Part shown: piece by piece, positions 1-64,000 of the stretch
How positions within the stretch are numbered: position 1 is the stretch's first letter
Layout of the letters: each line of letters begins with the position of its first letter
From: Nemertoderma westbladi
Taxonomy: Eukaryota; Animalia; Xenacoelomorpha
DNA length: 64,000 bases
Assembly: GCA_032718475.1 (NCBI GenBank)
Contig: JAUCBJ010001932.1
Span: 2,108 to 66,107 of the forward strand
Direction of reading: 5' to 3'
Position numbers and translations under genes: made by a program
The notes under the pieces: generated by a model
What the model saw: only the letters and a program-made list of their open reading frames with translations
What the model was told of the DNA's origin: nothing
Databases searched by the model: none

Positions 1-579
1 TGCGGCTCGTCCGCAGACCCCTATGGAGATCACCATGTTGGTTGCAGTGGTGAGGGGGACCGGATTGCCCGTCACGACTCACTCCGGAACGCTGTATTCT
101 TAGCTGCTCAATCAGCAGCCTTAGCGCCCCTGAGTGAAGTGCCAGGCCTCATTCCAGGTTCCCACAGCCGCCCCGACGACATTTTCCTACCGAATTGGCA
201 TCATGGTTGGCCAATAGCCCTAGATGTCACAGTGATTTCCTCCCTGCAGGCCTGAACTGTAGATCGTGGTGCTGCTGATGCAGGCCACGCCCAATCCATC
301 GCCAGAGACCGCAAGCTTGCTGCTCACTTGGTTGAGTGCAGGAAATCCGGAACAGGCTTCACCCCACTTGTGGTTGAAGCCCTAGGGGGATGGGATTCCC
401 ACTCATCCTCCACCATCCGTGAGATTGCCAGACTGCAAGGTCTCAGACGAGGAATCTCTACAGGAGAAGCCATTCGCCACCTCTTCCAACGGCTCTTTCT
501 CTCCTTGTGGCGCGGGAACTCTGCAATGTGGTTGCGTAGAATCCCTACGCTCCACCCCTCTGTGGATGGTGTCCGTTAA
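1..579 (+). pseudogene. 3' end of RLE-type non-LTR retrotransposon (CRE-like clade), restriction-like endonuclease domain
   Basis: Frame 1 from base 1 reads CGSSADPYGDHHVGC...RIARHDSLR...SRPDDIF...ALDVTV...RK...FTPLVVEALGGW...LFQRLFLSLWRGN. This is the zinc finger / RHD / PD..D / K / PLVVE..GG pattern of CRE-like RLE elements. In-frame TGA at 253-255. Confidence 0.8.
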
Positions 580-1845
580 TTATTTAATTACTGTAATGAT
601 ATGTTATATTATTGGACTCAAAAGAAAATTACAATAGTGCCGAAAATTGGGGATAATGTGTTGAGAAATTCGAGTCAATAAACTTTTGAGAAGGAAGTAA
701 TATCCTATAAAAAAGTTGCACGAGCATCATCTAAAATGGAGAAAGAAAGATATGAAAATGCAACTAGAATATTTTGATCAGATGATGAAGAAAACTTTGA
801 AAATGTTACTTAATGGACCATTTCGACGATAATGGGCAGATCTTTACAATATTTAGAGTTATAATCCTGTAACTTGATCTTTTATTTAATTTAAAAAAAA
901 ATTTGTCCGTTCAGTTCTGTTCCGGTTCGGCTCCTCTATAGTTCGGTTGATCCCTATAGTTGTGGGATCGTGGTGGGGGGCTCCCTGTGATGGGGGCCTG
1001 GGCCTCAGCCACACACCCCCCCTCCTAAATACGGCCCTCTTTAATAGGTTTTGATAGATTAACATCTTCAATAAACACAATCCTGTTAGTTGAATATAGG
1101 GATCCATTTGTTGCACCCTTCCAGATGTGCCTCCTGGGTTAGGTTAACTAGTCTTGATAGAGAAGCATCCAATATAGACAGAGGGGCATACGGCCCTCCT
1201 AATTCAAAACCGAAAACTAACTATCTGTAACTGAAAAAACGTAGTTTTGAGTAAAATTGAGCTAAAGTTAACGGATCAGCACGGCAACATCAGAACATCT
1301 GCAGTCCAGTATTTATGCTAAAATATCGAGGAGTAGTATGTCTAGCTATCCAAAGACGACAGTATGTCAAAATAACACGAGCTATGGATTTGCACTAGTG
1401 TTTCGCAAACTTGTGCGGTTTTATCTTAGTATCATCAGTTAACATTCACTCTTCACCTCCATATACTACTATGCCAAAAAGAAGTAATATAATTAGGAAG
1501 ACTGGCTAGTACTAATATATGGATCTTTGAACTATTAGTTCCTAAAGTATTCCACATTCAGGTTTCCAATAAAAATCTAAAAATTATAATATATATATAT
1601 ATTATAATTATATTTTCAAAATGATAGAACGCGATTGCAAATTACATTAACATTGAACGAGTTAGAGAACTGAACTCTTTTATATGCGATATGGTAGGCC
1701 TATACAGCACATTTATCAGTTTATTATGTCCGCGTTTAAAATTAATATGTAGTATTATTACGTTACATTTACAATAGTAATGACCCCAGTTCTATAATTA
1801 GGCATACGATGAAATCAAATCGGGAGCCACAGCATTCAGCAGCAA

Positions 1846-2321
1846 TTCATGCAGCTCGTTCAACCTAATTGGTTCGGACCACAGAACTGTGACTGCAGAG
1901 ATCAGACTCAGTTTGAGAGCCAGCAAACCCAGGACAAGCAAGCAAATCAACTATGACTGGGGAAACTCAGAACTGACAATGCAGTAAAGGATGCTTACAC
2001 AGTAGAAGTTCAAAACCGCTTTGAAGCACTTCAGTCAATGGATGAAGACCAGTCCACCGATTCAATATACCAGAATATAATAACAGCCCACAAGGAATCA
2101 GCTAAGAGGCATATCCCCCAGAAACCCAAACGAAAACAGTATGTGCCATGGCAAAACTCTGAGGTTACTTGTAAGAGAGAAGATATTAAGATGGCCTACA
2201 AAGTTGAAACCAAACAACCAACAACAGAAAACATTAACAAGGTTGAGAAAGCTAAGGACGATCTTAAATTGGCCTACAACATCAGCCAGGAAAAGTACAT
2301 ACAGGATAAAATTGAAGCAAT
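1846..2321 (+). mobile_element. RTE-clade LINE fragment, copy A, left part (end of APE endonuclease and linker)
   Basis: SSFNLIGSDHRTVTAEIRLSLR...VEVQNRFEAL...; homologous to the minus-strand copy at 39240-39408 plus 42381-42727. Confidence 0.8.
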
Positions 2322-3510
2322 TGTTCGCAGTATTTCAATTTGCCATAACGCGAGTTAAATATTTTTTGGATTTATTTATTATGAATTTTTTCCAATATCG
2401 GTACTGGGTGCGGGAACATAAAATTTGGGCATATTCAATGGATTAGGGGCGATTTATGGGCGAATATTGGGGCGACTTACGGGGCACGGAACTCATATCA
2501 GATATTTAAGGGCCAAGGGTGGGAGGTAAAATCAAGCAGTACTTTAGGTGTCAGGGTTGCCTGATACTTATTTAGGCCTAGACAACCTCCTTCTACTTCG
2601 GTAGTTGGTAACCCGCTAGGCCTGGGGACAAGGACTGCCCTTAGCGGTTCCTGGCCACCAGCAGCGATTATGAGCCTGAAAAGGATTCGGAAAGCTTGCT
2701 GATTGCGCCAGGGATTTGCGACGGGAACTGACAGATCCTTAGCGGTCCCTGGCCACCAGCAGCGACTACGAGCCTGAAAAGGATTCGGAAAGCTTGCTGA
2801 ATGCGCCAGGGACTTGCGAAGGATCGACCGACTGGATGAAGGAAGGGTTCGACGAGGACTGACTTCCTGGAGTGGGTTCCACGACCGGCATTACTACGAG
2901 CCTGAAAAGGATTTGGAAAGATCCGACAGGTGGGACTCACAACGGGGCGACAGACCCCTAGCCAAGCCGTACCGCTTTCCTGATGACCGATCCCTTCGGG
3001 GTTTGGGAAGGGTGGGACGGACACGCAACAGGGTCGACCGACCTGACAGACCCTTAGCCAAGCCGTACCACTTTCCTGATGACCGATCCCTTCGGGGTTC
3101 GCGAAGGGTGGGATGGACACGCAACAGGGTCGACCGACACTGACACTACGGTGCCGGGACTAGGACCGAGGGAAAATGGGGATCATTAGTTAGGTTAAAA
3201 TCTGAAAGCGAACAGTGGGTAATTAAATAATGTACTGTAGGAATTTATATATTCGTGTATTATTGTGAATATTTGGTATATTGGTGTGGGGAAGCCCAAA
3301 TTATTCTCAATCAGGGTTCAATCAGAGTTCAAGTTACATTAAAAGATTATATTCAACCAATGCAGCCTTTTCTCTACTCGCAATCCTGCATCTTAGGTAA
3401 TATCTCCTTCTCCACTCCCAATACCCGGTGACTGGCCGGAATCAAGTGGTCTGAAAATTCCGCCACCAGCATCGGCGTTTTCCCCCCTGGTGTCGGGAAT
3501 AACGGCAATA
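2322..3510. mobile_element. ~1.19-kb insertion into RTE copy A, probable solo LTR
   Basis: Flanked by direct repeat GCAAT (2317-2321 and 3511-3515); removing it restores the RTE sequence seen at 39260-39290. Starts TGTTCG and ends CAATA. Contains internal ~97-98 bp tandem duplications at 2639-2820 and 2948-3140. Confidence 0.65.
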
Positions 3511-3707
3511 GCAATTGCAACTGCTCACATACAGCAACAATCAAGACTTACATGGCAAACTGTAAATGAGGTATCTGGTCGGAAAAGTTGTGCAAAGGGG
3601 CGCCTCAAAGCCGATAGTCCTGAAGAACGTGTTGGGAAGTGGAAAAATCACTTCAGCAACTTGCTTGGGCAGCCACCAAACATCGAGGTCAGCCCTACAA
3701 GGAAAAT
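3511..3707 (+). mobile_element. RTE-clade LINE fragment, copy A, right part
   Basis: IATAHIQQQSRLTWQTVNEVSGRK...WKNHFSNLLGQPP, nearly identical to copies at 28900-29080 and 39060-39290. Confidence 0.8.
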
Positions 3708-5812
3708 AGAGGCTATCTGTAACAACGCAGCACCTAATCTGATGGGAGAGGCATCACACTGGAGGAAAGTAGCATGTTGACATTATAGTACTTTAATACA
3801 GGGGCAGTTGTAAGTAGTTCTTTCAGTTTCATAAATGCTGAATCACATGCAGGTGACCAATAAAACATGTATGGATTATTAAAGCATGGATTTCAATAAC
3901 TCACGAATTGGTAATGTCAAGTCGCTGAAGTTGAGAATAAATTTTCCCAAGTAGGTAGCCATACCTGCTAGAAGATGACGGCAATCTGCCACAGAAGATG
4001 GTGTAGACATATCCTTTATGGCTGATATCTATATATCTATTTATGGCTTTATAGCTTCTCTGGATCAGGTTCAATACCAGTGCCAGAAAGACGGTGGCCT
4101 AAGTAGGTTATTTCAGTCTTATGAAATTCACATTTGCTAGGTTGTAGAGAAATGTGAAGTTTCCGGCAGAGGTCTGTAATTTCCTTCACTAGAAAATCAT
4201 GTTCTGCAAGGGTGCTTGTATGAATTAGAATATCGTCTTCAAGAACAATTACATTCTTAAATTGACTAACTGATTGATACATTTTTTATGATAAAGTTCA
4301 GGGGCAGGCGAGATCCCAAAAGGGAGCCGAATGTACCTGAATGTCCCAAAGGGTAACATGAAGGTTGTGAGTTTACTAGACTCTTTGTCTAGTTTAATCT
4401 AGTTAAACCCACTCTTAGGATCCAACTTAGAGAAATAACAACTCCCTTCTATTTCTGCGAAGAGTTCCTCGGGGGTAGGTATGAGGACTCTCTGTCTTAC
4501 TAAATTCTTATTTAAAACTCTTAAATATAGACAATGGAAGTGGCGACTTACTCATGAAAGCACATAAATTTTTCCATTAGGTTTACATGGTTGTACTAGT
4601 TTAGTGGAAACGAGCCGACTTGGGATAATAGTGAATGGAGAACCTGTATCGACCAGGAAATTCATATTAAGACTAGAGTTTGGTCCAGAAACCTTTATTT
4701 CTATGAACCATTCATTAACCCCAGCTCCGGTGCTGCTACACGAATGAATGCAGTTATCGTTTAGGGGACTACAGTTCACTGAACTAATACAGTAAAGGGA
4801 ACTATAAACATCTTCATCCTCGTATTCTGGAAGTATTTCACTTTGAAATCTCATCATTATCCGACAATCCTGCATCTCCCAGAGAGATTCTAGCAACATC
4901 TTGGTTAAAGTTAACATTGTTTCTACCTGATTGTCTACAATGGAATCCACTAGATGATCCATGGCCTCGAGAGAACTGCTGGGACAGCCCACTACGCAGC
5001 GAGCGGTCGTTGGAAGATTTCTTGCACAGAGGCGATCCTGGGTAATGATGAAGTTCACCAGAAATTCTGCAATACGAGCCATCGGTCATACGATGGGCAG
5101 GCTCCCTTTTTGAGATCTGCAGCAGAATCGACAGTTGCTTATCATTAGTCGACCCATCTGTTGCTGCTGATTTGTCAATTAATTTGCATTAGCTCGGTCA
5201 GAATTTACTCGATGTTGGAGGTGGGTTTGTTGTACCGCCATAACATCCTGAGCTTTAGACGCTACACCACATGTGTCTGAAGAACCTAGTTCATCATGAC
5301 CTGCCACTGCTGCTTCGAAAAAACCAGCCAATTTCTTAATTTGCTGCACGGCCGCATTCGAAGATTATGGAAGGAGTTGCTTGTGAAGATAGTCATCTCG
5401 AATACCCGCAATAAATGTATCTCATAGACGTGTTTCTGGAGTTTCAGACTCCAGATCACATATGCCAGCCAACTACAGTAGTGCAGTAAAATAATATGCA
5501 ATTGTTTCTCCCTGAGCTTGTTTACGTTTTCCAAAACTTCGTTCAGGAGCAAAATATTCCTCAAGATCTGTTAATACATTGTCCAGAGTTTTCGGGCGCT
5601 CTGCTATATATTCAAAGTTTTGTTTAGCAATCCATTGTGGTGCTTCCCAATACAAGTCATTAGTGCCCAAACCTTTTTAGATTCTGGAATATCCTCCGCC
5701 CGAAGTTCATAGCGTCAGCCCAGTATTAAAAATACTGTCGCTAGTCGCCAAATTCCATTGCCATGTCTTGCGCTCCCATTTCCAGTGGAGTCGGTGCCGG
5801 ATATTTCGCCAT
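3708..5812 (-). pseudogene. Degenerate Ty3/Gypsy gag-pol remnant
   Basis: Gag-like LEEYFAPE..RKQAQGETIAYYFTAL, protease FLVDTGSPFTIIP, and RT EDDILI..SKCEFHKTEITYLGH..GIEPDPEK. Many stops and frameshifts; no LTR recognised. Confidence 0.8.
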
Positions 5813-5927
5813 AATATAATATAATATTATTAAGAAAAAAAAACCAATACGTATACACATAGTCGTAGATAGGTACACACTGCGACAATGTAGTATGCCG
5901 GCCCGGGTACCATAGTATGGTACAGTA

Positions 5928-6402
5928 GTGTTTACACTCGATGCACCGACACCAGTAAATGCTCGGGGTGTTTACACTCATACATGCACCGACACCAGTA
6001 AATGCTCGGGGTGTTTACACCCATACATGCACCGACACCAGTAAATGCTCGGGGTGTTTACACTCATACATGCACCGACACCAGTAAATGCTCGGGGTGT
6101 TTACACTCATACATGCACCGACACCAGTAAATGCTCGGGGTGTTTACACCCATACATGCACCGACACCAGTAAATGCTCGGGGTGTTTACACTCATACAT
6201 GCACCGACACCAGTAAATGCTCGGGGTGTTTACACTCGTACATGCACTGGCACCAGTAAATGCTCGTGATGTTTACACTCATACATGCACCGACACCAGT
6301 AAATGCTCGGGGGGTTTACACTCGATGCACCGGCACCAGTAAATGCTCATGATGTTTACACTCATACATGCACCGACACCAGTAAATGCTCGGGGTGTTT
6401 AC
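5928..6402. repeat. 43-bp tandem repeat, about 11 copies
   Basis: Unit gtgtttacactcatacatgcaccgacaccagtaaatgctcggg recurs at 5968, 6011, 6054 and onward. Confidence 0.95.
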
Positions 6403-7189
6403 AGTACCGCCCCCCCCCCCACCCCCCCCCCCCCCGGCTATGCTACATTATTGTGCTTTGGGTAACTTCACCTCCTAAGAAACCTAATTAATTACTGATG
6501 TAATATGAACATTGACCATAAATCTACTAATCTACTAATGGTTTTCCATTTTGAGTGAAATAATTGTTTTACGATGTGCTGTGCCTGTAATTTTTCAATT
6601 ATAATTCCATTGTTGAATTTATTGTTTACTTAAACTTTTACTTTAATTTACTTTTTACTTAAATCTTTACTTATTGTTTAAAACAGATTTCATTATCAAT
6701 GGTTGGGGAGCCCACCGTTCAATGAATAATAGAGTTTAAAAGATTCATTTTCATACCCGTTCACGTTGAGAGGCCTTTTGTTTTGACAATATTATACCTG
6801 ATATTATAATGTTTCATATTTATTCACCTTTAAGACGACGGATATTGGAAATAAGACAGACTGACTGACAAACATTGGCTAATTATAATTCTGGGGCGAG
6901 CCACAGAGTGAGTCTTAGCATAAAGTTTAGTACAGGCCAAATCGGCATTGTACATCTCGTCCCTTTCATTTTCAAACAAACTAAATAATAAAATTGACTT
7001 TTCCTGTAAAACGGCATTTTTGATTCTAATTTTGTTTTGGAGTAAAATTAACTGGGTTTTGACATATTGGTAATCTTATGTGATTTGAAATAAAAAAAAA
7101 TACATTGTGTTTGAAAAAAATGGAATTATGTCACATATTAGGTAGGAAACTATGTATACAGATACGTGTGATATTGTGTGATATTTCCT

Positions 7190-7560
7190 ACTTATATCAG
7201 AGTGTTGTATGCTGGGTCCGATAAGAGGGTTTCAAAATGCGAAGCCAAGTCATTGGTACATGGCATAATATCAGCATTGCCCACATTTTCAGAATCAATT
7301 TTTCCTTTCCAATTTATTCTGCTCCATAACATTTTGAGGTCGTTACTATTTACCAAGGCAGCCCAGTGGTTAATTTCGTATTGCAATCTTTCTGCAATAT
7401 TTTTGAACTTCGAGCTGCGTCATAGAGAGCTGTGCTAAAACTTGCAGCAAATTTTATGGGGTCAGAAATATTACTTACTGTTTGTAATTTATCATGCAAG
7501 AACTGATCGAATCTGAGGGGGTCAATAAGTGATAGCGCTGTGATGAGTTTCTACCCGCTC
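7190..7560 (-). mobile_element. Old LINE ORF2 linker fragment
   Basis: NDLKMLWSRINWKG...LASHFETLL resembles the endonuclease-RT linker of APE-type LINEs. Confidence 0.45.
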
Positions 7561-7999
7561 CTCAGAATTATCATAATTTTGGAGCAAAAGGTTGATTTAT
7601 GCAATAGATTATCTGATTCAAATACGAAGAAGGGCAATGGAATGGACAATGGCTCGAAGGACAATGTCAAACTTATTGCAGCATATGGTCAGAAGTAAGA
7701 GTTAAAGAAAATAAGATAAAAGAGAGGAAGAGAGAAAGAAGAGGAAGAGCACAAAAGTGATTCACTGACCAAAGCACGGTGACGCTTAAATGTTAGGCCA
7801 CCAACTAAAACAATGTTATTGGGTAGGGTAAGGTAACTTAGGTTCGATAGATTAACCATCAGTATACCAGTAATATCGATAGAAATGTAGTATTATTCAA
7901 ACCAGCCTTTATCTTCTAAATTGGCCCCTGATAATATTCAGTTCCTCACTTATCTAATACTAATATACATTATACTACTGGACTGCAGACTCCTAGTGA

Positions 8000-9641
8000 G
8001 TGGTGAATGGAATGGAAGGTATGGCAGGGTGCGATTATAACAGTGCCGGAGCAGGGACCGTCGGTGTCGGTTATGACATTGCCGGAAATCAAAACGTGAA
8101 CTATGTCTATTTAGAGCGACAAGCCGAATGGAACGAGGAATACATGGAGCAATCCTTGCAACTCCAACACGGTGCTGGAAGTGGAACAAACCCAGCCTGT
8201 TACGATAGACGGATACGTGGAGAGTCGCCCACTGCTTGGGTAGCAAACAACTCGGATTCAGATGTTTACGTGGCCGGGGCCACGTCAGTTGCTGGAGGGA
8301 AGTCGACGGCGGCAAGGGCGAAGAGATCTAGGGTAAGCAGCAGCGGAAGGTCCGCTGGTCCCATAGGTCTAGATCTAGATCAAAACCATCTAGGAGAAGA
8401 TAGCTGGCAGTCAGTACCGCATTGTCGACGACTTCCCGGCAGAAATGCGGCAACAAAGAGACACGTTATTCCAACTGGCTCGAGATGCGAAACAACAGAA
8501 TCTATCAGCCCGTGTTTCAGGTAATAATCTTAGAATAGGTGACAAATCAATCAGTGGATGGGACATTTTCGGGAAGGAAAATGTTACTCTCGATCAGGTT
8601 TTATCGAAGGAGTCGTCCGAGAGTCGTCCGAGTCGATACCAGATTCCGCAGAACGGAATACGATCACAGATTGCCCAGCGAAGTTTCCCGGCGAGTCGAC
8701 AGGGACGTGGTATGTACGAGTACAACAGGTTCCAACAAGGAAGGGACACACTAAATGATAGTAATCAAGCATTTGATTATCAGTACAATAGGGATCGGAG
8801 AGGTTACACAATCGATGAACGAGGTTACCGTAATTCATTTGGTTCCATAGTGCCGCCGGCGCACACTACAGGGCCACCCACGCAACGCACGGGGTCGCAC
8901 GCGCCCACAGTTACAGGGCCGCCCGTGCAACGCACGGGGCCGCCCATGCAGCGCACGGGGCCGCCCGCGTTCACTGCAAGGCCGCCCGCATTTACTGCAA
9001 GGACGCCCATGCAACGCACGGGGCCGCCTGCGCCGACTACAAGGCCGCCCATGCAACGCACTGGGCCGCCCGCGCCCACTTCAGGGCCGTCCGCGCCTAC
9101 TACTACAGTTCTGCCAGCTCAACGCATGAGGCAGCCCGCGCCCACTATGGGGCAGCCCGCGCCCACTACGCCCGCGCCAACGAGCACAACTGTGTCCTCT
9201 TCTTCGGTCACCAGGTCTACTATAGAACTAGATCCGCTCGTGCACATTGAAGAGTCAATCTGCGAGGCTGAAATGGATGCCACAGAATATCAACAACAGG
9301 GTATTATACAATCTGAGAAGGTTGAAAATGCTGGGGCGCAGACGCCAATTACAGTTCAGCTTCAACGATCACTGAATTCTACTCCTTCAAATCCCGAATG
9401 GATAATAATTCCCGGCAAATACTCACAACCTCTGTCTGGTTCTGATGATACTGCTGGTAGACCTCAAGAGGGTTCTCGGGTCTCTAGTTTGCATCTTCAC
9501 AACGCGTTCGACGTGCTGGGTGAAGAAGAAGGCTCACTCGATCAGCCAGCCAATGAGCCGGAAGAAGGCTCTCTCGATCAGCCAGCCAATGAGACGGGAG
9601 AAGGGCACCCCGGAACGTGCGATCCACAACCCAACGGTTGA
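8000..9641 (+). pseudogene. LINE ORF1, split across two frames, with Pro/Thr-rich repeat region
   Basis: DDFPAEMRQQRDTLFQLARDAK..ARVSGNNLRIG resembles the C-terminal part of L1-type RRM/CTD ORF1 proteins; QRTGPP repeats at 8860-9180. Confidence 0.6.
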
Positions 9642-12600
9642 GGTGCCAAACTAATCAGTTCGGGCTCTCAGGTTTAAACTCGAATGATGATGATCGATCA
9701 CAAAACTTGGTAAACAATAATATGACTACTAATATTACACCTTCCGTTTCTGATGAACCTGCAATTACTAGATCACTTAACGTAGGACATTTAAATGTTG
9801 AAGGTATTAGTTCAGCGCTAGCGGATGTTGATTTTCATAAACTCGTGCGAGCACACGATATTTTTATATGTACGGAAACTTGGTTAGCTCCATATGGATT
9901 ACTAAACTTAGATATAGGGGGATATAATTATTTTAAGGTGTGTCGGAATAAGAAACATCGTAGTGCAAAACGAGTCAGTGGTGGAGTGTTGGTATATTTT
10001 AAAATTGATCTAGAACCACACGTAACCAATCTAAATGATTTCAGTGTAGAAGATATTATATGGTTAAAACTAGATAAACAATGTTTAGGTTTAGAAAGGG
10101 ATCTTATTTTTTGTTGTGCATATATAGCGCCGTACAATTCCACTAGCCACAACAACAGTGCGATTGACTTATTTGATGATATTGAAAGAGGGTTGGCATT
10201 TTATTGGGACAGTGCAGATATACTAGTTATTGGTGATTTAAATGCCAGAACGGCTAAAGGATGCGATTATATTGTAAGCAATGGCGGGATGATTACACAT
10301 TGTGATGAATCACTTATTGGTGACCAGGTTGATGAAGAAAATGAATTTATTTATTATTGTATAAATATCGATAGAAATAATTTTGATAAAAAGGTAAATG
10401 CCTATGGTACAACATTATTAAACCTATGTAAAAACACTGGCCTACGCATTTTTAATGGAAGGCTAGGGAATGACGAAGCCTGTGGTGATTTTACTTTTCG
10501 TTCTGGCAATGGTTCTTCTACAATTGATTATGTACTAGGCACAGTACCAATGATGGGGCATTGTAAAGATTTTTCTATTGGTATCCCAAATATTTATAGT
10601 CACCACTGTACAATTTCATTTAAATTAGAAGTGCAAACATTTCTCGAGCCAAATGCTACTGAACCCGATGCTAGTAACATACATGTTGAGGGTACTCCAG
10701 TAAACCGTTATTTTTGGAACGATAGAGTTAAACAGCAATTTAATACGAATATGAAAGATGCAAATATGATAAACGAGCTGCAGAATATTGGCGACCTAAT
10801 TATCTCCGATGTAAATTTTCCACTGCAAAATTTAGACGCTGCGGTGGGGAACCTTTCGGATATATTCGATCGTCAGGCAGAAATTTTATCATTACATCGA
10901 ACTGATAACGAACAAGGTAATGTTAATTCCTTTTGTAATGGTGCAATTTGGTTTAATTTAGAATGTAGGGATGCAAAGTTGGCTTTTAATAGTGCGTTGT
11001 CTAATTGGAAAAGTTCTGGAGCACCTGAAGCGTAATCCTTACTTCAAAGGAGGCGTGCTCAATATAAAGCAACCCTGCGTAAAACCCGATTTGAATATTC
11101 GAGAAATGAAGCGCAGCGCCTGAACCTGGAACGTGTGTCAGCAATGCGGAATTTCCGACATTATTGCCATAAGGCCCGAATGGCCGTCAATGACATTCCC
11201 ACGAGCCACTTTTTATAATATAGATGTATGCCATATATTTATGCCATTATTAATATTTATGCCAAGCGACAAAATCGTCGCATACAATTAATTTAGAAAT
11301 TTTCACTATGCCTAGCTAGCGTATTCAGATAGTGGTCCAATAATTATCCGCAAGTGAAAAAGTGATCTCCTGCACAAATTGACCGCAGGTGAAATAAAGT
11401 GTCATTTTGCGCCCATTAATTTACTCATTGTATCATATCATCTATTACAATAAATGTCTGATTTTGTTTGTTTTGGTTATATTTTAATATTTATAATTAA
11501 ATACATTTGATTGTTACTATGAAAAATTTTAAGCCCCCCCCTTAAGAAATTCCTGGATCCGCCCCTGGTCAGACCCGAAAAAGTTTTGGAAAAAATTGAA
11601 ATCTATTTGCCGGGTTGCTATTCCGAGAGGGGCAAATGAACCATCTATTAACCAGTTTAAACAATATTTCGAGCGACTTAGTTCAAACAATTCAAATTTT
11701 CAGGATATGGGAAGGAATTGTAGTAGTTACGTAGGTAGAAATGTTAATATAATTGAAAGTAGAAATTGTTTTGAGAATGATTTGAGTATGCCATTTGATG
11801 AAGTAGAAGTAAATAACGCTATTAATAAGTTAAAGCGCGGTAAATCCCCAGGTATAGACAATATTATTAGTGAATTCATTATTGAAGGTCGGGATCAGTT
11901 AGTACCGGTGTTAACATTATTATTTAGTGCTATTTTGGAATCGGGCAATTTTCCACGAGATTGGACAATTGGTATTATATGCCCATTGTTTAAAAAGGGG
12001 AAAAAGTCGGATCCCGGTAACTATAGGGGAATAACTCTGTTGTCAATTTTGGGTAAATTATTCACATCCGTTATTAATAGTCGTTTACAATGGTGGGCAG
12101 ATTGCTATGGTATTGTAGTTGAAGCCCAGGGTGGTTTTCGAGCAGGGTTTTCTACAGTTGACCAAATGTTTGTTTTACGTGCGCTTATTGATCACTTTTT
12201 GTTAACTCGTAAGAAAAAATTATATTGTGCTTTTATTGACCTGAAAAAGGCATTCGATTCAGTTAGTCGTGCAGCTTTATGGTTGAAATTAATCAATTTA
12301 GGTGCGGGTGGCAAAATGCTAAATGTTATTAAGAATATGTATAGTAGTGTAAAGTCATGTGTAAAAGTAGATGGTAAATTGTCAGAAACATTTTTAGTAT
12401 CTATAGGAGTAAGACAAGGTGAGAGCTTATCACCCTTTTTGTTCAGTATTTTTATTAATGATTTGGAAAACGAATTAAGGCAAGGTGGCATTGAAGGTAT
12501 AGATGTTGGTACGATGAAATTATTCTTATTGCTATTTGCTGACGACATCGTTATATTGGCAGAGACTGAGTCAGCTTTACAGCAATCCCTAATAATTCTA

Positions 12601-13750
12601 GAATTTTATTGTAAATATTGGTGCTTGGAAGTAAACTTAGATAAATCTAATGTTGTTGTTTTTGGTCACAAAGGTCGTCCATCGGCGGTGCAATTTTACT
12701 ACAATAACAAAGTGATGCCAAAAATTAATCAGTATACATATTTAGGTATTATCTTCACGGTATCTGGAAAATTTTATATTGCCCAAAGTAACATTGCAGA
12801 ACGAGGTAGTAGAGCATATTTTTCTTTACTAAAATACTTTGTACGATTTCCCCATGCTACTTTCGATTGTGCTATAAATTTATTCAACACTTTAGTGAAA
12901 CCTATTTTAATGTACGGTGCTGAAATTTGGGGTTTTGATACAGCTGATGATGTAGAAAGGGTACACTTACGGTTTCTGAAAAATTTTCTGGGTGTTAAAA
13001 AAAACTACTCCAAATTTTGCAGTATATGGAGAGACAGGTCAATTACCACTTATTTTCGAACGTCGATTCAGATTAGTTAAGTATTGGACCAGAATTATTA
13101 ATCTACCAAATACTAGGTTGGTGAAACAGGCTTATTTAATGTTGTGCAATGATTTGAATAACGTGCTAGATAGTAGTAGTAGTCATTTAACGCCAAAAAG
13201 TTGGGTTGTGCAATTAAGAGGAATACTAAATGATTTAGGATTTAGTTGGGCTTGGCAAAATCAGGATGTAGGTAATAGTGTTAATACTTTTCTATTCAAT
13301 GTAAAGCAACGTATCACTGATCAGTTTGTGCAATTTTGGAGATCAGAAGTAGCATCGTCCCCAAAAGGAAGATTTTATATAAAGGAAATATTCAAACCCT
13401 CGACTTACATTTACGTATTGAGTAATCATTTAGCGTTGCGCCGGCTTTTTGCGCAATTTAGATGCTCATCACACGGGCTGAGTATTGAAACGGGACGATG
13501 GTACGGTATAGCTAGGGACCAGCGAATTTGCAATATGTGCGATTCTAATTTAGTAGAAGACGAGTACCATTTTCTATTAGGTTGCACTTTTTATCACAGC
13601 CTGCGGTGCAGATACTTGGGTATGAGATATATGGTTTTCCCGAATTTTTTAAAATTTATTGAATTAATGCAAACTGACGATCCTACTAAAGTTTTGAATA
13701 TTGCGCGATATATTTTTCATGCATTTAAATTACGTGCAACTGTTAGCTAA
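9617..13750 (+). pseudogene. LINE ORF2 (APE endonuclease - reverse transcriptase - zinc finger), disrupted
   Basis: ORF pieces 9617-11035, 11596-13080 and 12992-13750. Disruptions: TAA at 11033-11035, insertion at 11142-11567, frameshift in the A-run near 13000. Confidence 0.9.
11142..11567. mobile_element. 426-bp non-autonomous insertion in LINE ORF2
   Basis: GTCAG duplicated (11137-11141 and 11568-11572); removal restores LERVS-DPKKFWKKL in frame. The right end CCTGGATCCGCCCCTG resembles a DNA-transposon terminus. Confidence 0.75.
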
Positions 13751-14290
13751 CTACTGTATACTAGTCTATTGGAAATGTTTAATTTACTGAAATTGTTGAT
13801 AATATTATGTATGTATATGTACAACAGGGGCTTTAAGTAGCCCGATCGTTGATTAATACTAATAATAAAAATAAATTAAAGTCGACGCAAAAATAAGGAT
13901 TGAAAGAGTCAATAACGATGTCATCAATTGTTACAGTGCGTGTTTTATGATCATATTTCACAACTTTACCTTGATTTTCGGGTTTCATGGCCTCAGCCGT
14001 TACCACGCCATGAAGTCTACCAAACTCAGCTCTGATTGATGGGTGTAGGCCTATATGGTTTCAGATTAACGTTTCCGAATATATCGTGACTCTTGAGGTT
14101 TTTAGCACAGACCAGCACTACTTTTCTGTCCACATCACCCATGCCAAATGGAAACAGTATTGGCCATGGTATAATGAATATCGGTCTGAATGATGTCTGT
14201 GCGTTGGTTTGTCTGTTAGTCAGTCTGTGTCTGTCGGTTGGTCTGTCTGTGTACATCAAGACATAATAAAGCACAGATGGCTAAAATGTT

Positions 14291-14945
14291 TGATATTGTT
14301 GTGTTCCTGAGTGGTGATTTCATCTACTGTAGCTACAACATTCCATATTGGGGAAGTCATTGTTGTGTTCCTGAGTGGTGATTTCACCTACTGTAGCTAA
14401 AACATCCCATATTGGGGTTTGATATTGTTGTGTTCCTGAGTGGTGATTTCACCTACTGTAGCTAAAACATTCCATATTGGGGTTGTCATTGTTGTGTTCC
14501 TGAGTGGTGATTCCACCTACTGTAGCTAAAACATTCCATATTGGGGTTTGATATTGTTGTGTTCCTGAGTGGTGATTTCACCTACTGTAGCTAAAACATT
14601 CCATATTGGGGTTTGATATTGTTGTGTTCCTGAGTGGTGATTTCACCTACTGTAGCTAAAACATTCCATATTGGGGTTTGATATTGTTGTGTTCCTGAGT
14701 TGTGATTTCACCTACTGTAGCTAAAACATTACATATTGGGGTTTGATATTGTTGTGTTCCTGAGTGGTGATTTCACCTACTGTAGCTAAAACATTCCATA
14801 TTGGGGTTTGATATTGTTGTGTTCCTGAGTGGTGATTTCACCTACTGTAGCTAAAACATTCCATATTGGGGTTTGATATTGTTGTGTTCCTGAGTGGTGA
14901 TTTCACCTACTGTAGCTAAAACATTCCATATTGGGGTTGTCATTT
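14291..14945. repeat. 64/65-bp tandem array, about 10 copies
   Basis: Unit gatattgttgtgttcctgagtggtgatttcacctactgtagctaaaacattccatattggggttt at 14421, 14485, 14550, 14615 and onward. Confidence 0.95.
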
Positions 14946-15749
14946 GCTGTGATTCTTTTAATAATACTGTTTTATTGAGGAAGGCAATAAAACGCTCGTC
15001 GACTCTCATAGCTTCAGTAAATCACATCGTCACATGACATAAAGATAAATGGCGTGACTTAACTGTATGAATAATACAACTGTATTAGCATGCGTTCTCC
15101 GATATAACTCCATATGATTGGTAGTACAGTACAATAGACTTGGTTAAAGTCACAGATTGCAGCCTCGGATAGTAATTTACGACTATTGAAAACTTCGACT
15201 ACTTCGAAGCGATATGATTACATTACCTACTACAGTACCTATGCAGTTGGTTAGTTAAACACGCTCCACGTGTCTTACATAATATTCGCACATATGTTAC
15301 ATGCGTAGACCTATATACAGTAGGCCTACATACAGTACAGTTATTACTTCACTACATTTATTCTAGGATATTTTTTGTATTTGTATGATATCCCTTAATA
15401 AAAGCTATAATTTTAATCAAACAAACGTTTTGATATTTGTACGAATTATTATATAACATTAAGTCTAATTGATTTAGGGAAACGCAATGAGAATATATAA
15501 GTAACAGCAAGCGCGATATTCTTTAACTTCAAATTAATATATTAAAGTACGTAAATACAATGAAATAATATACATAAGTTCTAAACGTTTCACACAAAAT
15601 CATCATCAGTAATAATGTACAAAATTTAGCCTAAATGTAGCATACTGCAAGGTTTGAATTTATAAGGTTGGCGCTAAAAAATACATAATAAAAAGACGGT
15701 TCTAAGCTACTGTATAAATCGCCTAAAAAACTGTAAAAATATTTACTTA

Positions 15750-18700
15750 GTTATAGAAATGGATGCGGGAGCTAATATGTTATAGAAAGGGATGCGGTAG
15801 CTAATATAGAAAGGGTTGCAGTAGCTAATATAGAAAGGGATGCGGTAGCTAATATAGAAAGGGATGCGGTAGCTAATATGTTATAGAAAGGGATGCGGTA
15901 GCTAATATAGAAAGGGATGCGGTAGCTAATATAGAAAAGGATGCGGTAGCTAATATGTTATAGAAAGGGATGCGGTAGCTAATATGTTATAGAAAGGGAT
16001 GCGGGAGCTAATATGTTATAGAAAGGGATGCGGTAGCTAATATGTTATAGAAAGGGATGCGGTAGCTATTATGTTATAGAAAGGGATGCGGTAGCTAATA
16101 TGTTATAGAAAGGGATGCGGTAGCTAATATGTTATAGAAAGGGATGCGGTAGCTAATATGTTATAGAAAGGGATCGGTAGCTAATATAGAAAGGGTTGCG
16201 GTAGCTAATATAGAAAGGGATGCGGTAGCTAATATGTTATAGAAAGGGATGTGGTAGCTAATATGTTATAGAAAGGGATGCGGTAGCTAATATAGAAAGG
16301 GATGCGATAGCTAATATGTTATAGAAAGGGATGCGGTAGCTAATATGTTATAGAAAGGGATGCGGTAGCTAATATAGAAAGGGATGCGATAGCTAATATG
16401 TTATAGAAAGGGATGTGGGAGCTAATATGTTATAGAAAGGGATGCGGTAGCTAATATGTTATAGAAAGGGATGTGGTAGCTAATATGTTATAGAAAGGGA
16501 TGCGGTAGCTAATATAGAAAGGGATGCGATAGCTAATATGTTATAGAAAGGGATGCGGTAGCTAATATGTTATAGAAAGGGATGCGGTAGCTAATATAGA
16601 AAGGGATGCGATAGCTAATATGTTATAGAAAGGGATGTGGGAGCTAATATGTTATAGAAAGGGATGCGGTAGCTAATATGTTATAGAAAGGGATGTGGTA
16701 GCTAATATGTTATAGAAAGGGATGCGGTAGCTAATATAGAAAGGGATGCGATAGCTAATATGTTATAGAAAGAGATGCGGTAGCTAATATGTTATAGAAA
16801 GGGATGCGATAGCTAATATGTTATAGAAAGGGATGTGGGAGCTAATATAGAAAGGGTTGCGGTAGCTAATATAGAAAGGGATGCGGTAGCTAATATGTTA
16901 TAGAAAGGGATGTGGTAGCTAATATGTTATAGAAAGGGATGCGGTAGCTAATATAGAAAGGGATGCGATAGCTAATATATTATAGAAAGGGATGTGGGAG
17001 CTAATATGTTATAGAAAGGGATGCGGTAGCTAATATAGAAAGGGATGCGATAGCTAATATGTTATAGAAAGGGATGTGGGAGCTAATATAGAAAGGGTTG
17101 CGGTAGCTAATATAGAAAGGGATGCGGTAGCTAATATGTTATAGAAAGGGATGTGGTAGCTAATATGTTATAGAAAGGGATGCGGTAGCTAATATAGAAA
17201 GGGTTGCGGTAGCTAATATAGAAAGGGATGCGGTAGCTAATATGTTATAGAAAGGGATGTGGTAGCTAATATGTTATAGAAAGGGATGCGGTAGCTAATA
17301 TAGAAAGGGATGCGATAGCTAATATGTTATAGAAAGGGATGTGGGAGCTAATATGTTATAGAAAGGGATGCGATAGCTAATATGTTATAGAAAGGGATGC
17401 GGTAGCTAATATGTTATAGAAAGGGATGCGGTAGCTAATATAGAAAGGGTTGCGGTAGCTAATATAGAAAGGGATGCGGTAGCTAATATGTTATAGAAAG
17501 GGATGTGGTAGCTAATATGTTATAGAAAGGGATGCGGTAGCTAATATAGAAAGGGATGCGGTAGCTAATATGTTATAGAAAGGGATGTGGTAGCTAATAT
17601 GTTATAGAAAGGGATGCGGTAGCTAATATGTTATAGAAAGGGATGCGGTAGCTAATATAGAAAGGGTTGCGGTAGCTAATATGTTATAGAAAGGGATGCG
17701 GTAGCTAATATAGAAAGGGATGCGGTAGCTAATATGTTATAGAAAGAGATGCGGTAGCTAATATGTTATAGAAATGGATGCGGTAGCTAATATAGAAAGG
17801 GATGCGATAGCTAATATGTTATAGAAAGGGATGTGGGAGCTAATATGTTATAGAAAGGGATGCGGTAGCTAATATGTTATAGAAAGGGATGCGGTAGCTA
17901 ATATGTTATATAAAGGGATGCGGTAGCTAATATAGAAAGGGTTGCGGTAGCTAATATAGAAAGGGATGCGGTAGCTAATATGTTATAGAAAGGGATGTGG
18001 TAGCTAATATGTTATAGAAAGGGATGCGGTAGCTAATATAGAAAGGGATGCGATAGCTAATATGTTATAGAAAGGGATGTGGGAGCTAATATGTTATAGA
18101 AAGGGATGTGGTAGCTATTATGTTATAGAAAGGGATGCGGTAGCTAATATGTTATAGAAAGGGATGCGGTAGCTAATATGTTATAGAAAGGGATGCGGTA
18201 GCTAATATGTTATAGAAAGGGATGCGGTAGCTAATATAGAAAGGGTTGCGGTAGCTAATATAGAAAGGGATGCGGTAGCTAATATGTTATAGAAAGGGAT
18301 GTGGTAGCTAATATGTTATAGAAAGGGATGCGGTAGCTAATATAGAAAGGGATGCGATAGCTAATATGTTATAGAAAGGGATGTGGGAGCTAATATGTTA
18401 TAGAAAGGGATGCGATAGCTAATATGTTATAGAAAGGGATGCGGTAGCTAATATGTTATAGAAAGGGATGCGGTAGCTAATATAGAAAGGGTTGCGGTAG
18501 CTAATATAGAAAGGGTTGCGGTAGCTAATATAGAAAGGGATGCGGTAGCTAATATGTTATAGAAAGGGATGTGGTAGCTAATATGTTATAGAAAGGGATG
18601 TGGTAGCTAATATGTTATAGAAAGGGATGCGGTAGCTAATATAGAAAGGGGTGCGGTAGCTAATATAGAAAGGGATGTGGTAGCTAATATGTTATAGAAA

Positions 18701-21700
18701 GGGATGCGGTAGCTATTATGTTATAGAAAGGGATGCGGTAGCTAATATGTTATAGAAAGGGATGCGGTAGCTAATATGTTATAGAAAGGGATGCGGTAGC
18801 TAATATGTTATAGAAAGGGATGCGGTAGCTAATATAGAAAGGGTTGCGGTAGCTAATATAGAAAGGGATGCGGTAGCTAATATGTTATAGAAAGGGATGT
18901 GGTAGCTAATATGTTATAGAAAGGGATGCGGTAGCTAATATAGAAAGGGGTGCGGTAGGTAATATGTTATAGAAAGGGATGCGGGAGCTAATATGATATA
19001 TAAAGGGATGCGGTAGCTAATATGTTATAGAAAGGGATGCGGTAGCTAATATAGAAAAGGATGCGGTAGCTAATATGTTATAGAAAGGGATGCGGTAGCT
19101 AATATAGAAAAGGATGCGGTAGGTAATATGTTATAGAAAGGGATGCGATAGCTAATATGTTATAGAAAGGGATGCGGTAGCTAATATGTTATAGAAAGGG
19201 ATGCGGTAGCTAATATGTTATAGAAAGGGATGCGGTAGCTAATATGTTATAGAAAGGGATGCGGTAGCTAATATAGAAAGGGTTGCGGTAGCTAATATAG
19301 AAAGGGATGCGGTAGCTAATATGTTATAGAAAGGGATGTGGTAGCTAATATAGAAAGGGGTGCGGTAGCTAATATAGAAAGGGATGTGGTAGCTAATATG
19401 TTATAGAAAGGGATGCGGTAGCTATTATGTTATAGAAAGGGATGCGGTAGCTAATATGTTATAGAAAGGGATGCGGTAGCTAATATGTTATAGAAAGGGA
19501 TGCGGTAGCTAATATGTTATAGAAAGGGATGCGGTAGCTAATATAGAAAGGGTTGCGGTAGCTAATATAGAAAGGGATGTGGTAGCTAATATGTTATAGA
19601 AAGGGATGCGGTAGCTATTATGTTATAGAAAGGGATGCGGTAGCTAATATGTTATAGAAAGGGATGCGGTAGCTAATATGTTATAGAAAGGGATGCGGTA
19701 GCTAATATGTTATAGAAAGGGATGCGGTAGCTAATATAGAAAGGGTTGCGGTAGCTAATATAGAAAGGGATGCGGTAGCTAATATGTTATAGAAAGGGAT
19801 GTGGTAGCTAATATGTTATAGAAAGGGATGCGGTAGCTAATATAGAAAGGGGTGCGGTAGGTAATATGTTATAGAAAGGGATGCGGTAGCTAATATAGAA
19901 AGGGGTGCGGTAGCTAATATAGAAAGGGATGCGGTAGCTAAGATGTTATAGAAAGGGATGTGGTAGCTAATATGTTTTAGAAAGGGATGTGGTAGCTAAT
20001 ATGTTATAGAAAGGGATGCGGTAGCTAATATAGAAAGGGGTGCGGTAGCTAATATAGAAAGGGATGTGGTAGCTAATATGTTATAGAAAGGGATGCGGTA
20101 GCTATTATGTTATAGAAAGGGATGCGGTAGCTAATATGTTATAGAAAGGGATGCGGTAGCTAATATGTTATAGAAAGGGATGCGGTAGCTAATATGTTAT
20201 AGAAAGGGATGCGGTAGCTAATATAGAAAGGGTTGCGGTAGCTAATATAGAAAGGGATGCGGTAGCTAATATGTTATAGAAAGGGATGTGGTAGCTAATA
20301 TGTTATAGAAAGGGATGCGGTAGCTAATATAGAAAGGGGTGCGGTAGGTAATATGTTATAGAAAGGGATGCGGGAGCTAATATGATATATAAAGGGATGC
20401 GGTAGCTAATATGTTATAGAAAGGGATGCGGTAGCTAATATAGAAAAGGATGCGGTAGCTAATATGTTATAGAAAGGGATGCGGTAGCTAATATAGAAAA
20501 GGATGCGGTAGGTAATATGTTATAGAAAGGGATGCGATAGCTAATATGTTATAGAAAGGGATGCGGTAGCTAATATGTTATAGAAAGGGATGCGGTAGCT
20601 AATATGTTATAGAAAGGGATGCGGTAGCTAATATGTTATAGAAAGGGATGCGGTAGCTAATATGTTATAGAAAGGGATGCGGTAGCTAATATGTTATAAA
20701 AAGGGATGCGGTAGCTAATATGTTATAGAAAGGGATGCGGTAGCTAATATGTTATAGAAAGGGATGCGGTAGCTAATATGTTATAGAAAGGGATGCGGTA
20801 GCTAATATGTTATAGAAAGGGATGCGGTAGCTAATATTTTATAGAAAGGGATGCGGTAGCTAATATGTTATAGAAAGGGATGCGGTAGCTAATATGTTAT
20901 AGATAGGGATGCGGTAGCTAATATGTTATAGAAAGGGATGCGGTAGCTAATATGTTATAGAAAGGGATGCGGTAGCTAATATGTTATAGAAAGGGATGCG
21001 TTAGCTATTATGTTATAGAAGGAATGCGGTAGCTAATATGTTATAGAAAGGGATGCGGTAGCTAATATGTTATAGAAAGGGATGCGGTAGCTAATATGTT
21101 ATAGAAAGGGATGCGGTAGCTAATATGTTATAGAATGGGATGCGGTAGCTAATATAGAAAAGGATGCGGTAGCTAATATGTTATAGAAAGGGATGCGGTA
21201 GCTAATATAGAAAAGGATGCGGTAGCTAATATGTTATAGAAAGGGATGCGGTAGCTAATATGTTATAGAAAGGGATGCGGTAGCTAATATAGAAGAGGAT
21301 GCGGTAGCTAATATGTTATAGAAAGAGATGCAGTAGCTCATATGTTATAGAAAGGGATGCGGTAGCTAATATGTTATAGAAAGGGATGTGGTAGCTAATA
21401 TGTTATAGAAAGGGATTCGGTAGCTAATATGTTATAGAAAGGGATGCGGTAGCTAATATGTTATAGAAAGGGATGCGGTAGCTAATATGATATAGAAAGG
21501 GATGCGGTAGCTAATATAGAAAAGGATGCGGTAGCTAATACTGTATGTTATAGAAAGGGATGCGGTAGCTAATATGTTATAGAAAGGGATGCGGTAGCTA
21601 ATATGTTATAGAAAGGGATGCGGTAGCTAATATGTTATAGAAAGGGATGTGGTAGCTAATATGTTATAGAAAGGGATGCGGTAGCTAATATGTTATAGAA

Positions 21701-24448
21701 AGGGATGCGGTAGCTAATATAGAAAAGGATGCGGTAGCTAATATGTTATAGAAAGGGATGCGTATCTAATATAGAAAAGGATGCGGTAGCTAATATGTTA
21801 TAGAAAGGGATACGGTAGCTAATATGTTATAGAAAGGGATGTGTTAGCTAATATAGAAAAGGATGCGGTAGCTAATATGTTATAGAAAGGGATGCGGTAG
21901 CTAATATGTTATAGAAATGGATGTGGTAGCTAATATGTTATAGAAAGGGATGCGGTAGCTAATATAGAAAAGGATGCGGTAGCTAATATGTTATAGAAAG
22001 GGATGCGGTAGCTAATATAGAAAAGGATGCGGTAGCTAATATGTTATAGAAAGGGATGCGGTAGCTAATATGTTATAGAAAGGGATGCGGTAGCTAATAT
22101 AAAAAAGGATGCGGTAGCTAATATGTTATAGAAAGGGATGAGGTAGCTAATATCTTATAGAAAGGGATGCTGTAGCTAATATGTTATAGAAAGGGATGCG
22201 GTAGCTAATATGTTATAGAAAGGGATGCGGTAGCTAATATAGAAAATGATGCGGTAGCTAATATGTTATAGAAAGGGATTCGGTAGCTAATATGTTATAG
22301 AAAGGGATGCGGTAGCTAATATAAAAAAGGATGCGGTAGCTAATATGTTATAGAAAGGGATGCGGTAGCTAATATCTTATAGAAAGGGATGCTGTAGCTA
22401 ATATGTTATAGAAAGGGATGCGGTAGCTAATATGTTATAGAAAGGGATGCGGTAGCTAATATGTTATAGAAAGGGATGCGGTAGCTAATATGTTATAGAA
22501 AGGGATGCGGTAGCTAATATGTTATAGAAAGGGATGCGGTAGCTAATATGTTATAGAAAGGGATGCGGTAGCTAATATGTTATAGAAAGGGATGCGGTAG
22601 CTAATATGTTATAGAAAGGGATGCAGTAGCTAATATGTTATAGAAAGGGATGCGGCAGCTAATATGTTATAGAAAGGGATGCGGTAGCTAATATAAAAAA
22701 GGATACGGTAGCTAATATGTTATAGAAAGGGATGCGGTAGCTAATATGTTATAGAAAGGGATGCGGTAGCTAATATGTTATAGAAAGGGATGCGGTAGCT
22801 AATATGTTATAGAAAGGGATGCGGTAGCTAATATGTTATAGAAAGGGATGCGGTAGCTAATATGTTATAGAAAGGGATGCGGTAGCTAATATGTTATAGA
22901 AAGGGATGCGGTAGCTAATATGTTATAGAAAGGGATGCGGTAGCTAATATGTTATAGAAAGGGATGCGGCAGCTAATATGTTATAGAAAGGGATGCGGTA
23001 GCTAATATAAGAAAGGGATGCGGTAGCTAATATGTTATAGAAAGGGATGCGGTAGCTAATATGTTATAGAAAGGGATGCGGTAGCTAATATGTTATAGAA
23101 AGGGATGCGGTAGCTAATATGTTATAGAAAGGGATGCGGTAGCTAATATGTTATAGAAAGGGATGCGGTAGCTAATATGTTATAGAAAGGGATGCGGTAG
23201 CTAATATGTTATAGAAAGGGATGCGGTAGCTAATATGTTATAGAAAGGGATGCGGTAGCTAATATGTTATAGAAAGGGATGCGGTAGCTAATATGTTATA
23301 GAAAGGGATGCGGTAGCTAATATGTTATAGAAAGGGATGCGGTAGCTAATATGTTATAGAAAGGGATGCGGCAGCTAATATGTTATAGAAAGGGATGCGG
23401 TAGCTAATATAGAAAAGGATGCGGTAGCTAATATGTTATAGAAAGGGATGCGGTAGCTAATATGTTATAGAAAGGGATGCGGTAGCTAATATGTTATAGA
23501 AAGGGATGCGGTAGCTAATATGTTATAGAAAGGGATGCGGTAGCTAATATGTTATAGAAAGGGATGCGGTAGCTAATATGTTATAGAAAGGGATGCGGCA
23601 GCTAATATGTTATAGAAAGGGATGCGGTAGCTAATATAAAAAAGGATACGGTAGCTAATATGTTATAGAAAGGGATGCGGTAGCTAATATGTTATAGAAA
23701 GGGATGCGGTAGCTAATATGTTATAGAAAGGGATGCGGTAGCTAATATGTTATAGAAAGGGATGCGGTAGCTAATATGTTATAGAAAGGGATGCGGTAGC
23801 TAATATGTTATAGAAAGGGATGCGGTAGCTAATATGTTATAGAAAGGGATGCGGTAGCTAATATGTTATAGAAAGGGATGCGGTAGCTAATATAAAAAAG
23901 GATGCGGTAGCTAATATGTTATAGAAAGGGATGCGGTAGCTAATATGTTATAGAAAGGGATGCGGTAGCTAATATGTTATAGAAAGGGATGCGGTAGCTA
24001 ATATGTTATAGAAAGGGATGCGGTAGCTAATATGTTATAGAAAGGGATGCGGTAGCTAATATGTTATAGAAAGGGATGCGAGTAGCTAATATGTTATAGA
24101 AAGGGATGCGGTAGCTAATATGTTATAGAAAGGGATGCGGTAGCTAATATGTTATAGAAAGGGATGCGGTAGCTAATATGTTATAGAAAGGGATGCGGTA
24201 GCTAATATGTTATAGAAAGGGATGCGGTAGCTAATATAAAAAGGGATGCGGTAGCTAATATGTTATAGAAAGGGATGCGGTAGCTAATATCTTATAGAAA
24301 GGGATGCGGTAGCTAATATGTTATAGAAAGGGATGCGGTAGCTAATATGTTATAGAAAGGGATGCGGTAGCTAATATGTTATAGAAAGGGATGCGTAGCT
24401 AATATGTTATAGAAAGGGATGCGGTAGCTAATATGTTATAGAAAGGGA
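15750..24448. repeat. 8.7-kb satellite of 29-bp and 24-bp monomers
   Basis: Monomer atgttatagaaagggatgcggtagctaat (29 bp), plus a variant lacking 5 nt (24 bp). Confidence 0.98.
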
Positions 24449-24707
24449 TAATAATAATAATATTGGTTATTTATATAGCGCTTTTCTACGCTCAGCATAT
24501 TCAAAGCGATTTTATTATCATTACCCCAGCAAAGCTAGTTTCCCATTATACCGCTGGGTTGACGTAGGCACTAATGACTAAAGTGTCTTGCCTTGGGACA
24601 CAACAGTGCGAAATTTCTACAGCCTTTATTCTGATTCGAACCTGCGCCACCAAACACTATTGTGTAAGCAGTTCAGGCGCCGTATCCACTCGGTCACTGC
24701 GACACTG
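24449..24707 (-). mobile_element. tRNA-derived SINE with L2/CR1-type 3' tail
   Basis: Minus strand has B-box-like GGTTCGAATC, body gtgtccc..ggcaagacacttta, and tail aaagcgctatataaat...(ATT)n; inserted in the satellite end. Confidence 0.7.
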
Positions 24708-25369
24708 CGGGATGCGGTAGCTAATATAGAAAAGGATGCGGTAGCTAATATGTTATAGAAAGGGATGCGGTACCTAATAAGTTTAAGTGCTAATATCCCA
24801 CGTGGACGATTGAAAACACTTGACTACTTACCGACCGGTATTTGAACGCCTTTACCGTAAATGTAAAACACGAACCTAATCTGATAGGTCAAGAACGATT
24901 TAAAACTAAACTCAAAGACATTGCAATGGCGGTAGCATACCCTTACCAATCCCGTACGCAACCCTTTCTATCTAAGGATGAACTACTCGCATTGAAGTCA
25001 CTCTCCAAGAATTCTGATCTGGTCATCAACCGGGCAGACAAAGGCAACGCGGTCGTGGTTCAAAACAAATCGAATTATCTGTTTTGGACAAACGGCGACG
25101 AATCAAGGGTTACTTTTGTATTGTTTAATTTAATTTGTTTATTTTGTTTATTAATTTAAATTGTTTAATTAACCACACCGAGTTTAACGACCTACGTTCC
25201 TCATTCGTTCCACGCATATTAGTTTTTAACCATTTTAATACGTCACATTTTATTTCAGTTTCGGGACTCAGACTCAAACAGACTTTTATGGATTTTATAT
25301 GGATTTTAAATATTTTGTTCTGTCACATATTGTCATACCTTTTACTTAAAGCCTTATATCTGTCGTAAT

Positions 25370-25479
25370 GGTGACCGGACACCCCCCCCCCCCCCCCCCA
25401 GGACACTCCCCCCTCTTATGGGGGGGCTCTCCGGGTGGGGGGTGGGGGGGGGGGAGGTGGGGGGGGTTGTCCTAGATCA
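25370..25479. mobile_element. 110-bp C-run/G-run mini-insertion with 8-bp duplication
   Basis: GTCGTAAT at 25362-25369 and 25480-25487; imperfect inverted ends GGACACCCC / GGGGTTGTCC. Confidence 0.5.
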
Positions 25480-25825
25480 GTCGTAATTCGTGCGAATTCA
25501 TTTATGTCTATTACGTGCATTTTATAATTGTTTTTATTGTCAGTTTATCTGAATTGAATTGTAGAAGATGAAAAAGATCTTGAAGGACAAATCTAAACTC
25601 CTGCCACTAAAGGAGACACAGGAGGTACAATGTAATACATAATAGAGTAATACATAACATAGATAATAATACGTGATACCTTTAACAGATTAGCACCCAC
25701 AGGTACTCAACTAGCTCGACTATTTGGACTTCTAAAAATCCATAAATACGGTACTCCATTACGGCCCATTCTTTCTGCTATAAACAGAACTACTTACAGA
25801 CTATCGAAATATTTTCGTTTACCAT

Positions 25826-25912
25826 AACTTACACCTGCCGTTACCAGCCCTTACTACTTACACCTGCCGTTACCAGCCCTTACTACTTACACCTGCCGTT
25901 ACCAGCCCTTAC
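25826..25912. repeat. 29-bp tandem triplication inside the Penelope fragment
   Basis: acttacacctgccgttaccagcccttact x3. Confidence 0.9.
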
Positions 25913-26344
25913 ACGCTCACAGACACATTCTCCTTCAATGACGGTCTATATAAACTCAAATTTAACAAGAAAATGCACATTTGCAGATTTGAAGTTAATC
26001 TTTATTTTCTACAGTAATATCCCACTGGACGAAACCATAGACATTATCATTAAACAATTATTAAATTAATTAATACATTAAATATAACATTGTAAATAAT
26101 GATAACATGACAACAAAATCTTGTCAAGTTTACTGCTATATTGACAAACTAAACTTAACATATTTACAATGTTTATTGTCAATGCGTGTATGGACGCCCT
26201 ATACAATACAGTCACCAAGGGTAACTAAACATTAAAGTTGTGATGAAAAAGCGTAAAAGAAAATTCACAGTCCGCCTTTCCAAATGTACAGCATAACTGG
26301 AAAGACAATGATAGGCCTATTTTTACAAAAGTACAGCCTTCTGA

Positions 26345-26840
26345 GCTTTGTAAAGCTGCTATAAATTTGTCACTGCTGTGAATTTACAACTGATGTCTTT
26401 TAAAATTATTTTGGGGAAATATTCACACATAATTTTACGTCGAAGTGTTTAAAAAATACAATGTGTGTTTTTAAAACAATAAATGGTAAATTTACACCAG
26501 CACTATTGCTACCTGCTGTAAATTTGTCACTGTTATGAATTTACAACTGCTGTAATTTTAAATCATTTTGGGAAATGCACTCACAATATTACAGTAGAGT
26601 TGAAAAACACAATAATATTTTTTATCAAATCATTAGCAAATTTACATCATTAGGCCTACAATACTACGGCGGCTGATATAGTTTTGTCACTGCTGTGACA
26701 TCCAAAACGTACAGAATGATAATGCGAGGTAAAACAAAACACCCAGACCACCACTGTAACATACAGTACTACTGTAATGTAGGTCTAAGATTGAACATTA
26801 CAGCAGTTGTAAATTTACATCAGTGGCAAATTTACAGTAG
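26345..26840. repeat. Degenerate ~158-bp tandem repeat with an inverted partial copy
   Basis: tttgtcactgctgtgaatttacaactg-like motif at ~26363, 26520 and 26681; reverse-complement motif near 26800-26835. Confidence 0.55.
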
Positions 26841-27384
26841 ATAACAGCTACTGATGTTGTTGCGAGCCAAGCCGAATCACAGGCTAACCAAAGCAATAAC
26901 CTATATACCAATTTAGGCCTCGCAGTCTCTCCTTACCCTTACTTATCCTTACCGCTACTAAATAAACGGTAATGAGAGCAACCCGAAGCGTCTGTAGCTC
27001 CTTTCTACTGTAAATTCCAACCTGAGTGCAGGTGGCCTATGTAAGCACTCTCTCTGTCTATCTGCTACACTACTGTAGTTGTCAAGGATCGCGCTGTTCT
27101 CTAGGCAATCAAATGTTTGTTTGGAGAATATTTTAATTTATTTAATTCCTAAAATCGTGCGGTGAGTCTGTAGTGGAAACCAGGATACTCCTGTGTACTG
27201 ACGACTGTAATGGCTTACTGGCGAATTACTAACTGGCAAACCTCCCATTTTTTAGTCAACCGCTTAACATAGAATAGCCACTGTTAATAATTTTCCAAAT
27301 GTAACCAAAACTAGTCATATTCTCCGCTATGCAGCGTAATGTCCCTAACTTACCCAAATGTATGAAGCTACGCTCATTTTAATT

Positions 27385-29079
27385 TATCTACTACTAACTA
27401 CTACTACTAGGTCGAGCGAACTCGGACAGTGGAAATGAGTGAGATCCTTCCAGGCTTCCCTATTCTCCATAGTTGTCGCAATTTCGTTTCTCCCAAGTTC
27501 AGTATCCCTTTCAAGTTGATCTATATATGTTATGGCTGGTCGTCCACGACTACGCTTTCCATGAGTTGGTTGCCAGATAAGTAGTCATCTTTACTTCGCC
27601 AGCAGTGCCCACTGAATCTTAATCTGCGTTCAAGGAGGGTGGTTGATACATGTGGTATTGTACCATAAAGCTCGGCGTTTGTCATGTGTTGTCTCCAGCT
27701 GATGTTTAGGGCTGCCCTTAGTAGTCTTGTGTAGCAACCATCAATCCGTTGTTCAAGTGATTTAGTCAGTGTCCAGGTCTCACCCCCGTATAAAAATACA
27801 CTTTCCACTGTGGCTCGAAAGAACTTAGTCTTCAGGTGCCTGGAGAGATCTGATTTCCAGATGGTATCCATTTTTGATAGAGCTACCCAAGCCTTTGCTT
27901 TCCTAACTTCTATGTCCTTTTGCTACTCTCTATCCATGATCCAAGGTACTGGAAGTCGTCGACCTTCCTTAGTTGATTATTATCAATGGTTGTCAAGTTT
28001 CCATTAACATTAAAGGTCATGCATTCGGTCTTGGTACAGTAGCATTTATATGCAATCCAACCTCCTTAGCAGCCCTCTCCACTTTATTTAGAAGAAGCTG
28101 TGCATCTGCTAGCTTATTAGAGAGCAGGGCGATGTCATCCGAAAAGTCGGTGTCTGTGACTGTAGTTGCCGGATATCTACTACTTCTGCGTTCTTGAAGT
28201 GTGAATCTCAGATCTTCACCCTTTGTGGCCGTCCTCATTGAGTAATCCACAACAATTACAAATAGTAATGGTGCTAATGTGTCACCTTGCAGTACGCCAG
28301 CCAGGATTGAGTAAAACTCAGTTTCACTATCTGGTGTGAGTACCTGCGCTTCTGTGTCACAATATAACAATCCAATGCCAACAACAATTACTTCTGCTAT
28401 TCCATAAGTTCTTAGGATTTCAAGCATTTTACCTCTATGGATAGAGTCGAATGCCTTCTTGAAGTCCACAAAAGTCATGACTGCGGGGAGATTCTTTGAC
28501 TTAATTCCTTCAATCAGTTTCCGTAGTGCAAGTATCTGAGCTATTGTTGATCTACTTGGTCGAAATCCGTTTTGGCTCTTACGCAGTACTGTAGTTTCTC
28601 TAAAAAAATATTTTGGCGGCTATCACAAGCAGACAAATCCCACGATAATTTGTTGGTATGCCGAGTTCTCCTTTCTTTGTGAGAGGCTTTAGTTGACCTT
28701 TAGTCCAAATTGGTGGAGGATTTTCCCCTTTTAACATCCGGTTGCAAACATTCAATAATGGTCTGTTTAGCACTCCGTTATTCCATACCTCCGCTGGGAT
28801 TTCATATAATCCACTCGCTTTATTATTGGACATGCTTTTAATGCTTCTTTGGAGTTCGGCAGGTGTGAAGTCCCCTGTTTCTATAGGTAGTGTCTTGTCA
28901 TATATTTTCCTTGTAGGGCTGACCTCGATATTTGGTGGCTGCCCAAGTAAATTGCTGAAGTCATTTCTCCACTTCCCAACATGTTCTTCAGGACTATCGG
29001 CTTTGAGGCGCCCCTTTGCACAACTTTTCCGACCAGATACCTCATTTACAGTTTGCCAGGTAAGTCTTGATAGTTGCTG
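27385..29079 (-). mobile_element. RTE-clade LINE, copy B (RT through 3' end), degenerate
   Basis: NYRGI, FVDFKKAFDS, GVLQGDTLAPLLF, FSDD, RRLRFSGHCWRS; (TAG)n tail at 27385-27410. Confidence 0.9.
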
Positions 29080-29860
29080 TAAATAATTGGTTAATAATTC
29101 CGCTGCTTTTCCACAGTAAACACGGGAGGTTGGGTGCTGGTAAATAATTCCGCTGCTTTTCCACAGTAAACACGGGAGGTTGGGTGCTGGTAAATAATTC
29201 CGCTGCTTTTCCACAGTAAACACGGTAGGTTGGGTGCTGGTAAATAATTCCGCTGCTTTTCCACAGTAAACATGGGAGGTTGGGTGCTGGTAAATAATTC
29301 TGATGCTTTTCCACAGTAAACACGGGAGGTTGCGAGTTGGTAAATAATTCCGCTGCTTTTCCACAGTAAACACGGAAGGTTGCATGCTGGTAAATAATTC
29401 CGCTGCTTTTCCACAGTAAACACGGGAGGTTGCGTGCTGGTAAATAATTCCGATGCTTTTCCACAGTAAACATGGGAGGTTGGGTGCTGGTAAATAATTC
29501 CGCTGCTTTTCCACAGTAAACACGGGAGGTTGCGTGCTGGTAAATAATTCCGATGCTTTTCCACAGTAAACATGGGAGGTTGGGTGCTGGTAAATAATTC
29601 CGCTGCTTTTCCACAGTAAACACGGGAGGTTGGGTGCTGGTAAATAATTCCGATGCTTTTCCACAGTAAACATGGGAGGTTGGGTGCTGGTAAATAATTC
29701 TGATGCTTTTCCACAGTAAACACGGGAGGTTGCGTGCTGATAAATAATTCCGCTGCTTTTCCACAGTAAACACAGGAGGTTGCGTGCTGGTAATTAATTC
29801 TGCTGCTTTTCCACAGTAAACACGGGAGGTTGCGTGCTGATAAATAATTCCGCTGCTTTC
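29080..29860. repeat. 50-bp tandem array, about 15 copies
   Basis: Unit taaataattccgctgcttttccacagtaaacacgggaggttgggtgctgg at 29142, 29192 and onward. Confidence 0.97.
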
Positions 29861-29869
29861 TTTAAATTA

Positions 29870-30780
29870 ATTTTCTTCATAGAAATATAAGAGTTTCGGA
29901 ATTGACTGTTGTGTTCAGAGACTAATATTTGCTCTTGTGTACAGATTCGCTAAGTCCCAATCGGGATAATGACATTTGACAGATAGGGCTGCATGATTTT
30001 GTAGATGATGGTATATCGGAGATAATATTGAAATTTGATACATATTTATATTTCAGTAAATCAGTCGAGCACAATGCCCAGTCCAGCTGTGAAAACCATA
30101 TCTTTAAATGTAGTTTCCTTGAAACTCCTTTCCCTTAAAATTTGCATGATTGATGGGTGTTAAGTTTCTCGACTCACATAGTTTCAGAACTTCTCGGCCG
30201 TTTTGATTGACGGTTTTGTCAGGATTTGAGGAGTATTTTAAACACTTTTTTATACTTTTCTTGTGGGACAAAGTTACATTTCCCAAACGGGCGTTTAAGT
30301 CGCCCAAAATTAAAACGCTCGTATTCTGACGCTTTAATTGTTTATTGATTGGCGCGAAACTACAGAAATAAAAAAATGGTGAGTCAGATGGCGTAATATA
30401 AACTGCACCAAACCTAAAACTCGGATTTAGTACAAACAAAACCAAACTTGGTCTTTTAATACCTAGATATTGCAAACAGAGTAGAGAGTACCACAGTTGA
30501 GATCGAATAAAAACACCCACGTGCCACCTCTGTGACTGTGATATTCATTATCCAACATGAGACTTCGTACAAACTCGAAACCCGGTAAACCTATACGGTG
30601 TGCAGTTTATAATTCATTGACACAAATTATGTCATAATTTACAATTAGATTCGTGTAAAATTGAGATTCTAATTTATTACTTATACCGTTAATGTTAATA
30701 GATAGAATGTTTATAAAATTAGACCTAAAAGAGTTTTCCATCCCATTAATTTAAAATGTTGAGGCTGATATCCCTGTGAG
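29870..30780 (-). pseudogene. LINE APE endonuclease fragment
   Basis: ILSININGI..DIICVNE, GAVYITP.DS, LILGDLNAR, VNQNGREVLKLC motifs. Confidence 0.75.
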
Positions 30781-30782
30781 TG

Positions 30783-31002
30783 TTTCCCCCTGCTGCTAGC
30801 CTCTACTAGCTGTGTTCTCCCTCCGAGGTGGTTTGACCTCTCACCTCTCTCTGTGGCTTTAGGGCTTGTGTCGCCCCCCCCCCCCCAAAGTTGGTTATGA
30901 GGCGAGATTATTATTGGTAATCTCGTATCCCAAACTATATTGATAAAATGCCACTGGTCCCATTCTAAGGTGGATAGTGTAATCGAATTGAATCCGCTTA
31001 CA
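30783..31002 (-). repeat. Truncated 3' LTR of BEL element 2
   Basis: Matches ~38280-38496 with several substitutions; starts TGTAAGCGG on the minus strand right after the PPT. Confidence 0.85.
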
Positions 31003-31168
31003 CTCCCCCCAATGCTATCTTCCCGGTGAGAAGATAGCATCAAACTTAAGTGCGCTTCAATTCCGCTGGAACCCAACCTAATATCGGGTGTGGGGTGGAG
31101 TCTTTTCTCGGGGTCGGCTTTCCAGATCGACCCCCCCCGGGTGTGTTGTTGCTATCCCTCCTTGGTGC

Positions 31169-31443
31169 AAAAAAGTAAAGTAAAAGTAAATTTTCTTTGG
31201 CCGCTAGGCCAGGGATTACGCACAAAGTCTGACGGCTTATTTCCAGTACGGTCCCCCCAGAACTTTACTCCCCAGAGGAAACTCCAGTACTCATTTAGCT
31301 ACCACTTAAGGATGCAAGGCAGAGATGCGCCCTGGCTGGTCCCTTTAAAGCATTCGTGCCGAAACGAAAACTGCCCTGGCCCATGTGAGGATCGAACCCA
31401 CGACCTACGGGAGATGTGAATTCAATGCAACCACCACACCAAG
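31169..31443 (-). mobile_element. tRNA-derived SINE inserted in the 3' UTR of BEL element 2
   Basis: Minus strand has A box TGGTGTGGTGG, B box GGTTCGATCC, central gccttgcatcct..aaatgagtac (Meta-domain-like) and a (TTTAC)n tail. Confidence 0.7.
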
Positions 31444-32169
31444 GTGGAACCACGTTGTCCCTTATTCTCTCTCTCGCGGACCTCGTTGTCCCTTATTCTC
31501 TCTCTCACAGACCTCCTTGTCCCTTATTCTCTCTCCAGTCCCTTGGGACTCTTCCTTTCTCTCCGCTCGCTCCCCACACTTGAATTGCACTTATTCTACC
31601 TCCTCACGTGTCAACACCTCCTCTCCATACTTCCCCCGAATCCCCATTTTCGTTTTCATTCTCCATACACTTATTGGGTCCCACACATCTGCGCATCATG
31701 TTAGTGGGATCCGTCTAAGTCTTGTCCTGCCGTTCTAGTCAAATAGTCCCCAGTCCCAGTAGCTAATTGGAAAAAGGTTGTACTTGACTCTGGTATATAT
31801 ACGAGTTATATATATATAATAATTAATTATTATAATTATATAATATATATATTATATTATATGCTCGTCTACATGACGCGTCTTAACCCCCCCGCTCGGA
31901 GGTGATATGCCTCGTCACTCCCGGTCTTGCCCATTTTACTCTCTCTCCACCTTTCTCTTCTCTACTAACCTCTCCGCCATCACGAACTTTCCCGCGCTCA
32001 CCCAATTGGTGGGGCCTTACAAAGGCTCAATTTAAGTGAGTGCCGTTAAACAAGATGTTACTAGTTTCGTTCAGTAATGGCCTTCCTCCTACCTTGTTCT
32101 TTCTTTCGTGCCAATATTCCCCTAACTTTATTTTTATTTTTATTTTTTTGTGTTCCCCCCTGTCTGTGC

Positions 32170-32600
32170 TATTATCATATCTACCTTCCTACTTACTTAC
32201 GTGGCGCCTTCAGTGCCCACAACTTCTATGGTACTATGTACCCTACTACTATTACTACCCATGTACATATCCTATACTTCCTCTCACTACGTGGCGCTCT
32301 CAGTGCCCACAACTTCTAACTCCTACGGTACTATGTACCCTACTACTACTTCCATGGTATGCCTATATACCATACTCTCTACTCTCTTACTACGTGGCAC
32401 TCTCGGTGCCCACAACTTCTAACTCTCACGGTACTGTGTATCCTACTACTACTCTCTTGGTATGTCTATATACCACACTCCCTATTCTCTAACTTCTAAC
32501 TCTTACGGTACTATGTACCCTACTACTATTCTCATGGTATGTTAATATACCATGCTCCCTACTACTACTACTTAGTGCTACGTACTATCTACTACTATTA
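32170..32600. repeat. Degenerate tandem repeats downstream of integrase in BEL element 2
   Basis: Recurring tacgtggc..ctc.gtgcccacaacttcta...ggtactatgtaccctactact blocks. Confidence 0.8.
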
Positions 32601-35600
32601 CTTTCAACTATCTCGCTTCTTATTTTATTATTTGCTTATTATTTATTTTTTGTATTTTTTATGTGTGGGAAGGGCGTCTCGCCCTCATTCCCACCCCCTT
32701 CAGTCCAACATATTGGACGACTAAACTCTAAGGTGACCCTTCCAATAGGCAACACTTTCCCACAGCCCTCCTGTAGGTCTTCCTATCTTTGGCCCCTATC
32801 TTCCCTCCTATCCTCACTTCCACCAATCGGACTCTTCCGTCCCCATCGGGGTAAGTATCTACCACTCTCGCTAGTCTCCATTGGTTATTGATAATTGTGT
32901 CATCAGTGACGATTACCAAGTCTCCCTTCTTCAACTCTCTATTGGTATTTCTCCACTTACTCATCCTATGAAACGTCGGAAGATACTATTCTACCCATCT
33001 TCTCCAATACTCCAGACTTATTGCCTTGGCTACTTTCCAGCTTTGACGGGAATGTATGTCATCTGGATCTACACCCCGCATGTCAATCGTCGCCGTCCTC
33101 TCCATTAGCAAGTGTCCTGGTGTTAGCACGTCTAGTGATTCCGGGTAGTCATTCTCTGGATATAGCAGTCTGCTATTAATGATTCCCTCGCACTTGGCTA
33201 GCACCGTTCTTAATACGTCCTCAGTGACCATGTGGTTGTTCATAAGCTTGGTCATCAAACGCTGGGAACTTCTGACAAGCCTCTCTACACATCCTCGGCC
33301 ACCCAATTATCCACCAGCGTGCCGGCCAGCCAGCAGTCGACCAGCATCAATGTCGTGACTGATCGGCCACCTTCTCCCATCACCCTTACCGGTGAGAACC
33401 CCGAGTAGTACCGTTCCCCTTCTCTTCGCTCCTATGGTGCTTGTCGCCATCGTTTGACCTTTGCCTTGACCGAATCTTATTGGTGTCTCCTTACACTCTT
33501 CAACTCTGTGTCCTCCTACCACACATCGGTGACAAATTCCATTCTTATCAGAGAAGGCTATCCGATCTTGTTCGAGTAGCGCCTGCCAATGCTTACAGTC
33601 CATGGTCTTATGGGTTCCGTCTTTATGCAATTGACATTTGTATCCTGGGTTGTAACATTCCTTGTATAGCCCTACACGTATTGCACGTAGATTCACATCT
33701 ACCGGTTTAGTGTTTTGGTTATTTGGATATGGTAGACTGGGTGTGTTGGAATTATATTTGTTCGTGTTATTATTTTGACCCTGTTCGTGCCATGGTGTGG
33801 CCCTACTCCCAGCTATCTGTGGACTTGTAGTTCCCTGTGTCGCCGCGTATGGTAGCGACTGCCTCAACTTTGGTAAGGAATTTGCCGCACTATGTTCTGG
33901 TTTCGGCCTGTTGTATTCGGTCCTCGGCACCGTCCCCAGACTATCCTCGCTGTAGACTGGGTCCGTGATTAGTTCCGCCTCGTAATTGAGGAAGTTCGAC
34001 ATTTCCTCTAGGCCTGGTTCCACACCTTTCTTCTCCCAATCTTTCTCCACTTATTCCTCAGCCAGATCGGTAGTGCCTGCGCTATTGTAGTGATGTTATT
34101 CGATGCGTTGAGTTTGTAAGGCGCATCTAAGGTCTTTAGCACAATCAGCACCTTTTCGACTTTATACTCGAAAGTCATGATGCTGACAGGGTTATCCTAT
34201 AGTCCACCTGATGTTATTCCCCTCAAGGTTTGCCGGATGATCTTAGCAGGGTTTCCGAATTCCCTGTCTAGGGCCCGCCATGCAGTCGTGAATCCACCCT
34301 CGATACCCTGGTACTGCCTCACGATGTCGTATGCTGGCCCCCCTGTGTAAACTTGTAAGTATTTTAGGCACTCCGCCTGCATCAGATTCTTTATCAATGT
34401 CTCGTTACTGTACATATGCCGGAATTGCAGATATTCCTCCAGTTTGCTTCCATCGAATTTGAACGGCTCCACTGATGGCAGCTCGATCGTGGTCTTAAGC
34501 CCATCGATGAGTGTCACCATTCACATCGCTTGTACTTCTAGTGCGCTCGATGGATGCTGTACAGATTCCCCTGCTGCTGGGTGCGGTTCGCCCGTCAGGC
34601 CTGTCGACCTCCTTTGCGTCGGATATATCATTGGGGGTAGCGGCCCCCTCCATATCTCTGTATCGCACGATTTGTTTTGGTCCAAGGGGTTTGGGGTTTT
34701 TGTTCTTGGTTGAGTGTATTGTTGATATTGTAATGGTGGAATGTCACCCTGTCCCCCCCCCCCCCCCACCGGTGTTATATTTGGTATTGGGGTTGATATT
34801 ACCATGTTAGGGCCTAAACATCTATCGGCAATAGCTCCCCCATCCCCTGGGTATATGTTATATCCTTGCATATTATAGTCATACTGGTATGCAGGTACCG
34901 GTCTAGGCCTATCCACTCCTTGCCTATCTACCGGTATATATGCAGCGACTTCCGGATCTAATCCCATTGTCCGCGCTACCCTATCGCCTACACTATCTCT
35001 TCCAGCATGGCCTATAGTATGTGCAGTAAGGCCTACAGTATGTCCTGCAGTCTGCCTGTGTCCTTCCGGACCGAAGTTTATTCTTCTCGAATATTCCAAG
35101 AAGTCCTCCCCGCGACTACCGTACTCTCGATCAGCAGCTACATCCCATCGGGAAGTTTCTCTTCGATCCCCTCTCCTGTCCTCGTCCTCGTACCGGTACA
35201 TCCTGTACCCTTCTCCTGGTGTGTGGTATATCTCACCAGGTTGCGTCTCTCCGGGGCGACGGCAATCTCCCGGAGTTCGACCCCACTGACTCTCTAATTC
35301 CATCTCTGCTACCGACGGTTTACTGTCCGTCCTTCCTCTCCGGTTGCTCGTAGCAATGCTTCTTCTATTCTCTTCACTTCTTCTCTCTTCAGTGTAGCGA
35401 TCCCCTTTGTGAGATCGCGCTTCGACCTCCCGGATAAACTCCACTGTTCTTCTTCCGTCTTCCGACTGGGCTCGACATCTTGTCGCTTGCCCCCTCATGG
35501 CGCCAACCACCTCTCTCTCTCTACCCGGTTGGACGCTCCTGGGGATACTCGCAATCCCCTACTATTCTCTGTCGTTGGGTGCCGCGGTTCACCTAACTCG

Positions 35601-37840
35601 CCGCGCGCATTGTCCGCCAACACTTGTGGGACATTCTCTGCCCCCCCCCCTCTCGCCACTAATCTCTCGTGGTGGGGTTCCCGTAGCCCCCCCCCCCATT
35701 TGGCCTCTCTTACTTCGCTACCTCCCACTTCGCTTCTACGCCCCTCTCTAGTCGACGCACTATCTATACCCTGGCTGGGTCTACTCACCCCCGCCTCTCC
35801 CAGTGCGACTGCGTGGCCTTTCAGGCTCCCGGTGGGTTGACCTACCCCCCCTACTCCCTGTGCGACTGCGTGGCCTTGCAGGCTCTCGTTGGGTTGAATC
35901 ACCCCTACTACTCCCTGAGTAACTACGTGGCCTTGCAGGCTCTCACTGGCCGGACCACCTGTCTCCCCTATGTTTGTATTAATTGCACCGTTATTAATAA
36001 CATTATTTTGGTTAATTTCCTCTGGGTTATTATCTAACGTAATATTGTTACCTAAATTATTTAAATTATTTTGTTCAGAATTGGGGTTATTATTTTGATT
36101 ATTTTACATCTTTAATTTAGAATTATTATTTGGATTATTTTGCACATTTAAATTAGTATTATTATTTGGATTATTCTGCACATTTCAATTAGAATAATTA
36201 ATTCTAAAAATATTAAAATATTATTTCCTGCAAGAAAGGTTTGAATAGGGTTGTCTAATATGGTACTATTAATATTAATTCTTTCTAACGTATTATTATT
36301 ACCCCCCCCCCCCCCGCCCGTACGGTTACACCAGTCCTGGGTCTGTCGTCCAGCACCTGTAAGTGGGGTATTAACAAACGTTTCCATTACTTCTGGCTTC
36401 TCGTAAATACTACCCAAACCAGCCTCTCTCTCTGATAATCCCAACTTTGCCAGTTCTAACTGGCGCTTAGGCTTCACCTGGTATTGCATGAGCCCCCTCA
36501 ACCGGGTATGCATATCATCCCGCATACGCTTTCCCGATGTCTCTCTCTCTCTCTATCCTCTCGCAAACTTTGGTTCTCTAATTCTGTCTCCCTCGCCTCC
36601 CGCTCTCTACGCTTGTTTTCTATTCTCGCCTCCCGCTCTTTACGTTCGTTCTCTACTCTCATCTCCCACTCTCTACGTTCGTTCTCTACTCTCGCCTCCC
36701 GCTCTCTATGTTCGTTTGTTTCCCTCTCTACTCTCGCTGTCTCTTTCGCTTCTCGCTCTTTGTGCTCTTTGCGCTCTTTCTCTACTCTCGCCTCTCGCTC
36801 CTCTCGCTCCTCGCGCTCGTTTATCTCTCTCTCTCCTCCCGCTCCCTGCAGTTTCTCGCCACCCTCTCAGCCCTCTCTCTACATTCCCTTGCTAACTCTA
36901 TCTCTCTCTCTAATAATGCGATTCCCTCGTCTAGTTGCCTCTCCAACTCCTTCTGATCCAGCGCCACAATGTCTAGTTGACACCCCAGATCTATCTCTAA
37001 CACCCTTCTTGCTTTTGCGGAGGATGTAGCGGACTTATCGGTCGTGACGGACTCCCGTCGCCTCTCTGTCACACTAACTTTCCCCCGCTTTCTCGGGTTC
37101 TCGCTTACCTATGACACCGAATCCTCGGGGTTAACCTTGGGTTCGCCGTCGTGCGGGTCCGCCTATCCCACTAACTTAATTCCCCTTGCATCCACTAAGT
37201 AAGGCCCTACGTACACTATGCCTGGCTCCATTACCCCGGACCGCCACAATTCAAACAGTTCCGTGGCGACCCCCCTTGCTCTCTCACTCCCCAGTTCTCC
37301 CTGTCCGAAATGGACCAAATAACGAAAATGTTTATTCGACTCACCTAGACTCTGTTATAGTTTAGGCTGGTCTACCTTTCTCCCCTCCTTGGCCTCTTTG
37401 AGTAGTTTCTTGGTGGCGTTGTAGGCCCGTCGTAGCCGATTACTCGTCCCGACGTCCTCTTCATCGACTCTACCTTCTCTCCTCGTCCGGCATCGTACCG
37501 GCAGCCCCACTGTCGCCGTTCCGGTGGGCCGTCCGTCGCCCTCAGCCGGTGACTGGCCAGCAACTTCGGTACTCCGACCGCCGTCGTCGTCGTGCGTCGA
37601 CCGGTCTCCCTCTCTCCTTCGTAGTTGACGGCCGCCCTCCGCTTGGGCTACCGGATCATCCCTCGTCGGCGAATCCGGCGTGGCAGGCCGATACCATCTC
37701 GTCGTGGCCTCTCGGATCATTTGGTTGGTGTCGTCCGGGGTCCGCAGCGGCATTCTCTCCCCCTCTGATAATCGGGGCTACTGATTGCTCATCTTTACTT
37801 TCCTTGGCAGTCACAGTTTGTTAGTTGGTCAGTTTATGAC

Positions 37841-38496
37841 TGTGACAGGATCATAGATCCCGACAGGGTTAGATATGTACGCGTCACCATTTGCTGGAGC
37901 AGCTGTGTTATAGTCACTTTGGCCGAAGGCCGTCGGGAAAATAAGAGAGTTTGTGTTTCTCAATATTAATCTTCCGAAATGATAATAGCACAGGACTATG
38001 TATGTAATGAATATCACAATACAAAATAACAGCAGAAAATACAACACAGATATTAATCGGTTATGTTGGTAATGGTGACGGTCATAAACTATGATCGGTC
38101 TGTAACTCTGTAACTAATGAACTGACCGGTAAATCAGTAGTACAGAATAATATATGATTGATACAAACATATATTGGTTTCACCTCTTACTTTACTTGGC
38201 CCTCTGTACCCAGTGGATGCTTTCCTATCTCTAATCACATGCTTCCATCCCCGCTATTGGCTAATACACTAATTGTCACTTTCCCCCTGCCGCTAGCCTA
38301 TACTAGCTCTGTTCTCCCTCCGAGGTGGTTTGACCTCTCACCTTTCTCTGTAGCTTTAGGGCTTGTGCCACCCACCTCCCAAAGTTGGTTATGAGGCGAG
38401 ATTATTATTGGTAATCTCGTATCCCCAACTATATTGATAAAATGCCACTGTTCCCATTCTAACGTGGATAGTGTAATCGAATTGAATCCGCTTACA
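37841..38496 (-). repeat. 5' LTR of BEL element 2 (656 bp)
   Basis: Minus strand TGTAAGC...GATCCTGTCACA; end motif shared with the element 1 LTR (GATCCCGTCACA). Confidence 0.85.
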
Positions 38497-38499
38497 ATT

Positions 38500-39408
38500 A
38501 AAAGTCATTAATTCGGCCTTGGTAGCATTTATATGCAATGCAACCTACGTAGGAGCCCTCTCCACTTTATTCAATAGAAGCACCAGTACACCAGCCAGGA
38601 TTGGGAAGAACTCCGTTTCACCATCTGGTGAGAGACCTTAGCTTCTTTGTCACAATATAATAATCCAATGCCAGCCACAATTACCTCTGGTATTCCATAA
38701 GCTCTTAAGATTTCCAGCATTTTCCCTCTATCGATTGAGTCGAATGCTTTCTTGAAGTCCACAACAGTCGGACAGTAGTGGGGAGATTCTTTGACTTATT
38801 TCCCTCAATCAGTGTCCATAGCGCAAGTATCTGAGCTATTGTTGATCTATTTGGTCGAAATCCGTTTTGCCTCTTACGCAGCAGATTCCCCTTTCAGCAT
38901 CCGGTTGCAAAAATCCAATAATGGTCTGTTTAGCACTCCTGTTTTCCATACCTCCGCTGGGCTTTCATCTAATCCACTCGCTTTATTATTGGACATGCTT
39001 TTAATGCTTCTTTGGAGTTCGGCAGGTGTGAAGTCCCCTGTCTCTATAGGTAGTGTCTTGTCATATATTTTCCTTGTAGGACTGACCTCGATGTTTGGTG
39101 GCTGCCCAAGCAAGTTGCTGAAATGAACTTTCCATTTTCCAACACGTTCTTCAGGACTATCAGCATTGAGGTGCCCCTTAGCACAACTTTTCCAACTAGA
39201 TACCTCATTTACAGTTTGTCCATTTACAGTTTGTCAGGTAAGTCTTGATTGTTGCTGTATGTGAGCAGTTGTAATTGCTTCAGTTTTATGCTGTATGTAC
39301 TTCTCCTGGCTGATGTTGTAGGCCAATTTAAGATCGTCATTAGCTTTTTCAACCTTGTTGATGTTTCGGTTGTTGGTTGTTCGGTTTTAACTTTGTAGGC
39401 TATCTTAA
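38500..39408 (-). mobile_element. RTE-clade LINE, copy C, RT-side part
   Basis: LLGQPPNIEVSPTRKIYDK..., DFKKAFDSIDRGKM; continues at 42381 across the Kolobok insertion. Confidence 0.85.
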
Positions 39409-42380
39409 GGGGGGGGTATAATAATTGGGGTCAAAAAATATAAAAAAAATTTTATACCCGTTTCTTGTAGCAAATTTTATGGAGATTTCAAATCTGTAAA
39501 CAGTTTATTTCTAGCTTGTCTAGTTTTCGAGTTATGGCTCATTATATAGACACGCATCCTGAAAATTATTTGAAAAAAATGACAAAAATTAACAAAATTT
39601 CCGGCTTGTTGCACTGAAATCATTGTATTGGCTAATAAGTTATTACAGGTTGGAATGTATTTTAGCGGGAAGTTTAAAACGAGAATTTGCACATTGTTAT
39701 GTTTTAGTTACTAACTGTATGCTGTATTGGTGTTTCAATCAATGCAATCAGCAGTTTTGACGGACACAGACTATAGAGCGTCCTCCATCTTCGAATCGAA
39801 AATTGTACATACATCGTTGACGATATAATTTTTATAATACAGTATGCCACGAATAACTCAACAACGGAAAGCAGGATTTCGAGGAACCAAGAAACAAGAT
39901 ACCGGTACATTGAACCTCGCGCATATGAAATCGATTTCAGTACCGGTACCGGTAGTGCCAAAAGATCGAGAACCGTCGCTAATAGCATCGAATCTGAATG
40001 TCCTACCCTCAGATGGAAAGTTGGAGGGATATAACGTTGTAGCAACGCAAATAATAAAGAAACTGATAATGGAGAAACATGATGATAAGCAATGTGACGG
40101 TACAGTAGTGATAAATGAGTCACATCGTGGTTATAGTACCAATTTTGAGGGGAAATGTTCACGTTGTGATTGGCAATATTCTACTTTCACGAGCGACCAA
40201 GTTTCTCGAACAGAACCTCGTCCTGGAAGAAAAACAGCGGATGTGAATCTTCGTGCAGTACTGGCTTGGCTTTATGTTGGTGGGACCCATGGTGATGCAG
40301 AGACGTTTTCTAGAATAATGTCACTACCATCTCCTGTTGCGAAGAGAGCCTGGCAATTTCATGTCAACGAAATCTCGAAGGTCACGGAATCACTTGCACG
40401 AGGAAATGCAAAAAATTGTGCAATGAAAGAGATTGACAGGGAAATATGTATATCTTTTGACGGTACATGGATGAAAAGAGGCCATCAATCACTTTATGGT
40501 GCCGCGTTTATCATATCCGAAAATACAGGACATGTCATTGATTTCGATGTTTGTTCAAAATACTGTAATATTTGTAGCCGCAACAAAGAAGAAGATGGCA
40601 ATGCTGATCATGAGTGTAATATAAATTATTCAGGGTCCAGTTCAGGTATGGAACCTCATTTAGCTGTTAAACTATTCAATAGATCCCTATCAAATAATGG
40701 TGTCATATATCAATCAATGGTATCGGATGGCGACAGCAGCGTTATGAAGAACATATTGGAGTCCGATCCTTACAGAGAGCAGAATGTAACAGTGCAGAAG
40801 AAAGAGTGCCTGAACCACGTTGCGAAGCGTCTATATACAGGTCTTTCCAATGCTCGCAAAACTCATAAACTTGGAGGCAAGGGAGGGTTGACTGATAGTC
40901 GATGTCACCAATTGCAGTCATATTACCGAAATACGATCGTGAAGAATATAGCAGATGTTGATATAGATAAACTCTCAGAGACTGAAAAATCAGTGCTCAT
41001 AAGCACGATTCGAAGTGAAATCGTGGCTGCAACACATCACTATTGTGATTATGGAGATAATGTTGAGAAACAACATGAGTTATGCCCTGAAAATAAGTGG
41101 TGTAAATTCAAAAACAATGCTATAAGTTACAAAAATGTAACATTTATAAAAGAGGCAAACATGAAGTTTATTTTACCTGTTTATGAACGCCTAACAACGA
41201 GCGAAATTCTGGAACGCTGTATCCCTGGCCTCACACAAAATCCGAACGAATCTCTGCATTCACGGCTATGGACTCGTCTATCTAAAGAAACGTTTGTGGG
41301 TCTAAGTACACTCATGTTTCATGTTTCGTATACTGTTTTAGTTCACAATCGGGGGTGTTCAGCAGAACAGATAATTTTGAAGAAGCTTGGCCTTGAGGAA
41401 GATGATGGTGACCTTGCAGAACGAGCAAAGAAGGTCAACCTAAAACGTAAACAGAAAAGTACTGAACACAAACCATCAAAGAAATGGCAAGCACCCGATC
41501 ATAAGTCATATAAATCTGGGGCCTTTTAATTAACTTTTTAAATTTCATTTTAAATTTTTAAATTTAATTTTAATTAATGAATATTAATATAGTGCCTAAT
41601 TTGAATTATTATTTTTTATTGATTTCAGTTTTTTGTTCAAATTTTGTCAAAAAATTCACACCCTTTAACATGTCTTTTATATGAAATAATATGACCTTAA
41701 GATTAACATGCGATAATAATACAATTTTTGGAATCTACATAAAATTTGGAACTAGATGAAAAAAATTTTATTAGAATTCACTGAGTTTATCTCATTTAAT
41801 CGAAATTTCAAAAATTTAACTTCATAATAAAATAAACAAACTTTAACTTTAAACCTGTTTTTCTCCAATTAGCATTTTTCAAACGAAAAATGCTAAGGCT
41901 CTGTCAAAAATGGCCCAAATGTGCTGATTTTTTGCATGATCGATGATTGTGGGGTCCTTTACAAAATGCATTGACAAAATTTTGATATTTTTTTAAAAAC
42001 TCAATTTTTTCGAAAAATTGGGCCAAATTTTTGAAATTTTGGTCATTTTTTGGACCAAAAATGTCCCTTTTGGTGCTTTTTGCTCTTCTCGACAAGATAT
42101 CAAAATTTTGTCAATGCAAATCGTTTGGGACGTCCTACTGACTTTCTCACGTGAGTTTTGAAGTATTTGGATAATTTGGCTAGAAGCCTTAGCATTTTTT
42201 TCATTTTTTGCCTTTTTGGCAAAATTTTGGCGAAAAAATAAAATTTTTGAAAAATTTTGAATTTTTCCAAAATTTTAATTCCTTAGTCACAAAACTCAAA
42301 ATATGACTCCTAGCAAAAAAATAATTTTAGATGCATCTATAGAGCGTCCAAAATTTATGGTCTATTATTATACCCCCCCC
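39409..42380 (+). mobile_element. Kolobok-superfamily DNA transposon, apparently complete (2972 bp)
   Basis: TTAA target duplication (39405-39408 and 42381-42384); perfect 17-bp TIR GGGGGGGGTATAATAAT; host RTE is contiguous when removed. Confidence 0.88.
39844..41529 (+). CDS. Kolobok-type DDE transposase, 561 aa, intact
   Basis: SFDGTWMKRGH, CSKYC..C..HEC..NYSGSS..ME, VSDGDSS, KKECLNHVAKR and TQNPNESLH motifs. Confidence 0.88.
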   Translation: MPRITQQRKAGFRGTKKQDTGTLNLAHMKSISVPVPVVPKDREPSLIASNLNVLPSDGKLEGYNVVATQIIKKLIMEKHDDKQCDGTVVINESHRGYSTNFEGKCSRCDWQYSTFTSDQVSRTEPRPGRKTADVNLRAVLAWLYVGGTHGDAETFSRIMSLPSPVAKRAWQFHVNEISKVTESLARGNAKNCAMKEIDREICISFDGTWMKRGHQSLYGAAFIISENTGHVIDFDVCSKYCNICSRNKEEDGNADHECNINYSGSSSGMEPHLAVKLFNRSLSNNGVIYQSMVSDGDSSVMKNILESDPYREQNVTVQKKECLNHVAKRLYTGLSNARKTHKLGGKGGLTDSRCHQLQSYYRNTIVKNIADVDIDKLSETEKSVLISTIRSEIVAATHHYCDYGDNVEKQHELCPENKWCKFKNNAISYKNVTFIKEANMKFILPVYERLTTSEILERCIPGLTQNPNESLHSRLWTRLSKETFVGLSTLMFHVSYTVLVHNRGCSAEQIILKKLGLEEDDGDLAERAKKVNLKRKQKSTEHKPSKKWQAPDHKSYKSGAF

Positions 42381-42727
42381 TTAAGATCTTCTCTCTTACA
42401 AGTAGCCTCAGAGTTTTGCCATGGCACATACTGCTTTCGTTAGGGTTTCTGGGTTTCTGGGTGAAATGCCTCTTAGCTAATTCCTTGTGGGCTGTTATTA
42501 TATTCTGGTATAATGAATAGGTAGACTGATCTGCATCCATAGCTGAAGTGCTTCAAAGCGGTTTTGAACTTCTTCTGTGTAAGCATCCTTTACTGCTCTG
42601 CCACTGTCAGTTCTGAATTTTATCCCTGTCAAAGTTGATTCGCTTGCTTGTCCTGGGTTTTCTGGCTCTCAAACTCAGTCTAATCTCTGCAGTCACAATT
42701 CTGTGCCAATCCGAACCAATTAGGTAG
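42381..42727 (-). mobile_element. RTE-clade LINE, copy C, endonuclease-end part
   Basis: Reverse complement of 1865-2190 (DADQSTYSLYQNIITAHKE). Confidence 0.85.
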
Positions 42728-42787
42728 TTGCCTCGCTGTTAATCAACAGCATGATTAACAGCGAGGCAACTACCTAATTGGTTCGGA
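42710..42787. repeat. Perfect 36-bp inverted repeat with 6-nt loop
   Basis: tccgaaccaattaggtagttgcctcgctgttaatca / acagca / tgattaacagcgaggcaactacctaattggttcgga. Confidence 0.95.
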
Positions 42788-42970
42788 ATATTAATTAATA
42801 AAAATATTGTTATAACTGAATTATTGTTAATAGTATATAAATACATAGGTGATTTCATGCGTGGTGATTTCATTTCTGATGTCAGTTATCATATATGACT
42901 GAATCTCGTCTGGTTGTCATACAGTAGTTCACTCAGTCAGTCTGTCAGTAAAAATGTAAACAAACATACT

Positions 42971-43213
42971 ACCTACTGTAGCTAAAACATTCCATATTGG
43001 GGTTTTCATTGGCTGTGATTCTTTTAATAATACTGTTTTATTGAGGAAGGCAATAAAACGCTCGTCGACTCTCATAGCTTCAGTAACTCACATCGTCACA
43101 TGACATACAGTAAAGATAAATGGCATGACTTAACTGTATGAATAATACAACTGTATTAGTATGCGTTCTCCGATATAACTCCATACGATTGGTAGTACAG
43201 TACAGTAGAGTTT
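42971..43213. repeat. Third, partial copy of the composite unit (end of 65-bp array plus spacer)
   Basis: Matches 14905-15140 and 58852-59088. Confidence 0.9.
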
Positions 43214-43218
43214 GTTTG

Positions 43219-43759
43219 TGTTAGCTTATTCAATCCCGCTAACACCCCATAAAGTTATAAGCCGATAAGCAATATTGGGAGCCACGAGATTGGGTAATTA
43301 ACCAACTCGTGGCATCCCAATAAGAATGGGAAGGAGAAGCACACAATGAGGGTCAGGGGCCAAACCCCTAACCCAGAGAGAATAGGTGGAGTGAACGGGA
43401 ACACTCCAAAGGGCGCCAACAAGGGTATCAACCAATCAGAGGGGGGAAAGGCATCGATTAGGTAGAGTAACAAGGCCAACCGTGCAATATAGCCACTTGG
43501 CAGTAATAATACCAATTCAGTTATCTCAGTGCAATACCGGTGCTAGATTAGGTTACAATAGTTTTAGATAGGGAAGGACCGGGACTTTAGTTACCGTATC
43601 CCGCCTTCCATATACGACAATATTATATCTATATCTATATCTATATCTGCATATCATATTATATACGACAAACAGTACAAGCTCATTTACTCTTTATACA
43701 CGGCGGGGACGCGTGAACTAAAACCGGATAAACCGGGATTCCTCTTGGATCCCGTCACA
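43219..43759 (+). repeat. 5' LTR of BEL element 1 (541 bp)
   Basis: Differs from the 3' LTR by two visible substitutions and one 6-bp microsatellite indel. Confidence 0.97.
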
Positions 43760-43768
43760 GTAACTAAA
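43760..43768 (+). promoter_or_regulatory. Non-tRNA primer-binding site (GTAACTAAA), complementary to LTR 43586-43594
   Basis: Directly follows the LTR terminal CA; no TGG; reverse complement TTTAGTTAC lies inside the LTR. Confidence 0.7.
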
Positions 43769-43826
43769 TCAGCTGCCGCCCTAGATAAACTCTGTAACCA
43801 CCAGCCACCAAATCTGCAGGGGAAAG

Positions 43827-46131
43827 ATGAGTCAGTCGGGTGAGATAACACCGACGCGGACCCCGGACGAAGAGCTAACGATCCGCGAGGCCGCAACCAG
43901 GCGATATAGGCCCACGACGCCGGACCCATCGATAACGGGTCATCCGGCAGTTCAGGACGAGGGGGGCCTGGAACCTGAGGTCGAGCCGAGAGGAAGAGAG
44001 AGCGAGACGGAGGGAGAAGGAGACGAGTCGACACGGGACGGGGGTCGACGCACCGATGTCGCCGGCCAGCCACAGGCCGAGGGCGACGAGCGGCCCACCG
44101 AAACGGCGACGGTGGGGCCGACGGTGCGGCCCCGGACGCAGAGAGACGAAGGAGATATCGGTACCGATGTCGCCGGCCAGCTACAGGCCGAGGGCGACGA
44201 ACGGCCCACCGGAACGGCGACGGTGGGGCCGCCGGTACGACGTCCAACCCGGAGAGACGGACGAGGGGTCGGCGACGAGGACGTCGGGGTTTCTGAGCGA
44301 CTTCGACGGGCCTACAACGCGACCTGGAGACTACTAGAGGAGGCCAGAAAGGGGAAAACGATAGACGAGGTAAAACTGAAGTCAGGACTAGGTAAGTCGG
44401 ACAGACATTTATACTATCTAATGCATTTCGGGCAGAGAGAATTGGCCGAGGAGAGAGCGAGAAAGGTTGCCGAGGAACTGTATGACTCATGGCGGCATGG
44501 GGGTATACAACCTAGTGTAGTGTACATAGGGCCATATATAATCGATGCCCGGGGTATAAAATTAATGGGTTGGAACAGACCTGAAGGGGGCGAATCCGAG
44601 GTTAACCCCGAGGATTCGGCCTCGTCGGTCGGAGGGAGTTCCGGGAGGAGGGGGAAAGTTAGTAGATCGGGAAGGCGGAGGGAGTCCGTCGCAACCGATA
44701 AGTCTGCTACATCCTCCGCGAAAGAAAGACTGGTGAGAGAGGCAGGTGCCGCGTACCGTCTCGAGCTGATAGAGCAAGGTCAGAGGGAAATGGATAAACG
44801 GCTAGAGGAGGGGAGAATGCGGCTAGAGAGGGAAGCGGCATTGATTAGAGAAACCGGAGAGAGGGCCGAAAGGGCTTTGAGAGGCCTTAGGGAGTGTGAG
44901 GAAAAGGAGGAAAAGGAGTGTAGGGAACGTGAGGCGAGAGAGGAAAGGGAACGCAAAGAGCGCGAGGCGGAACGCAAGGAGCATGAGGCAAGGGAGGAAA
45001 AGGAACGCAAAGAGCGTGAGGCGGAACGCAAGGAGCATGAGGCGAGAAAGGAAAGTGAACGTAAGGAGCGTGAAGCGAGGCGAAGGGAGAGTGCTAGGAA
45101 AGTAGTAGAGTTGGCTGAGCGGGACACGCGGGAGTGTGAGAGGAGAATGGCAGGAGCCGAGCGACACCATGATGAATTAAAGAGATGCCAAAGTGAGCTT
45201 GGGGAACATAGGGTTAGACGCGCGCACGAGCTGCAACTGGTGCGGGCGGGGGCGTCTGAGAGCGAGACAGGCTCGAGTATTTTAGAGGAGCCAGGGGCCG
45301 TGGATACATTTATTAATACCACACTTACAGGGACCGCACGACAGACCCAAAACTGGTGTGACCGTACGGGCGGGGGGGGGGGGGGGGGGGGTAATAATGA
45401 TAATGGTACAGTAGACGTGGTTAATATTAATAGTACCGTATGGGATAATTCTAATCAAACCTTTATTGCAGGAAATACTTTGCCTAGTGGTAGTAATTTA
45501 AATTTAAATCAGAACAATCTTAATATTAATGTAGAAAATAATCCTAATATTAATGTAGCTACGCAAAATAATCCAAATAATCAAAATAATAATAATTCAA
45601 ATAATTTAATTAATGAGCCAAGCCCGAATTTACAAGATAATTCAAATGATTTTATTTCGAACGAACAAGTTAATTCCGTTCCCAATACGGGACACGGGTG
45701 CTATTAATGTAAACACGTCGGGCGTGTATGGCCAGACAGATGGGGCCCAGGTAGGCCACGTAGTTGGTAGGCAGGGAGTGGCTGGGTTGGATGGACCCAG
45801 CGAGGGCCTGGTAGGCCACGTAGTTGGTAGGCAGGGAGTGGCTGGGTTGGATGGACCCAGCGAGGGCCTGGTAGGCCGCATAGTCGGTAGGCAGGGAGCA
45901 GAGGGCCTGGTAGGCCACGCAATAGCAGAGAGAGAGGCGGGGGTGAATAGACCCGACCGCGGTAGGGTTGATGTGTCGACTAGAGAGGGATATAGTAGCG
46001 GGATGAGAGATAGCGAAGTTAGATGTGGCGAGTGGGGGGGGGGGGGGGGGGGGGCTACGAGAGCCCCACAACAGCGAGTTAGCGGCGAAAGGGGGGGGGG
46101 CAGAGAGTGTCCCACAGCCGTCAGCGGATAA
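43827..46131 (+). pseudogene. Long low-complexity / coiled-coil N-terminal gag extension, frameshifted
   Basis: ORFs 43827-45707 and 45613-46131. Element 2 reads through the poly-G junction in one frame (35495-35902), so these pieces belong to a single gag-pol ORF. Confidence 0.75.
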
Positions 46132-49100
46132 TGCGAGGGCCGAAATAGGTAAACCGCAACAACCGGCGACGGAAAGTAATAGGGGGATTGCGAGTATCCC
46201 CAGCGGCGTGCGACCGAGCAGAGAGAGACAGGTTGACGTCGTAAGAGGGCGGACGAAGCGTCGAGCCCGATCCGAAGAGGGAAGAAGAACAGTGGGGTTT
46301 AACCGGGAGGTCGACGAGAGATCTCACGGGCGGGAATACTCCACTGAAAGGAGAAGAAGAGAAGACAGTAGTAGAAGTATCGCCGCGAACGATAGAAGAG
46401 CGAGGACGGATAGCGAGCCGTCGGTAGTCGAGATGAGAACAGAGAGTCAGTGGGGTCGGACTCCGGGAGATTGCCATCGCCCCGGAGAGACGCGACCCGG
46501 CGAGGCGCACTACGCGCCGAGAGAGGGGTACGCGATGTACCGGTACGAAGATGAGAACAGTAGAGAGGGGGGTCGAAGAGAAACTTTCCGACGGAATATA
46601 CCTACCGATCGAGAATACGGTAGCCGCGGGGAGGACTACTCGAGAAGGATAAACTTCGATCCCGAGCGACACATGCAGACTGTAGGACATACTGTAGGCC
46701 TTACTACACATACCGTAGGCCATACTGAGAGAGGCAATGTAGGCGATAGGATAGCGTGGACAACGGGATTAAACCCGGAAGTCGCGGAATACATACCGGC
46801 GGGTAGGCCAGAAGCTGATAGGCCTATACCGGTACCAGTACAACAGTATGACTACAGCATGCAGGGACATAACATATACCCAGGGGAGGGGGGAATTATT
46901 GCGGATAGGTGCATGGGCCCCAACATATTAACATCAACCCCAGTACCAAACATACCGGTGGGGGGGGGGGGACAGGGTGACATTCCCCCATCACAATATC
47001 AACAATATACCCCGATAGGAGCAAGAACAACGAGACCCTTGGATGAGAATAGGTCGTGTGATACAGACATATGGAGGGGGCCGCTACCCCCGATGACATA
47101 CACAAGTCAGAGAAAGTCAAGAAATAGGACAGACGGAACGCACCAGACAGGGGAAACTATACAGCATCCGTCGAACCCATTGGAAGCACAGGCGATGGGG
47201 ATGGCCACGTTGATCGACGCGTTGAAAACGAGGATCGAGCTACCACCCGTGGAACCATTCAAATTCGATGGGAGCAGGCCGGAAGAATATCTACAGTTTC
47301 GGCGCATGTATAGTAACGAAATACTAACAAAAAACTTGACGCAGGCGGAGTGCCTAAAGTATCTGCAAGTGTACACGGGAGGCCCAGCATACGATATCGT
47401 GAGGCAATATCAAGGAATAGAGGGCGGCTTCACGACAGCATGGCGGGCACTGGATAGGGAATACAGGCACCCGGCCAAGATCATCAGGCAGACGCTGAGA
47501 GGCATAACATCGGGTGGCCTACAGGATAATCCCGTTAGCATTAAGACGTTCGCTAACAAAGTCGAAAAGGCGCTAATCGTGCTGAAGACGCTAGACGCGC
47601 CGTACGAGCTCAATGCGTCCAACAACATCACCACGATAGCGCAGGCACTACCAAACTGGCTGCGCAACAAGTGGAGGAAAATCGCCTTCTCCACTCGAGA
47701 TAAGAAGGGTGCGGAACCGGGTTTAGAAGAAATGTCAAACTTCTTAAACTACGAGGCTGAGCTAATAACTGACCCAGTCTATAGCGAAGACAGCCTGGGA
47801 AAGGGACCGAAGACAGAGCACAACACATCAAACGCATTACCGAGACTCAGGCAATCATTGCCATATGCAGCGACGCAGGGGACCGCAAGTCCACAGCTAG
47901 CCGAGGATAAGACAACACCATGGAACGGACAGGGAAACAATAACAACACGAATAAACATAACCCCAGTACGTCCAGTAGGCTAAATCCAAACAATAAGAA
48001 TAGTAGGGACTTTGGTACAAACGCAACTGCGATACGCAATGCACTGTATAAAGAGGGCTACGACCCAAAGAGCAAATGCCAGCTACACGCAAATGCGCTT
48101 CATCAAACCATGAACTGCAGGTACTGGCAGGCGCTACCTAGGCAGGATCAGATAGATTATGCGTTCAGCAATAAAATCTGCTCGCGATGTGTAATGAGTG
48201 GACATAGAGCAAGGGAGTGCAAGGAGAAGCCAATAAAATTTGGTCAAAAGAGAGGCCAAACGATGGCGACCAGCACAGTAGGGGCGAAGGAGAGGGGAAC
48301 GGTGTTACTTGGAGTATTACCAGTGCAAGTTATCGGGGAAGGCAATCGATCAGTAACAACACTAATGCTGGTTGATAGTGGAGCTGCCTTCACATTAGTC
48401 GAGGAATGGGTGGCCGAAGAGATAGGATTGAGAACGAGGCCAAGCAGGATGGCGGTAACAACCATCTCTAGCAAAGATGAGATCCTGGAGATGAGAACAG
48501 GACGGTGCGCAATTGCAGCAATGGCACCAGGATGCGACTATGGGGCAACCATCGACCCCATCCAAGTGATAGAGTCAATTAATATTAATGCCAGGCGACC
48601 AACCAACATCGAGGTCGAGCAGTATAAATTCCTGGACGACATTGACTTCTCAATCCCAGACGTGGACGTTAGGAAGGTGTCCATCATAGTGGGCATGGAC
48701 TGCCCAACGGCCCACGAAAGAATGCAAACGGTCTTCGGCGAAGACAAGCAGAGCGACCCGGTGGCCATATTAACACCATTCGGGTGGACGCTGAGTGGTC
48801 CAATTAAGAGCAAGATACCATTTAGGATGTCGGAGACATCAGGATGCATGTTCGCGGGTACTATGCAGGAAATGGGTGACGAGGGAGCAGAGGAGCAGCT
48901 TAAAAGACTGCTCGGACAGGATTTCGAGGGACTGAAAGAAACCGGAGTCGGGACCTCAGTAGAAGACAAGCAGGCTTTACAAAGCGTGGAGGAATCAATG
49001 ACATGCGATGAGGGACGGTATACTATAGGAATGGTATGGAAACTACCGAAGATACCGCTGCCCGACAATAGGGGGATGGTACTCACGAGACTCCGCAAAC

Positions 49101-50611
49101 TGAAACAAACACTAAAACGGAGCCCCGAGAAGAATGAGTACATCCACAGAACAATTAAGAAGTACGTCGAGAAAGGATGGGCCGTGGAGTTACCGGTCGA
49201 CGAGCCGAACACAGATAGGACATATTACCTGCCACTGCACGTGGCTTTAGATCCAAAGAAAGGTAAACTAAGGATGGTAGTCGACGCATCGGCAAAGACC
49301 GACGGAAAGTGCTTAAACGACTACCTGTTAGAAGGCCCAAACATATACAATTCGGGCATAGAGGTGTTACTTAGATTTAGAAATGGGAAACACGCCTTCA
49401 CGTGTGACATAGAAGGCATGTTCAACCAAGTCCGTGTAACGGAAGAAGATAGCGACAGTCAGCGCTTCTTATGGTATAACGGCGAGGAAGAACCGTCGAT
49501 AATACCGGCATATAAGATGGTAGTACAGAACATGGGGGCCAAGTCGTCTTCATTTACGACGACTATGGCAGTGAGAGACACAGTAAAGGGGAAGGAAGAT
49601 AGATACAGCAGTAGGGCCATCGATATGATTCGACGCGGCTTCTACGTAGACGACGGAATGGAGTCTGGAAATACGGTTAAGGAGATACTGGATACAGGGC
49701 GCGAGGTTCGCGACATCCTAAAGGGATCCGGCTTTAACCTGACCAAATTCCAATCCAGTTCGGAAGAATTTATCAAAGCCATAGAGGACAGGAAACCAGA
49801 ATCGACCATGGATAATCCCACAACAGCCAAAGGGCAGGACATGGCGATTAAGAGAACGGAATCCCAGCAGAAGGCATTGGGAATCGTGTGGGATAGAGAG
49901 ACAGACGAACTGAAGTATCAGCTGAGCCAGGAGGGCGCAGACATCCACACGAAGAGGGGTTATGTATCGTATATAGCAAGGATATACGATCCCCTAGGCC
50001 TAGCATCCCCATTATTAGTCACGGGGAAACAGATACTCAAGAGAGTATACAAATTGAAAGATGAGTGGGACGTAGAGGTACCAGAGGAAATCAAGAAACA
50101 GTGGAGCAAGTTGACAGGAGACTTGGGGAAGATGGGAACATACAACATGCCACGGGTGTATTTCCCGGATGGGAACATGACGAATCTGGACCTACACATG
50201 TTCTCCGACGCGTCATTGGAAGCGTACGGAGCGGCACTCTACTTAGTACAACGAGAGGGGGCTCATAAGCCAAGACTAGCCTTTAGCAAAGCAAAGTCAA
50301 CGCCGCCAGATTCAGCATCAGTTCCTAAGTTAGAATTGACAGCTGCGAGACTAGGAGTAAGAGCCACAGCCTACCTAGTGGATACTATTCCCAACATAGT
50401 GGAGACACACTACTGGACGGATTCCATGGTAGTGCTTGGTTGGCTACACAACGAAAGGACGATATACCCGACATTCGTCGCGAATAGAGTGGACGAAATA
50501 AGGGCGAGTACAGAACTGGAAAGGTGGCACTACTGCCCAACAGACGACAACCCAGCGGACTTGTTGTCGAGGGGCGTGGTACGCCACACTTTCTTGAAGA
50601 AGGAAGTATAG
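46025..50611 (+). CDS. BEL/Pao gag-pol (gag core, zinc knuckles, protease, RT, RNase H)
   Basis: FDGS..EYLQF, C..C....H....C, LVDSGA, YYLPLH..KLRMVVDAS, FYVDD, LHMFSDAS, VPKLEL, DNPADLLSRG. Ends at a premature TAG (EV*WQHGPRFL). Confidence 0.93.
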   Translation: MASGGGGGGGLREPHNSELAAKGGGAESVPQPSADNARAEIGKPQQPATESNRGIASIPSGVRPSRERQVDVVRGRTKRRARSEEGRRTVGFNREVDERSHGREYSTERRRREDSSRSIAANDRRARTDSEPSVVEMRTESQWGRTPGDCHRPGETRPGEAHYAPREGYAMYRYEDENSREGGRRETFRRNIPTDREYGSRGEDYSRRINFDPERHMQTVGHTVGLTTHTVGHTERGNVGDRIAWTTGLNPEVAEYIPAGRPEADRPIPVPVQQYDYSMQGHNIYPGEGGIIADRCMGPNILTSTPVPNIPVGGGGQGDIPPSQYQQYTPIGARTTRPLDENRSCDTDIWRGPLPPMTYTSQRKSRNRTDGTHQTGETIQHPSNPLEAQAMGMATLIDALKTRIELPPVEPFKFDGSRPEEYLQFRRMYSNEILTKNLTQAECLKYLQVYTGGPAYDIVRQYQGIEGGFTTAWRALDREYRHPAKIIRQTLRGITSGGLQDNPVSIKTFANKVEKALIVLKTLDAPYELNASNNITTIAQALPNWLRNKWRKIAFSTRDKKGAEPGLEEMSNFLNYEAELITDPVYSEDSLGKGPKTEHNTSNALPRLRQSLPYAATQGTASPQLAEDKTTPWNGQGNNNNTNKHNPSTSSRLNPNNKNSRDFGTNATAIRNALYKEGYDPKSKCQLHANALHQTMNCRYWQALPRQDQIDYAFSNKICSRCVMSGHRARECKEKPIKFGQKRGQTMATSTVGAKERGTVLLGVLPVQVIGEGNRSVTTLMLVDSGAAFTLVEEWVAEEIGLRTRPSRMAVTTISSKDEILEMRTGRCAIAAMAPGCDYGATIDPIQVIESININARRPTNIEVEQYKFLDDIDFSIPDVDVRKVSIIVGMDCPTAHERMQTVFGEDKQSDPVAILTPFGWTLSGPIKSKIPFRMSETSGCMFAGTMQEMGDEGAEEQLKRLLGQDFEGLKETGVGTSVEDKQALQSVEESMTCDEGRYTIGMVWKLPKIPLPDNRGMVLTRLRKLKQTLKRSPEKNEYIHRTIKKYVEKGWAVELPVDEPNTDRTYYLPLHVALDPKKGKLRMVVDASAKTDGKCLNDYLLEGPNIYNSGIEVLLRFRNGKHAFTCDIEGMFNQVRVTEEDSDSQRFLWYNGEEEPSIIPAYKMVVQNMGAKSSSFTTTMAVRDTVKGKEDRYSSRAIDMIRRGFYVDDGMESGNTVKEILDTGREVRDILKGSGFNLTKFQSSSEEFIKAIEDRKPESTMDNPTTAKGQDMAIKRTESQQKALGIVWDRETDELKYQLSQEGADIHTKRGYVSYIARIYDPLGLASPLLVTGKQILKRVYKLKDEWDVEVPEEIKKQWSKLTGDLGKMGTYNMPRVYFPDGNMTNLDLHMFSDASLEAYGAALYLVQREGAHKPRLAFSKAKSTPPDSASVPKLELTAARLGVRATAYLVDTIPNIVETHYWTDSMVVLGWLHNERTIYPTFVANRVDEIRASTELERWHYCPTDDNPADLLSRGVVRHTFLKKEV

Positions 50612-52282
50612 TGGCAGCATGGGCCACGATTTCTGAGCGATAAGGAGGCCTGGCCGCCGATGAGAAAGGTGGACCCGGGCTCAGAAGTAGTGTCAGAGGG
50701 AGAAGAGGGAGATTCAGAGGGAGAAGAGATATACTCCCAGATGGTGAGGGAGATTAGGGACGTGCAACCAGGACGGGAACTGTGCGATAACCCGACGGAT
50801 AAACTCCTCAGCTACAGTTCTAGTTGGTATAAGACCAAGAAACTAGTGGCATACTGGAGAGCCTTCGGGAACTTCCTTGGGGGAGTTGGCAAGGACAAGA
50901 AGATCAGGACAACCATAGATCTGGAAGGAGCGGCCAAGGCAGTGATCCGCTATGAACAACGGAGGAACTATGGCGACGAGGTGGAACGCGTCGGTAACCA
51001 ACAGCACCTCCGACGGGACAGCGAGCTGATTACGCTGTCGCCATAACTCAATGACGACGGGATTCTAGTAATGAATTCTAGGGTGGGATACAACAACAGC
51101 ATAGTCGTACCACCGAAACCCATCATCATTCCTACAGGATCGCCAATAGTCCACCAGATCATATGGGACTCCCACAAATTGATATTGCACGGGGGCACCA
51201 ACCGAACCCTCACAGAGATAAGGAGGACCTATTGGGTCAAACAACTGAGGAAGAAGGTAAAAGCGGTAGTGGGGCAGTGCCAGACCTGCCGACGAGCGAA
51301 GAAGGAGCGAGCCGTACAGGAGATGGCGCCACTACCGGCGAGTAGGGTAAGACAGCACGACCCGCCATTTACGCATTGCGGTGTGGACATGTTCGGGCCG
51401 ATAAAGATCAAAGTGATGCGACACACGGAGAAACGCTATGGCATTATCTTCGTATGCAACAATACGCGGGCGGTAGGGATAGAACTCACCCAAGATGCAA
51501 CTGCATCAGCATTCATTAACGCCTTAGAAAGGTTTAGGGACCGCAAAGGTGGGACGATCGCAGTGATATACAGCGACAACGGCACCAACTTTGTGGGCGC
51601 AGAGAGTGAGATGGCAGAGGCCTTGGACATCTTGGAGGGGGAAGAAGTCAGGGCAGCCATGAGACGACGACAAGTAAAGTGGGAGAGAAGGACGCCGTAT
51701 GCACCACATACACTAGGATGCGTCGAGAGACTGGTGGGCAGTTCAAAGCGTCTAATGACGAAGCTGATGAACACCCTCATGGTCACTGAGGACGTCTTAC
51801 GGACAGTACTTGCGAAGTGCGAGGGGATCATTAATAGCAGACCGCTATATCCGGAGAATGATGACCCTGAGTCATTAGATGTGCTGACGCCTAGCCATTT
51901 CCTGATGGAAAGGCCAGCGACCATCGATATGCGGGGTGTAGACCCAGATGACATACACTCCCGCCAAAGTTGGAAAGTCGCAAAGGCAATAAGCGCAGAG
52001 TATTGGAGGAGGTGGGTCGAGGAATACCTACCCACACTCCATAAACGAAGCAAGTGGAGGAAGTCAAACAGGGAGTTAAGAGAGGGAGATCTCGTAATCG
52101 TTACGGATGATACTATCATCAACAACCAATGGCGGTTGGCGAGAGTTGTAGGCACCTACTCCGACGAGGACGGAAGAGTCCGATCGGTAGAAGTGCGGAT
52201 AGGTGGAAAGATAGGTGCGAAGGACAGAAAAACCTACAGGAGAGCTGTAGGCAAATGCTGTCTATTAGAAGGGGCACCTTAG
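50612..52282 (+). CDS. BEL/Pao integrase portion, same frame, with one more internal stop at 51044-51046
   Basis: H..LHGG..CQTC, GVDMFGP, SDNGTNFVG, GCVERLV, NSRPL, LTPSHFL, YWRRW..EYL, WRLARV. Confidence 0.93.
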
Positions 52283-52429
52283 AAGAGTTAGAGAAAAGTT
52301 TAGTCGTCCAAGTTTTGGACTGAGGGGGGTGGGATTGAGGGCGAGACGCCCTTCCCACAAACAAAATAGAAAATAAAATAAAATAAATAATAGTACATGC
52401 TAGGTACGCAGTTAGTAGGCAGAAGTTAG

Positions 52430-53050
52430 TTAAGAGGTACATAGTACCTGGTCAGTTAGTTAGTTAGAAGGTACGTAGTACCTAGTTAGTTAGAAGGTAC
52501 GTAGTACCTAGTTAGTTAGTTAGTTAGAAGGTACGTAGTACCTAGTTAGTTAGTTAGTTAGAAGGTACGTAGTACCTAGTTAGTTAGTTAGTTAGTTAGA
52601 AGGTATGTAGTACCTAGTTAGTTAGAGAGTTAGAAGGTACGTAGTACTTAGTTAGTTAGAGAGTTAGAAGGTACGTAGTACCTAGTTAGTTAGTTAGTTA
52701 GAAGGTACGTAGTACCTAGTTAGTTAGAGAGTTAGAGGGTACGTAGTACCGATAGTTAGTTAGAGAGTTAGAAGGTACGTAGTACCTAGTTAGTTAGTTA
52801 GTTAGAAGGTACGTAGTACCTAGTTAGTTAGAGAGTTAGAGGGTACGTAGTACCGATAGTTAGTTAGAGAGTTAGAGGGTACGTAAGTACCGCTAGTTAG
52901 TTAGAGAGTTAGAGGGTACGTAGTACCGATAGTTAGTTAGAGAGTTAGAGGGTACGTAGTACCGATAGTTAGTTAGAGAGTTAGAGGGTACGTAAGTACC
53001 ATTAGTTAGAAGAGTTAGAGTTAGAGGGTACGTAGTACCGTTAGTTAGAA
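52430..53050. repeat. Minisatellite (gtacgtagtacc + (tagt)n) between integrase and the extra ORF
   Basis: About 19 variable 25-41 bp units. Confidence 0.92.
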
Positions 53051-53476
53051 GAGAGAGAGTAAGAGGTAAAAGGGGATATAGATATAGATATTAGTTAGCA
53101 GTTAGTAGAGAGAGGGGGGCATATGAGTACAGCTGGGTAAGTCGTGTGGCCACACGACGCATACTGCTGCACTGCATAGACCCACAGAGTAGGCCAGAAT
53201 GTGGATTAGAGAATAGAATAATCCATAGGCAGTAGTAAGTAGTAGGACAGTAGAATCAAATTAAATAGATAAATAAATAGAATAGGGCTGAAAGTTGTAA
53301 AATAGTGGCAACACAAGGGAAGTTATTCTAGAACATAATAAGAAATTGTAAATTACGCTCATTTACTAGCTTCAAAATTAATTAGGAATAATTTAGGTTA
53401 AAAGGCGCAGTTAAGTACCTAAGGGACCTACGGGACGCCGTCGCTGGACAACGCGATCTTCCAACACTTCCACTAC

Positions 53477-55744
53477 GTGGTGAAAGGGGACGAGGCGAAG
53501 TTCGGGATTCCGAAGTACCCGAGGGAATCACCGAGGAAGGACTGGAAGAGATTCATAGAGTCCGTCAACAGAGGAGGATATATGATCCTAGATGATGAGG
53601 GAACCGTGGAAGACGAGGCGGGTTCGAGACGAGGAACTGCGGGGTCGGCCAGGACCATACTCCTACATTTGGCCGCGCCAAATGGGGACATCTTCTTATT
53701 CGACCTAGGGATGTATGGGAAGAAGGACGGGCCGAAATTAGACCGGTTACCGAAAGCGGTACAAGTCTTAGTAAGAGAGAAGTCGACGACGAAAGTGGGA
53801 TCGGCGATTCGCGAGGACACGGAGAGGATCATCGGTCCAGACGCCACCAACCTCCTGGATATGCAGAAAGTCTTTATGGCTATGACGGCACCGGATGGGT
53901 TGGGGGTAGTCGAAAACACAGGCCAATGCGGGGCGGTGGCAATGGGCCAATTATTGGGGCTCGTATGCCACAAACCGATGGACTGGGGGAAGTTTAGGGA
54001 AGAATACGGAGCAGAACTAGCGAACTCGCTAAAGTGGGGAGCGAGTCCGGGAAAGCAGGAGGTATATCAGTTCCGCAGGGGAGCGATAAAGGTATATCAG
54101 AAGCGATATATCCTGCAGGAGGACTGGATGATGATAAGTTTGCTTAACTTATTCATGACCGTGGTTATCGAGAGGGAACCAGGGGCATTTTTGTTATCGG
54201 GATCACCCCTAAGCTACAGGAGAGCCTTTGTGTACTATAACAGCCGACATCTGGTAGACGGGGAGACAGATACACCGTATCAGAGATGGGAGCAGCTAGA
54301 GACGGATAGACGAGAAGCAAAGCGACTGGAAGAAGTTGCTAGACGGGAGAGGATAGAAGCAGAGGAGAGGGAAGAGGAGGACAGGACACAGAGTTACGGC
54401 TTCGAGGAACAGGCAGGCCTAGACGAACTTCATTGGACTTCATCATGGAGTTCGGGGGAGTCTCTAGGGCGAGAATTGGGATGGACGGTGGGATCGCCGA
54501 AACAGTCGACGTCGGGGTTGCAAACGATGCCCATACCAGCGGGCGCCGAGGGCGACCAACCGCCAAGGAAGTTAAGGGAGCTGGAGGGATGGAGAGCTAC
54601 GGGCGAGAGCCAAGGCGGGAAGGGACATAGTGGATCCATCGGGATACCGGGGTTGGAGACACTGCCAGAAGAAGAGGAGGACGACGACGACGAGTTCGGA
54701 GAGATGCCGCCCATCGAGAGGATAGGCCACTCGGACACGGACTGGGTTGGCGGAAGGGTGGTGACGGCCAGTGGGGCGAAGGCCTTCTGGAACAGATCCG
54801 GCAAGCAGACCTGGGTGCACGAGGACCCGGCGATGTATTTCGCGGGGAGCACCATCAGGTTGGGCGAACAACCGGGGACGGCACCACGGGTAGTATTCGG
54901 GGAGACGATGCCCGAGAGGGGCGGAGAGATCGACGTAGATAGAGAGACCAACGTAGAGAAGTTCGCCTACCAGCGACTCCACAGACCGCGGAGATCGCTC
55001 GGGACGAAAGACGAGGTGGGACGGGAGACATTGGTACTCGGCTGCGACTACTGTGGGAGACAGACCCATCGGGAAAGCAGCTGCCTATACCGGTTCCAAA
55101 AGGGAACCTTTTGTCTCTACTGCAGAGAACCAAGCCACAGGATGGGGGCGTGTCCACGGTTGCACAACCGATGTCCAAAGTGCCACTTTCGGGGACACTA
55201 TGGACGCGAGTGCGACTGGATGAACGACGAGGAGAAGTTCACAAGATTCGAGGAGTGGGCCGACGTCGGGGCCATGACGCGCCAGCGCATGAAGGCCCAG
55301 GAGTTCAAGTGGGCTTTCTTCCTTATCAATCAGGAGACTCACATGGAAATCATAAAGCGGAGGCTACTGTTTACCTACCAAGAGGTAGCAACGGCGGCGT
55401 CGTACGCTGGAGTGATGAACACGCAAAGGTATTTGGACAGGTGGACGCCAGAGAACCGAAGGGAGTTTAGGGGTTTCTTGGCGGAGCACGTACCAAAGGC
55501 AATGAAAATGATCCTATGGGACGCCACCAGAGGGAGACAACCGGGCCACTCTGAGGGGCCACCGGCGAAGCGATATCGGGCACTAATAACACCAGCGCCC
55601 AAGGAGCCAACGACCGGGATCAGCAGGGAGGTGGCGGCGAAGGTCCGAAAGCAGAAAGCGGATGATGCCAGAGGAATGGTGATAACCAAGAAACGACCCA
55701 GGGAAGAGGACGCCAGGGGGAACTATCCCCAGAGGAACAGATAG
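53477..55744 (+). CDS. Extra ORF of BEL element 1: putative DEDDy 3'-5' exonuclease, coiled coil and three CCHC knuckles
   Basis: ILDDEG (ExoI), LLHLA..DIFLFDL, LPKAVQVLVREKSTTKVGSAIRED (ExoII), NLLDMQ, QKRYILQED (ExoIII-like); CX2CX4HX4C x3 at 55043-55213; uninterrupted 755 codons; first ATG at 53582. Confidence 0.75.
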   Translation: MVKGDEAKFGIPKYPRESPRKDWKRFIESVNRGGYMILDDEGTVEDEAGSRRGTAGSARTILLHLAAPNGDIFLFDLGMYGKKDGPKLDRLPKAVQVLVREKSTTKVGSAIREDTERIIGPDATNLLDMQKVFMAMTAPDGLGVVENTGQCGAVAMGQLLGLVCHKPMDWGKFREEYGAELANSLKWGASPGKQEVYQFRRGAIKVYQKRYILQEDWMMISLLNLFMTVVIEREPGAFLLSGSPLSYRRAFVYYNSRHLVDGETDTPYQRWEQLETDRREAKRLEEVARRERIEAEEREEEDRTQSYGFEEQAGLDELHWTSSWSSGESLGRELGWTVGSPKQSTSGLQTMPIPAGAEGDQPPRKLRELEGWRATGESQGGKGHSGSIGIPGLETLPEEEEDDDDEFGEMPPIERIGHSDTDWVGGRVVTASGAKAFWNRSGKQTWVHEDPAMYFAGSTIRLGEQPGTAPRVVFGETMPERGGEIDVDRETNVEKFAYQRLHRPRRSLGTKDEVGRETLVLGCDYCGRQTHRESSCLYRFQKGTFCLYCREPSHRMGACPRLHNRCPKCHFRGHYGRECDWMNDEEKFTRFEEWADVGAMTRQRMKAQEFKWAFFLINQETHMEIIKRRLLFTYQEVATAASYAGVMNTQRYLDRWTPENRREFRGFLAEHVPKAMKMILWDATRGRQPGHSEGPPAKRYRALITPAPKEPTTGISREVAAKVRKQKADDARGMVITKKRPREEDARGNYPQRNR

Positions 55745-56422
55745 GTTCCCAGAGTCGAGGGAGAGAGACTGGGACTTGGACCTGGTGCGCCTGGAAGGCG
55801 CCGCGTGGGACGTACGAACTATTAAGTACAAGTTTAATTAATGCAAATAATCATATAAGTGCAATTTGTATGTACGTATGTAGTAATTAGTAATCTACGA
55901 ATATATACGCTGGGAGTAAGTACTATAGTCATACAACCTTTCTCAATTAGCTACTGGGACTGTGGGACAACTGACTATGGCACTATGGACGAGACACCAG
56001 ACAATTTCACACTTCTTGAGTGCGACGGCACAAAAGGGGGGGGGGGGGGAGATTCGTCAGAAGGGATGAGGTAGTCAGAGTAGGGTTGAGGGACGGAGTA
56101 GTAGGTGCGGAGTGCGGAGAGAGTGCGGACGCAATTCTAGTGTGGGGGGGGGAGAATAAGAGGCTGAGTGAGGGACGAGGAGGTCCGAGTGTATGGGAGA
56201 GTTAGGATGAGAGTGAAGAAGAGATAGGGCGGAAGTGTTGGGGAAACAAAAGTTGCGTGAGAGGTGAACGCAACCGGCCCGACATGAGACGCCAGGCACA
56301 CAGGGTAGCGTTATCATACCCATAGGGGGCGGCCTGGAAAGCCGGCTCCGAGAGAAAAGAATTCCACCCCACACCCGATACTAGATCGGGATCCAGCGGG
56401 ATTGTAGCGCACTTTTTGGTTG

Positions 56423-56460
56423 ATGCTATCTTCTTACCGGGAAGATAGCATGGGGGGGAG
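56423..56460 (+). promoter_or_regulatory. 11-bp hairpin abutting the polypurine tract
   Basis: ATGCTATCTTC-ttaccgg-GAAGATAGCAT, then GGGGGGGAG, then the LTR. Confidence 0.8.
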
Positions 56461-56995
56461 TGTTAGCTTATTCAATCCCGCTAACACCCCATAAAGTTAT
56501 AAGCCGATAAGCAATATTGGGAGCCACGAGATTGGGTAATTAACCAACTCGTGGCATCCCAATAAGAATGGGAAGGAGAAGCACACAATGAGGGTCAGGG
56601 GCCAAACCCCTAACCCAGAGAGAATAGGTGGAGTGAACGGGAACACTCCAAAGGGCGCCAACAAGGGTATCAACCAATCAGAGGGGGGAAAGGCATCGAT
56701 TAGGTAGAGTAACAAGGCCAACCGTGCAATATAGCCACTTGGCAGTAATAATACCAATTCAGTTATCTCAGTGCAATACCGGTGCTAGATTAGGTTACAA
56801 TAGTTTTAGATAGGGAAGGACCGGGGCTTTAGTTACCGTATCCCGCCTTCCATATACGAAAATATTATATCTATATCTATATCTGCATATCATATTATAT
56901 ACGACAAACAGTACAAGCTCATTTACTCTTTATACACGGCGGGGACGCGTGAACTAAAACCGGATAAACCGGGATTCCTCTTGGATCCCGTCACA
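56461..56995 (+). repeat. 3' LTR of BEL element 1 (535 bp)
   Basis: Direct repeat of 43219-43759. Confidence 0.97.
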
Positions 56996-57000
56996 GTTTG

Positions 57001-57225
57001 TTTGTTTGTTTAATGAGCACAGCAACACCTCCTCGGTCTCCTACTTTACGGTCAGACAAACGCAGAAGGCGGAAACCTGGTACAGTTAAATTATACCCGT
57101 GCTTTACGTCAGGAATAAATTCAATATCATATAAAGAAAACAAGTTTATCAACATTACTGAGTAGGTAGTTCTTTTGTAATCCACAGACATTCCAAGATA
57201 GGACACTAATTTCTCAATTTCACAA
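57001..57225 (-). mobile_element. LINE APE endonuclease fragment
   Basis: LTVPGFRLLR....DRGGVAVLIK motif. Confidence 0.55.
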
Positions 57226-57790
57226 TTCGACTCTTCCGACCACCTCTTGGGCCGTGTATAAAAGCGACTATTCGACCCAGTGAACTGAGAGAAAGCCGCA
57301 AGTGGTCGGCTGTTCGGCTTAGATATATCATCATAGGTCTACAATAGACTATATGGAGGGTGGGTAAAAGTCGCAAAACTTTATTTGTAGACTATAGGTG
57401 ATCCGACTTTGCCGACCAATTCGACTCTTCCGACCACCCTTGTGCCTGTATATGATATATCTAAACTGACCAGCTGAACACTTGCTACTTACTCGCAGTT
57501 CACTGGGTCGAAGAGGCGTCTATTGTAGACCTATGATGATATATGTAATCCGAGCTGCCGACCACTTGCGACTTACCCTAAGTTTACTGGGTCGAATAGA
57601 GTTGCCTTATAGACGGCCCAAGAGGTGGTCGGAAGAGTCGATTTGGTCAGCAAAGTCGGCTCCACCTATAGTTTCTATATAAAGTTTTGCAACTTTTAGC
57701 GATCCTCATACAGTAGGGTCTATTGTAGGCCTATGATGGATGATATATGTAAGCCGAACTGCCGACCACTTGCGACTTACCCTCAATTCA
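57226..57790. repeat. Foldback of ~195-bp tandem units (two arms in opposite orientation)
   Basis: 57226-57350 is the reverse complement of ~57518-57643; the unit recurs at 57226/57419 and 57518/57718. Confidence 0.8.
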
Positions 57791-57825
57791 CACTATAGAA
57801 TTGTTAAAGATAATATGTTATAGAA

Positions 57826-58073
57826 AGAATTCTGATCTGGTCATCAACCGGGCAGACAAAGGCAACGCGGTCGTGGTTCAAAACAAATCGAATCATCTTG
57901 AGAAGATGAACGAGATCCTGAAGGACAAATCTAAACTCCTGCCACTAAAGGAGACACAGGAGGTACAATGTAATACATAATAGAGTAATACATAAGTAAT
58001 ACAGATTAGCACCCACAGGTACTCAACTAGCTCGACTATTTGGACTTCCAAAAATCCATAAATACGGTACTCC
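57826..58073 (+). pseudogene. Penelope RT fragment without the 480-bp insert
   Basis: NSDLVINRADKGNAVVVQNKSNHLEKM...ARLFGLPKIHKYGTP. Confidence 0.8.
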
Positions 58074-58299
58074 TTAACGTTTCCGAATATATCGTGACTC
58101 TTGAGGTTTTTAGCACAGACCAGCACTACTTTTCTGTCCACATCACCCATGCCAAATGGAAACAGTATTGGCCGTGGTATAATGAATGTCGGTCTGAATG
58201 ATGTCTGTGCGTTGGTTTGTCTGTAAGTCAGTCTGTGTCTGTCGGTTGGTCTGTCTGTGTACATCAAGACATAATAAATCACAGATGGCAAATATGTTT

Positions 58300-58890
58300 G
58301 ATATTGTTGTGTTCCTGAGTGGTGATTTCACCAACTGTAGCTAAAACATTCCATATTGGGGTTGTCATTGTTGTGTTCCTGAGTGGTGATTTCACCTACT
58401 GTAGATAAAACATTCCATATTGGGGTTGTCATTGTTGTGTTCCTGAGTGGTGATTTCACCTACTGTAGCTAAAACATTCCATATTGGGGTTTGATATTGT
58501 TGTGTTCCTGAGTGGTGATTTCATCTACTGTAGCTAAAACATTCCATATTGGGGTTTGATATTGTTGTGTTCCTGAGTGGTGATTTCACCTACTGTAGCT
58601 AAAACATTCCATATTGGGGTTGTCATTGTTGTGTTCCTGATGAGTGGTGATTTCACCTACTGTAGCTAAAACATTCCATATTGGGGTTGTCATTGTTGTG
58701 TTCCTGAGTGGTGATTTCACCTACTGTAGCTAAAACATTCCATATTGGGGTTGTCATTGTTGTGTTCCTGATATGAGTGGTGATTTCACCAACTGTAGCT
58801 AAAACATTCCATATTGGGGTTGTCATTGTTGTGTTCCTGAGTGGTGATTTCACCTACTGTAGCTGAAACATTCCATATTGGGGTTTTCAT
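58300..58890. repeat. 64/65-bp tandem array, about 9 copies
   Basis: Same unit as 14291-14945. Confidence 0.95.
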
Positions 58891-59292
58891 TGGCTGTGAT
58901 TCTTTTAATAATACTGTTTTATTGAGGAAGGCAATAAAACGCTCGTCGACTCTCATAGCTTCAGTAAATCACATCGTCACATGACATAAAGATAAATGGC
59001 GTGACTTAACTGTATGAATAATACAACTGTATTAGTATGCCTTCTCCGATATAACTCCATACGATTGGTAGTACAGTACAATAGAGTTGGTGAAAGTCAC
59101 AGATTGCAGCCTCGGATAGTAATTTACGACTATTGAAAAACTCAGACTCCTTCGAAGCGATATGATTACATTACCTACTACATTACCTATGCAGTTGGTT
59201 AGTTAAACACGCTCCACGTGTCTTACATAATATTCGCACATATGTTACATGCGTAGACCTACTGTATATACTGTACAGTAGGCCTACATACA

Positions 59293-60762
59293 TCTATCCC
59301 ATCATAGTAGACATGTACCGAACAACAAGAGTCCCACAAGAAATGAAAACAAATAAGTTGGTGCCAGTTCCCAAGAAGGGCAACCTAACACTCTATGGTT
59401 CTTTTCGGGGAATCTCATTGATCTCGATTGCTGCAAAGCTATACAATAGGATTCTATTAAATCGCATCAGGGATCCCATTGAGAGACTGCTCCGTGGAAA
59501 TCAGAATGGGTTCCGTAAAGGTCGTGGGACCATGGAGCCCATTTTGGCACTTAGAAGGATAATTGAAGAATTATCAAAAAAGAAAGACAGGCATCTGGCT
59601 GTTATCTTTGTTGACTTCTTCAAGGCCTTTGATTCAGTCTCTCGCTCACGTATGTTCAGCATACTTTCATTATATGGGATTCCTAATGAAATTATTGCAG
59701 CAATCAGATCAGTATACGATGGTTCGACAACATTTGTGTCTACTGTTGACGGTGACACAGAACCATTTGAAGTGTTATGGGGCGTCCTCCAAGGAGACAC
59801 ACTTGCACCATTCTTGTTTATTATTGTGGTTGACTATGTTCTACGCATGTCCTTAGATCATCATAATGATGATGGGGTGATGATAACTCCACCTACTGGC
59901 TCCAGAAGTCGAGGAAATCCTGCCAAGTACCTAACTGATCTAGACTTTGCTGATGACTTAGGAGTACTCTCAGAATCATTAGACGGAGCCCAACGGCTCC
60001 TCAGCTCATTAGAACATGCTGCTTCTAGTGTTGGTCTTTTTATTAACTCCAGAAAGACCAAAATTCTGACCGTTAACTTTGAAAGTCATCAGCAAGTCTC
60101 TGATCGGATGAGCATAAGCTCAAAGGATGGTATGCTTGAGCATGTGGACGACTTCTGTTACCTGGGATCATGGATCCGGAAGTCAGGTGAGAACCTTCGA
60201 ATACGTAAGGGAAAGGCATGGGCAGCCTTGAATAGGCTTTCCAGGATTTGGAAGTCACCGAGAATTAATCGGAAACTTAAGGTCCGATTATTTAGAGCAG
60301 CAGTAGTTCCAGTACTCCTCTACGGGAGTCCATGCTGGGCTCTAACTGCTGAGGACACCAAATCTCTGGATGGCACATTCACAAGAATGCTACGCCGGGT
60401 TCATTGTGTCAAGTACAATGCACACATCTCCAACCAGACACTATATAACATTGGAGGTGTCTCATTGGTTCCCCCAAGCTTGACACTAGAACAAAATCGC
60501 CTCCGCTTTGCAGGACATTGCTTTCGCCGTGAGGACCAGCCAGTGCATAATCTTGTACTTTGGCAGCCTCATGGAGTGAATAAGCATGGTGGACAGCCCA
60601 TGACTTTCTTGAGACGCATCTTAAAGGACACTGGCCTTAAAGATGCGGATGATCTAGCAATTGTCATGGGTGATAGGGAGTTGTGGCGGTGCAATTTTGT
60701 TGACAAGCCGGCACAGCATTCTTAAAAATGCAGCTGCAATGCAGCATGCCGATCCTAGTAGT
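59293..60762 (+). mobile_element. 5'-truncated young RTE-clade LINE of a second family
   Basis: 16-bp TSD AGTAGGCCTACATACA (59277-59292 and 60763-60778); (TAG)n tail; empty site visible near 15318. Confidence 0.95.
59313..60725 (+). CDS. RTE reverse transcriptase, C-terminal 470 aa, uninterrupted but 5'-truncated
   Basis: FRGISL, QNGFR, FVDFFKAFDS, GVLQGDTLAPFLF, FADD, YLGS, RLRFAGHC. Confidence 0.9.
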   Translation: MYRTTRVPQEMKTNKLVPVPKKGNLTLYGSFRGISLISIAAKLYNRILLNRIRDPIERLLRGNQNGFRKGRGTMEPILALRRIIEELSKKKDRHLAVIFVDFFKAFDSVSRSRMFSILSLYGIPNEIIAAIRSVYDGSTTFVSTVDGDTEPFEVLWGVLQGDTLAPFLFIIVVDYVLRMSLDHHNDDGVMITPPTGSRSRGNPAKYLTDLDFADDLGVLSESLDGAQRLLSSLEHAASSVGLFINSRKTKILTVNFESHQQVSDRMSISSKDGMLEHVDDFCYLGSWIRKSGENLRIRKGKAWAALNRLSRIWKSPRINRKLKVRLFRAAVVPVLLYGSPCWALTAEDTKSLDGTFTRMLRRVHCVKYNAHISNQTLYNIGGVSLVPPSLTLEQNRLRFAGHCFRREDQPVHNLVLWQPHGVNKHGGQPMTFLRRILKDTGLKDADDLAIVMGDRELWRCNFVDKPAQHS

Positions 60763-61240
60763 AGTAGGCCTACATACAGTACAGTTATTACTTCACTCAA
60801 CAGACTCACAAGTATCAGCTAGTTTTTGTGATTCTTGTATTTATTCTAGGATATTTTTTGTATTTGTATGATATCCCTTAATAAAAGCTATAATTTTAAT
60901 CAAACAAACGTTTTGATATTTTTACTAATTATTATATAAAATTTTAAGTCTAATTGATTTAGGGAAACGCAATGAGAATATATAAGTAACAGCAAGCGCG
61001 ATATTCTTTAACTTCAAATTAATATATTAAAGTACGTAAATACAGTGAAATAATATACATAAGTTCTAAACGTTTCACACAAAATCATCATCAGTAATAA
61101 TGTACAAAATTTAGCCTAAATGTTGCATACTGCTACTGCAAGGTTTGAATTTATAAGGTTGGCGCCAAAAAATACATAATAAAAAGACGGTTCTAAGCTA
61201 CTGTATAAATCGCCTAAAAAACTGTAAAAATATTTACTTA

Positions 61241-62127
61241 GTTATAGAAAGGAATGCGGTAGCTAATATAGAAAGGGATGCGGTAGCTAATATAGAAAGG
61301 GATGCGGTAGCTAATATAGAAAGGGATGCGGTAGCTAATATATTATAGAAAGGGATGCGAGAGCTAATATAGAAAGGGATGCGGTAGCGAATATGTTATA
61401 GAAAGGGATGCGAGAGCTAATATGTTATAGAAAGGGATGCGGTAGCTAATATGTTATAGAAAGGGATGCGGTAGCTAATATGTTATAGAAAGGGATGCGG
61501 TAGCTAATATAGAAAAATATGTGGTAGCTAATATGTTATAGAAAAGGATGCGGTAGCTCATGTTATAGAAAGGGATGCGGTAGCTAATATGTTATAGAAA
61601 GGGATGTGGTAGCTAATATGTTATAGAAAGGGATGCGTTAGCTAATATAGAAAAGGATGCGGTAGCTAATATGTTATAGAAAGGGATGCTGTAGCTAATA
61701 TGTTATAGAAAGGGATGCGGTAGCTAATATAGAAAAGGATGCGGTAGCTAATATGTTATAAAAAAGGATGCGGTAGCTAATATGTTATAGAAAGGGATGC
61801 GGTAGCTAATATAGAAAAGGATGCGGTAGCTAATATGTTATAGAAAGGGATGCGGTAGCTAATATAGAAAAGGATGCGGTAGCTAATATGTTATAGAAAG
61901 GGATACGGTAGCTAATATGTTATAGAAAGGGATGCGTTAGCTAATATAGTAAAGGATGCGGTAGCTAATATGTTATAGAAAGGGATGCCGTAGCTAATAT
62001 GTTATAGAAAGGGATGCGGTAGCTAATATAGAAAAGGATGCGGTAGCTAATATGTTATAGAAAGGGATGCGATAGCTAATATGTTATAGAAAGGGATGCG
62101 GTAGCTAATATGTTATAGAAAGGGATA
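61241..62127. repeat. 29/24-bp satellite, short array (~0.9 kb)
   Basis: Same monomers as 15750-24448. Confidence 0.97.
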
Positions 62128-62390
62128 ATAATAATAAAAATAATATTGGTTATTTATATAGCGCTTTTCTATGCTCGGTATACTCAAAGCGCTTTTATTA
62201 TCATTACCCCAGCAAAGCCAGGTTCCCATTATACCGCTGGGTTGACGTAGGCACTAATGTCTAAAGTAGGGACACTAGGGGACTAGGGACACAACAGTGC
62301 GAAATTTCTAATGCCTTTAGTCGGATTCGAACCTGCGCCACCAAACACTATTGTGTAAGCAGTTCAGGCGCCGTATCCACTCGGAATCTG
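62128..62390 (-). mobile_element. tRNA-derived SINE, same position as 24449-24707
   Basis: Same junction agaaagggat|aataat and homologous body. Confidence 0.7.
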
Positions 62391-62469
62391 CGGGATTCTG
62401 TAGCTAATATAGAAAAGGATGCGGTAGCTAATATGTTATAGAAAGGGATGCGGTACCTAATAAGTTTAA

Positions 62470-62762
62470 GTGCTAATATCCCACGTGGACGATTGAAAAC
62501 ACTTGACTACTTACCGACCGGTATTTGAACGCCTTTACCGTAAATGTAAAACACGAACCTAATCTGATAGGTCAAGAACGATTTAAAACTAAACTCAAAG
62601 ACATTGCAATGGCGGTAGCATACCCTTACCAATCCCGTACGCAACCCTTTCTATCTAAGGATGAACTACTCGCATTGAAGTCACTCTCCAAGAATTCTGA
62701 TCTGGTCATCAACCGGGCAGACAAAGGCAACGCGGTCGTGGTTCAAAACAAATCGAATTATC
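62470..62762 (+). pseudogene. Penelope RT fragment, duplicate of 24790-25081
   Basis: Translation identical to ORF 24842-25159. Confidence 0.8.
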
Positions 62763-64000
62763 TGTTTTGGACAAACGGCGACGAATCAAGGGTTACTTTT
62801 GTATTGTTTAATTTAATTTGTTTATTTTGTTTATTAATTTAAATTGTTTAATTAACCACACCGAGTTTAACGACCTACGTTCCTCATTCGTTCCACGCAT
62901 ATTAGTTTTTAACCATTTTAATACGTCACATTTTATTTCAGTTTCGGGACTCAGACTCAAACAGACTTTTATGGATTTTATATGGATTTTAAATATTTTG
63001 TTCTGTCACATATTGTCATACCTTTTACTTAAAGCCTTATATCTGTCGTAATGGTGACCGGACACCCCCCCCCCCCCCCCCCCCCAGGACACTCCCCCCT
63101 CTTATGGGGGGGCTCTCCGGGTGGGGGGTGGGGGGGGGAGGTGGGGGGGGGGGGGGTGGGGGGGGGGGGTGTGTGGGGGGGGGGGGGGGTTGTCCTAGAT
63201 CAGTCGTAATTCGTGCGAATTCATTTATGTCTATTACGTGCATTTTATAATTGTTTTTATTGTCAGTTTATGTTCGCGCTTTTGAAGACCTTTAGCAGTT
63301 TAACCTGCCCAAAATTTATATGTCTTTTAGTTAATTAAAACACCTTTAGCATACGACAATATTTTATGCTAATAAACAAAACATTACCCGAAGCCAGCCC
63401 ATGCGCGATCATTCACCCGATGCTGAATTCGGCTGCTTAAATTTTATTATTGCAGTGTAAGATTGCAGTGTAAACCTACTGTATTATTCGATTGATCACT
63501 CATATGTAATTTCTGACAGATATTATTAGCTTTCGGGAAATATTAACAGTTCCTTTAGGACGTGGCGCTCTATCTATTTAAACAGAGCTAGGACTTATAC
63601 TAAACGCAACGATACTGCTTATGATTAAAGTATAAGGCGCATTCTTTAGGAAATGCTTTGTTACCAATCACAATCATGCACACTATTCTGCCGACCGTCA
63701 GTAAATTTGATCACACATAAAGAGAGCAGCAATTGACTCATGTAGGGTCTGCTAAATAACATTAGATTCAATACACACCACATTGATATAAATCGCAATT
63801 GTTATGTATAGCCTGTCTCTCTCTACCTGTAGTGTATCAAGAAAATTGGGAATTTTGGGTGATTTATCAGTATTCTCCAAATGGCAATATTTCCTCAACA
63901 AATCGATACAATTAATAACTGACGGTAAATAACAATACAAACAATATAATTAATAAGTAAAGTTCGGGAGAATCATATGATTAATAGTGAGTTAGATTAG

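Follow-up and report, generated by a model that had tools for sequence, protein, structure and literature searches.

A divergent BEL/Pao lineage of Nemertoderma westbladi with primer binding sites complementary to its own LTR RNA: a probable case of Tf1-like self-priming

The RNA of the LTR retrotransposon Tf1 pairs through its first 11 bases with the primer binding site, or PBS, and RNase H cuts it between bases 11 and 12 (excerpts of PMC7175516 and PMC4600332). A DNA copy of the primer is made at the cDNA's 3' end (excerpt of PMC11042837), and the mechanism is said to require perfect complementarity with the first RNA bases (excerpt of PMC5445492). For the related Tf2, the choice of start site determines whether the RNA contains the primer (excerpt of PMC5341516). 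Excerpts of PMC6317226 and PMC4600332 give self-priming as described for Tf1/sushi and Tcn1 (gypsy) and as proposed for TAR, Houba and Osr-1 (copia). Tf1 and Tf2 of Schizosaccharomyces pombe, Tj1 of S. japonicus, the Tf1/sushi group and Tcn1 share with the two elements studied here, E1 and E2, a PBS that is complementary to the 5' LTR of the same element. Beside the primer-PBS duplex, Tf1 reportedly also forms a helix between R and U5 and a stem-loop within U5. Self-priming has been demonstrated in Tf1, and some gypsy and copia lineages are predicted to use it. For BEL/Pao elements, which are reported from animals only (excerpt of PMC3601003), a full-text search of open literature, which did not extend to papers under subscription, to Repbase or GyDB entries or to supplements, listed no report of it; an earlier mention may exist. 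A term look-up in the BEL/Pao surveys PMC554778 and PMC3118150 gave no mention of tRNA or priming, and the excerpts of PMC8220671, PMC5443660 and PMC2864245 held nothing on BEL/Pao self-priming.

The window, by which we mean the whole 64-kb stretch of DNA that was analysed, contains two related LTR retrotransposons lying back to back, E1 on the plus strand and E2 on the minus strand (Table 1). E1 shows TG..CA LTRs, a polypurine tract and a target-site duplication; its LTRs are two substitutions and one 6-nt indel apart, and its reading frame has breaks near 45707 and past 50611. The order of its Pfam domains (DUF1759 gag, protease, RT, Peptidase_A17 RNase H, integrase plus DUF5641) is that of BEL/Pao. 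PF05380 was found in the nearest proteins and PF03564 or PF18701 in most of them, and by these Pfam families the polyprotein is classed as BEL/Pao-type and not Ty3/gypsy. The best identities of the E1 RT-RNase H were 28–39% among the matches listed; the lineage is therefore poorly sampled. The E1 RT query gave no confirmed match in viral contigs, and DNA patterns from the U5 end gave 0 matches in viral and metagenome contigs. E2 has TG..CA ends and a polypurine tract as well; its target-site duplication is unreadable because the 3' LTR is truncated. In its interior, gag and the start of the protease are fused at about 33293 to the C-terminal half of the integrase, and RT and RNase H are missing. 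The initial 220 nt of the 5' LTR match the 3' LTR at 93.6%. The LTR end at 37841 is the point where contigs of other copies depart (loose ends in run X2), and the E1 LTR end agrees with it. E2 and E1 share 64–67% amino-acid identity in gag and 88% in the C-terminal half of the integrase (tblastn), and 71% DNA identity over 3.3 kb of the gag region (blastn). On these comparisons E1 and E2 are classed as sister families, E2 being the older, defective one.

Table 1. Window positions of the E1 and E2 features.
Feature	Positions	Strand	Basis or remark
E1, whole element	43219-56995	+	
E1 target-site duplication, 5 bp	43214-43218 + 56996-57000		
E1 5' LTR, 541 bp	43219..43759	+	
E1 predicted self-primer, 9 nt	43586..43594	+	
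E1 R-U5 helix 5' arm	43595..43605	+	partner 43702-43711; a single bulge and a single G-U
E1 PBS-like segment in U5	43713..43722	+	competes for primer
E1 U5 hairpin	43734..43754	+	
E1 PBS position	43760..43768	+	adjoining LTR, without TGG
E1 gag-pol	46007..52282	+	DUF1759, protease, RT, RNase H = Peptidase_A17, integrase, DUF5641
E1 polypurine tract	56452-56460	+	directly 5' of 3' LTR
E1 3' LTR	56461..56995	+	
E2, defective element	38496-30783	-	
E2 5' LTR, 656 bp, TGT..TCACA	37841..38496	-	3' LTR likeness, loose ends of other copies, E1 LTR end
E2 predicted self-primer, 10 nt	38081..38090	-	exact complement of 37840-37831
E2 R-U5 helix 5' arm	38071..38080	-	directly 3' of predicted cut
E2 R-U5 helix U5 arm	37882..37891	-	
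E2 degenerate PBS-like segment within U5	37871..37880	-	weak competitor, -2.2 kcal/mol
E2 U5 hairpin	37846..37862	-	5 nt from LTR end
E2 PBS position	37831..37840	-	adjoining LTR, without TGG
E2 leader 8-mer, complement of 37846-37839	37810..37817	-	rival of primer-PBS helix; duplex energy
E2 internal region, frames broken	31003..37830	-	blastn + tblastn vs E1
E2 polypurine tract	31003..31010	-	adjoining 3' LTR
E2 3' LTR, truncated after 220 nt	30783..31002	-	without primer and U5

Several other features of the elements and of the window were recorded. A non-coding block upstream of the polypurine tract (56325-56476, plus strand, in E1; 31134-30987, minus strand, in E2) is 84% identical between the elements, against 71% for gag DNA, and its two versions have similar predicted hairpins with a long stem immediately 5' of the polypurine tract. 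The block is likely a cis-element for packaging or plus-strand priming; a self-encoded primer within it was rejected, since its best pairing with the 5' region misses the PBS. E1 carries an extra 773-aa ORF (ORF3; 53423-55744, plus strand) between integrase and 3' LTR that has no E2 match. The likeness of its N-terminal part to 3'-5' exonuclease clusters is confined to language-model features (0.94; PF01612 in 50% of the cluster members), and weak zinc-knuckle hits follow; two homology searches found no sequence homologues, and a single-sequence structure model reached a pLDDT of 32. Between E1 and E2 lies a Mutator-like transposase with an open frame of 563 codons (39838-41529, plus strand). 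Pieces of LINE-type endonuclease and RT occur at 8394-13750 and 59166-60725 (plus strand) and 28017-28619 (minus strand). A 29-bp G-rich satellite at 15750-24449 (313 copies) and 61241-62126 sits in a larger duplicated unit common to 14066-25763 and 57825-63271. Three near-identical 74-bp pieces (25007-25080, 57825-57898 and 62690-62763) resemble, when translated by eye, what we take to be the start of a Penelope-type RT. A 78-bp near-perfect palindrome at 42710-42787, with microRNA-family matches under the gathering score, is likely a repeat palindrome.

A sequence-only reading of the window had proposed three pairings at the LTR end of E2: PBS with an LTR segment, the adjacent LTR segment with a U5 segment, and a hairpin in U5. 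All five segments lie where it had placed them, both 10-mers are exact reverse complements of their partners, and the hairpin is present with six Watson-Crick pairs and one G-U. The E2 PBS is at offset 0 because the LTR ends in TCACA at 37841. A published signature of self-primers, from which the copia candidates were predicted, is LTR complementarity of at least 10 bp in a segment starting 0–5 nt after the LTR (excerpt of PMC6317226). E2 has 10 Watson-Crick pairs at offset 0, and E1, with 9 bp, falls one short of this published length; unlike E1 and E2, the copia candidates belong to the copia superfamily and have plant hosts. No TGG was found in the 30 nt downstream of the 5' LTR in either element. 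The 64-kb window holds no tRNA genes, and an Rfam scan of 30500-57100 gave no match at gathering score.

The pairings also stood out from dinucleotide shuffles of LTR plus PBS. For E2, an anchored helix of at least 10 bp arose in 1 of 3000 shuffles and the 10+10 sum in 0 of 3000. The perfect 9-bp helix of E1 was equalled by 4 of 3000, and 10 of 3000 shuffles attained the strict two-helix score of E1. The R-U5 helix was equalled by 1 of 500 shuffles (E2) and 0 of 500 (E1), and the U5 hairpin by 1 of 300 in each element. Once the LTR-end anchor is dropped, the window offers two further non-homopolymer sites with nested 10+10 pairings, each of them inverted-repeat DNA, and such pairings also occur in a C/G homopolymer tract. 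The nested geometry alone is not unique in the window; it is the LTR-end anchor that counts. When self-complementary sites upstream of gag were sought without the anchor, the scan lacked power and was not used as evidence, because E1 itself was equalled by 34 of 60 shuffles.

All three helices are kept in E1. When the two elements were aligned on the LTR-PBS junction, 4 of the 9 primer-PBS pairs differed on both sides and none was broken; an alternative gapped alignment has a matched 4-nt insertion on both sides. Under either alignment, the change in primer and PBS between the two sequences is coordinated. The sequence-only reading had described the LTR families as poorly alignable, with the pairing kept in other letters. 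The second half of this description holds, with four pairs changed on both sides; the LTRs themselves are homologous, at 383 identical columns of 719 when aligned globally together with the 30 bases that follow each LTR. It had further taken the second family as independent support for self-priming. The pairing is indeed kept, and self-priming is its best explanation, but the support is only partly independent because E1 and E2 are sister families with homologous LTRs. The primer-PBS helix is perfect in both families, while the R-U5 helix tolerates bulges and mismatches.

Variation among other copies of E2 was read over 37805-38125 in contigs from four DNA runs, which represent no more than three samples; this gave 35 variant rows at a share of at least 20%. 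Not one of the 20 primer and PBS positions had a variant at this share; at about one variant per 10 sites nearby, this count alone is weak evidence. In the 8-bp core of the R-U5 helix and the hairpin stem, four positions varied and all of them keep a pair in these unphased copies. The pair 38073/37889, whose arms are unphased, is A-U in this E2 and G-C in most other copies, and 37847 is in a G-U pair here and in a G-C pair in many others. A change at 38076, which a single run shows, would turn the pair into G-U. The exchange at 38073/37889 affects CpGs that pair with each other, and two separate deaminations or coincidental decay could account for it, although CpG is hardly depleted here (observed/expected 0.84–0.96). 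The claim that 38080-38071 pairs perfectly with 37891-37882 is borne out in this copy, at 10 of 10, and has to be shortened for most other copies, which pair 8 and not 10 bases because 38072 and 38071 differ without a change in their partners.

Folding of the R-U5-PBS region, which the sequence-only reading had put forward as a check, gave a divided result. The segment 38090-37831 taken alone folds (z = -5.1) into a three-helix junction with a primer-PBS pair probability of 0.94, but the primer-PBS helix is disfavoured once the downstream leader is included. With a start at 38090, its probability was 0.93 with 11 nt of leader, 0.69 with 21 nt and 0.00–0.21 with 30–231 nt; with a start at 38123 and at least 30 nt of leader it was 0.23–0.43. 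For E1 with a start at 43586 and at least 30 nt of leader it was 0.00–0.47, and the PBS-like segment in U5 usually won. The E2 R-U5 helix stays at 0.97–0.98. Competitors of the primer-PBS helix are a stem of 8 bp that joins 37817-37810 to the LTR end (-10.7 kcal/mol, vs -11.6 kcal/mol for primer-PBS in E2), the PBS-like U5 segment, which is strong in E1, and bases directly upstream of the primer; E2 bases 38100-38089 have an alternative pairing with an arm of the U5 hairpin. A better initiator-like sequence, TCAGTT, is present at 38125. Equilibrium prediction alone thus gives no support for a primer-PBS duplex in full-length RNA. Because the predicted folds with leader disfavour it, the duplex would be short-lived, dependent on a chaperone or one of the states of a switch.

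To obtain control loci, the E1 RT was aligned with 29 distant proteins, which led to 79 loci (from the best 80 of 510 confirmed) and 41 further loci. A repeat on both sides of the RT was found in 40 of these 120, and 13 loci were kept in which the two copies fix the 3' end of the LTR, that of L019 through its sister L018. Three more (L032, L035 and L064) were added with LTR ends taken from likeness. Six of the 13 (L028, L049, L091, L092, L097 and L107) have a TGG-type PBS, and their best anchored self-pairing was 3–6 bp unspliced and 0–7 bp spliced. These tRNA-primed controls resemble E1 in RT sequence (about 27–34% identity) and in TG..CA-type LTR ends where both ends are seen. They differ from E1 and E2 in their TGG-type PBS, 0–7 nt after the LTR, and in their short unspliced self-complementarity. 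The 41 further loci mentioned above, L080-L120, come from bacterial and archaeal genome assemblies, nearly all titled MAGs, and are likely host DNA that was wrongly binned.

Seven of the 13 loci lack TGG, and 6 of these 7 have 7–11 bp of unspliced complementarity to the LTR. Together with the three added loci, 10 of 10 non-TGG loci pair over 11–15 bp with their own LTR. In 6 of the 7 and all 3 added loci (L008, L019, L030, L032, L035, L064, L073, L080 and L083, of which L080 and L083 are sisters), the complement of 11–15 nt spans a predicted GT..AG splice junction, which 0–2 of 60 shuffles equalled at each locus. The predicted LTR introns of these nine are 76–451 nt long, with consensus-like donors and pyrimidine-rich acceptors; L077 pairs over 11 bp unspliced and has no intron. 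The nine loci are like E1 and E2 in lacking TGG and in having a PBS complementary to LTR RNA. They are unlike them in that the complement runs across an intron, whereas in E1 and E2 the primer is uninterrupted and each of the two extra helices is strong; a strong helix directly after the primer was found in 1–3 of the 10 non-TGG loci. A splice-built primer was tried for E1 and E2 and rejected, the spliced pairing being 8 vs 9 bp unspliced in E1 and 7 vs 10 bp in E2. The E1/E2 lineage looks intron-less because splicing improves the pairing in neither element.

An RT tree was built from 70 rows, 59 of 129 having been left out. The 10 self-complementary loci fell on one side of one branch (SH-aLRT 94). 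E1 was a long branch outside this self-priming clade, with two tRNA-type loci nearer to the clade; a tree with E1 joined to the clade had the higher likelihood and was not rejected (AU p = 0.76). A tentative reading, to which we lend somewhat less than half our belief, is that a large part of BEL/Pao abandoned tRNA priming. One wide clade would splice an LTR intron to make its primer, and the deeply divergent E1/E2 lineage would use an intron-less primer in a Tf1-like three-helix junction restrained by PBS-like decoys, which would be either the ancestral form of self-priming in BEL/Pao or a separate re-invention of the Tf1 fold.

The position of the complementary segment, its complementarity to the LTR, the coordinated change between families, the lack of a site for a tRNA 3' end and the contrast with the controls are all observed in the sequences. 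Self-priming in some form is, in our judgement, very probable for the E1/E2 lineage, and it is probable that this divergent BEL/Pao lineage primes minus-strand DNA synthesis with its own RNA by a mechanism like that of Tf1. Transcription would start at or near 38090 in E2 and 43586 in E1. The RNA 5' end would fold back on the PBS in a three-helix junction, aided by co-transcriptional folding or by Gag as a chaperone. By analogy with Tf1, an element-encoded nuclease, presumably RNase H, would sever the RNA between 38081 and 38080, and extension into U5 would proceed from the released 3' end, which would be annealed to the first base past the LTR. E1 is predicted by Pfam to encode an RNase H domain; E2 would need RT and RNase H in trans because it lacks both. 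Since a later step copies the primer into the plus-strand PBS, the two would change in concert. The end of the Tf1 cDNA contains such a copy, and a change in the primer could in this way pass into the PBS, which fits a perfect primer-PBS helix beside a looser R-U5 helix.

The likeness to Tf1 extends to the predicted R-U5 helix and U5 stem-loop, which exceed shuffles in both E1 and E2 and which Tf1 reportedly shares. Unlike the Tf1 groups, E1 and E2 belong to the BEL/Pao superfamily, their primer is 9–10 nt, the R-U5 helix encloses about 100–180 nt, and start and cleavage are inferred. Most likely the feature works like that of Tf1 without membership in the Tf1/sushi group.

The elements might instead be self-primed by something other than the intact first 10 bases, that is, by a longer primer from a start near 38123 or by one finished by splicing. 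The AG inside or at the start of both primers would suit this, as would the 9 of 10 pairings at distant non-TGG loci that span a GT..AG junction and the rise of the predicted primer-PBS probability to about 0.2–0.4 for starts at 38106-38126 with 30 nt of leader. Splicing, however, shortens the pairing in both elements, no pyrimidine tract precedes the AG in either primer, and the perfect pairing of E2 ends at 38090; we regard this account as unlikely. It is also improbable, in our estimation, that a host RNA (an internal tRNA fragment or a small RNA) primes, with the LTR-PBS pairing serving as a masking switch or in packaging. Half-tRNA priming without TGG is known in copia lineages (excerpt of PMC6317226), and the predictions around the PBS include several helices that exclude one another and are close in energy. 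Yet the PBSs of the two sisters have different bases at 4 of 9 positions, which would call for two different host RNAs, each with a match in the LTR of the element itself, and the complement ends exactly at the LTR-adjoining base, the required place of a primer 3' end.

We hold it to be very improbable that the pairings lack a function and arose by chance or as the remnant of an ancient inverted duplication. The repeat-rich window does contain the two other non-homopolymer nested 10+10 pairings, but both are inverted-repeat DNA, whereas two families, each with its own letters, have the helix at issue anchored to the LTR end, and it is absent from the tRNA-primed controls.

If Tf1-like self-priming by E1 and E2 is true, self-priming lineages would occur in all three LTR-retrotransposon superfamilies. 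This would bear on the proposal that hairpin priming preceded tRNA priming (excerpt of PMC3601003) and would explain BEL/Pao elements annotated without a PBS. It would also provide a second, distant RT-RNase H for study of the Tf1-type cut in an RNA duplex. With intron-less and splice-built primers within one superfamily, the order of events becomes testable.

Follow-up and report, generated by a model that had tools for sequence, protein, structure and literature searches.

The window analysed here is a stretch of 64,000 nt, in which coordinates are counted from the first letter, and it consists of a patchwork of transposons and satellites. Its forward strand carries a BEL/Pao retrotransposon, element 1, with the following features:

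43219-56995, forward strand: element 1, BEL/Pao, spanning 13.8 kb
43214..43218, forward strand: left target-site duplication GTTTG (right copy at 56996-57000)
43219..43759, forward strand: 5' LTR, 541 bp, TGT...ACA
43785..45707, forward strand: first reading frame, ATG at 43827, low-complexity and charged
46007..50611, forward strand: Gag (DUF1759), protease, RT and RNase H (Peptidase_A17 / Pao), in-frame stop at the end
51047..52282, forward strand: integrase (Integrase_H2C2, rve, DUF5641), with two in-frame stops between RT-RNase H and integrase
53423..55744, forward strand: extra frame of 773 codons between integrase and 3' LTR, N-terminal part 3'-5' exonuclease-like
56301..56460, forward strand: structured 3' untranslated stretch, kept in element 2, ending in the polypurine tract
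56461..56995, forward strand: 3' LTR, 535 bp

Element 1 is young yet broken. Its LTRs are two substitutions and one 6-nt microsatellite indel apart, the 5-bp GTTTG borders both ends, and the frames at 43785 and 46007 are in different phase. Pfam searches returned PF05380 (E 1e-39), PF03564 and PF18701, with the integrase last in order, and PF05380 is present in all of the best 120 protein matches to the element. Gag and RT-RNase H are of Pao type, the domain order is gypsy-like, and the LTRs have TG...CA ends, a target-site duplication and a polypurine tract (56452-56460, forward strand) that adjoins the 3' LTR with zero spacer, all as in BEL/Pao; the domains are thus not the Ty3/gypsy chromovirus RT and integrase of the Tf1/sushi group. 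The first reading frame, for which a Pfam search gave no match, is 45-54% identical to its counterpart in element 2. The extra frame had no Pfam match, and a sequence search over proteins 425-1353 residues long found no homologue; its atlas scores were 0.94 to a cluster in which 50% of the members carry PF01612 and 0.95 to unnamed clusters, and it displays three zinc-knuckle-like motifs near residues 540-600, with weak PDB matches to CCHC proteins. The DEDDy-type ORF3 of the bdelloid elements Juno and Vesta is likewise exonuclease-like and located after pol and before the 3' LTR (PMC5408684); the consulted parts of that paper do not describe these elements as BEL/Pao, and the likeness to element 1 is one of frame type and position.

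The reverse strand carries a diverged relative of element 1:

38496 to about 30783, reverse strand: element 2
37841..38496, reverse strand: 5' LTR of element 2, 656 bp
30783..37762, reverse strand: body of element 2, frameshifted, most of protease-RT-RNase H missing

The 3' LTR of element 2 stops after about 220 bp (30783-31002). Identity to element 1 is 62-67% from Gag to the start of the protease and 88% in the integrase tail. Both elements hold short-repeat arrays after the integrase (52390-53070, forward strand; 32190-32640, reverse strand). Elsewhere in the window, a long 24/29-bp satellite array with strong GC skew (15750-24450 and 61240-62130) sits in a larger repeat present in two copies (14066-25548 and 58074-63271), and an imperfect palindrome of 510 bp (57280-57791) is 73% self-complementary. 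The forward strand further contains a Mutator-like transposase frame (39838-41529), a non-LTR element with endonuclease and RT (8394-13750) and another RT frame (59166-60725).

The sequence-only reading had proposed that the lineage of element 1 primes reverse transcription with its own leader RNA, on the basis of five segments in and after the 5' LTR, each of which we found again in its place. These, the U5 segment discussed below and their counterparts in element 2 are as follows:

43586..43594, forward strand: predicted self-primer segment of element 1, exact complement of the PBS, 3' end AC
43595..43605, forward strand: 5' arm of helix 2, directly after the primer 3' end
43702..43711, forward strand: 3' arm of helix 2
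43713..43722, forward strand: PBS mimic in U5, able to pair with the primer segment in place of the PBS (element 2 counterpart 37874-37881)
43734..43754, forward strand: terminal U5 hairpin
43760..43768, forward strand: putative non-tRNA primer-binding site (PBS), beginning GT, no spacer from the LTR
38081..38090, reverse strand: predicted self-primer segment of element 2, 10 nt
37882..38080, reverse strand: helix 2 of element 2, arms 38071-38080 and 37882-37891
37831..37862, reverse strand: terminal hairpin (37846-37862) and PBS (37831-37840) of element 2

In neither element does a TGG occur in the stretch from the LTR end to the first ATG. As had been proposed, the site that takes its place has an exact complement within the LTR. 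This measures 9 nt for element 1 and 10 nt for element 2, and in both the site has offset 0 from the LTR end, so that the last base of the primer faces the first base past the LTR. Dinucleotide shuffles of the LTR matched this complement in 8 of 5000 cases for each element. The missing TGG and the complement are directly seen in the DNA, and so are compensatory differences between the two elements: in register, four of the nine primer-PBS pairs are changed on both sides, and of the ten pairs of helix 2 four are changed on both sides and one on one side. An equally good reading of the primer-PBS differences is an insertion of 4 nt in element 2, matched on the two strands of its helix. The claim that all three helices recur in element 2 with different sequences holds for these two helices and not for the hairpin, whose sequence is largely the same in both elements and thus speaks of conservation rather than covariation. 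The pairings themselves are present in element 1, with one bulged base and one G-U pair in helix 2 and one bulge in the hairpin. ARAGORN and Rfam gave no match on the window, which therefore contains no recognisable element-encoded tRNA-like primer.

Folding predictions bore out the proposed three-helix junction in one element and not clearly in the other. For element 2, an RNA that starts at the primer is predicted to adopt this junction (z -5.2; 0 of 200 shuffles). In element 1, the minimum-energy and centroid folds prefer a rival helix, in which the primer segment pairs with 43713-43722 in U5 and not with the PBS (z -1.8), and this PBS mimic extends helix 2. The 9-bp core duplex of element 1 is weak (-7.8 kcal/mol), and its primer-PBS pairing probability is about 0.6 with short 3' context and 0.00-0.03 in other contexts. 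When the RNA of element 2 starts upstream, the probability is 0.01-0.03 and the U5 mimic wins.

We collected relatives by an alignment-based metagenome scan, of which the best 80 of the 542 matches listed were kept, giving 78 BEL/Pao loci with 30-39% identity in RT-RNase H. A firm LTR end was available in 11 loci, 9 from the divergence of two LTRs and 2 from a contig ending at ACA; the end in L078 was placed by hand 10 nt past the alignment end. L031 (blurred end) and L065 (incomplete LTR, same family as L057) were left out of this set, and most of the remaining loci have too little LTR to read. A self-complement of 10-16 nt is present in 10 of the 11 firm relatives, which supports self-priming of the lineage beyond the two elements on which the proposal had been built. 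The complement is contiguous (10-11 nt) in two of them, L010 and L040, and in the other eight it is seen solely after removal of a predicted GT-AG intron of 71-345 nt, with a GTAAG donor, chosen by the script itself, in five of the eight. Shuffles equalled the complement scores of firm relatives in 0-7 of 150 cases. When all 256 boundary pairs were compared, GT/AG was best with 8 of 11 relatives and the next best pair reached 4. Mock PBSs shifted by 8, 12 and 16 nt scored in 1, 0 and 0 of 13 elements, as against 12 of 13 at the true place. The signature is a real, conserved feature.

The PBS of the relatives starts 0-4 nt past the LTR end, and it begins GT in all 12 unbiased cases (10 relatives and the two window elements). 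Positions 3-9 show three or four pair types over 21 sequences and track the LTR partner, and a constant GT start with such variation behind it is unlike the pattern expected from a shared tRNA. TGG is missing within 4 nt of the LTR end in 9 of the 11 firm relatives; the exceptions are L078, where a TGG site stands without any complement, and L007, with TGG 1 nt after the LTR plus a spliced complement. Nine further families picked by eye (7 spliced, 2 contiguous) are consistent with this, as an addition that is not an unbiased count, and the near-identical copies L015, L017, L045, L053, L054 and L065 stand outside the count. Across the relatives the counted introns span 71-426 nt. L056 equals L058 on both flanks of the 168-nt intron of L058, over the stretch compared, and lacks exactly that intron (L056 near 1-60 and in the 3' LTR); its DNA thus holds the exact junction predicted for spliced L058, and such a precise absence is the trace expected from reverse transcription of spliced RNA. 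The GT start, the AC end of the primer and, in most families, a helix right behind the primer are common traits. A distal second helix lengthening the primer was found in 4 of 18 relatives at p<=0.1 (combined p 0.015), weak support for which it is excluded from our argument, and the symmetry of PBS offset and polypurine-tract spacer, when tabulated, was not clear-cut. By eye, a splice-split complement also appears in two more families, L001 (leader before 1164) and L019 (leader before 2523); the PBS of L001 lies 5 nt past ACA and was hence missed by the scan. The LTRs of L016, L040 and L056 end TATA, not CA.

The named clades of the BEL/Pao superfamily are Pao, BEL, Tas, Suzu, Sinbad, Dan and Flow. 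In a FastTree phylogeny of 98 RT-RNase H rows, taken from loci whose best segment has at least 400 residues and with L021 left out, element 1 forms a long branch outside all signature-bearing loci, a placement that is unreliable, and spliced and contiguous forms are interleaved. Close relatives were sought in metagenomes (single protein), viral contigs (alignment; 3' motif) and prokaryote genomes, and none were found, the best protein identity being 30-39%. With this identity and the outside branch of element 1, the relatives are to be taken as analogues in the signature and not as sisters.

The position of the primer in the transcript was approached through sequence motifs in the LTR:

43488..43494, forward strand: TATA-like box of element 1, a motif match only, 31 nt upstream of the A in the initiator-like motif
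43517..43522, forward strand: TCAGTT initiator-like motif of element 1, candidate start 43519
43552..43590, forward strand: candidate GT-AG micro-intron of element 1, 39 nt, weak

A TATA-like box 31 nt before TCAGTT lies upstream of the primer in both window LTRs, and the pairs of the two elements fall at non-matching places in their pairwise alignment. Initiator-like motifs sit at the primer and also 37-67 nt upstream of it; TAGTT within the primer resembles the initiator consensus. The RNA may begin at the primer, or about 40-75 nt before it. It had been predicted that transcription starts at about 43585-43589, so that the primer would be the extreme 5' end of an unspliced transcript as in Tf1; this candidate start is doubtful, because 8 of 10 relatives have an intron within the complement and because TATA and TCAGTT lie upstream in both window elements. 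The rival U5 helix preferred in the predicted fold of element 1, and the missing canonical poly(A) signal behind the primer in both elements, add to the doubt. An upstream start-site signature common to the relatives was searched for and not found. AATAAA or ATTAAA lies between the primer and the LTR end in 17 of 19 relatives, which places the primer in R there; neither window LTR has such a motif after the primer.

Contiguous self-priming of the window elements by their own leader RNA is, in our judgement, probable, and that the primer derives from the element in one way or another is very probable. We infer transcription across the primer segment, the fold, the cut and the enzyme as follows. 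The LTR-internal segment 43586-43594 would pair with the nine bases after the LTR end within a three-helix junction, in which helix 2 would stack behind the primer-PBS helix and the U5 hairpin would shorten the path to the LTR end. The RNase H of the element, the probable enzyme by analogy with Tf1, would cut behind the terminal AC and free a 3'-OH primer, and copying would start at the last LTR base. The strong-stop DNA would then span U5 and R down to 43595 and transfer to the 3' R. Were an intron spliced in the cap-proximal copy and kept in the 3' copy, the primer would exist at the 5' end alone, and the U5 mimic may play a similar role in intron-less forms. On the simplest reading, the contiguous primer of the window elements would be the intron-less form of a mostly splice-dependent system. 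A wider version of this view could as easily hold as fail: a broad part of BEL/Pao would be self-primed, mostly through an LTR intron removed by the spliceosome, with the window elements as a deep branch in which the intron has been lost or measures 34-39 nt and a U5 decoy helix restrains the primer.

An unlikely variant is that splicing completes the primer in the window elements as well, by removal of the 39-nt GT-AG micro-intron (43552-43590) in element 1 and one of 34 nt in element 2, which would lengthen the duplex and disfavour the U5 helix. At the position of the acceptor in the relatives, each of the two complements reads AG and then T. Removal of the introns lifts the primer-PBS probability to 0.94 and 0.95 and strengthens the duplex from -11.2 to -16.8 and from -11.9 to -15.6 kcal/mol, although unspliced element 1 reaches -17.6 kcal/mol when given more upstream sequence. 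For introns of 25-60 nt, shuffles did equally well in 1 of 300 cases (element 1) and 20 of 300 (element 2); however, this range was picked post hoc, a range of 25-150 nt gives 15 and 108 of 300, and an alternative null gives 52 and 36 of 300. The donors are weak and at non-aligned positions, that of element 2 overlapping the initiator-like motif, the acceptors are purine-rich, each duplex carries a bulge, and 34-39 nt compares with 71-426 nt for the introns counted in the relatives. Window positions 1-15700 and the long frames elsewhere yielded no host gene that would give intron sizes.

We regard it as somewhat less likely still that the LTR-leader pairing is a regulatory or packaging switch between PBS and U5 mimic while priming is done by an RNA of the host, for instance a fragment from inside a tRNA. 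A second helix for the primer segment is indeed predicted in both elements. Fragment priming holds the PBS constant across families, whereas positions 3-9 of the PBS follow their LTR partner over the 21 sequences; moreover, the pairing runs up to the LTR end or to within 2-4 nt of it, the place at which DNA synthesis has to start. Half-tRNA priming without TGG does occur in Copia lineages (PMC6317226).

Improbable, to our mind, is priming in trans, in which a short LTR transcript, 3'-trimmed, possibly by the exonuclease-like extra protein, anneals to another genome. Element 1 does have the 3'-5' exonuclease-like frame, and pairing in trans would sidestep the rival intramolecular fold. Against it, element 2 shows no similarity to this frame, helix 2 right behind the primer end would block trimming, and nothing links the frame, whose predicted fold has a pLDDT of 32, to priming. 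Finally, complementarity by chance or as a by-product of local duplication is highly improbable and largely refuted: the sequence upstream of the primer looks part-duplicated in both LTRs and the given 9-mer has two chance occurrences elsewhere in the 64-kb window, but against this stand the 8 of 5000 shuffles in each of two elements and the 12 of 13 elements that score at the true place versus 0-1 of 13 for moved controls.

Self-priming with the element's own RNA is established for Tf1, where the 11 initial bases anneal to the PBS and are separated from base 12 by an RNase H cut (PMC7175516); PMC7175516 and PMC4600332 deal with Tf1 and Tj1. Like Tf1/Tf2 of Schizosaccharomyces pombe and the Tf1/sushi group including Tj1, the window elements have no tRNA site and a PBS of about 10 nt that is complementary to LTR-derived sequence and adjoins the LTR end, with extra helices around it and a predicted cut at the primer 3' end. 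They differ in that Tf1/sushi elements are Ty3/gypsy and the window elements have Pao-type domains, hence another superfamily, and in that the primer here may not be the 5' end of the RNA; moreover, a GT-AG intron splits the primer in 8 of 10 relatives, which the consulted parts of the Tf1 papers do not describe. The sequence-only reading named Tf1/sushi as the self-priming group, which is incomplete: in the TAR lineage of plant Ty1/copia (Houba, Osr-1) and in Tcn1 chromoviruses it is predicted from LTR-PBS complementarity alone (PMC6317226). The prediction for the window elements is of the same kind, whereas TAR and Tcn1 belong to other superfamilies, and an intron-split primer is not described for them in the consulted parts of that paper.

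The ICTV profile of BEL/Pao (Belpaoviridae, Semotivirus) describes a PBS of 18 nt that serves tRNA-Arg or tRNA-Gly, in a genome of 4.2-10 kb (PMC8742986). Element 1 agrees with it in Peptidase_A17, DUF1759, DUF5641, the protease-RT-RNase H-integrase order, TG...CA LTRs of 0.5-0.7 kb and the polypurine tract, and departs from what the consulted parts of the profile describe in the absence of a tRNA-Arg/Gly PBS, its 13.8 kb and the exonuclease-like extra frame. Since 9 of 11 firm relatives also have no TGG near the LTR end, we read the PBS criterion as too narrow. PBS or tRNA are not mentioned in the consulted parts of the BEL/Pao and Sinbad surveys PMC3118150 and PMC554778. The literature check called for by the sequence-only reading, made on titles and the starts of abstracts with subscription journals, Repbase Reports and supplements outside its scope, returned no report of self-priming in BEL/Pao, so that a known mechanism would here appear in a new superfamily. 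A spliced primer in BEL/Pao was not reported in the titles and abstract starts either, and a prior remark may exist in subscription journals or Repbase Reports.

The replication of BEL/Pao is called 'poorly understood' by the ICTV (PMC8742986), and which of self-priming and tRNA priming came first in LTR elements is a question raised in PMC3601003. If self-priming in BEL/Pao is true, tRNA-free initiation would have arisen one more time, probably independently, which would bear on this order. A splice-made primer, if real, would join the first step in the replication of retrotransposons to the host's RNA processing in a new way, and splicing would then license the replication of most such families. 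Annotation tools that require a tRNA PBS would overlook or misplace such elements.

A second conserved stretch lies at the 3' end. The 150 nt before the polypurine tract (56301-56460, forward strand; 31003-31160, reverse strand) are 84% identical between the two elements, far above their LTRs. This conserved 3' structure contains no PBS complement. In both elements the stretch is predicted to take a similar multi-branch fold with paired changes, in which the polypurine tract itself is base-paired, and it is possibly a packaging or plus-strand priming signal.

Follow-up and report, generated by a model that had tools for sequence, protein, structure and literature searches.

Organisation of the locus

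The sequence analysed here, hereafter the window, is a 64,000-nt stretch of the Nemertoderma westbladi (Xenacoelomorpha) assembly GCA_032718475.1 (contig JAUCBJ010001932.1, positions 2,108-66,107 of the forward strand). On its plus strand we found a reading frame, designated ORF3, that remains open over 773 codons from stop to stop. ORF3 is carried by a 13.8-kb BEL/Pao retrotransposon, where it lies between the two LTRs and 3' of the integrase, in the order purine-rich tandem spacer, ORF3, polypurine tract and 3' LTR. The features of this element, and of a second, decayed BEL copy on the opposite strand, are collected in Table 1. An earlier note on this DNA had described a 755-codon frame within the LTRs and after integrase, which agrees with our analysis; the figure of 755 is obtained when codons are counted from a GTG at 53477. 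The first ATG of the frame is found at 53582, just 3 codons ahead of the ExoI aspartate. Another ATG in frame with ORF3 is present farther upstream and is followed by a consensus splice donor; in the copy present in the window, a splice model starting from this site finds no stop-free, frame-compatible acceptor upstream of 53524.

The same note considered ORF3 not to be env-like, and this view holds. The highest hydropathy over 19 residues is 1.3, the usual cut-off for a membrane helix being about 1.6, so that no membrane segment is indicated, and Pfam detects no envelope family in ORF3.

Table 1. Features of the ORF3-bearing retrotransposon and of the second BEL copy (window coordinates)
Feature	Position	Strand	Remarks
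5' LTR	43219..43759	+	541 nt, TG...CA, GTTTG just before
LTR segment complementary to the primer site	43586..43594	+	9 nt, candidate self-primer 3' end
Non-tRNA primer-binding site	43760..43768	+	adjoins the LTR end
gag-pol, BEL/Pao type	43785..52282	+	DUF1759, protease, RT, Peptidase_A17/RNase H, integrase, DUF5641
Purine-rich tandem-repeat spacer	52389..53100	+	units of about 34 nt, from pol to ORF3
ATG, then consensus splice donor	53123-53142	+	in frame with ORF3
ORF3	53423..55744	+	773 codons stop-to-stop
Predicted DEDDy-like 3'-5' exonuclease domain	53498..54190	+	D 53591, E 53597, D 53816, Y 54107, E 54119 (D 54122)
Linker, about 285 residues	54191..55042	+	from sequence: E/R-rich helical stretch, then acidic and Gly-rich
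Three CX2CX4HX4C zinc knuckles	55043..55213	+
C-terminal region, no known family	55214..55741	+	basic clusters at the end
Polypurine tract	56452..56460	+
3' LTR	56461..56995	+	535 nt, GTTTG just after
Second BEL copy, decayed	30780..38496	-	about 77% identical; 5' LTR 38496-37841, 3' LTR from 31002 truncated

The assignment of the element to BEL/Pao relies on its gag-pol, in which Pfam recognises DUF1759, Peptidase_A17 (E 1e-39) and DUF5641 (E 4e-25), the protease, reverse transcriptase, RNase H and integrase following one another in that order. This frame is interrupted by two stops (50609-50611 and 51044-51046) and by two apparent shifts of frame, at about 45.7 and 46.0 kb. One of these shifts, close to a poly-G tract, could reflect an error of sequencing. 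The integrase is at most 43% identical to the relatives listed and sits on a long branch in a quick tree that does not place the element. Between the two LTRs there are 2 substitutions and 6 gap columns, and GTTTG flanks them on both sides, so that the insertion is young. This 5-bp repeat lies inside a GTTT microsatellite and is therefore weak as a target-site repeat.

Compared with the Belpaoviridae as profiled by the ICTV (PMC8742986), the element shares the set and order of Pol domains, the Pao-specific Pfam families, LTRs of the TG...CA type, a polypurine tract and a 5-bp flanking repeat. It differs in its length (13.8 kb versus 4.2-10 kb), in the lack of a tRNA primer site and in a third gene that is not env-like. 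A triple Cys-His box is expected in the Gag of BEL/Pao elements (PMC554778); in the Gag boxes that start at 48074 (48074-48300) the first is degenerate, the second exact and the third absent, and the second copy shows the same arrangement. Tas likewise lacks the triple box. The 5' extension of gag (43785-46007) is very long and of low complexity, with E/R-rich and Asn-rich stretches and internal repeats. The second copy has undergone a large deletion in pol, contains no ORF3 and possesses its own 10-nt self-pairing site.

ORF3 encodes a predicted DEDDy-like domain followed by three zinc knuckles

Database searches with ORF3 were largely silent. Neither Pfam nor NCBIfam matches it at E 10, and phmmer with the N-terminal domain found no true relative among 1.84 billion representatives. 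The sole match in that search, a 14-fold repeat aligned over 19 residues, was rejected as an artefact. Word-index searches over limited length ranges also returned no relatives of this domain, nor did searches among metagenome contigs, plasmids, phages and PDB sequences. Using ESM features, similarities of 0.94-0.95 were obtained, and 25 of 30 matches fell in the set of PF01612, an annotation carried by 50% of the members in the best such cluster.

A profile was built from 60 bacterial DEDDy domains (RNase D, NrnC, Pol I and WRN-like), the query being excluded. It scores the ORF3 domain at 16.8 bits (P 1.6e-7), and the highest score among 3000 shuffles is 6.6. When applied to the real frames of the window and of 80 BEL loci, 3066 in all, it puts ORF3 in first place (E 0.0037; runner-up 0.15). 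Two smaller profiles that had been tried earlier gave P values of 8.5e-5 and 1e-3, the second of which fell short of the best shuffle. With hhalign, the comparison of the domain with DEDDy gave E 1.4e-4 and a probability of 52%. At the level of sequence, the tests of the 60-domain profile against shuffles and against real frames favour homology to DEDDy exonucleases. The identity of the ORF3 domain to any reference is below 21%.

The earlier note had listed the motifs of a DEDDy exonuclease, and most of this list stands. The Asp and Glu of ExoI and the Asp of ExoII, which follows KVG, occupy the reference columns, the Gln and Tyr of ExoIII are in register, and the motifs run along the alignment in the order D-E-D-Y-E. 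The exception concerns ExoIII, where the column of the catalytic Asp is occupied by Glu and an Asp comes at the next residue, so that the strict Y-x3-D test fails. In addition, the two small residues after the ExoIII Tyr are replaced by Ile-Leu. The surroundings of this motif follow the Q..Y...D/E-x-W pattern of WRN-like enzymes. Overall, 8 of 11 conserved DEDDy columns are matched, a count equalled by 1 of 150 shuffles in a column test that is weak on its own. Given that ORF3 fails the strict ExoIII test, we file it as DEDDy-like and as a predicted nuclease only.

The fold itself was examined with two models. Folded as a single sequence, the domain reached a pLDDT of 33.9, which makes fold searches with that model meaningless. 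AlphaFold guided by the DEDDy alignment gave a pLDDT of 73.9 and a pTM of 0.76, with core blocks at 87-95. In the PDB, the guided model comes closest to DEDDy exonucleases (Z 12-13, rmsd 3.4-4.0), and such enzymes also head its matches among viral proteins; Nibbler, EXD1 and Egalitarian are found among its structural matches. The guided model fits the DnaQ/WRN fold anticipated in the earlier note, and the unguided one is uninformative. Because the DEDDy alignment steered the guided model, its fold match indicates compatibility and is no independent proof. Taken with the profile results, the N-terminal domain of ORF3 is, very probably, a highly diverged DEDDy fold.

As for the C-terminal half, the three exact CX2CX4HX4C knuckles reported earlier are indeed present, starting at 55043, 55112 and 55172. 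When ORF3 was shuffled 20000 times, a single exact motif was recovered once (1/20000) and three motifs never (0/20000). An ESM search with the knuckle region produced only leads below 0.9. The basic clusters at the C-terminal end resemble nuclear localisation signals. A Trp-containing stretch of the linker (54730-54830) looks loosely like a WW domain by eye, and Pfam gives no support for it.

ORF3 is an accessory gene of the element and is apparently under selection

We found no repeat pair longer than 60 nt flanking ORF3 other than the LTRs of the element. A separate nested insertion, which the earlier note had envisaged, is thus not indicated, and the membership of ORF3 in the element is supported. 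The codon make-up is also element-like: the proportion of T at third positions is 0.09 in ORF3, 0.12-0.13 in pol and 0.31 in a neighbouring LINE.

Two DNA runs from different studies, one of which may be the source of the window itself, yielded 2296 and 1360 contigs on the exonuclease part at 80-100% identity. Among 111 variants of ORF3, the 40 best supported (which are no random sample, and in which neighbouring changes were scored singly) include 28 synonymous changes, compared with 12.5 expected (P 6e-7), and 26 fall at third positions. Going by this synonymous excess, ORF3 is apparently under purifying selection across copies. Some contigs carry 51 extra bases, in frame, at 54229/54230. 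The earlier note had also pointed to an intact ORF3 beside a gag-pol with stops. This argument does not carry weight: with 3-5 breaks in about 2830 codons, ORF3 would escape them by chance with P 0.26-0.44.

For comparison, 80 BEL loci were kept from 506 in a partial scan, 29 of them with at least 1.5 kb downstream of the integrase. Homologues of ORF3 in BEL elements, which the earlier note had proposed to look for by tblastn, did not emerge from these 80 loci, the search giving only 3 weak matches to the knuckles (E 0.14-0.31). In the same loci the DEDDy profile gave no match below E 0.1, and of the 26 plus-strand downstream ORFs, 17 were scanned in Pfam, none of which matched an exonuclease family. 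Missing from the second copy and undetected in the 80 BEL loci, ORF3 shows the pattern of an accessory gene.

The primer site pairs with the LTR

No TGG-type tRNA primer site was detected in the element. Instead, the nine bases that follow the 5' LTR pair exactly with a segment of this LTR, and such a match is contained in 33 of 20000 shuffles of the LTR. The second copy has different letters at its primer site and keeps a 10-nt pairing with its own LTR (23 of 20000 shuffles). Moreover, the two BEL copies (43586-43768 on the plus strand and 38090-37831 on the minus strand) have, beside the self-pairing, a second stem that covaries as well as a terminal hairpin, and the minimum-energy folds of both copies form the pairing between LTR and primer site, an alternative fold of the ORF3-bearing element being within 1 kcal/mol. 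The distance from the complement to the LTR end is 165-240 nt in each of the three LTRs examined. Initiator-like motifs occur at the complement itself and again 27-69 nt upstream of it, with no AATAAA nearby. The sequence feature on which the self-primer idea of the earlier note was based is hence present, and these features suggest that the BEL/Pao family of this element likely primes itself independently of tRNA. This departs from the ICTV profile, which describes the Belpaoviridae as tRNA-primed with an 18-nt tRNA primer site (PMC8742986).

Nine other BEL loci were surveyed for self-pairing, of which one was clear (L019), one marginal (L004, with an 8-nt pairing and 4 of 100 surrogates) and seven without clear result. 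L019, a distant BEL relative, has an 11-nt self-pairing primer site (0 of 100 surrogates) starting at 327, a 3' LTR at 6695-7103 and only about 160 nt between integrase and polypurine tract; it contains no ORF3. About a dozen other BEL loci have a TGG-type tRNA site, and eight (L004, L016, L046, L048, L049, L063, L070 and L072) show neither a TGG-type site nor a clear contiguous self-pairing. Several of these eight have splice-donor-like motifs in their LTRs.

The co-occurrence of ORF3 with a non-tRNA primer site, put forward in the earlier note, breaks down in the second copy and in L019, both of which keep the self-pairing site and lack ORF3; ORF3 is consequently dispensable for such a site. 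As the second copy is a deletion derivative, L019 is the sole clean case.

Comparison with known systems

Some nematode Cer elements carry extra ORFs, and we know of no nuclease ORF3 in Tf1. Little is understood of the accessory genes of retrotransposons, env aside. The closest precedent is provided by bdelloid rotifers, in which DEDDy ORF3s are described in the LTR elements Juno and Vesta and in Athena/Terminon elements (PMC5408684; PMC6431247; PMC5718144), in line with the earlier note. The rotifer paper reports that their activity is yet to be shown, that they have no clear link with copy number and that their intragenomic evolution is near neutral (PMC5408684). In terms of these descriptions (no rotifer sequences surfaced in any of our searches), ORF3 resembles them in being family-specific, in its env position downstream of pol, in its DEDDy-like character, in the lack of a membrane segment, in an altered acidic tetrad and in an activity that is only predicted. 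It differs in its BEL/Pao host and in its tetrad, which is D-E-D-E here and DEED in the rotifers, and in its three CCHC knuckles, whereas a Cys-His-Cys motif is mentioned for some of the rotifer ORFs (PMC5408684).

A similar architecture, a DEDDy domain followed by tandem C-terminal CCHC knuckles, is found in the trypanosome RNase D TbRND (PDB 7c42), whose knuckles bind RNA, its efficient cleavage depending on them (PMC7797062). The guided model aligns with 7c42 over 191 residues (Z 12.4, rmsd 3.7, 17% identity), a score tied with those of several others, and phmmer finds no match between ORF3 and 7c42. TbRND is unlike ORF3 in being a cellular mitochondrial enzyme with four knuckles, a canonical tetrad and a linker of 28 residues, compared with about 285 in ORF3. 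The shared architecture is probably convergent. By analogy with trypanosome RNase D, ORF3 may be an enzyme acting on RNA 3' ends. Nibbler/Mut-7, EXD1, WRN-exo and Egalitarian have, according to the model, the same predicted fold as ORF3 (Z 10.8-12.4); unlike ORF3, they are host genes without CCHC knuckles. The structural Z-scores being tied, no donor can be named for the ORF3 domain.

The primer site invites a comparison with the self-priming chromoviruses Tf1 and Tj1, in which it is likewise complementary to the element's own LTR (PMC4600332); these belong to a different superfamily. The literature covered, mostly titles and abstracts, with subscription journals, Repbase and supplements outside its scope, contained no DEDDy ORF in BEL/Pao, no retroelement exonuclease fused to tandem CCHC knuckles and no self-priming in BEL/Pao. 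Within this literature, DEDDy ORF3s of rotifer elements are thus known, and the BEL/Pao host and the triple-knuckle fusion did not come up. The present case extends the DEDDy ORF3 arrangement to BEL/Pao and adds tandem knuckles and apparent purifying selection across copies.

Possible functions of ORF3

We tentatively favour, while giving it somewhat less than an even chance, the reading of ORF3 as an extra BEL/Pao gene for a predicted DEDDy exoribonuclease with three CCHC knuckles that serves as a counter-defence factor. The protein would be expressed from a spliced or sub-genomic message and would grip single-stranded RNA via its knuckles, which, following the example of trypanosome RNase D, may deliver the RNA to the active site. 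In the ORF3 active site, the Glu at the place of the ExoIII Asp, or the adjacent Asp, would still bind metal. The RNAs to be trimmed or degraded would be small RNAs of the host or tailed RNAs directed against the element, the target of ORF3 being the silencing pathway of the host. We rank this reading first because ORF3 is patchy in occurrence and very fast-diverging yet selected, and because its fold relatives include proteins of small-RNA pathways, such as Nibbler and EXD1 (for EXD1, bioRxiv 10.1101/2025.08.03.668247).

In another reading, the exonuclease fold of ORF3 has little or no catalytic activity and works as an RNA-binding adaptor, like EXD1 or Egalitarian; it would sequester small RNAs or carry element RNA to the germ line or nucleus. 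The Glu in the ExoIII Asp column and the bulky residues after the Tyr point in this direction, the long linker and the basic C-terminal clusters fit an adaptor, and the guided model matches both EXD1 and Egalitarian in structure. Moreover, a preprint describes Egalitarian as functioning without need for its active-site residues and as carrying the RNA of the I-factor retrotransposon, and EXD1 as inactive (bioRxiv 10.1101/2025.08.03.668247). Nevertheless, three acids and the Tyr are kept and the fourth place is still acidic at less than 21% identity to the references, and rotifer ORF3s with altered tetrads (DEED) were judged intact (PMC5408684). We consider a mere adaptor unlikely, albeit with an appreciable chance. 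That the DEDDy likeness is a chance pattern, or that ORF3 is a captured passenger without a role for the element, seems quite improbable. The lack of any match in Pfam, NCBIfam, PDB sequences and 1.84 billion representatives and the uninformative unguided fold are what would be expected in that case, whereas the profile beats shuffles and real frames, the motifs are ordered, synonymous changes are in excess and the codon make-up is element-like.

The self-pairing site suggests a role in priming as well. ORF3, packaged via its knuckles, would mature the self-primer by trimming a cut leader or the poly(A) tail down to the 9-nt duplex, leaving a 3'-OH where the reverse transcriptase starts. Such a step would suit an element that has no tRNA site and whose pairing with the LTR is kept, with other letters and over 10 nt, in the second copy: the end of the duplex has to coincide with the LTR edge, the complement lies well inside all three LTRs at a place that is not clearly the first base of the transcript, and Gag lacks a third Cys-His box. 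In Tf1, the primer cut is made by the RNase H of the reverse transcriptase. That the Tf1 primer is made by cleavage (PMC4600332) speaks against a need for trimming, and so do the second copy and L019, which have the site without ORF3. We therefore regard the maturation of the self-primer by ORF3 as rather unlikely. A bolder proposal, similarly doubtful, is that this BEL/Pao lineage gave up tRNA priming and brings along an enzyme for primer maturation: the DEDDy exonuclease, tethered by its knuckles and with D-E-D-E at its centre, would travel with the genomic RNA and trim the RNA end of the element back to the duplex at which reverse transcription begins. Whether acting in counter-defence, as we tentatively prefer, or in priming, ORF3 offers a single expressible protein for asking if mobile elements are equipped with nucleases that counter small-RNA defence, or with ones that serve their own priming.

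Other features of the window

Outside the two BEL copies, the window contains a satellite array of about 8.7 kb (15750-24500), made of 29- and 24-nt units with a strong G skew. An open frame of 519 codons (59166-60725) was recognised by eye as a LINE-type reverse transcriptase. A dispersed repeat is present at 24695-25466 and at 62378-63165, the two being 98% identical over 300 nt, and a fragment of it at 57825-57898 reads, from its motif, like a piece of a Penelope-type reverse transcriptase.
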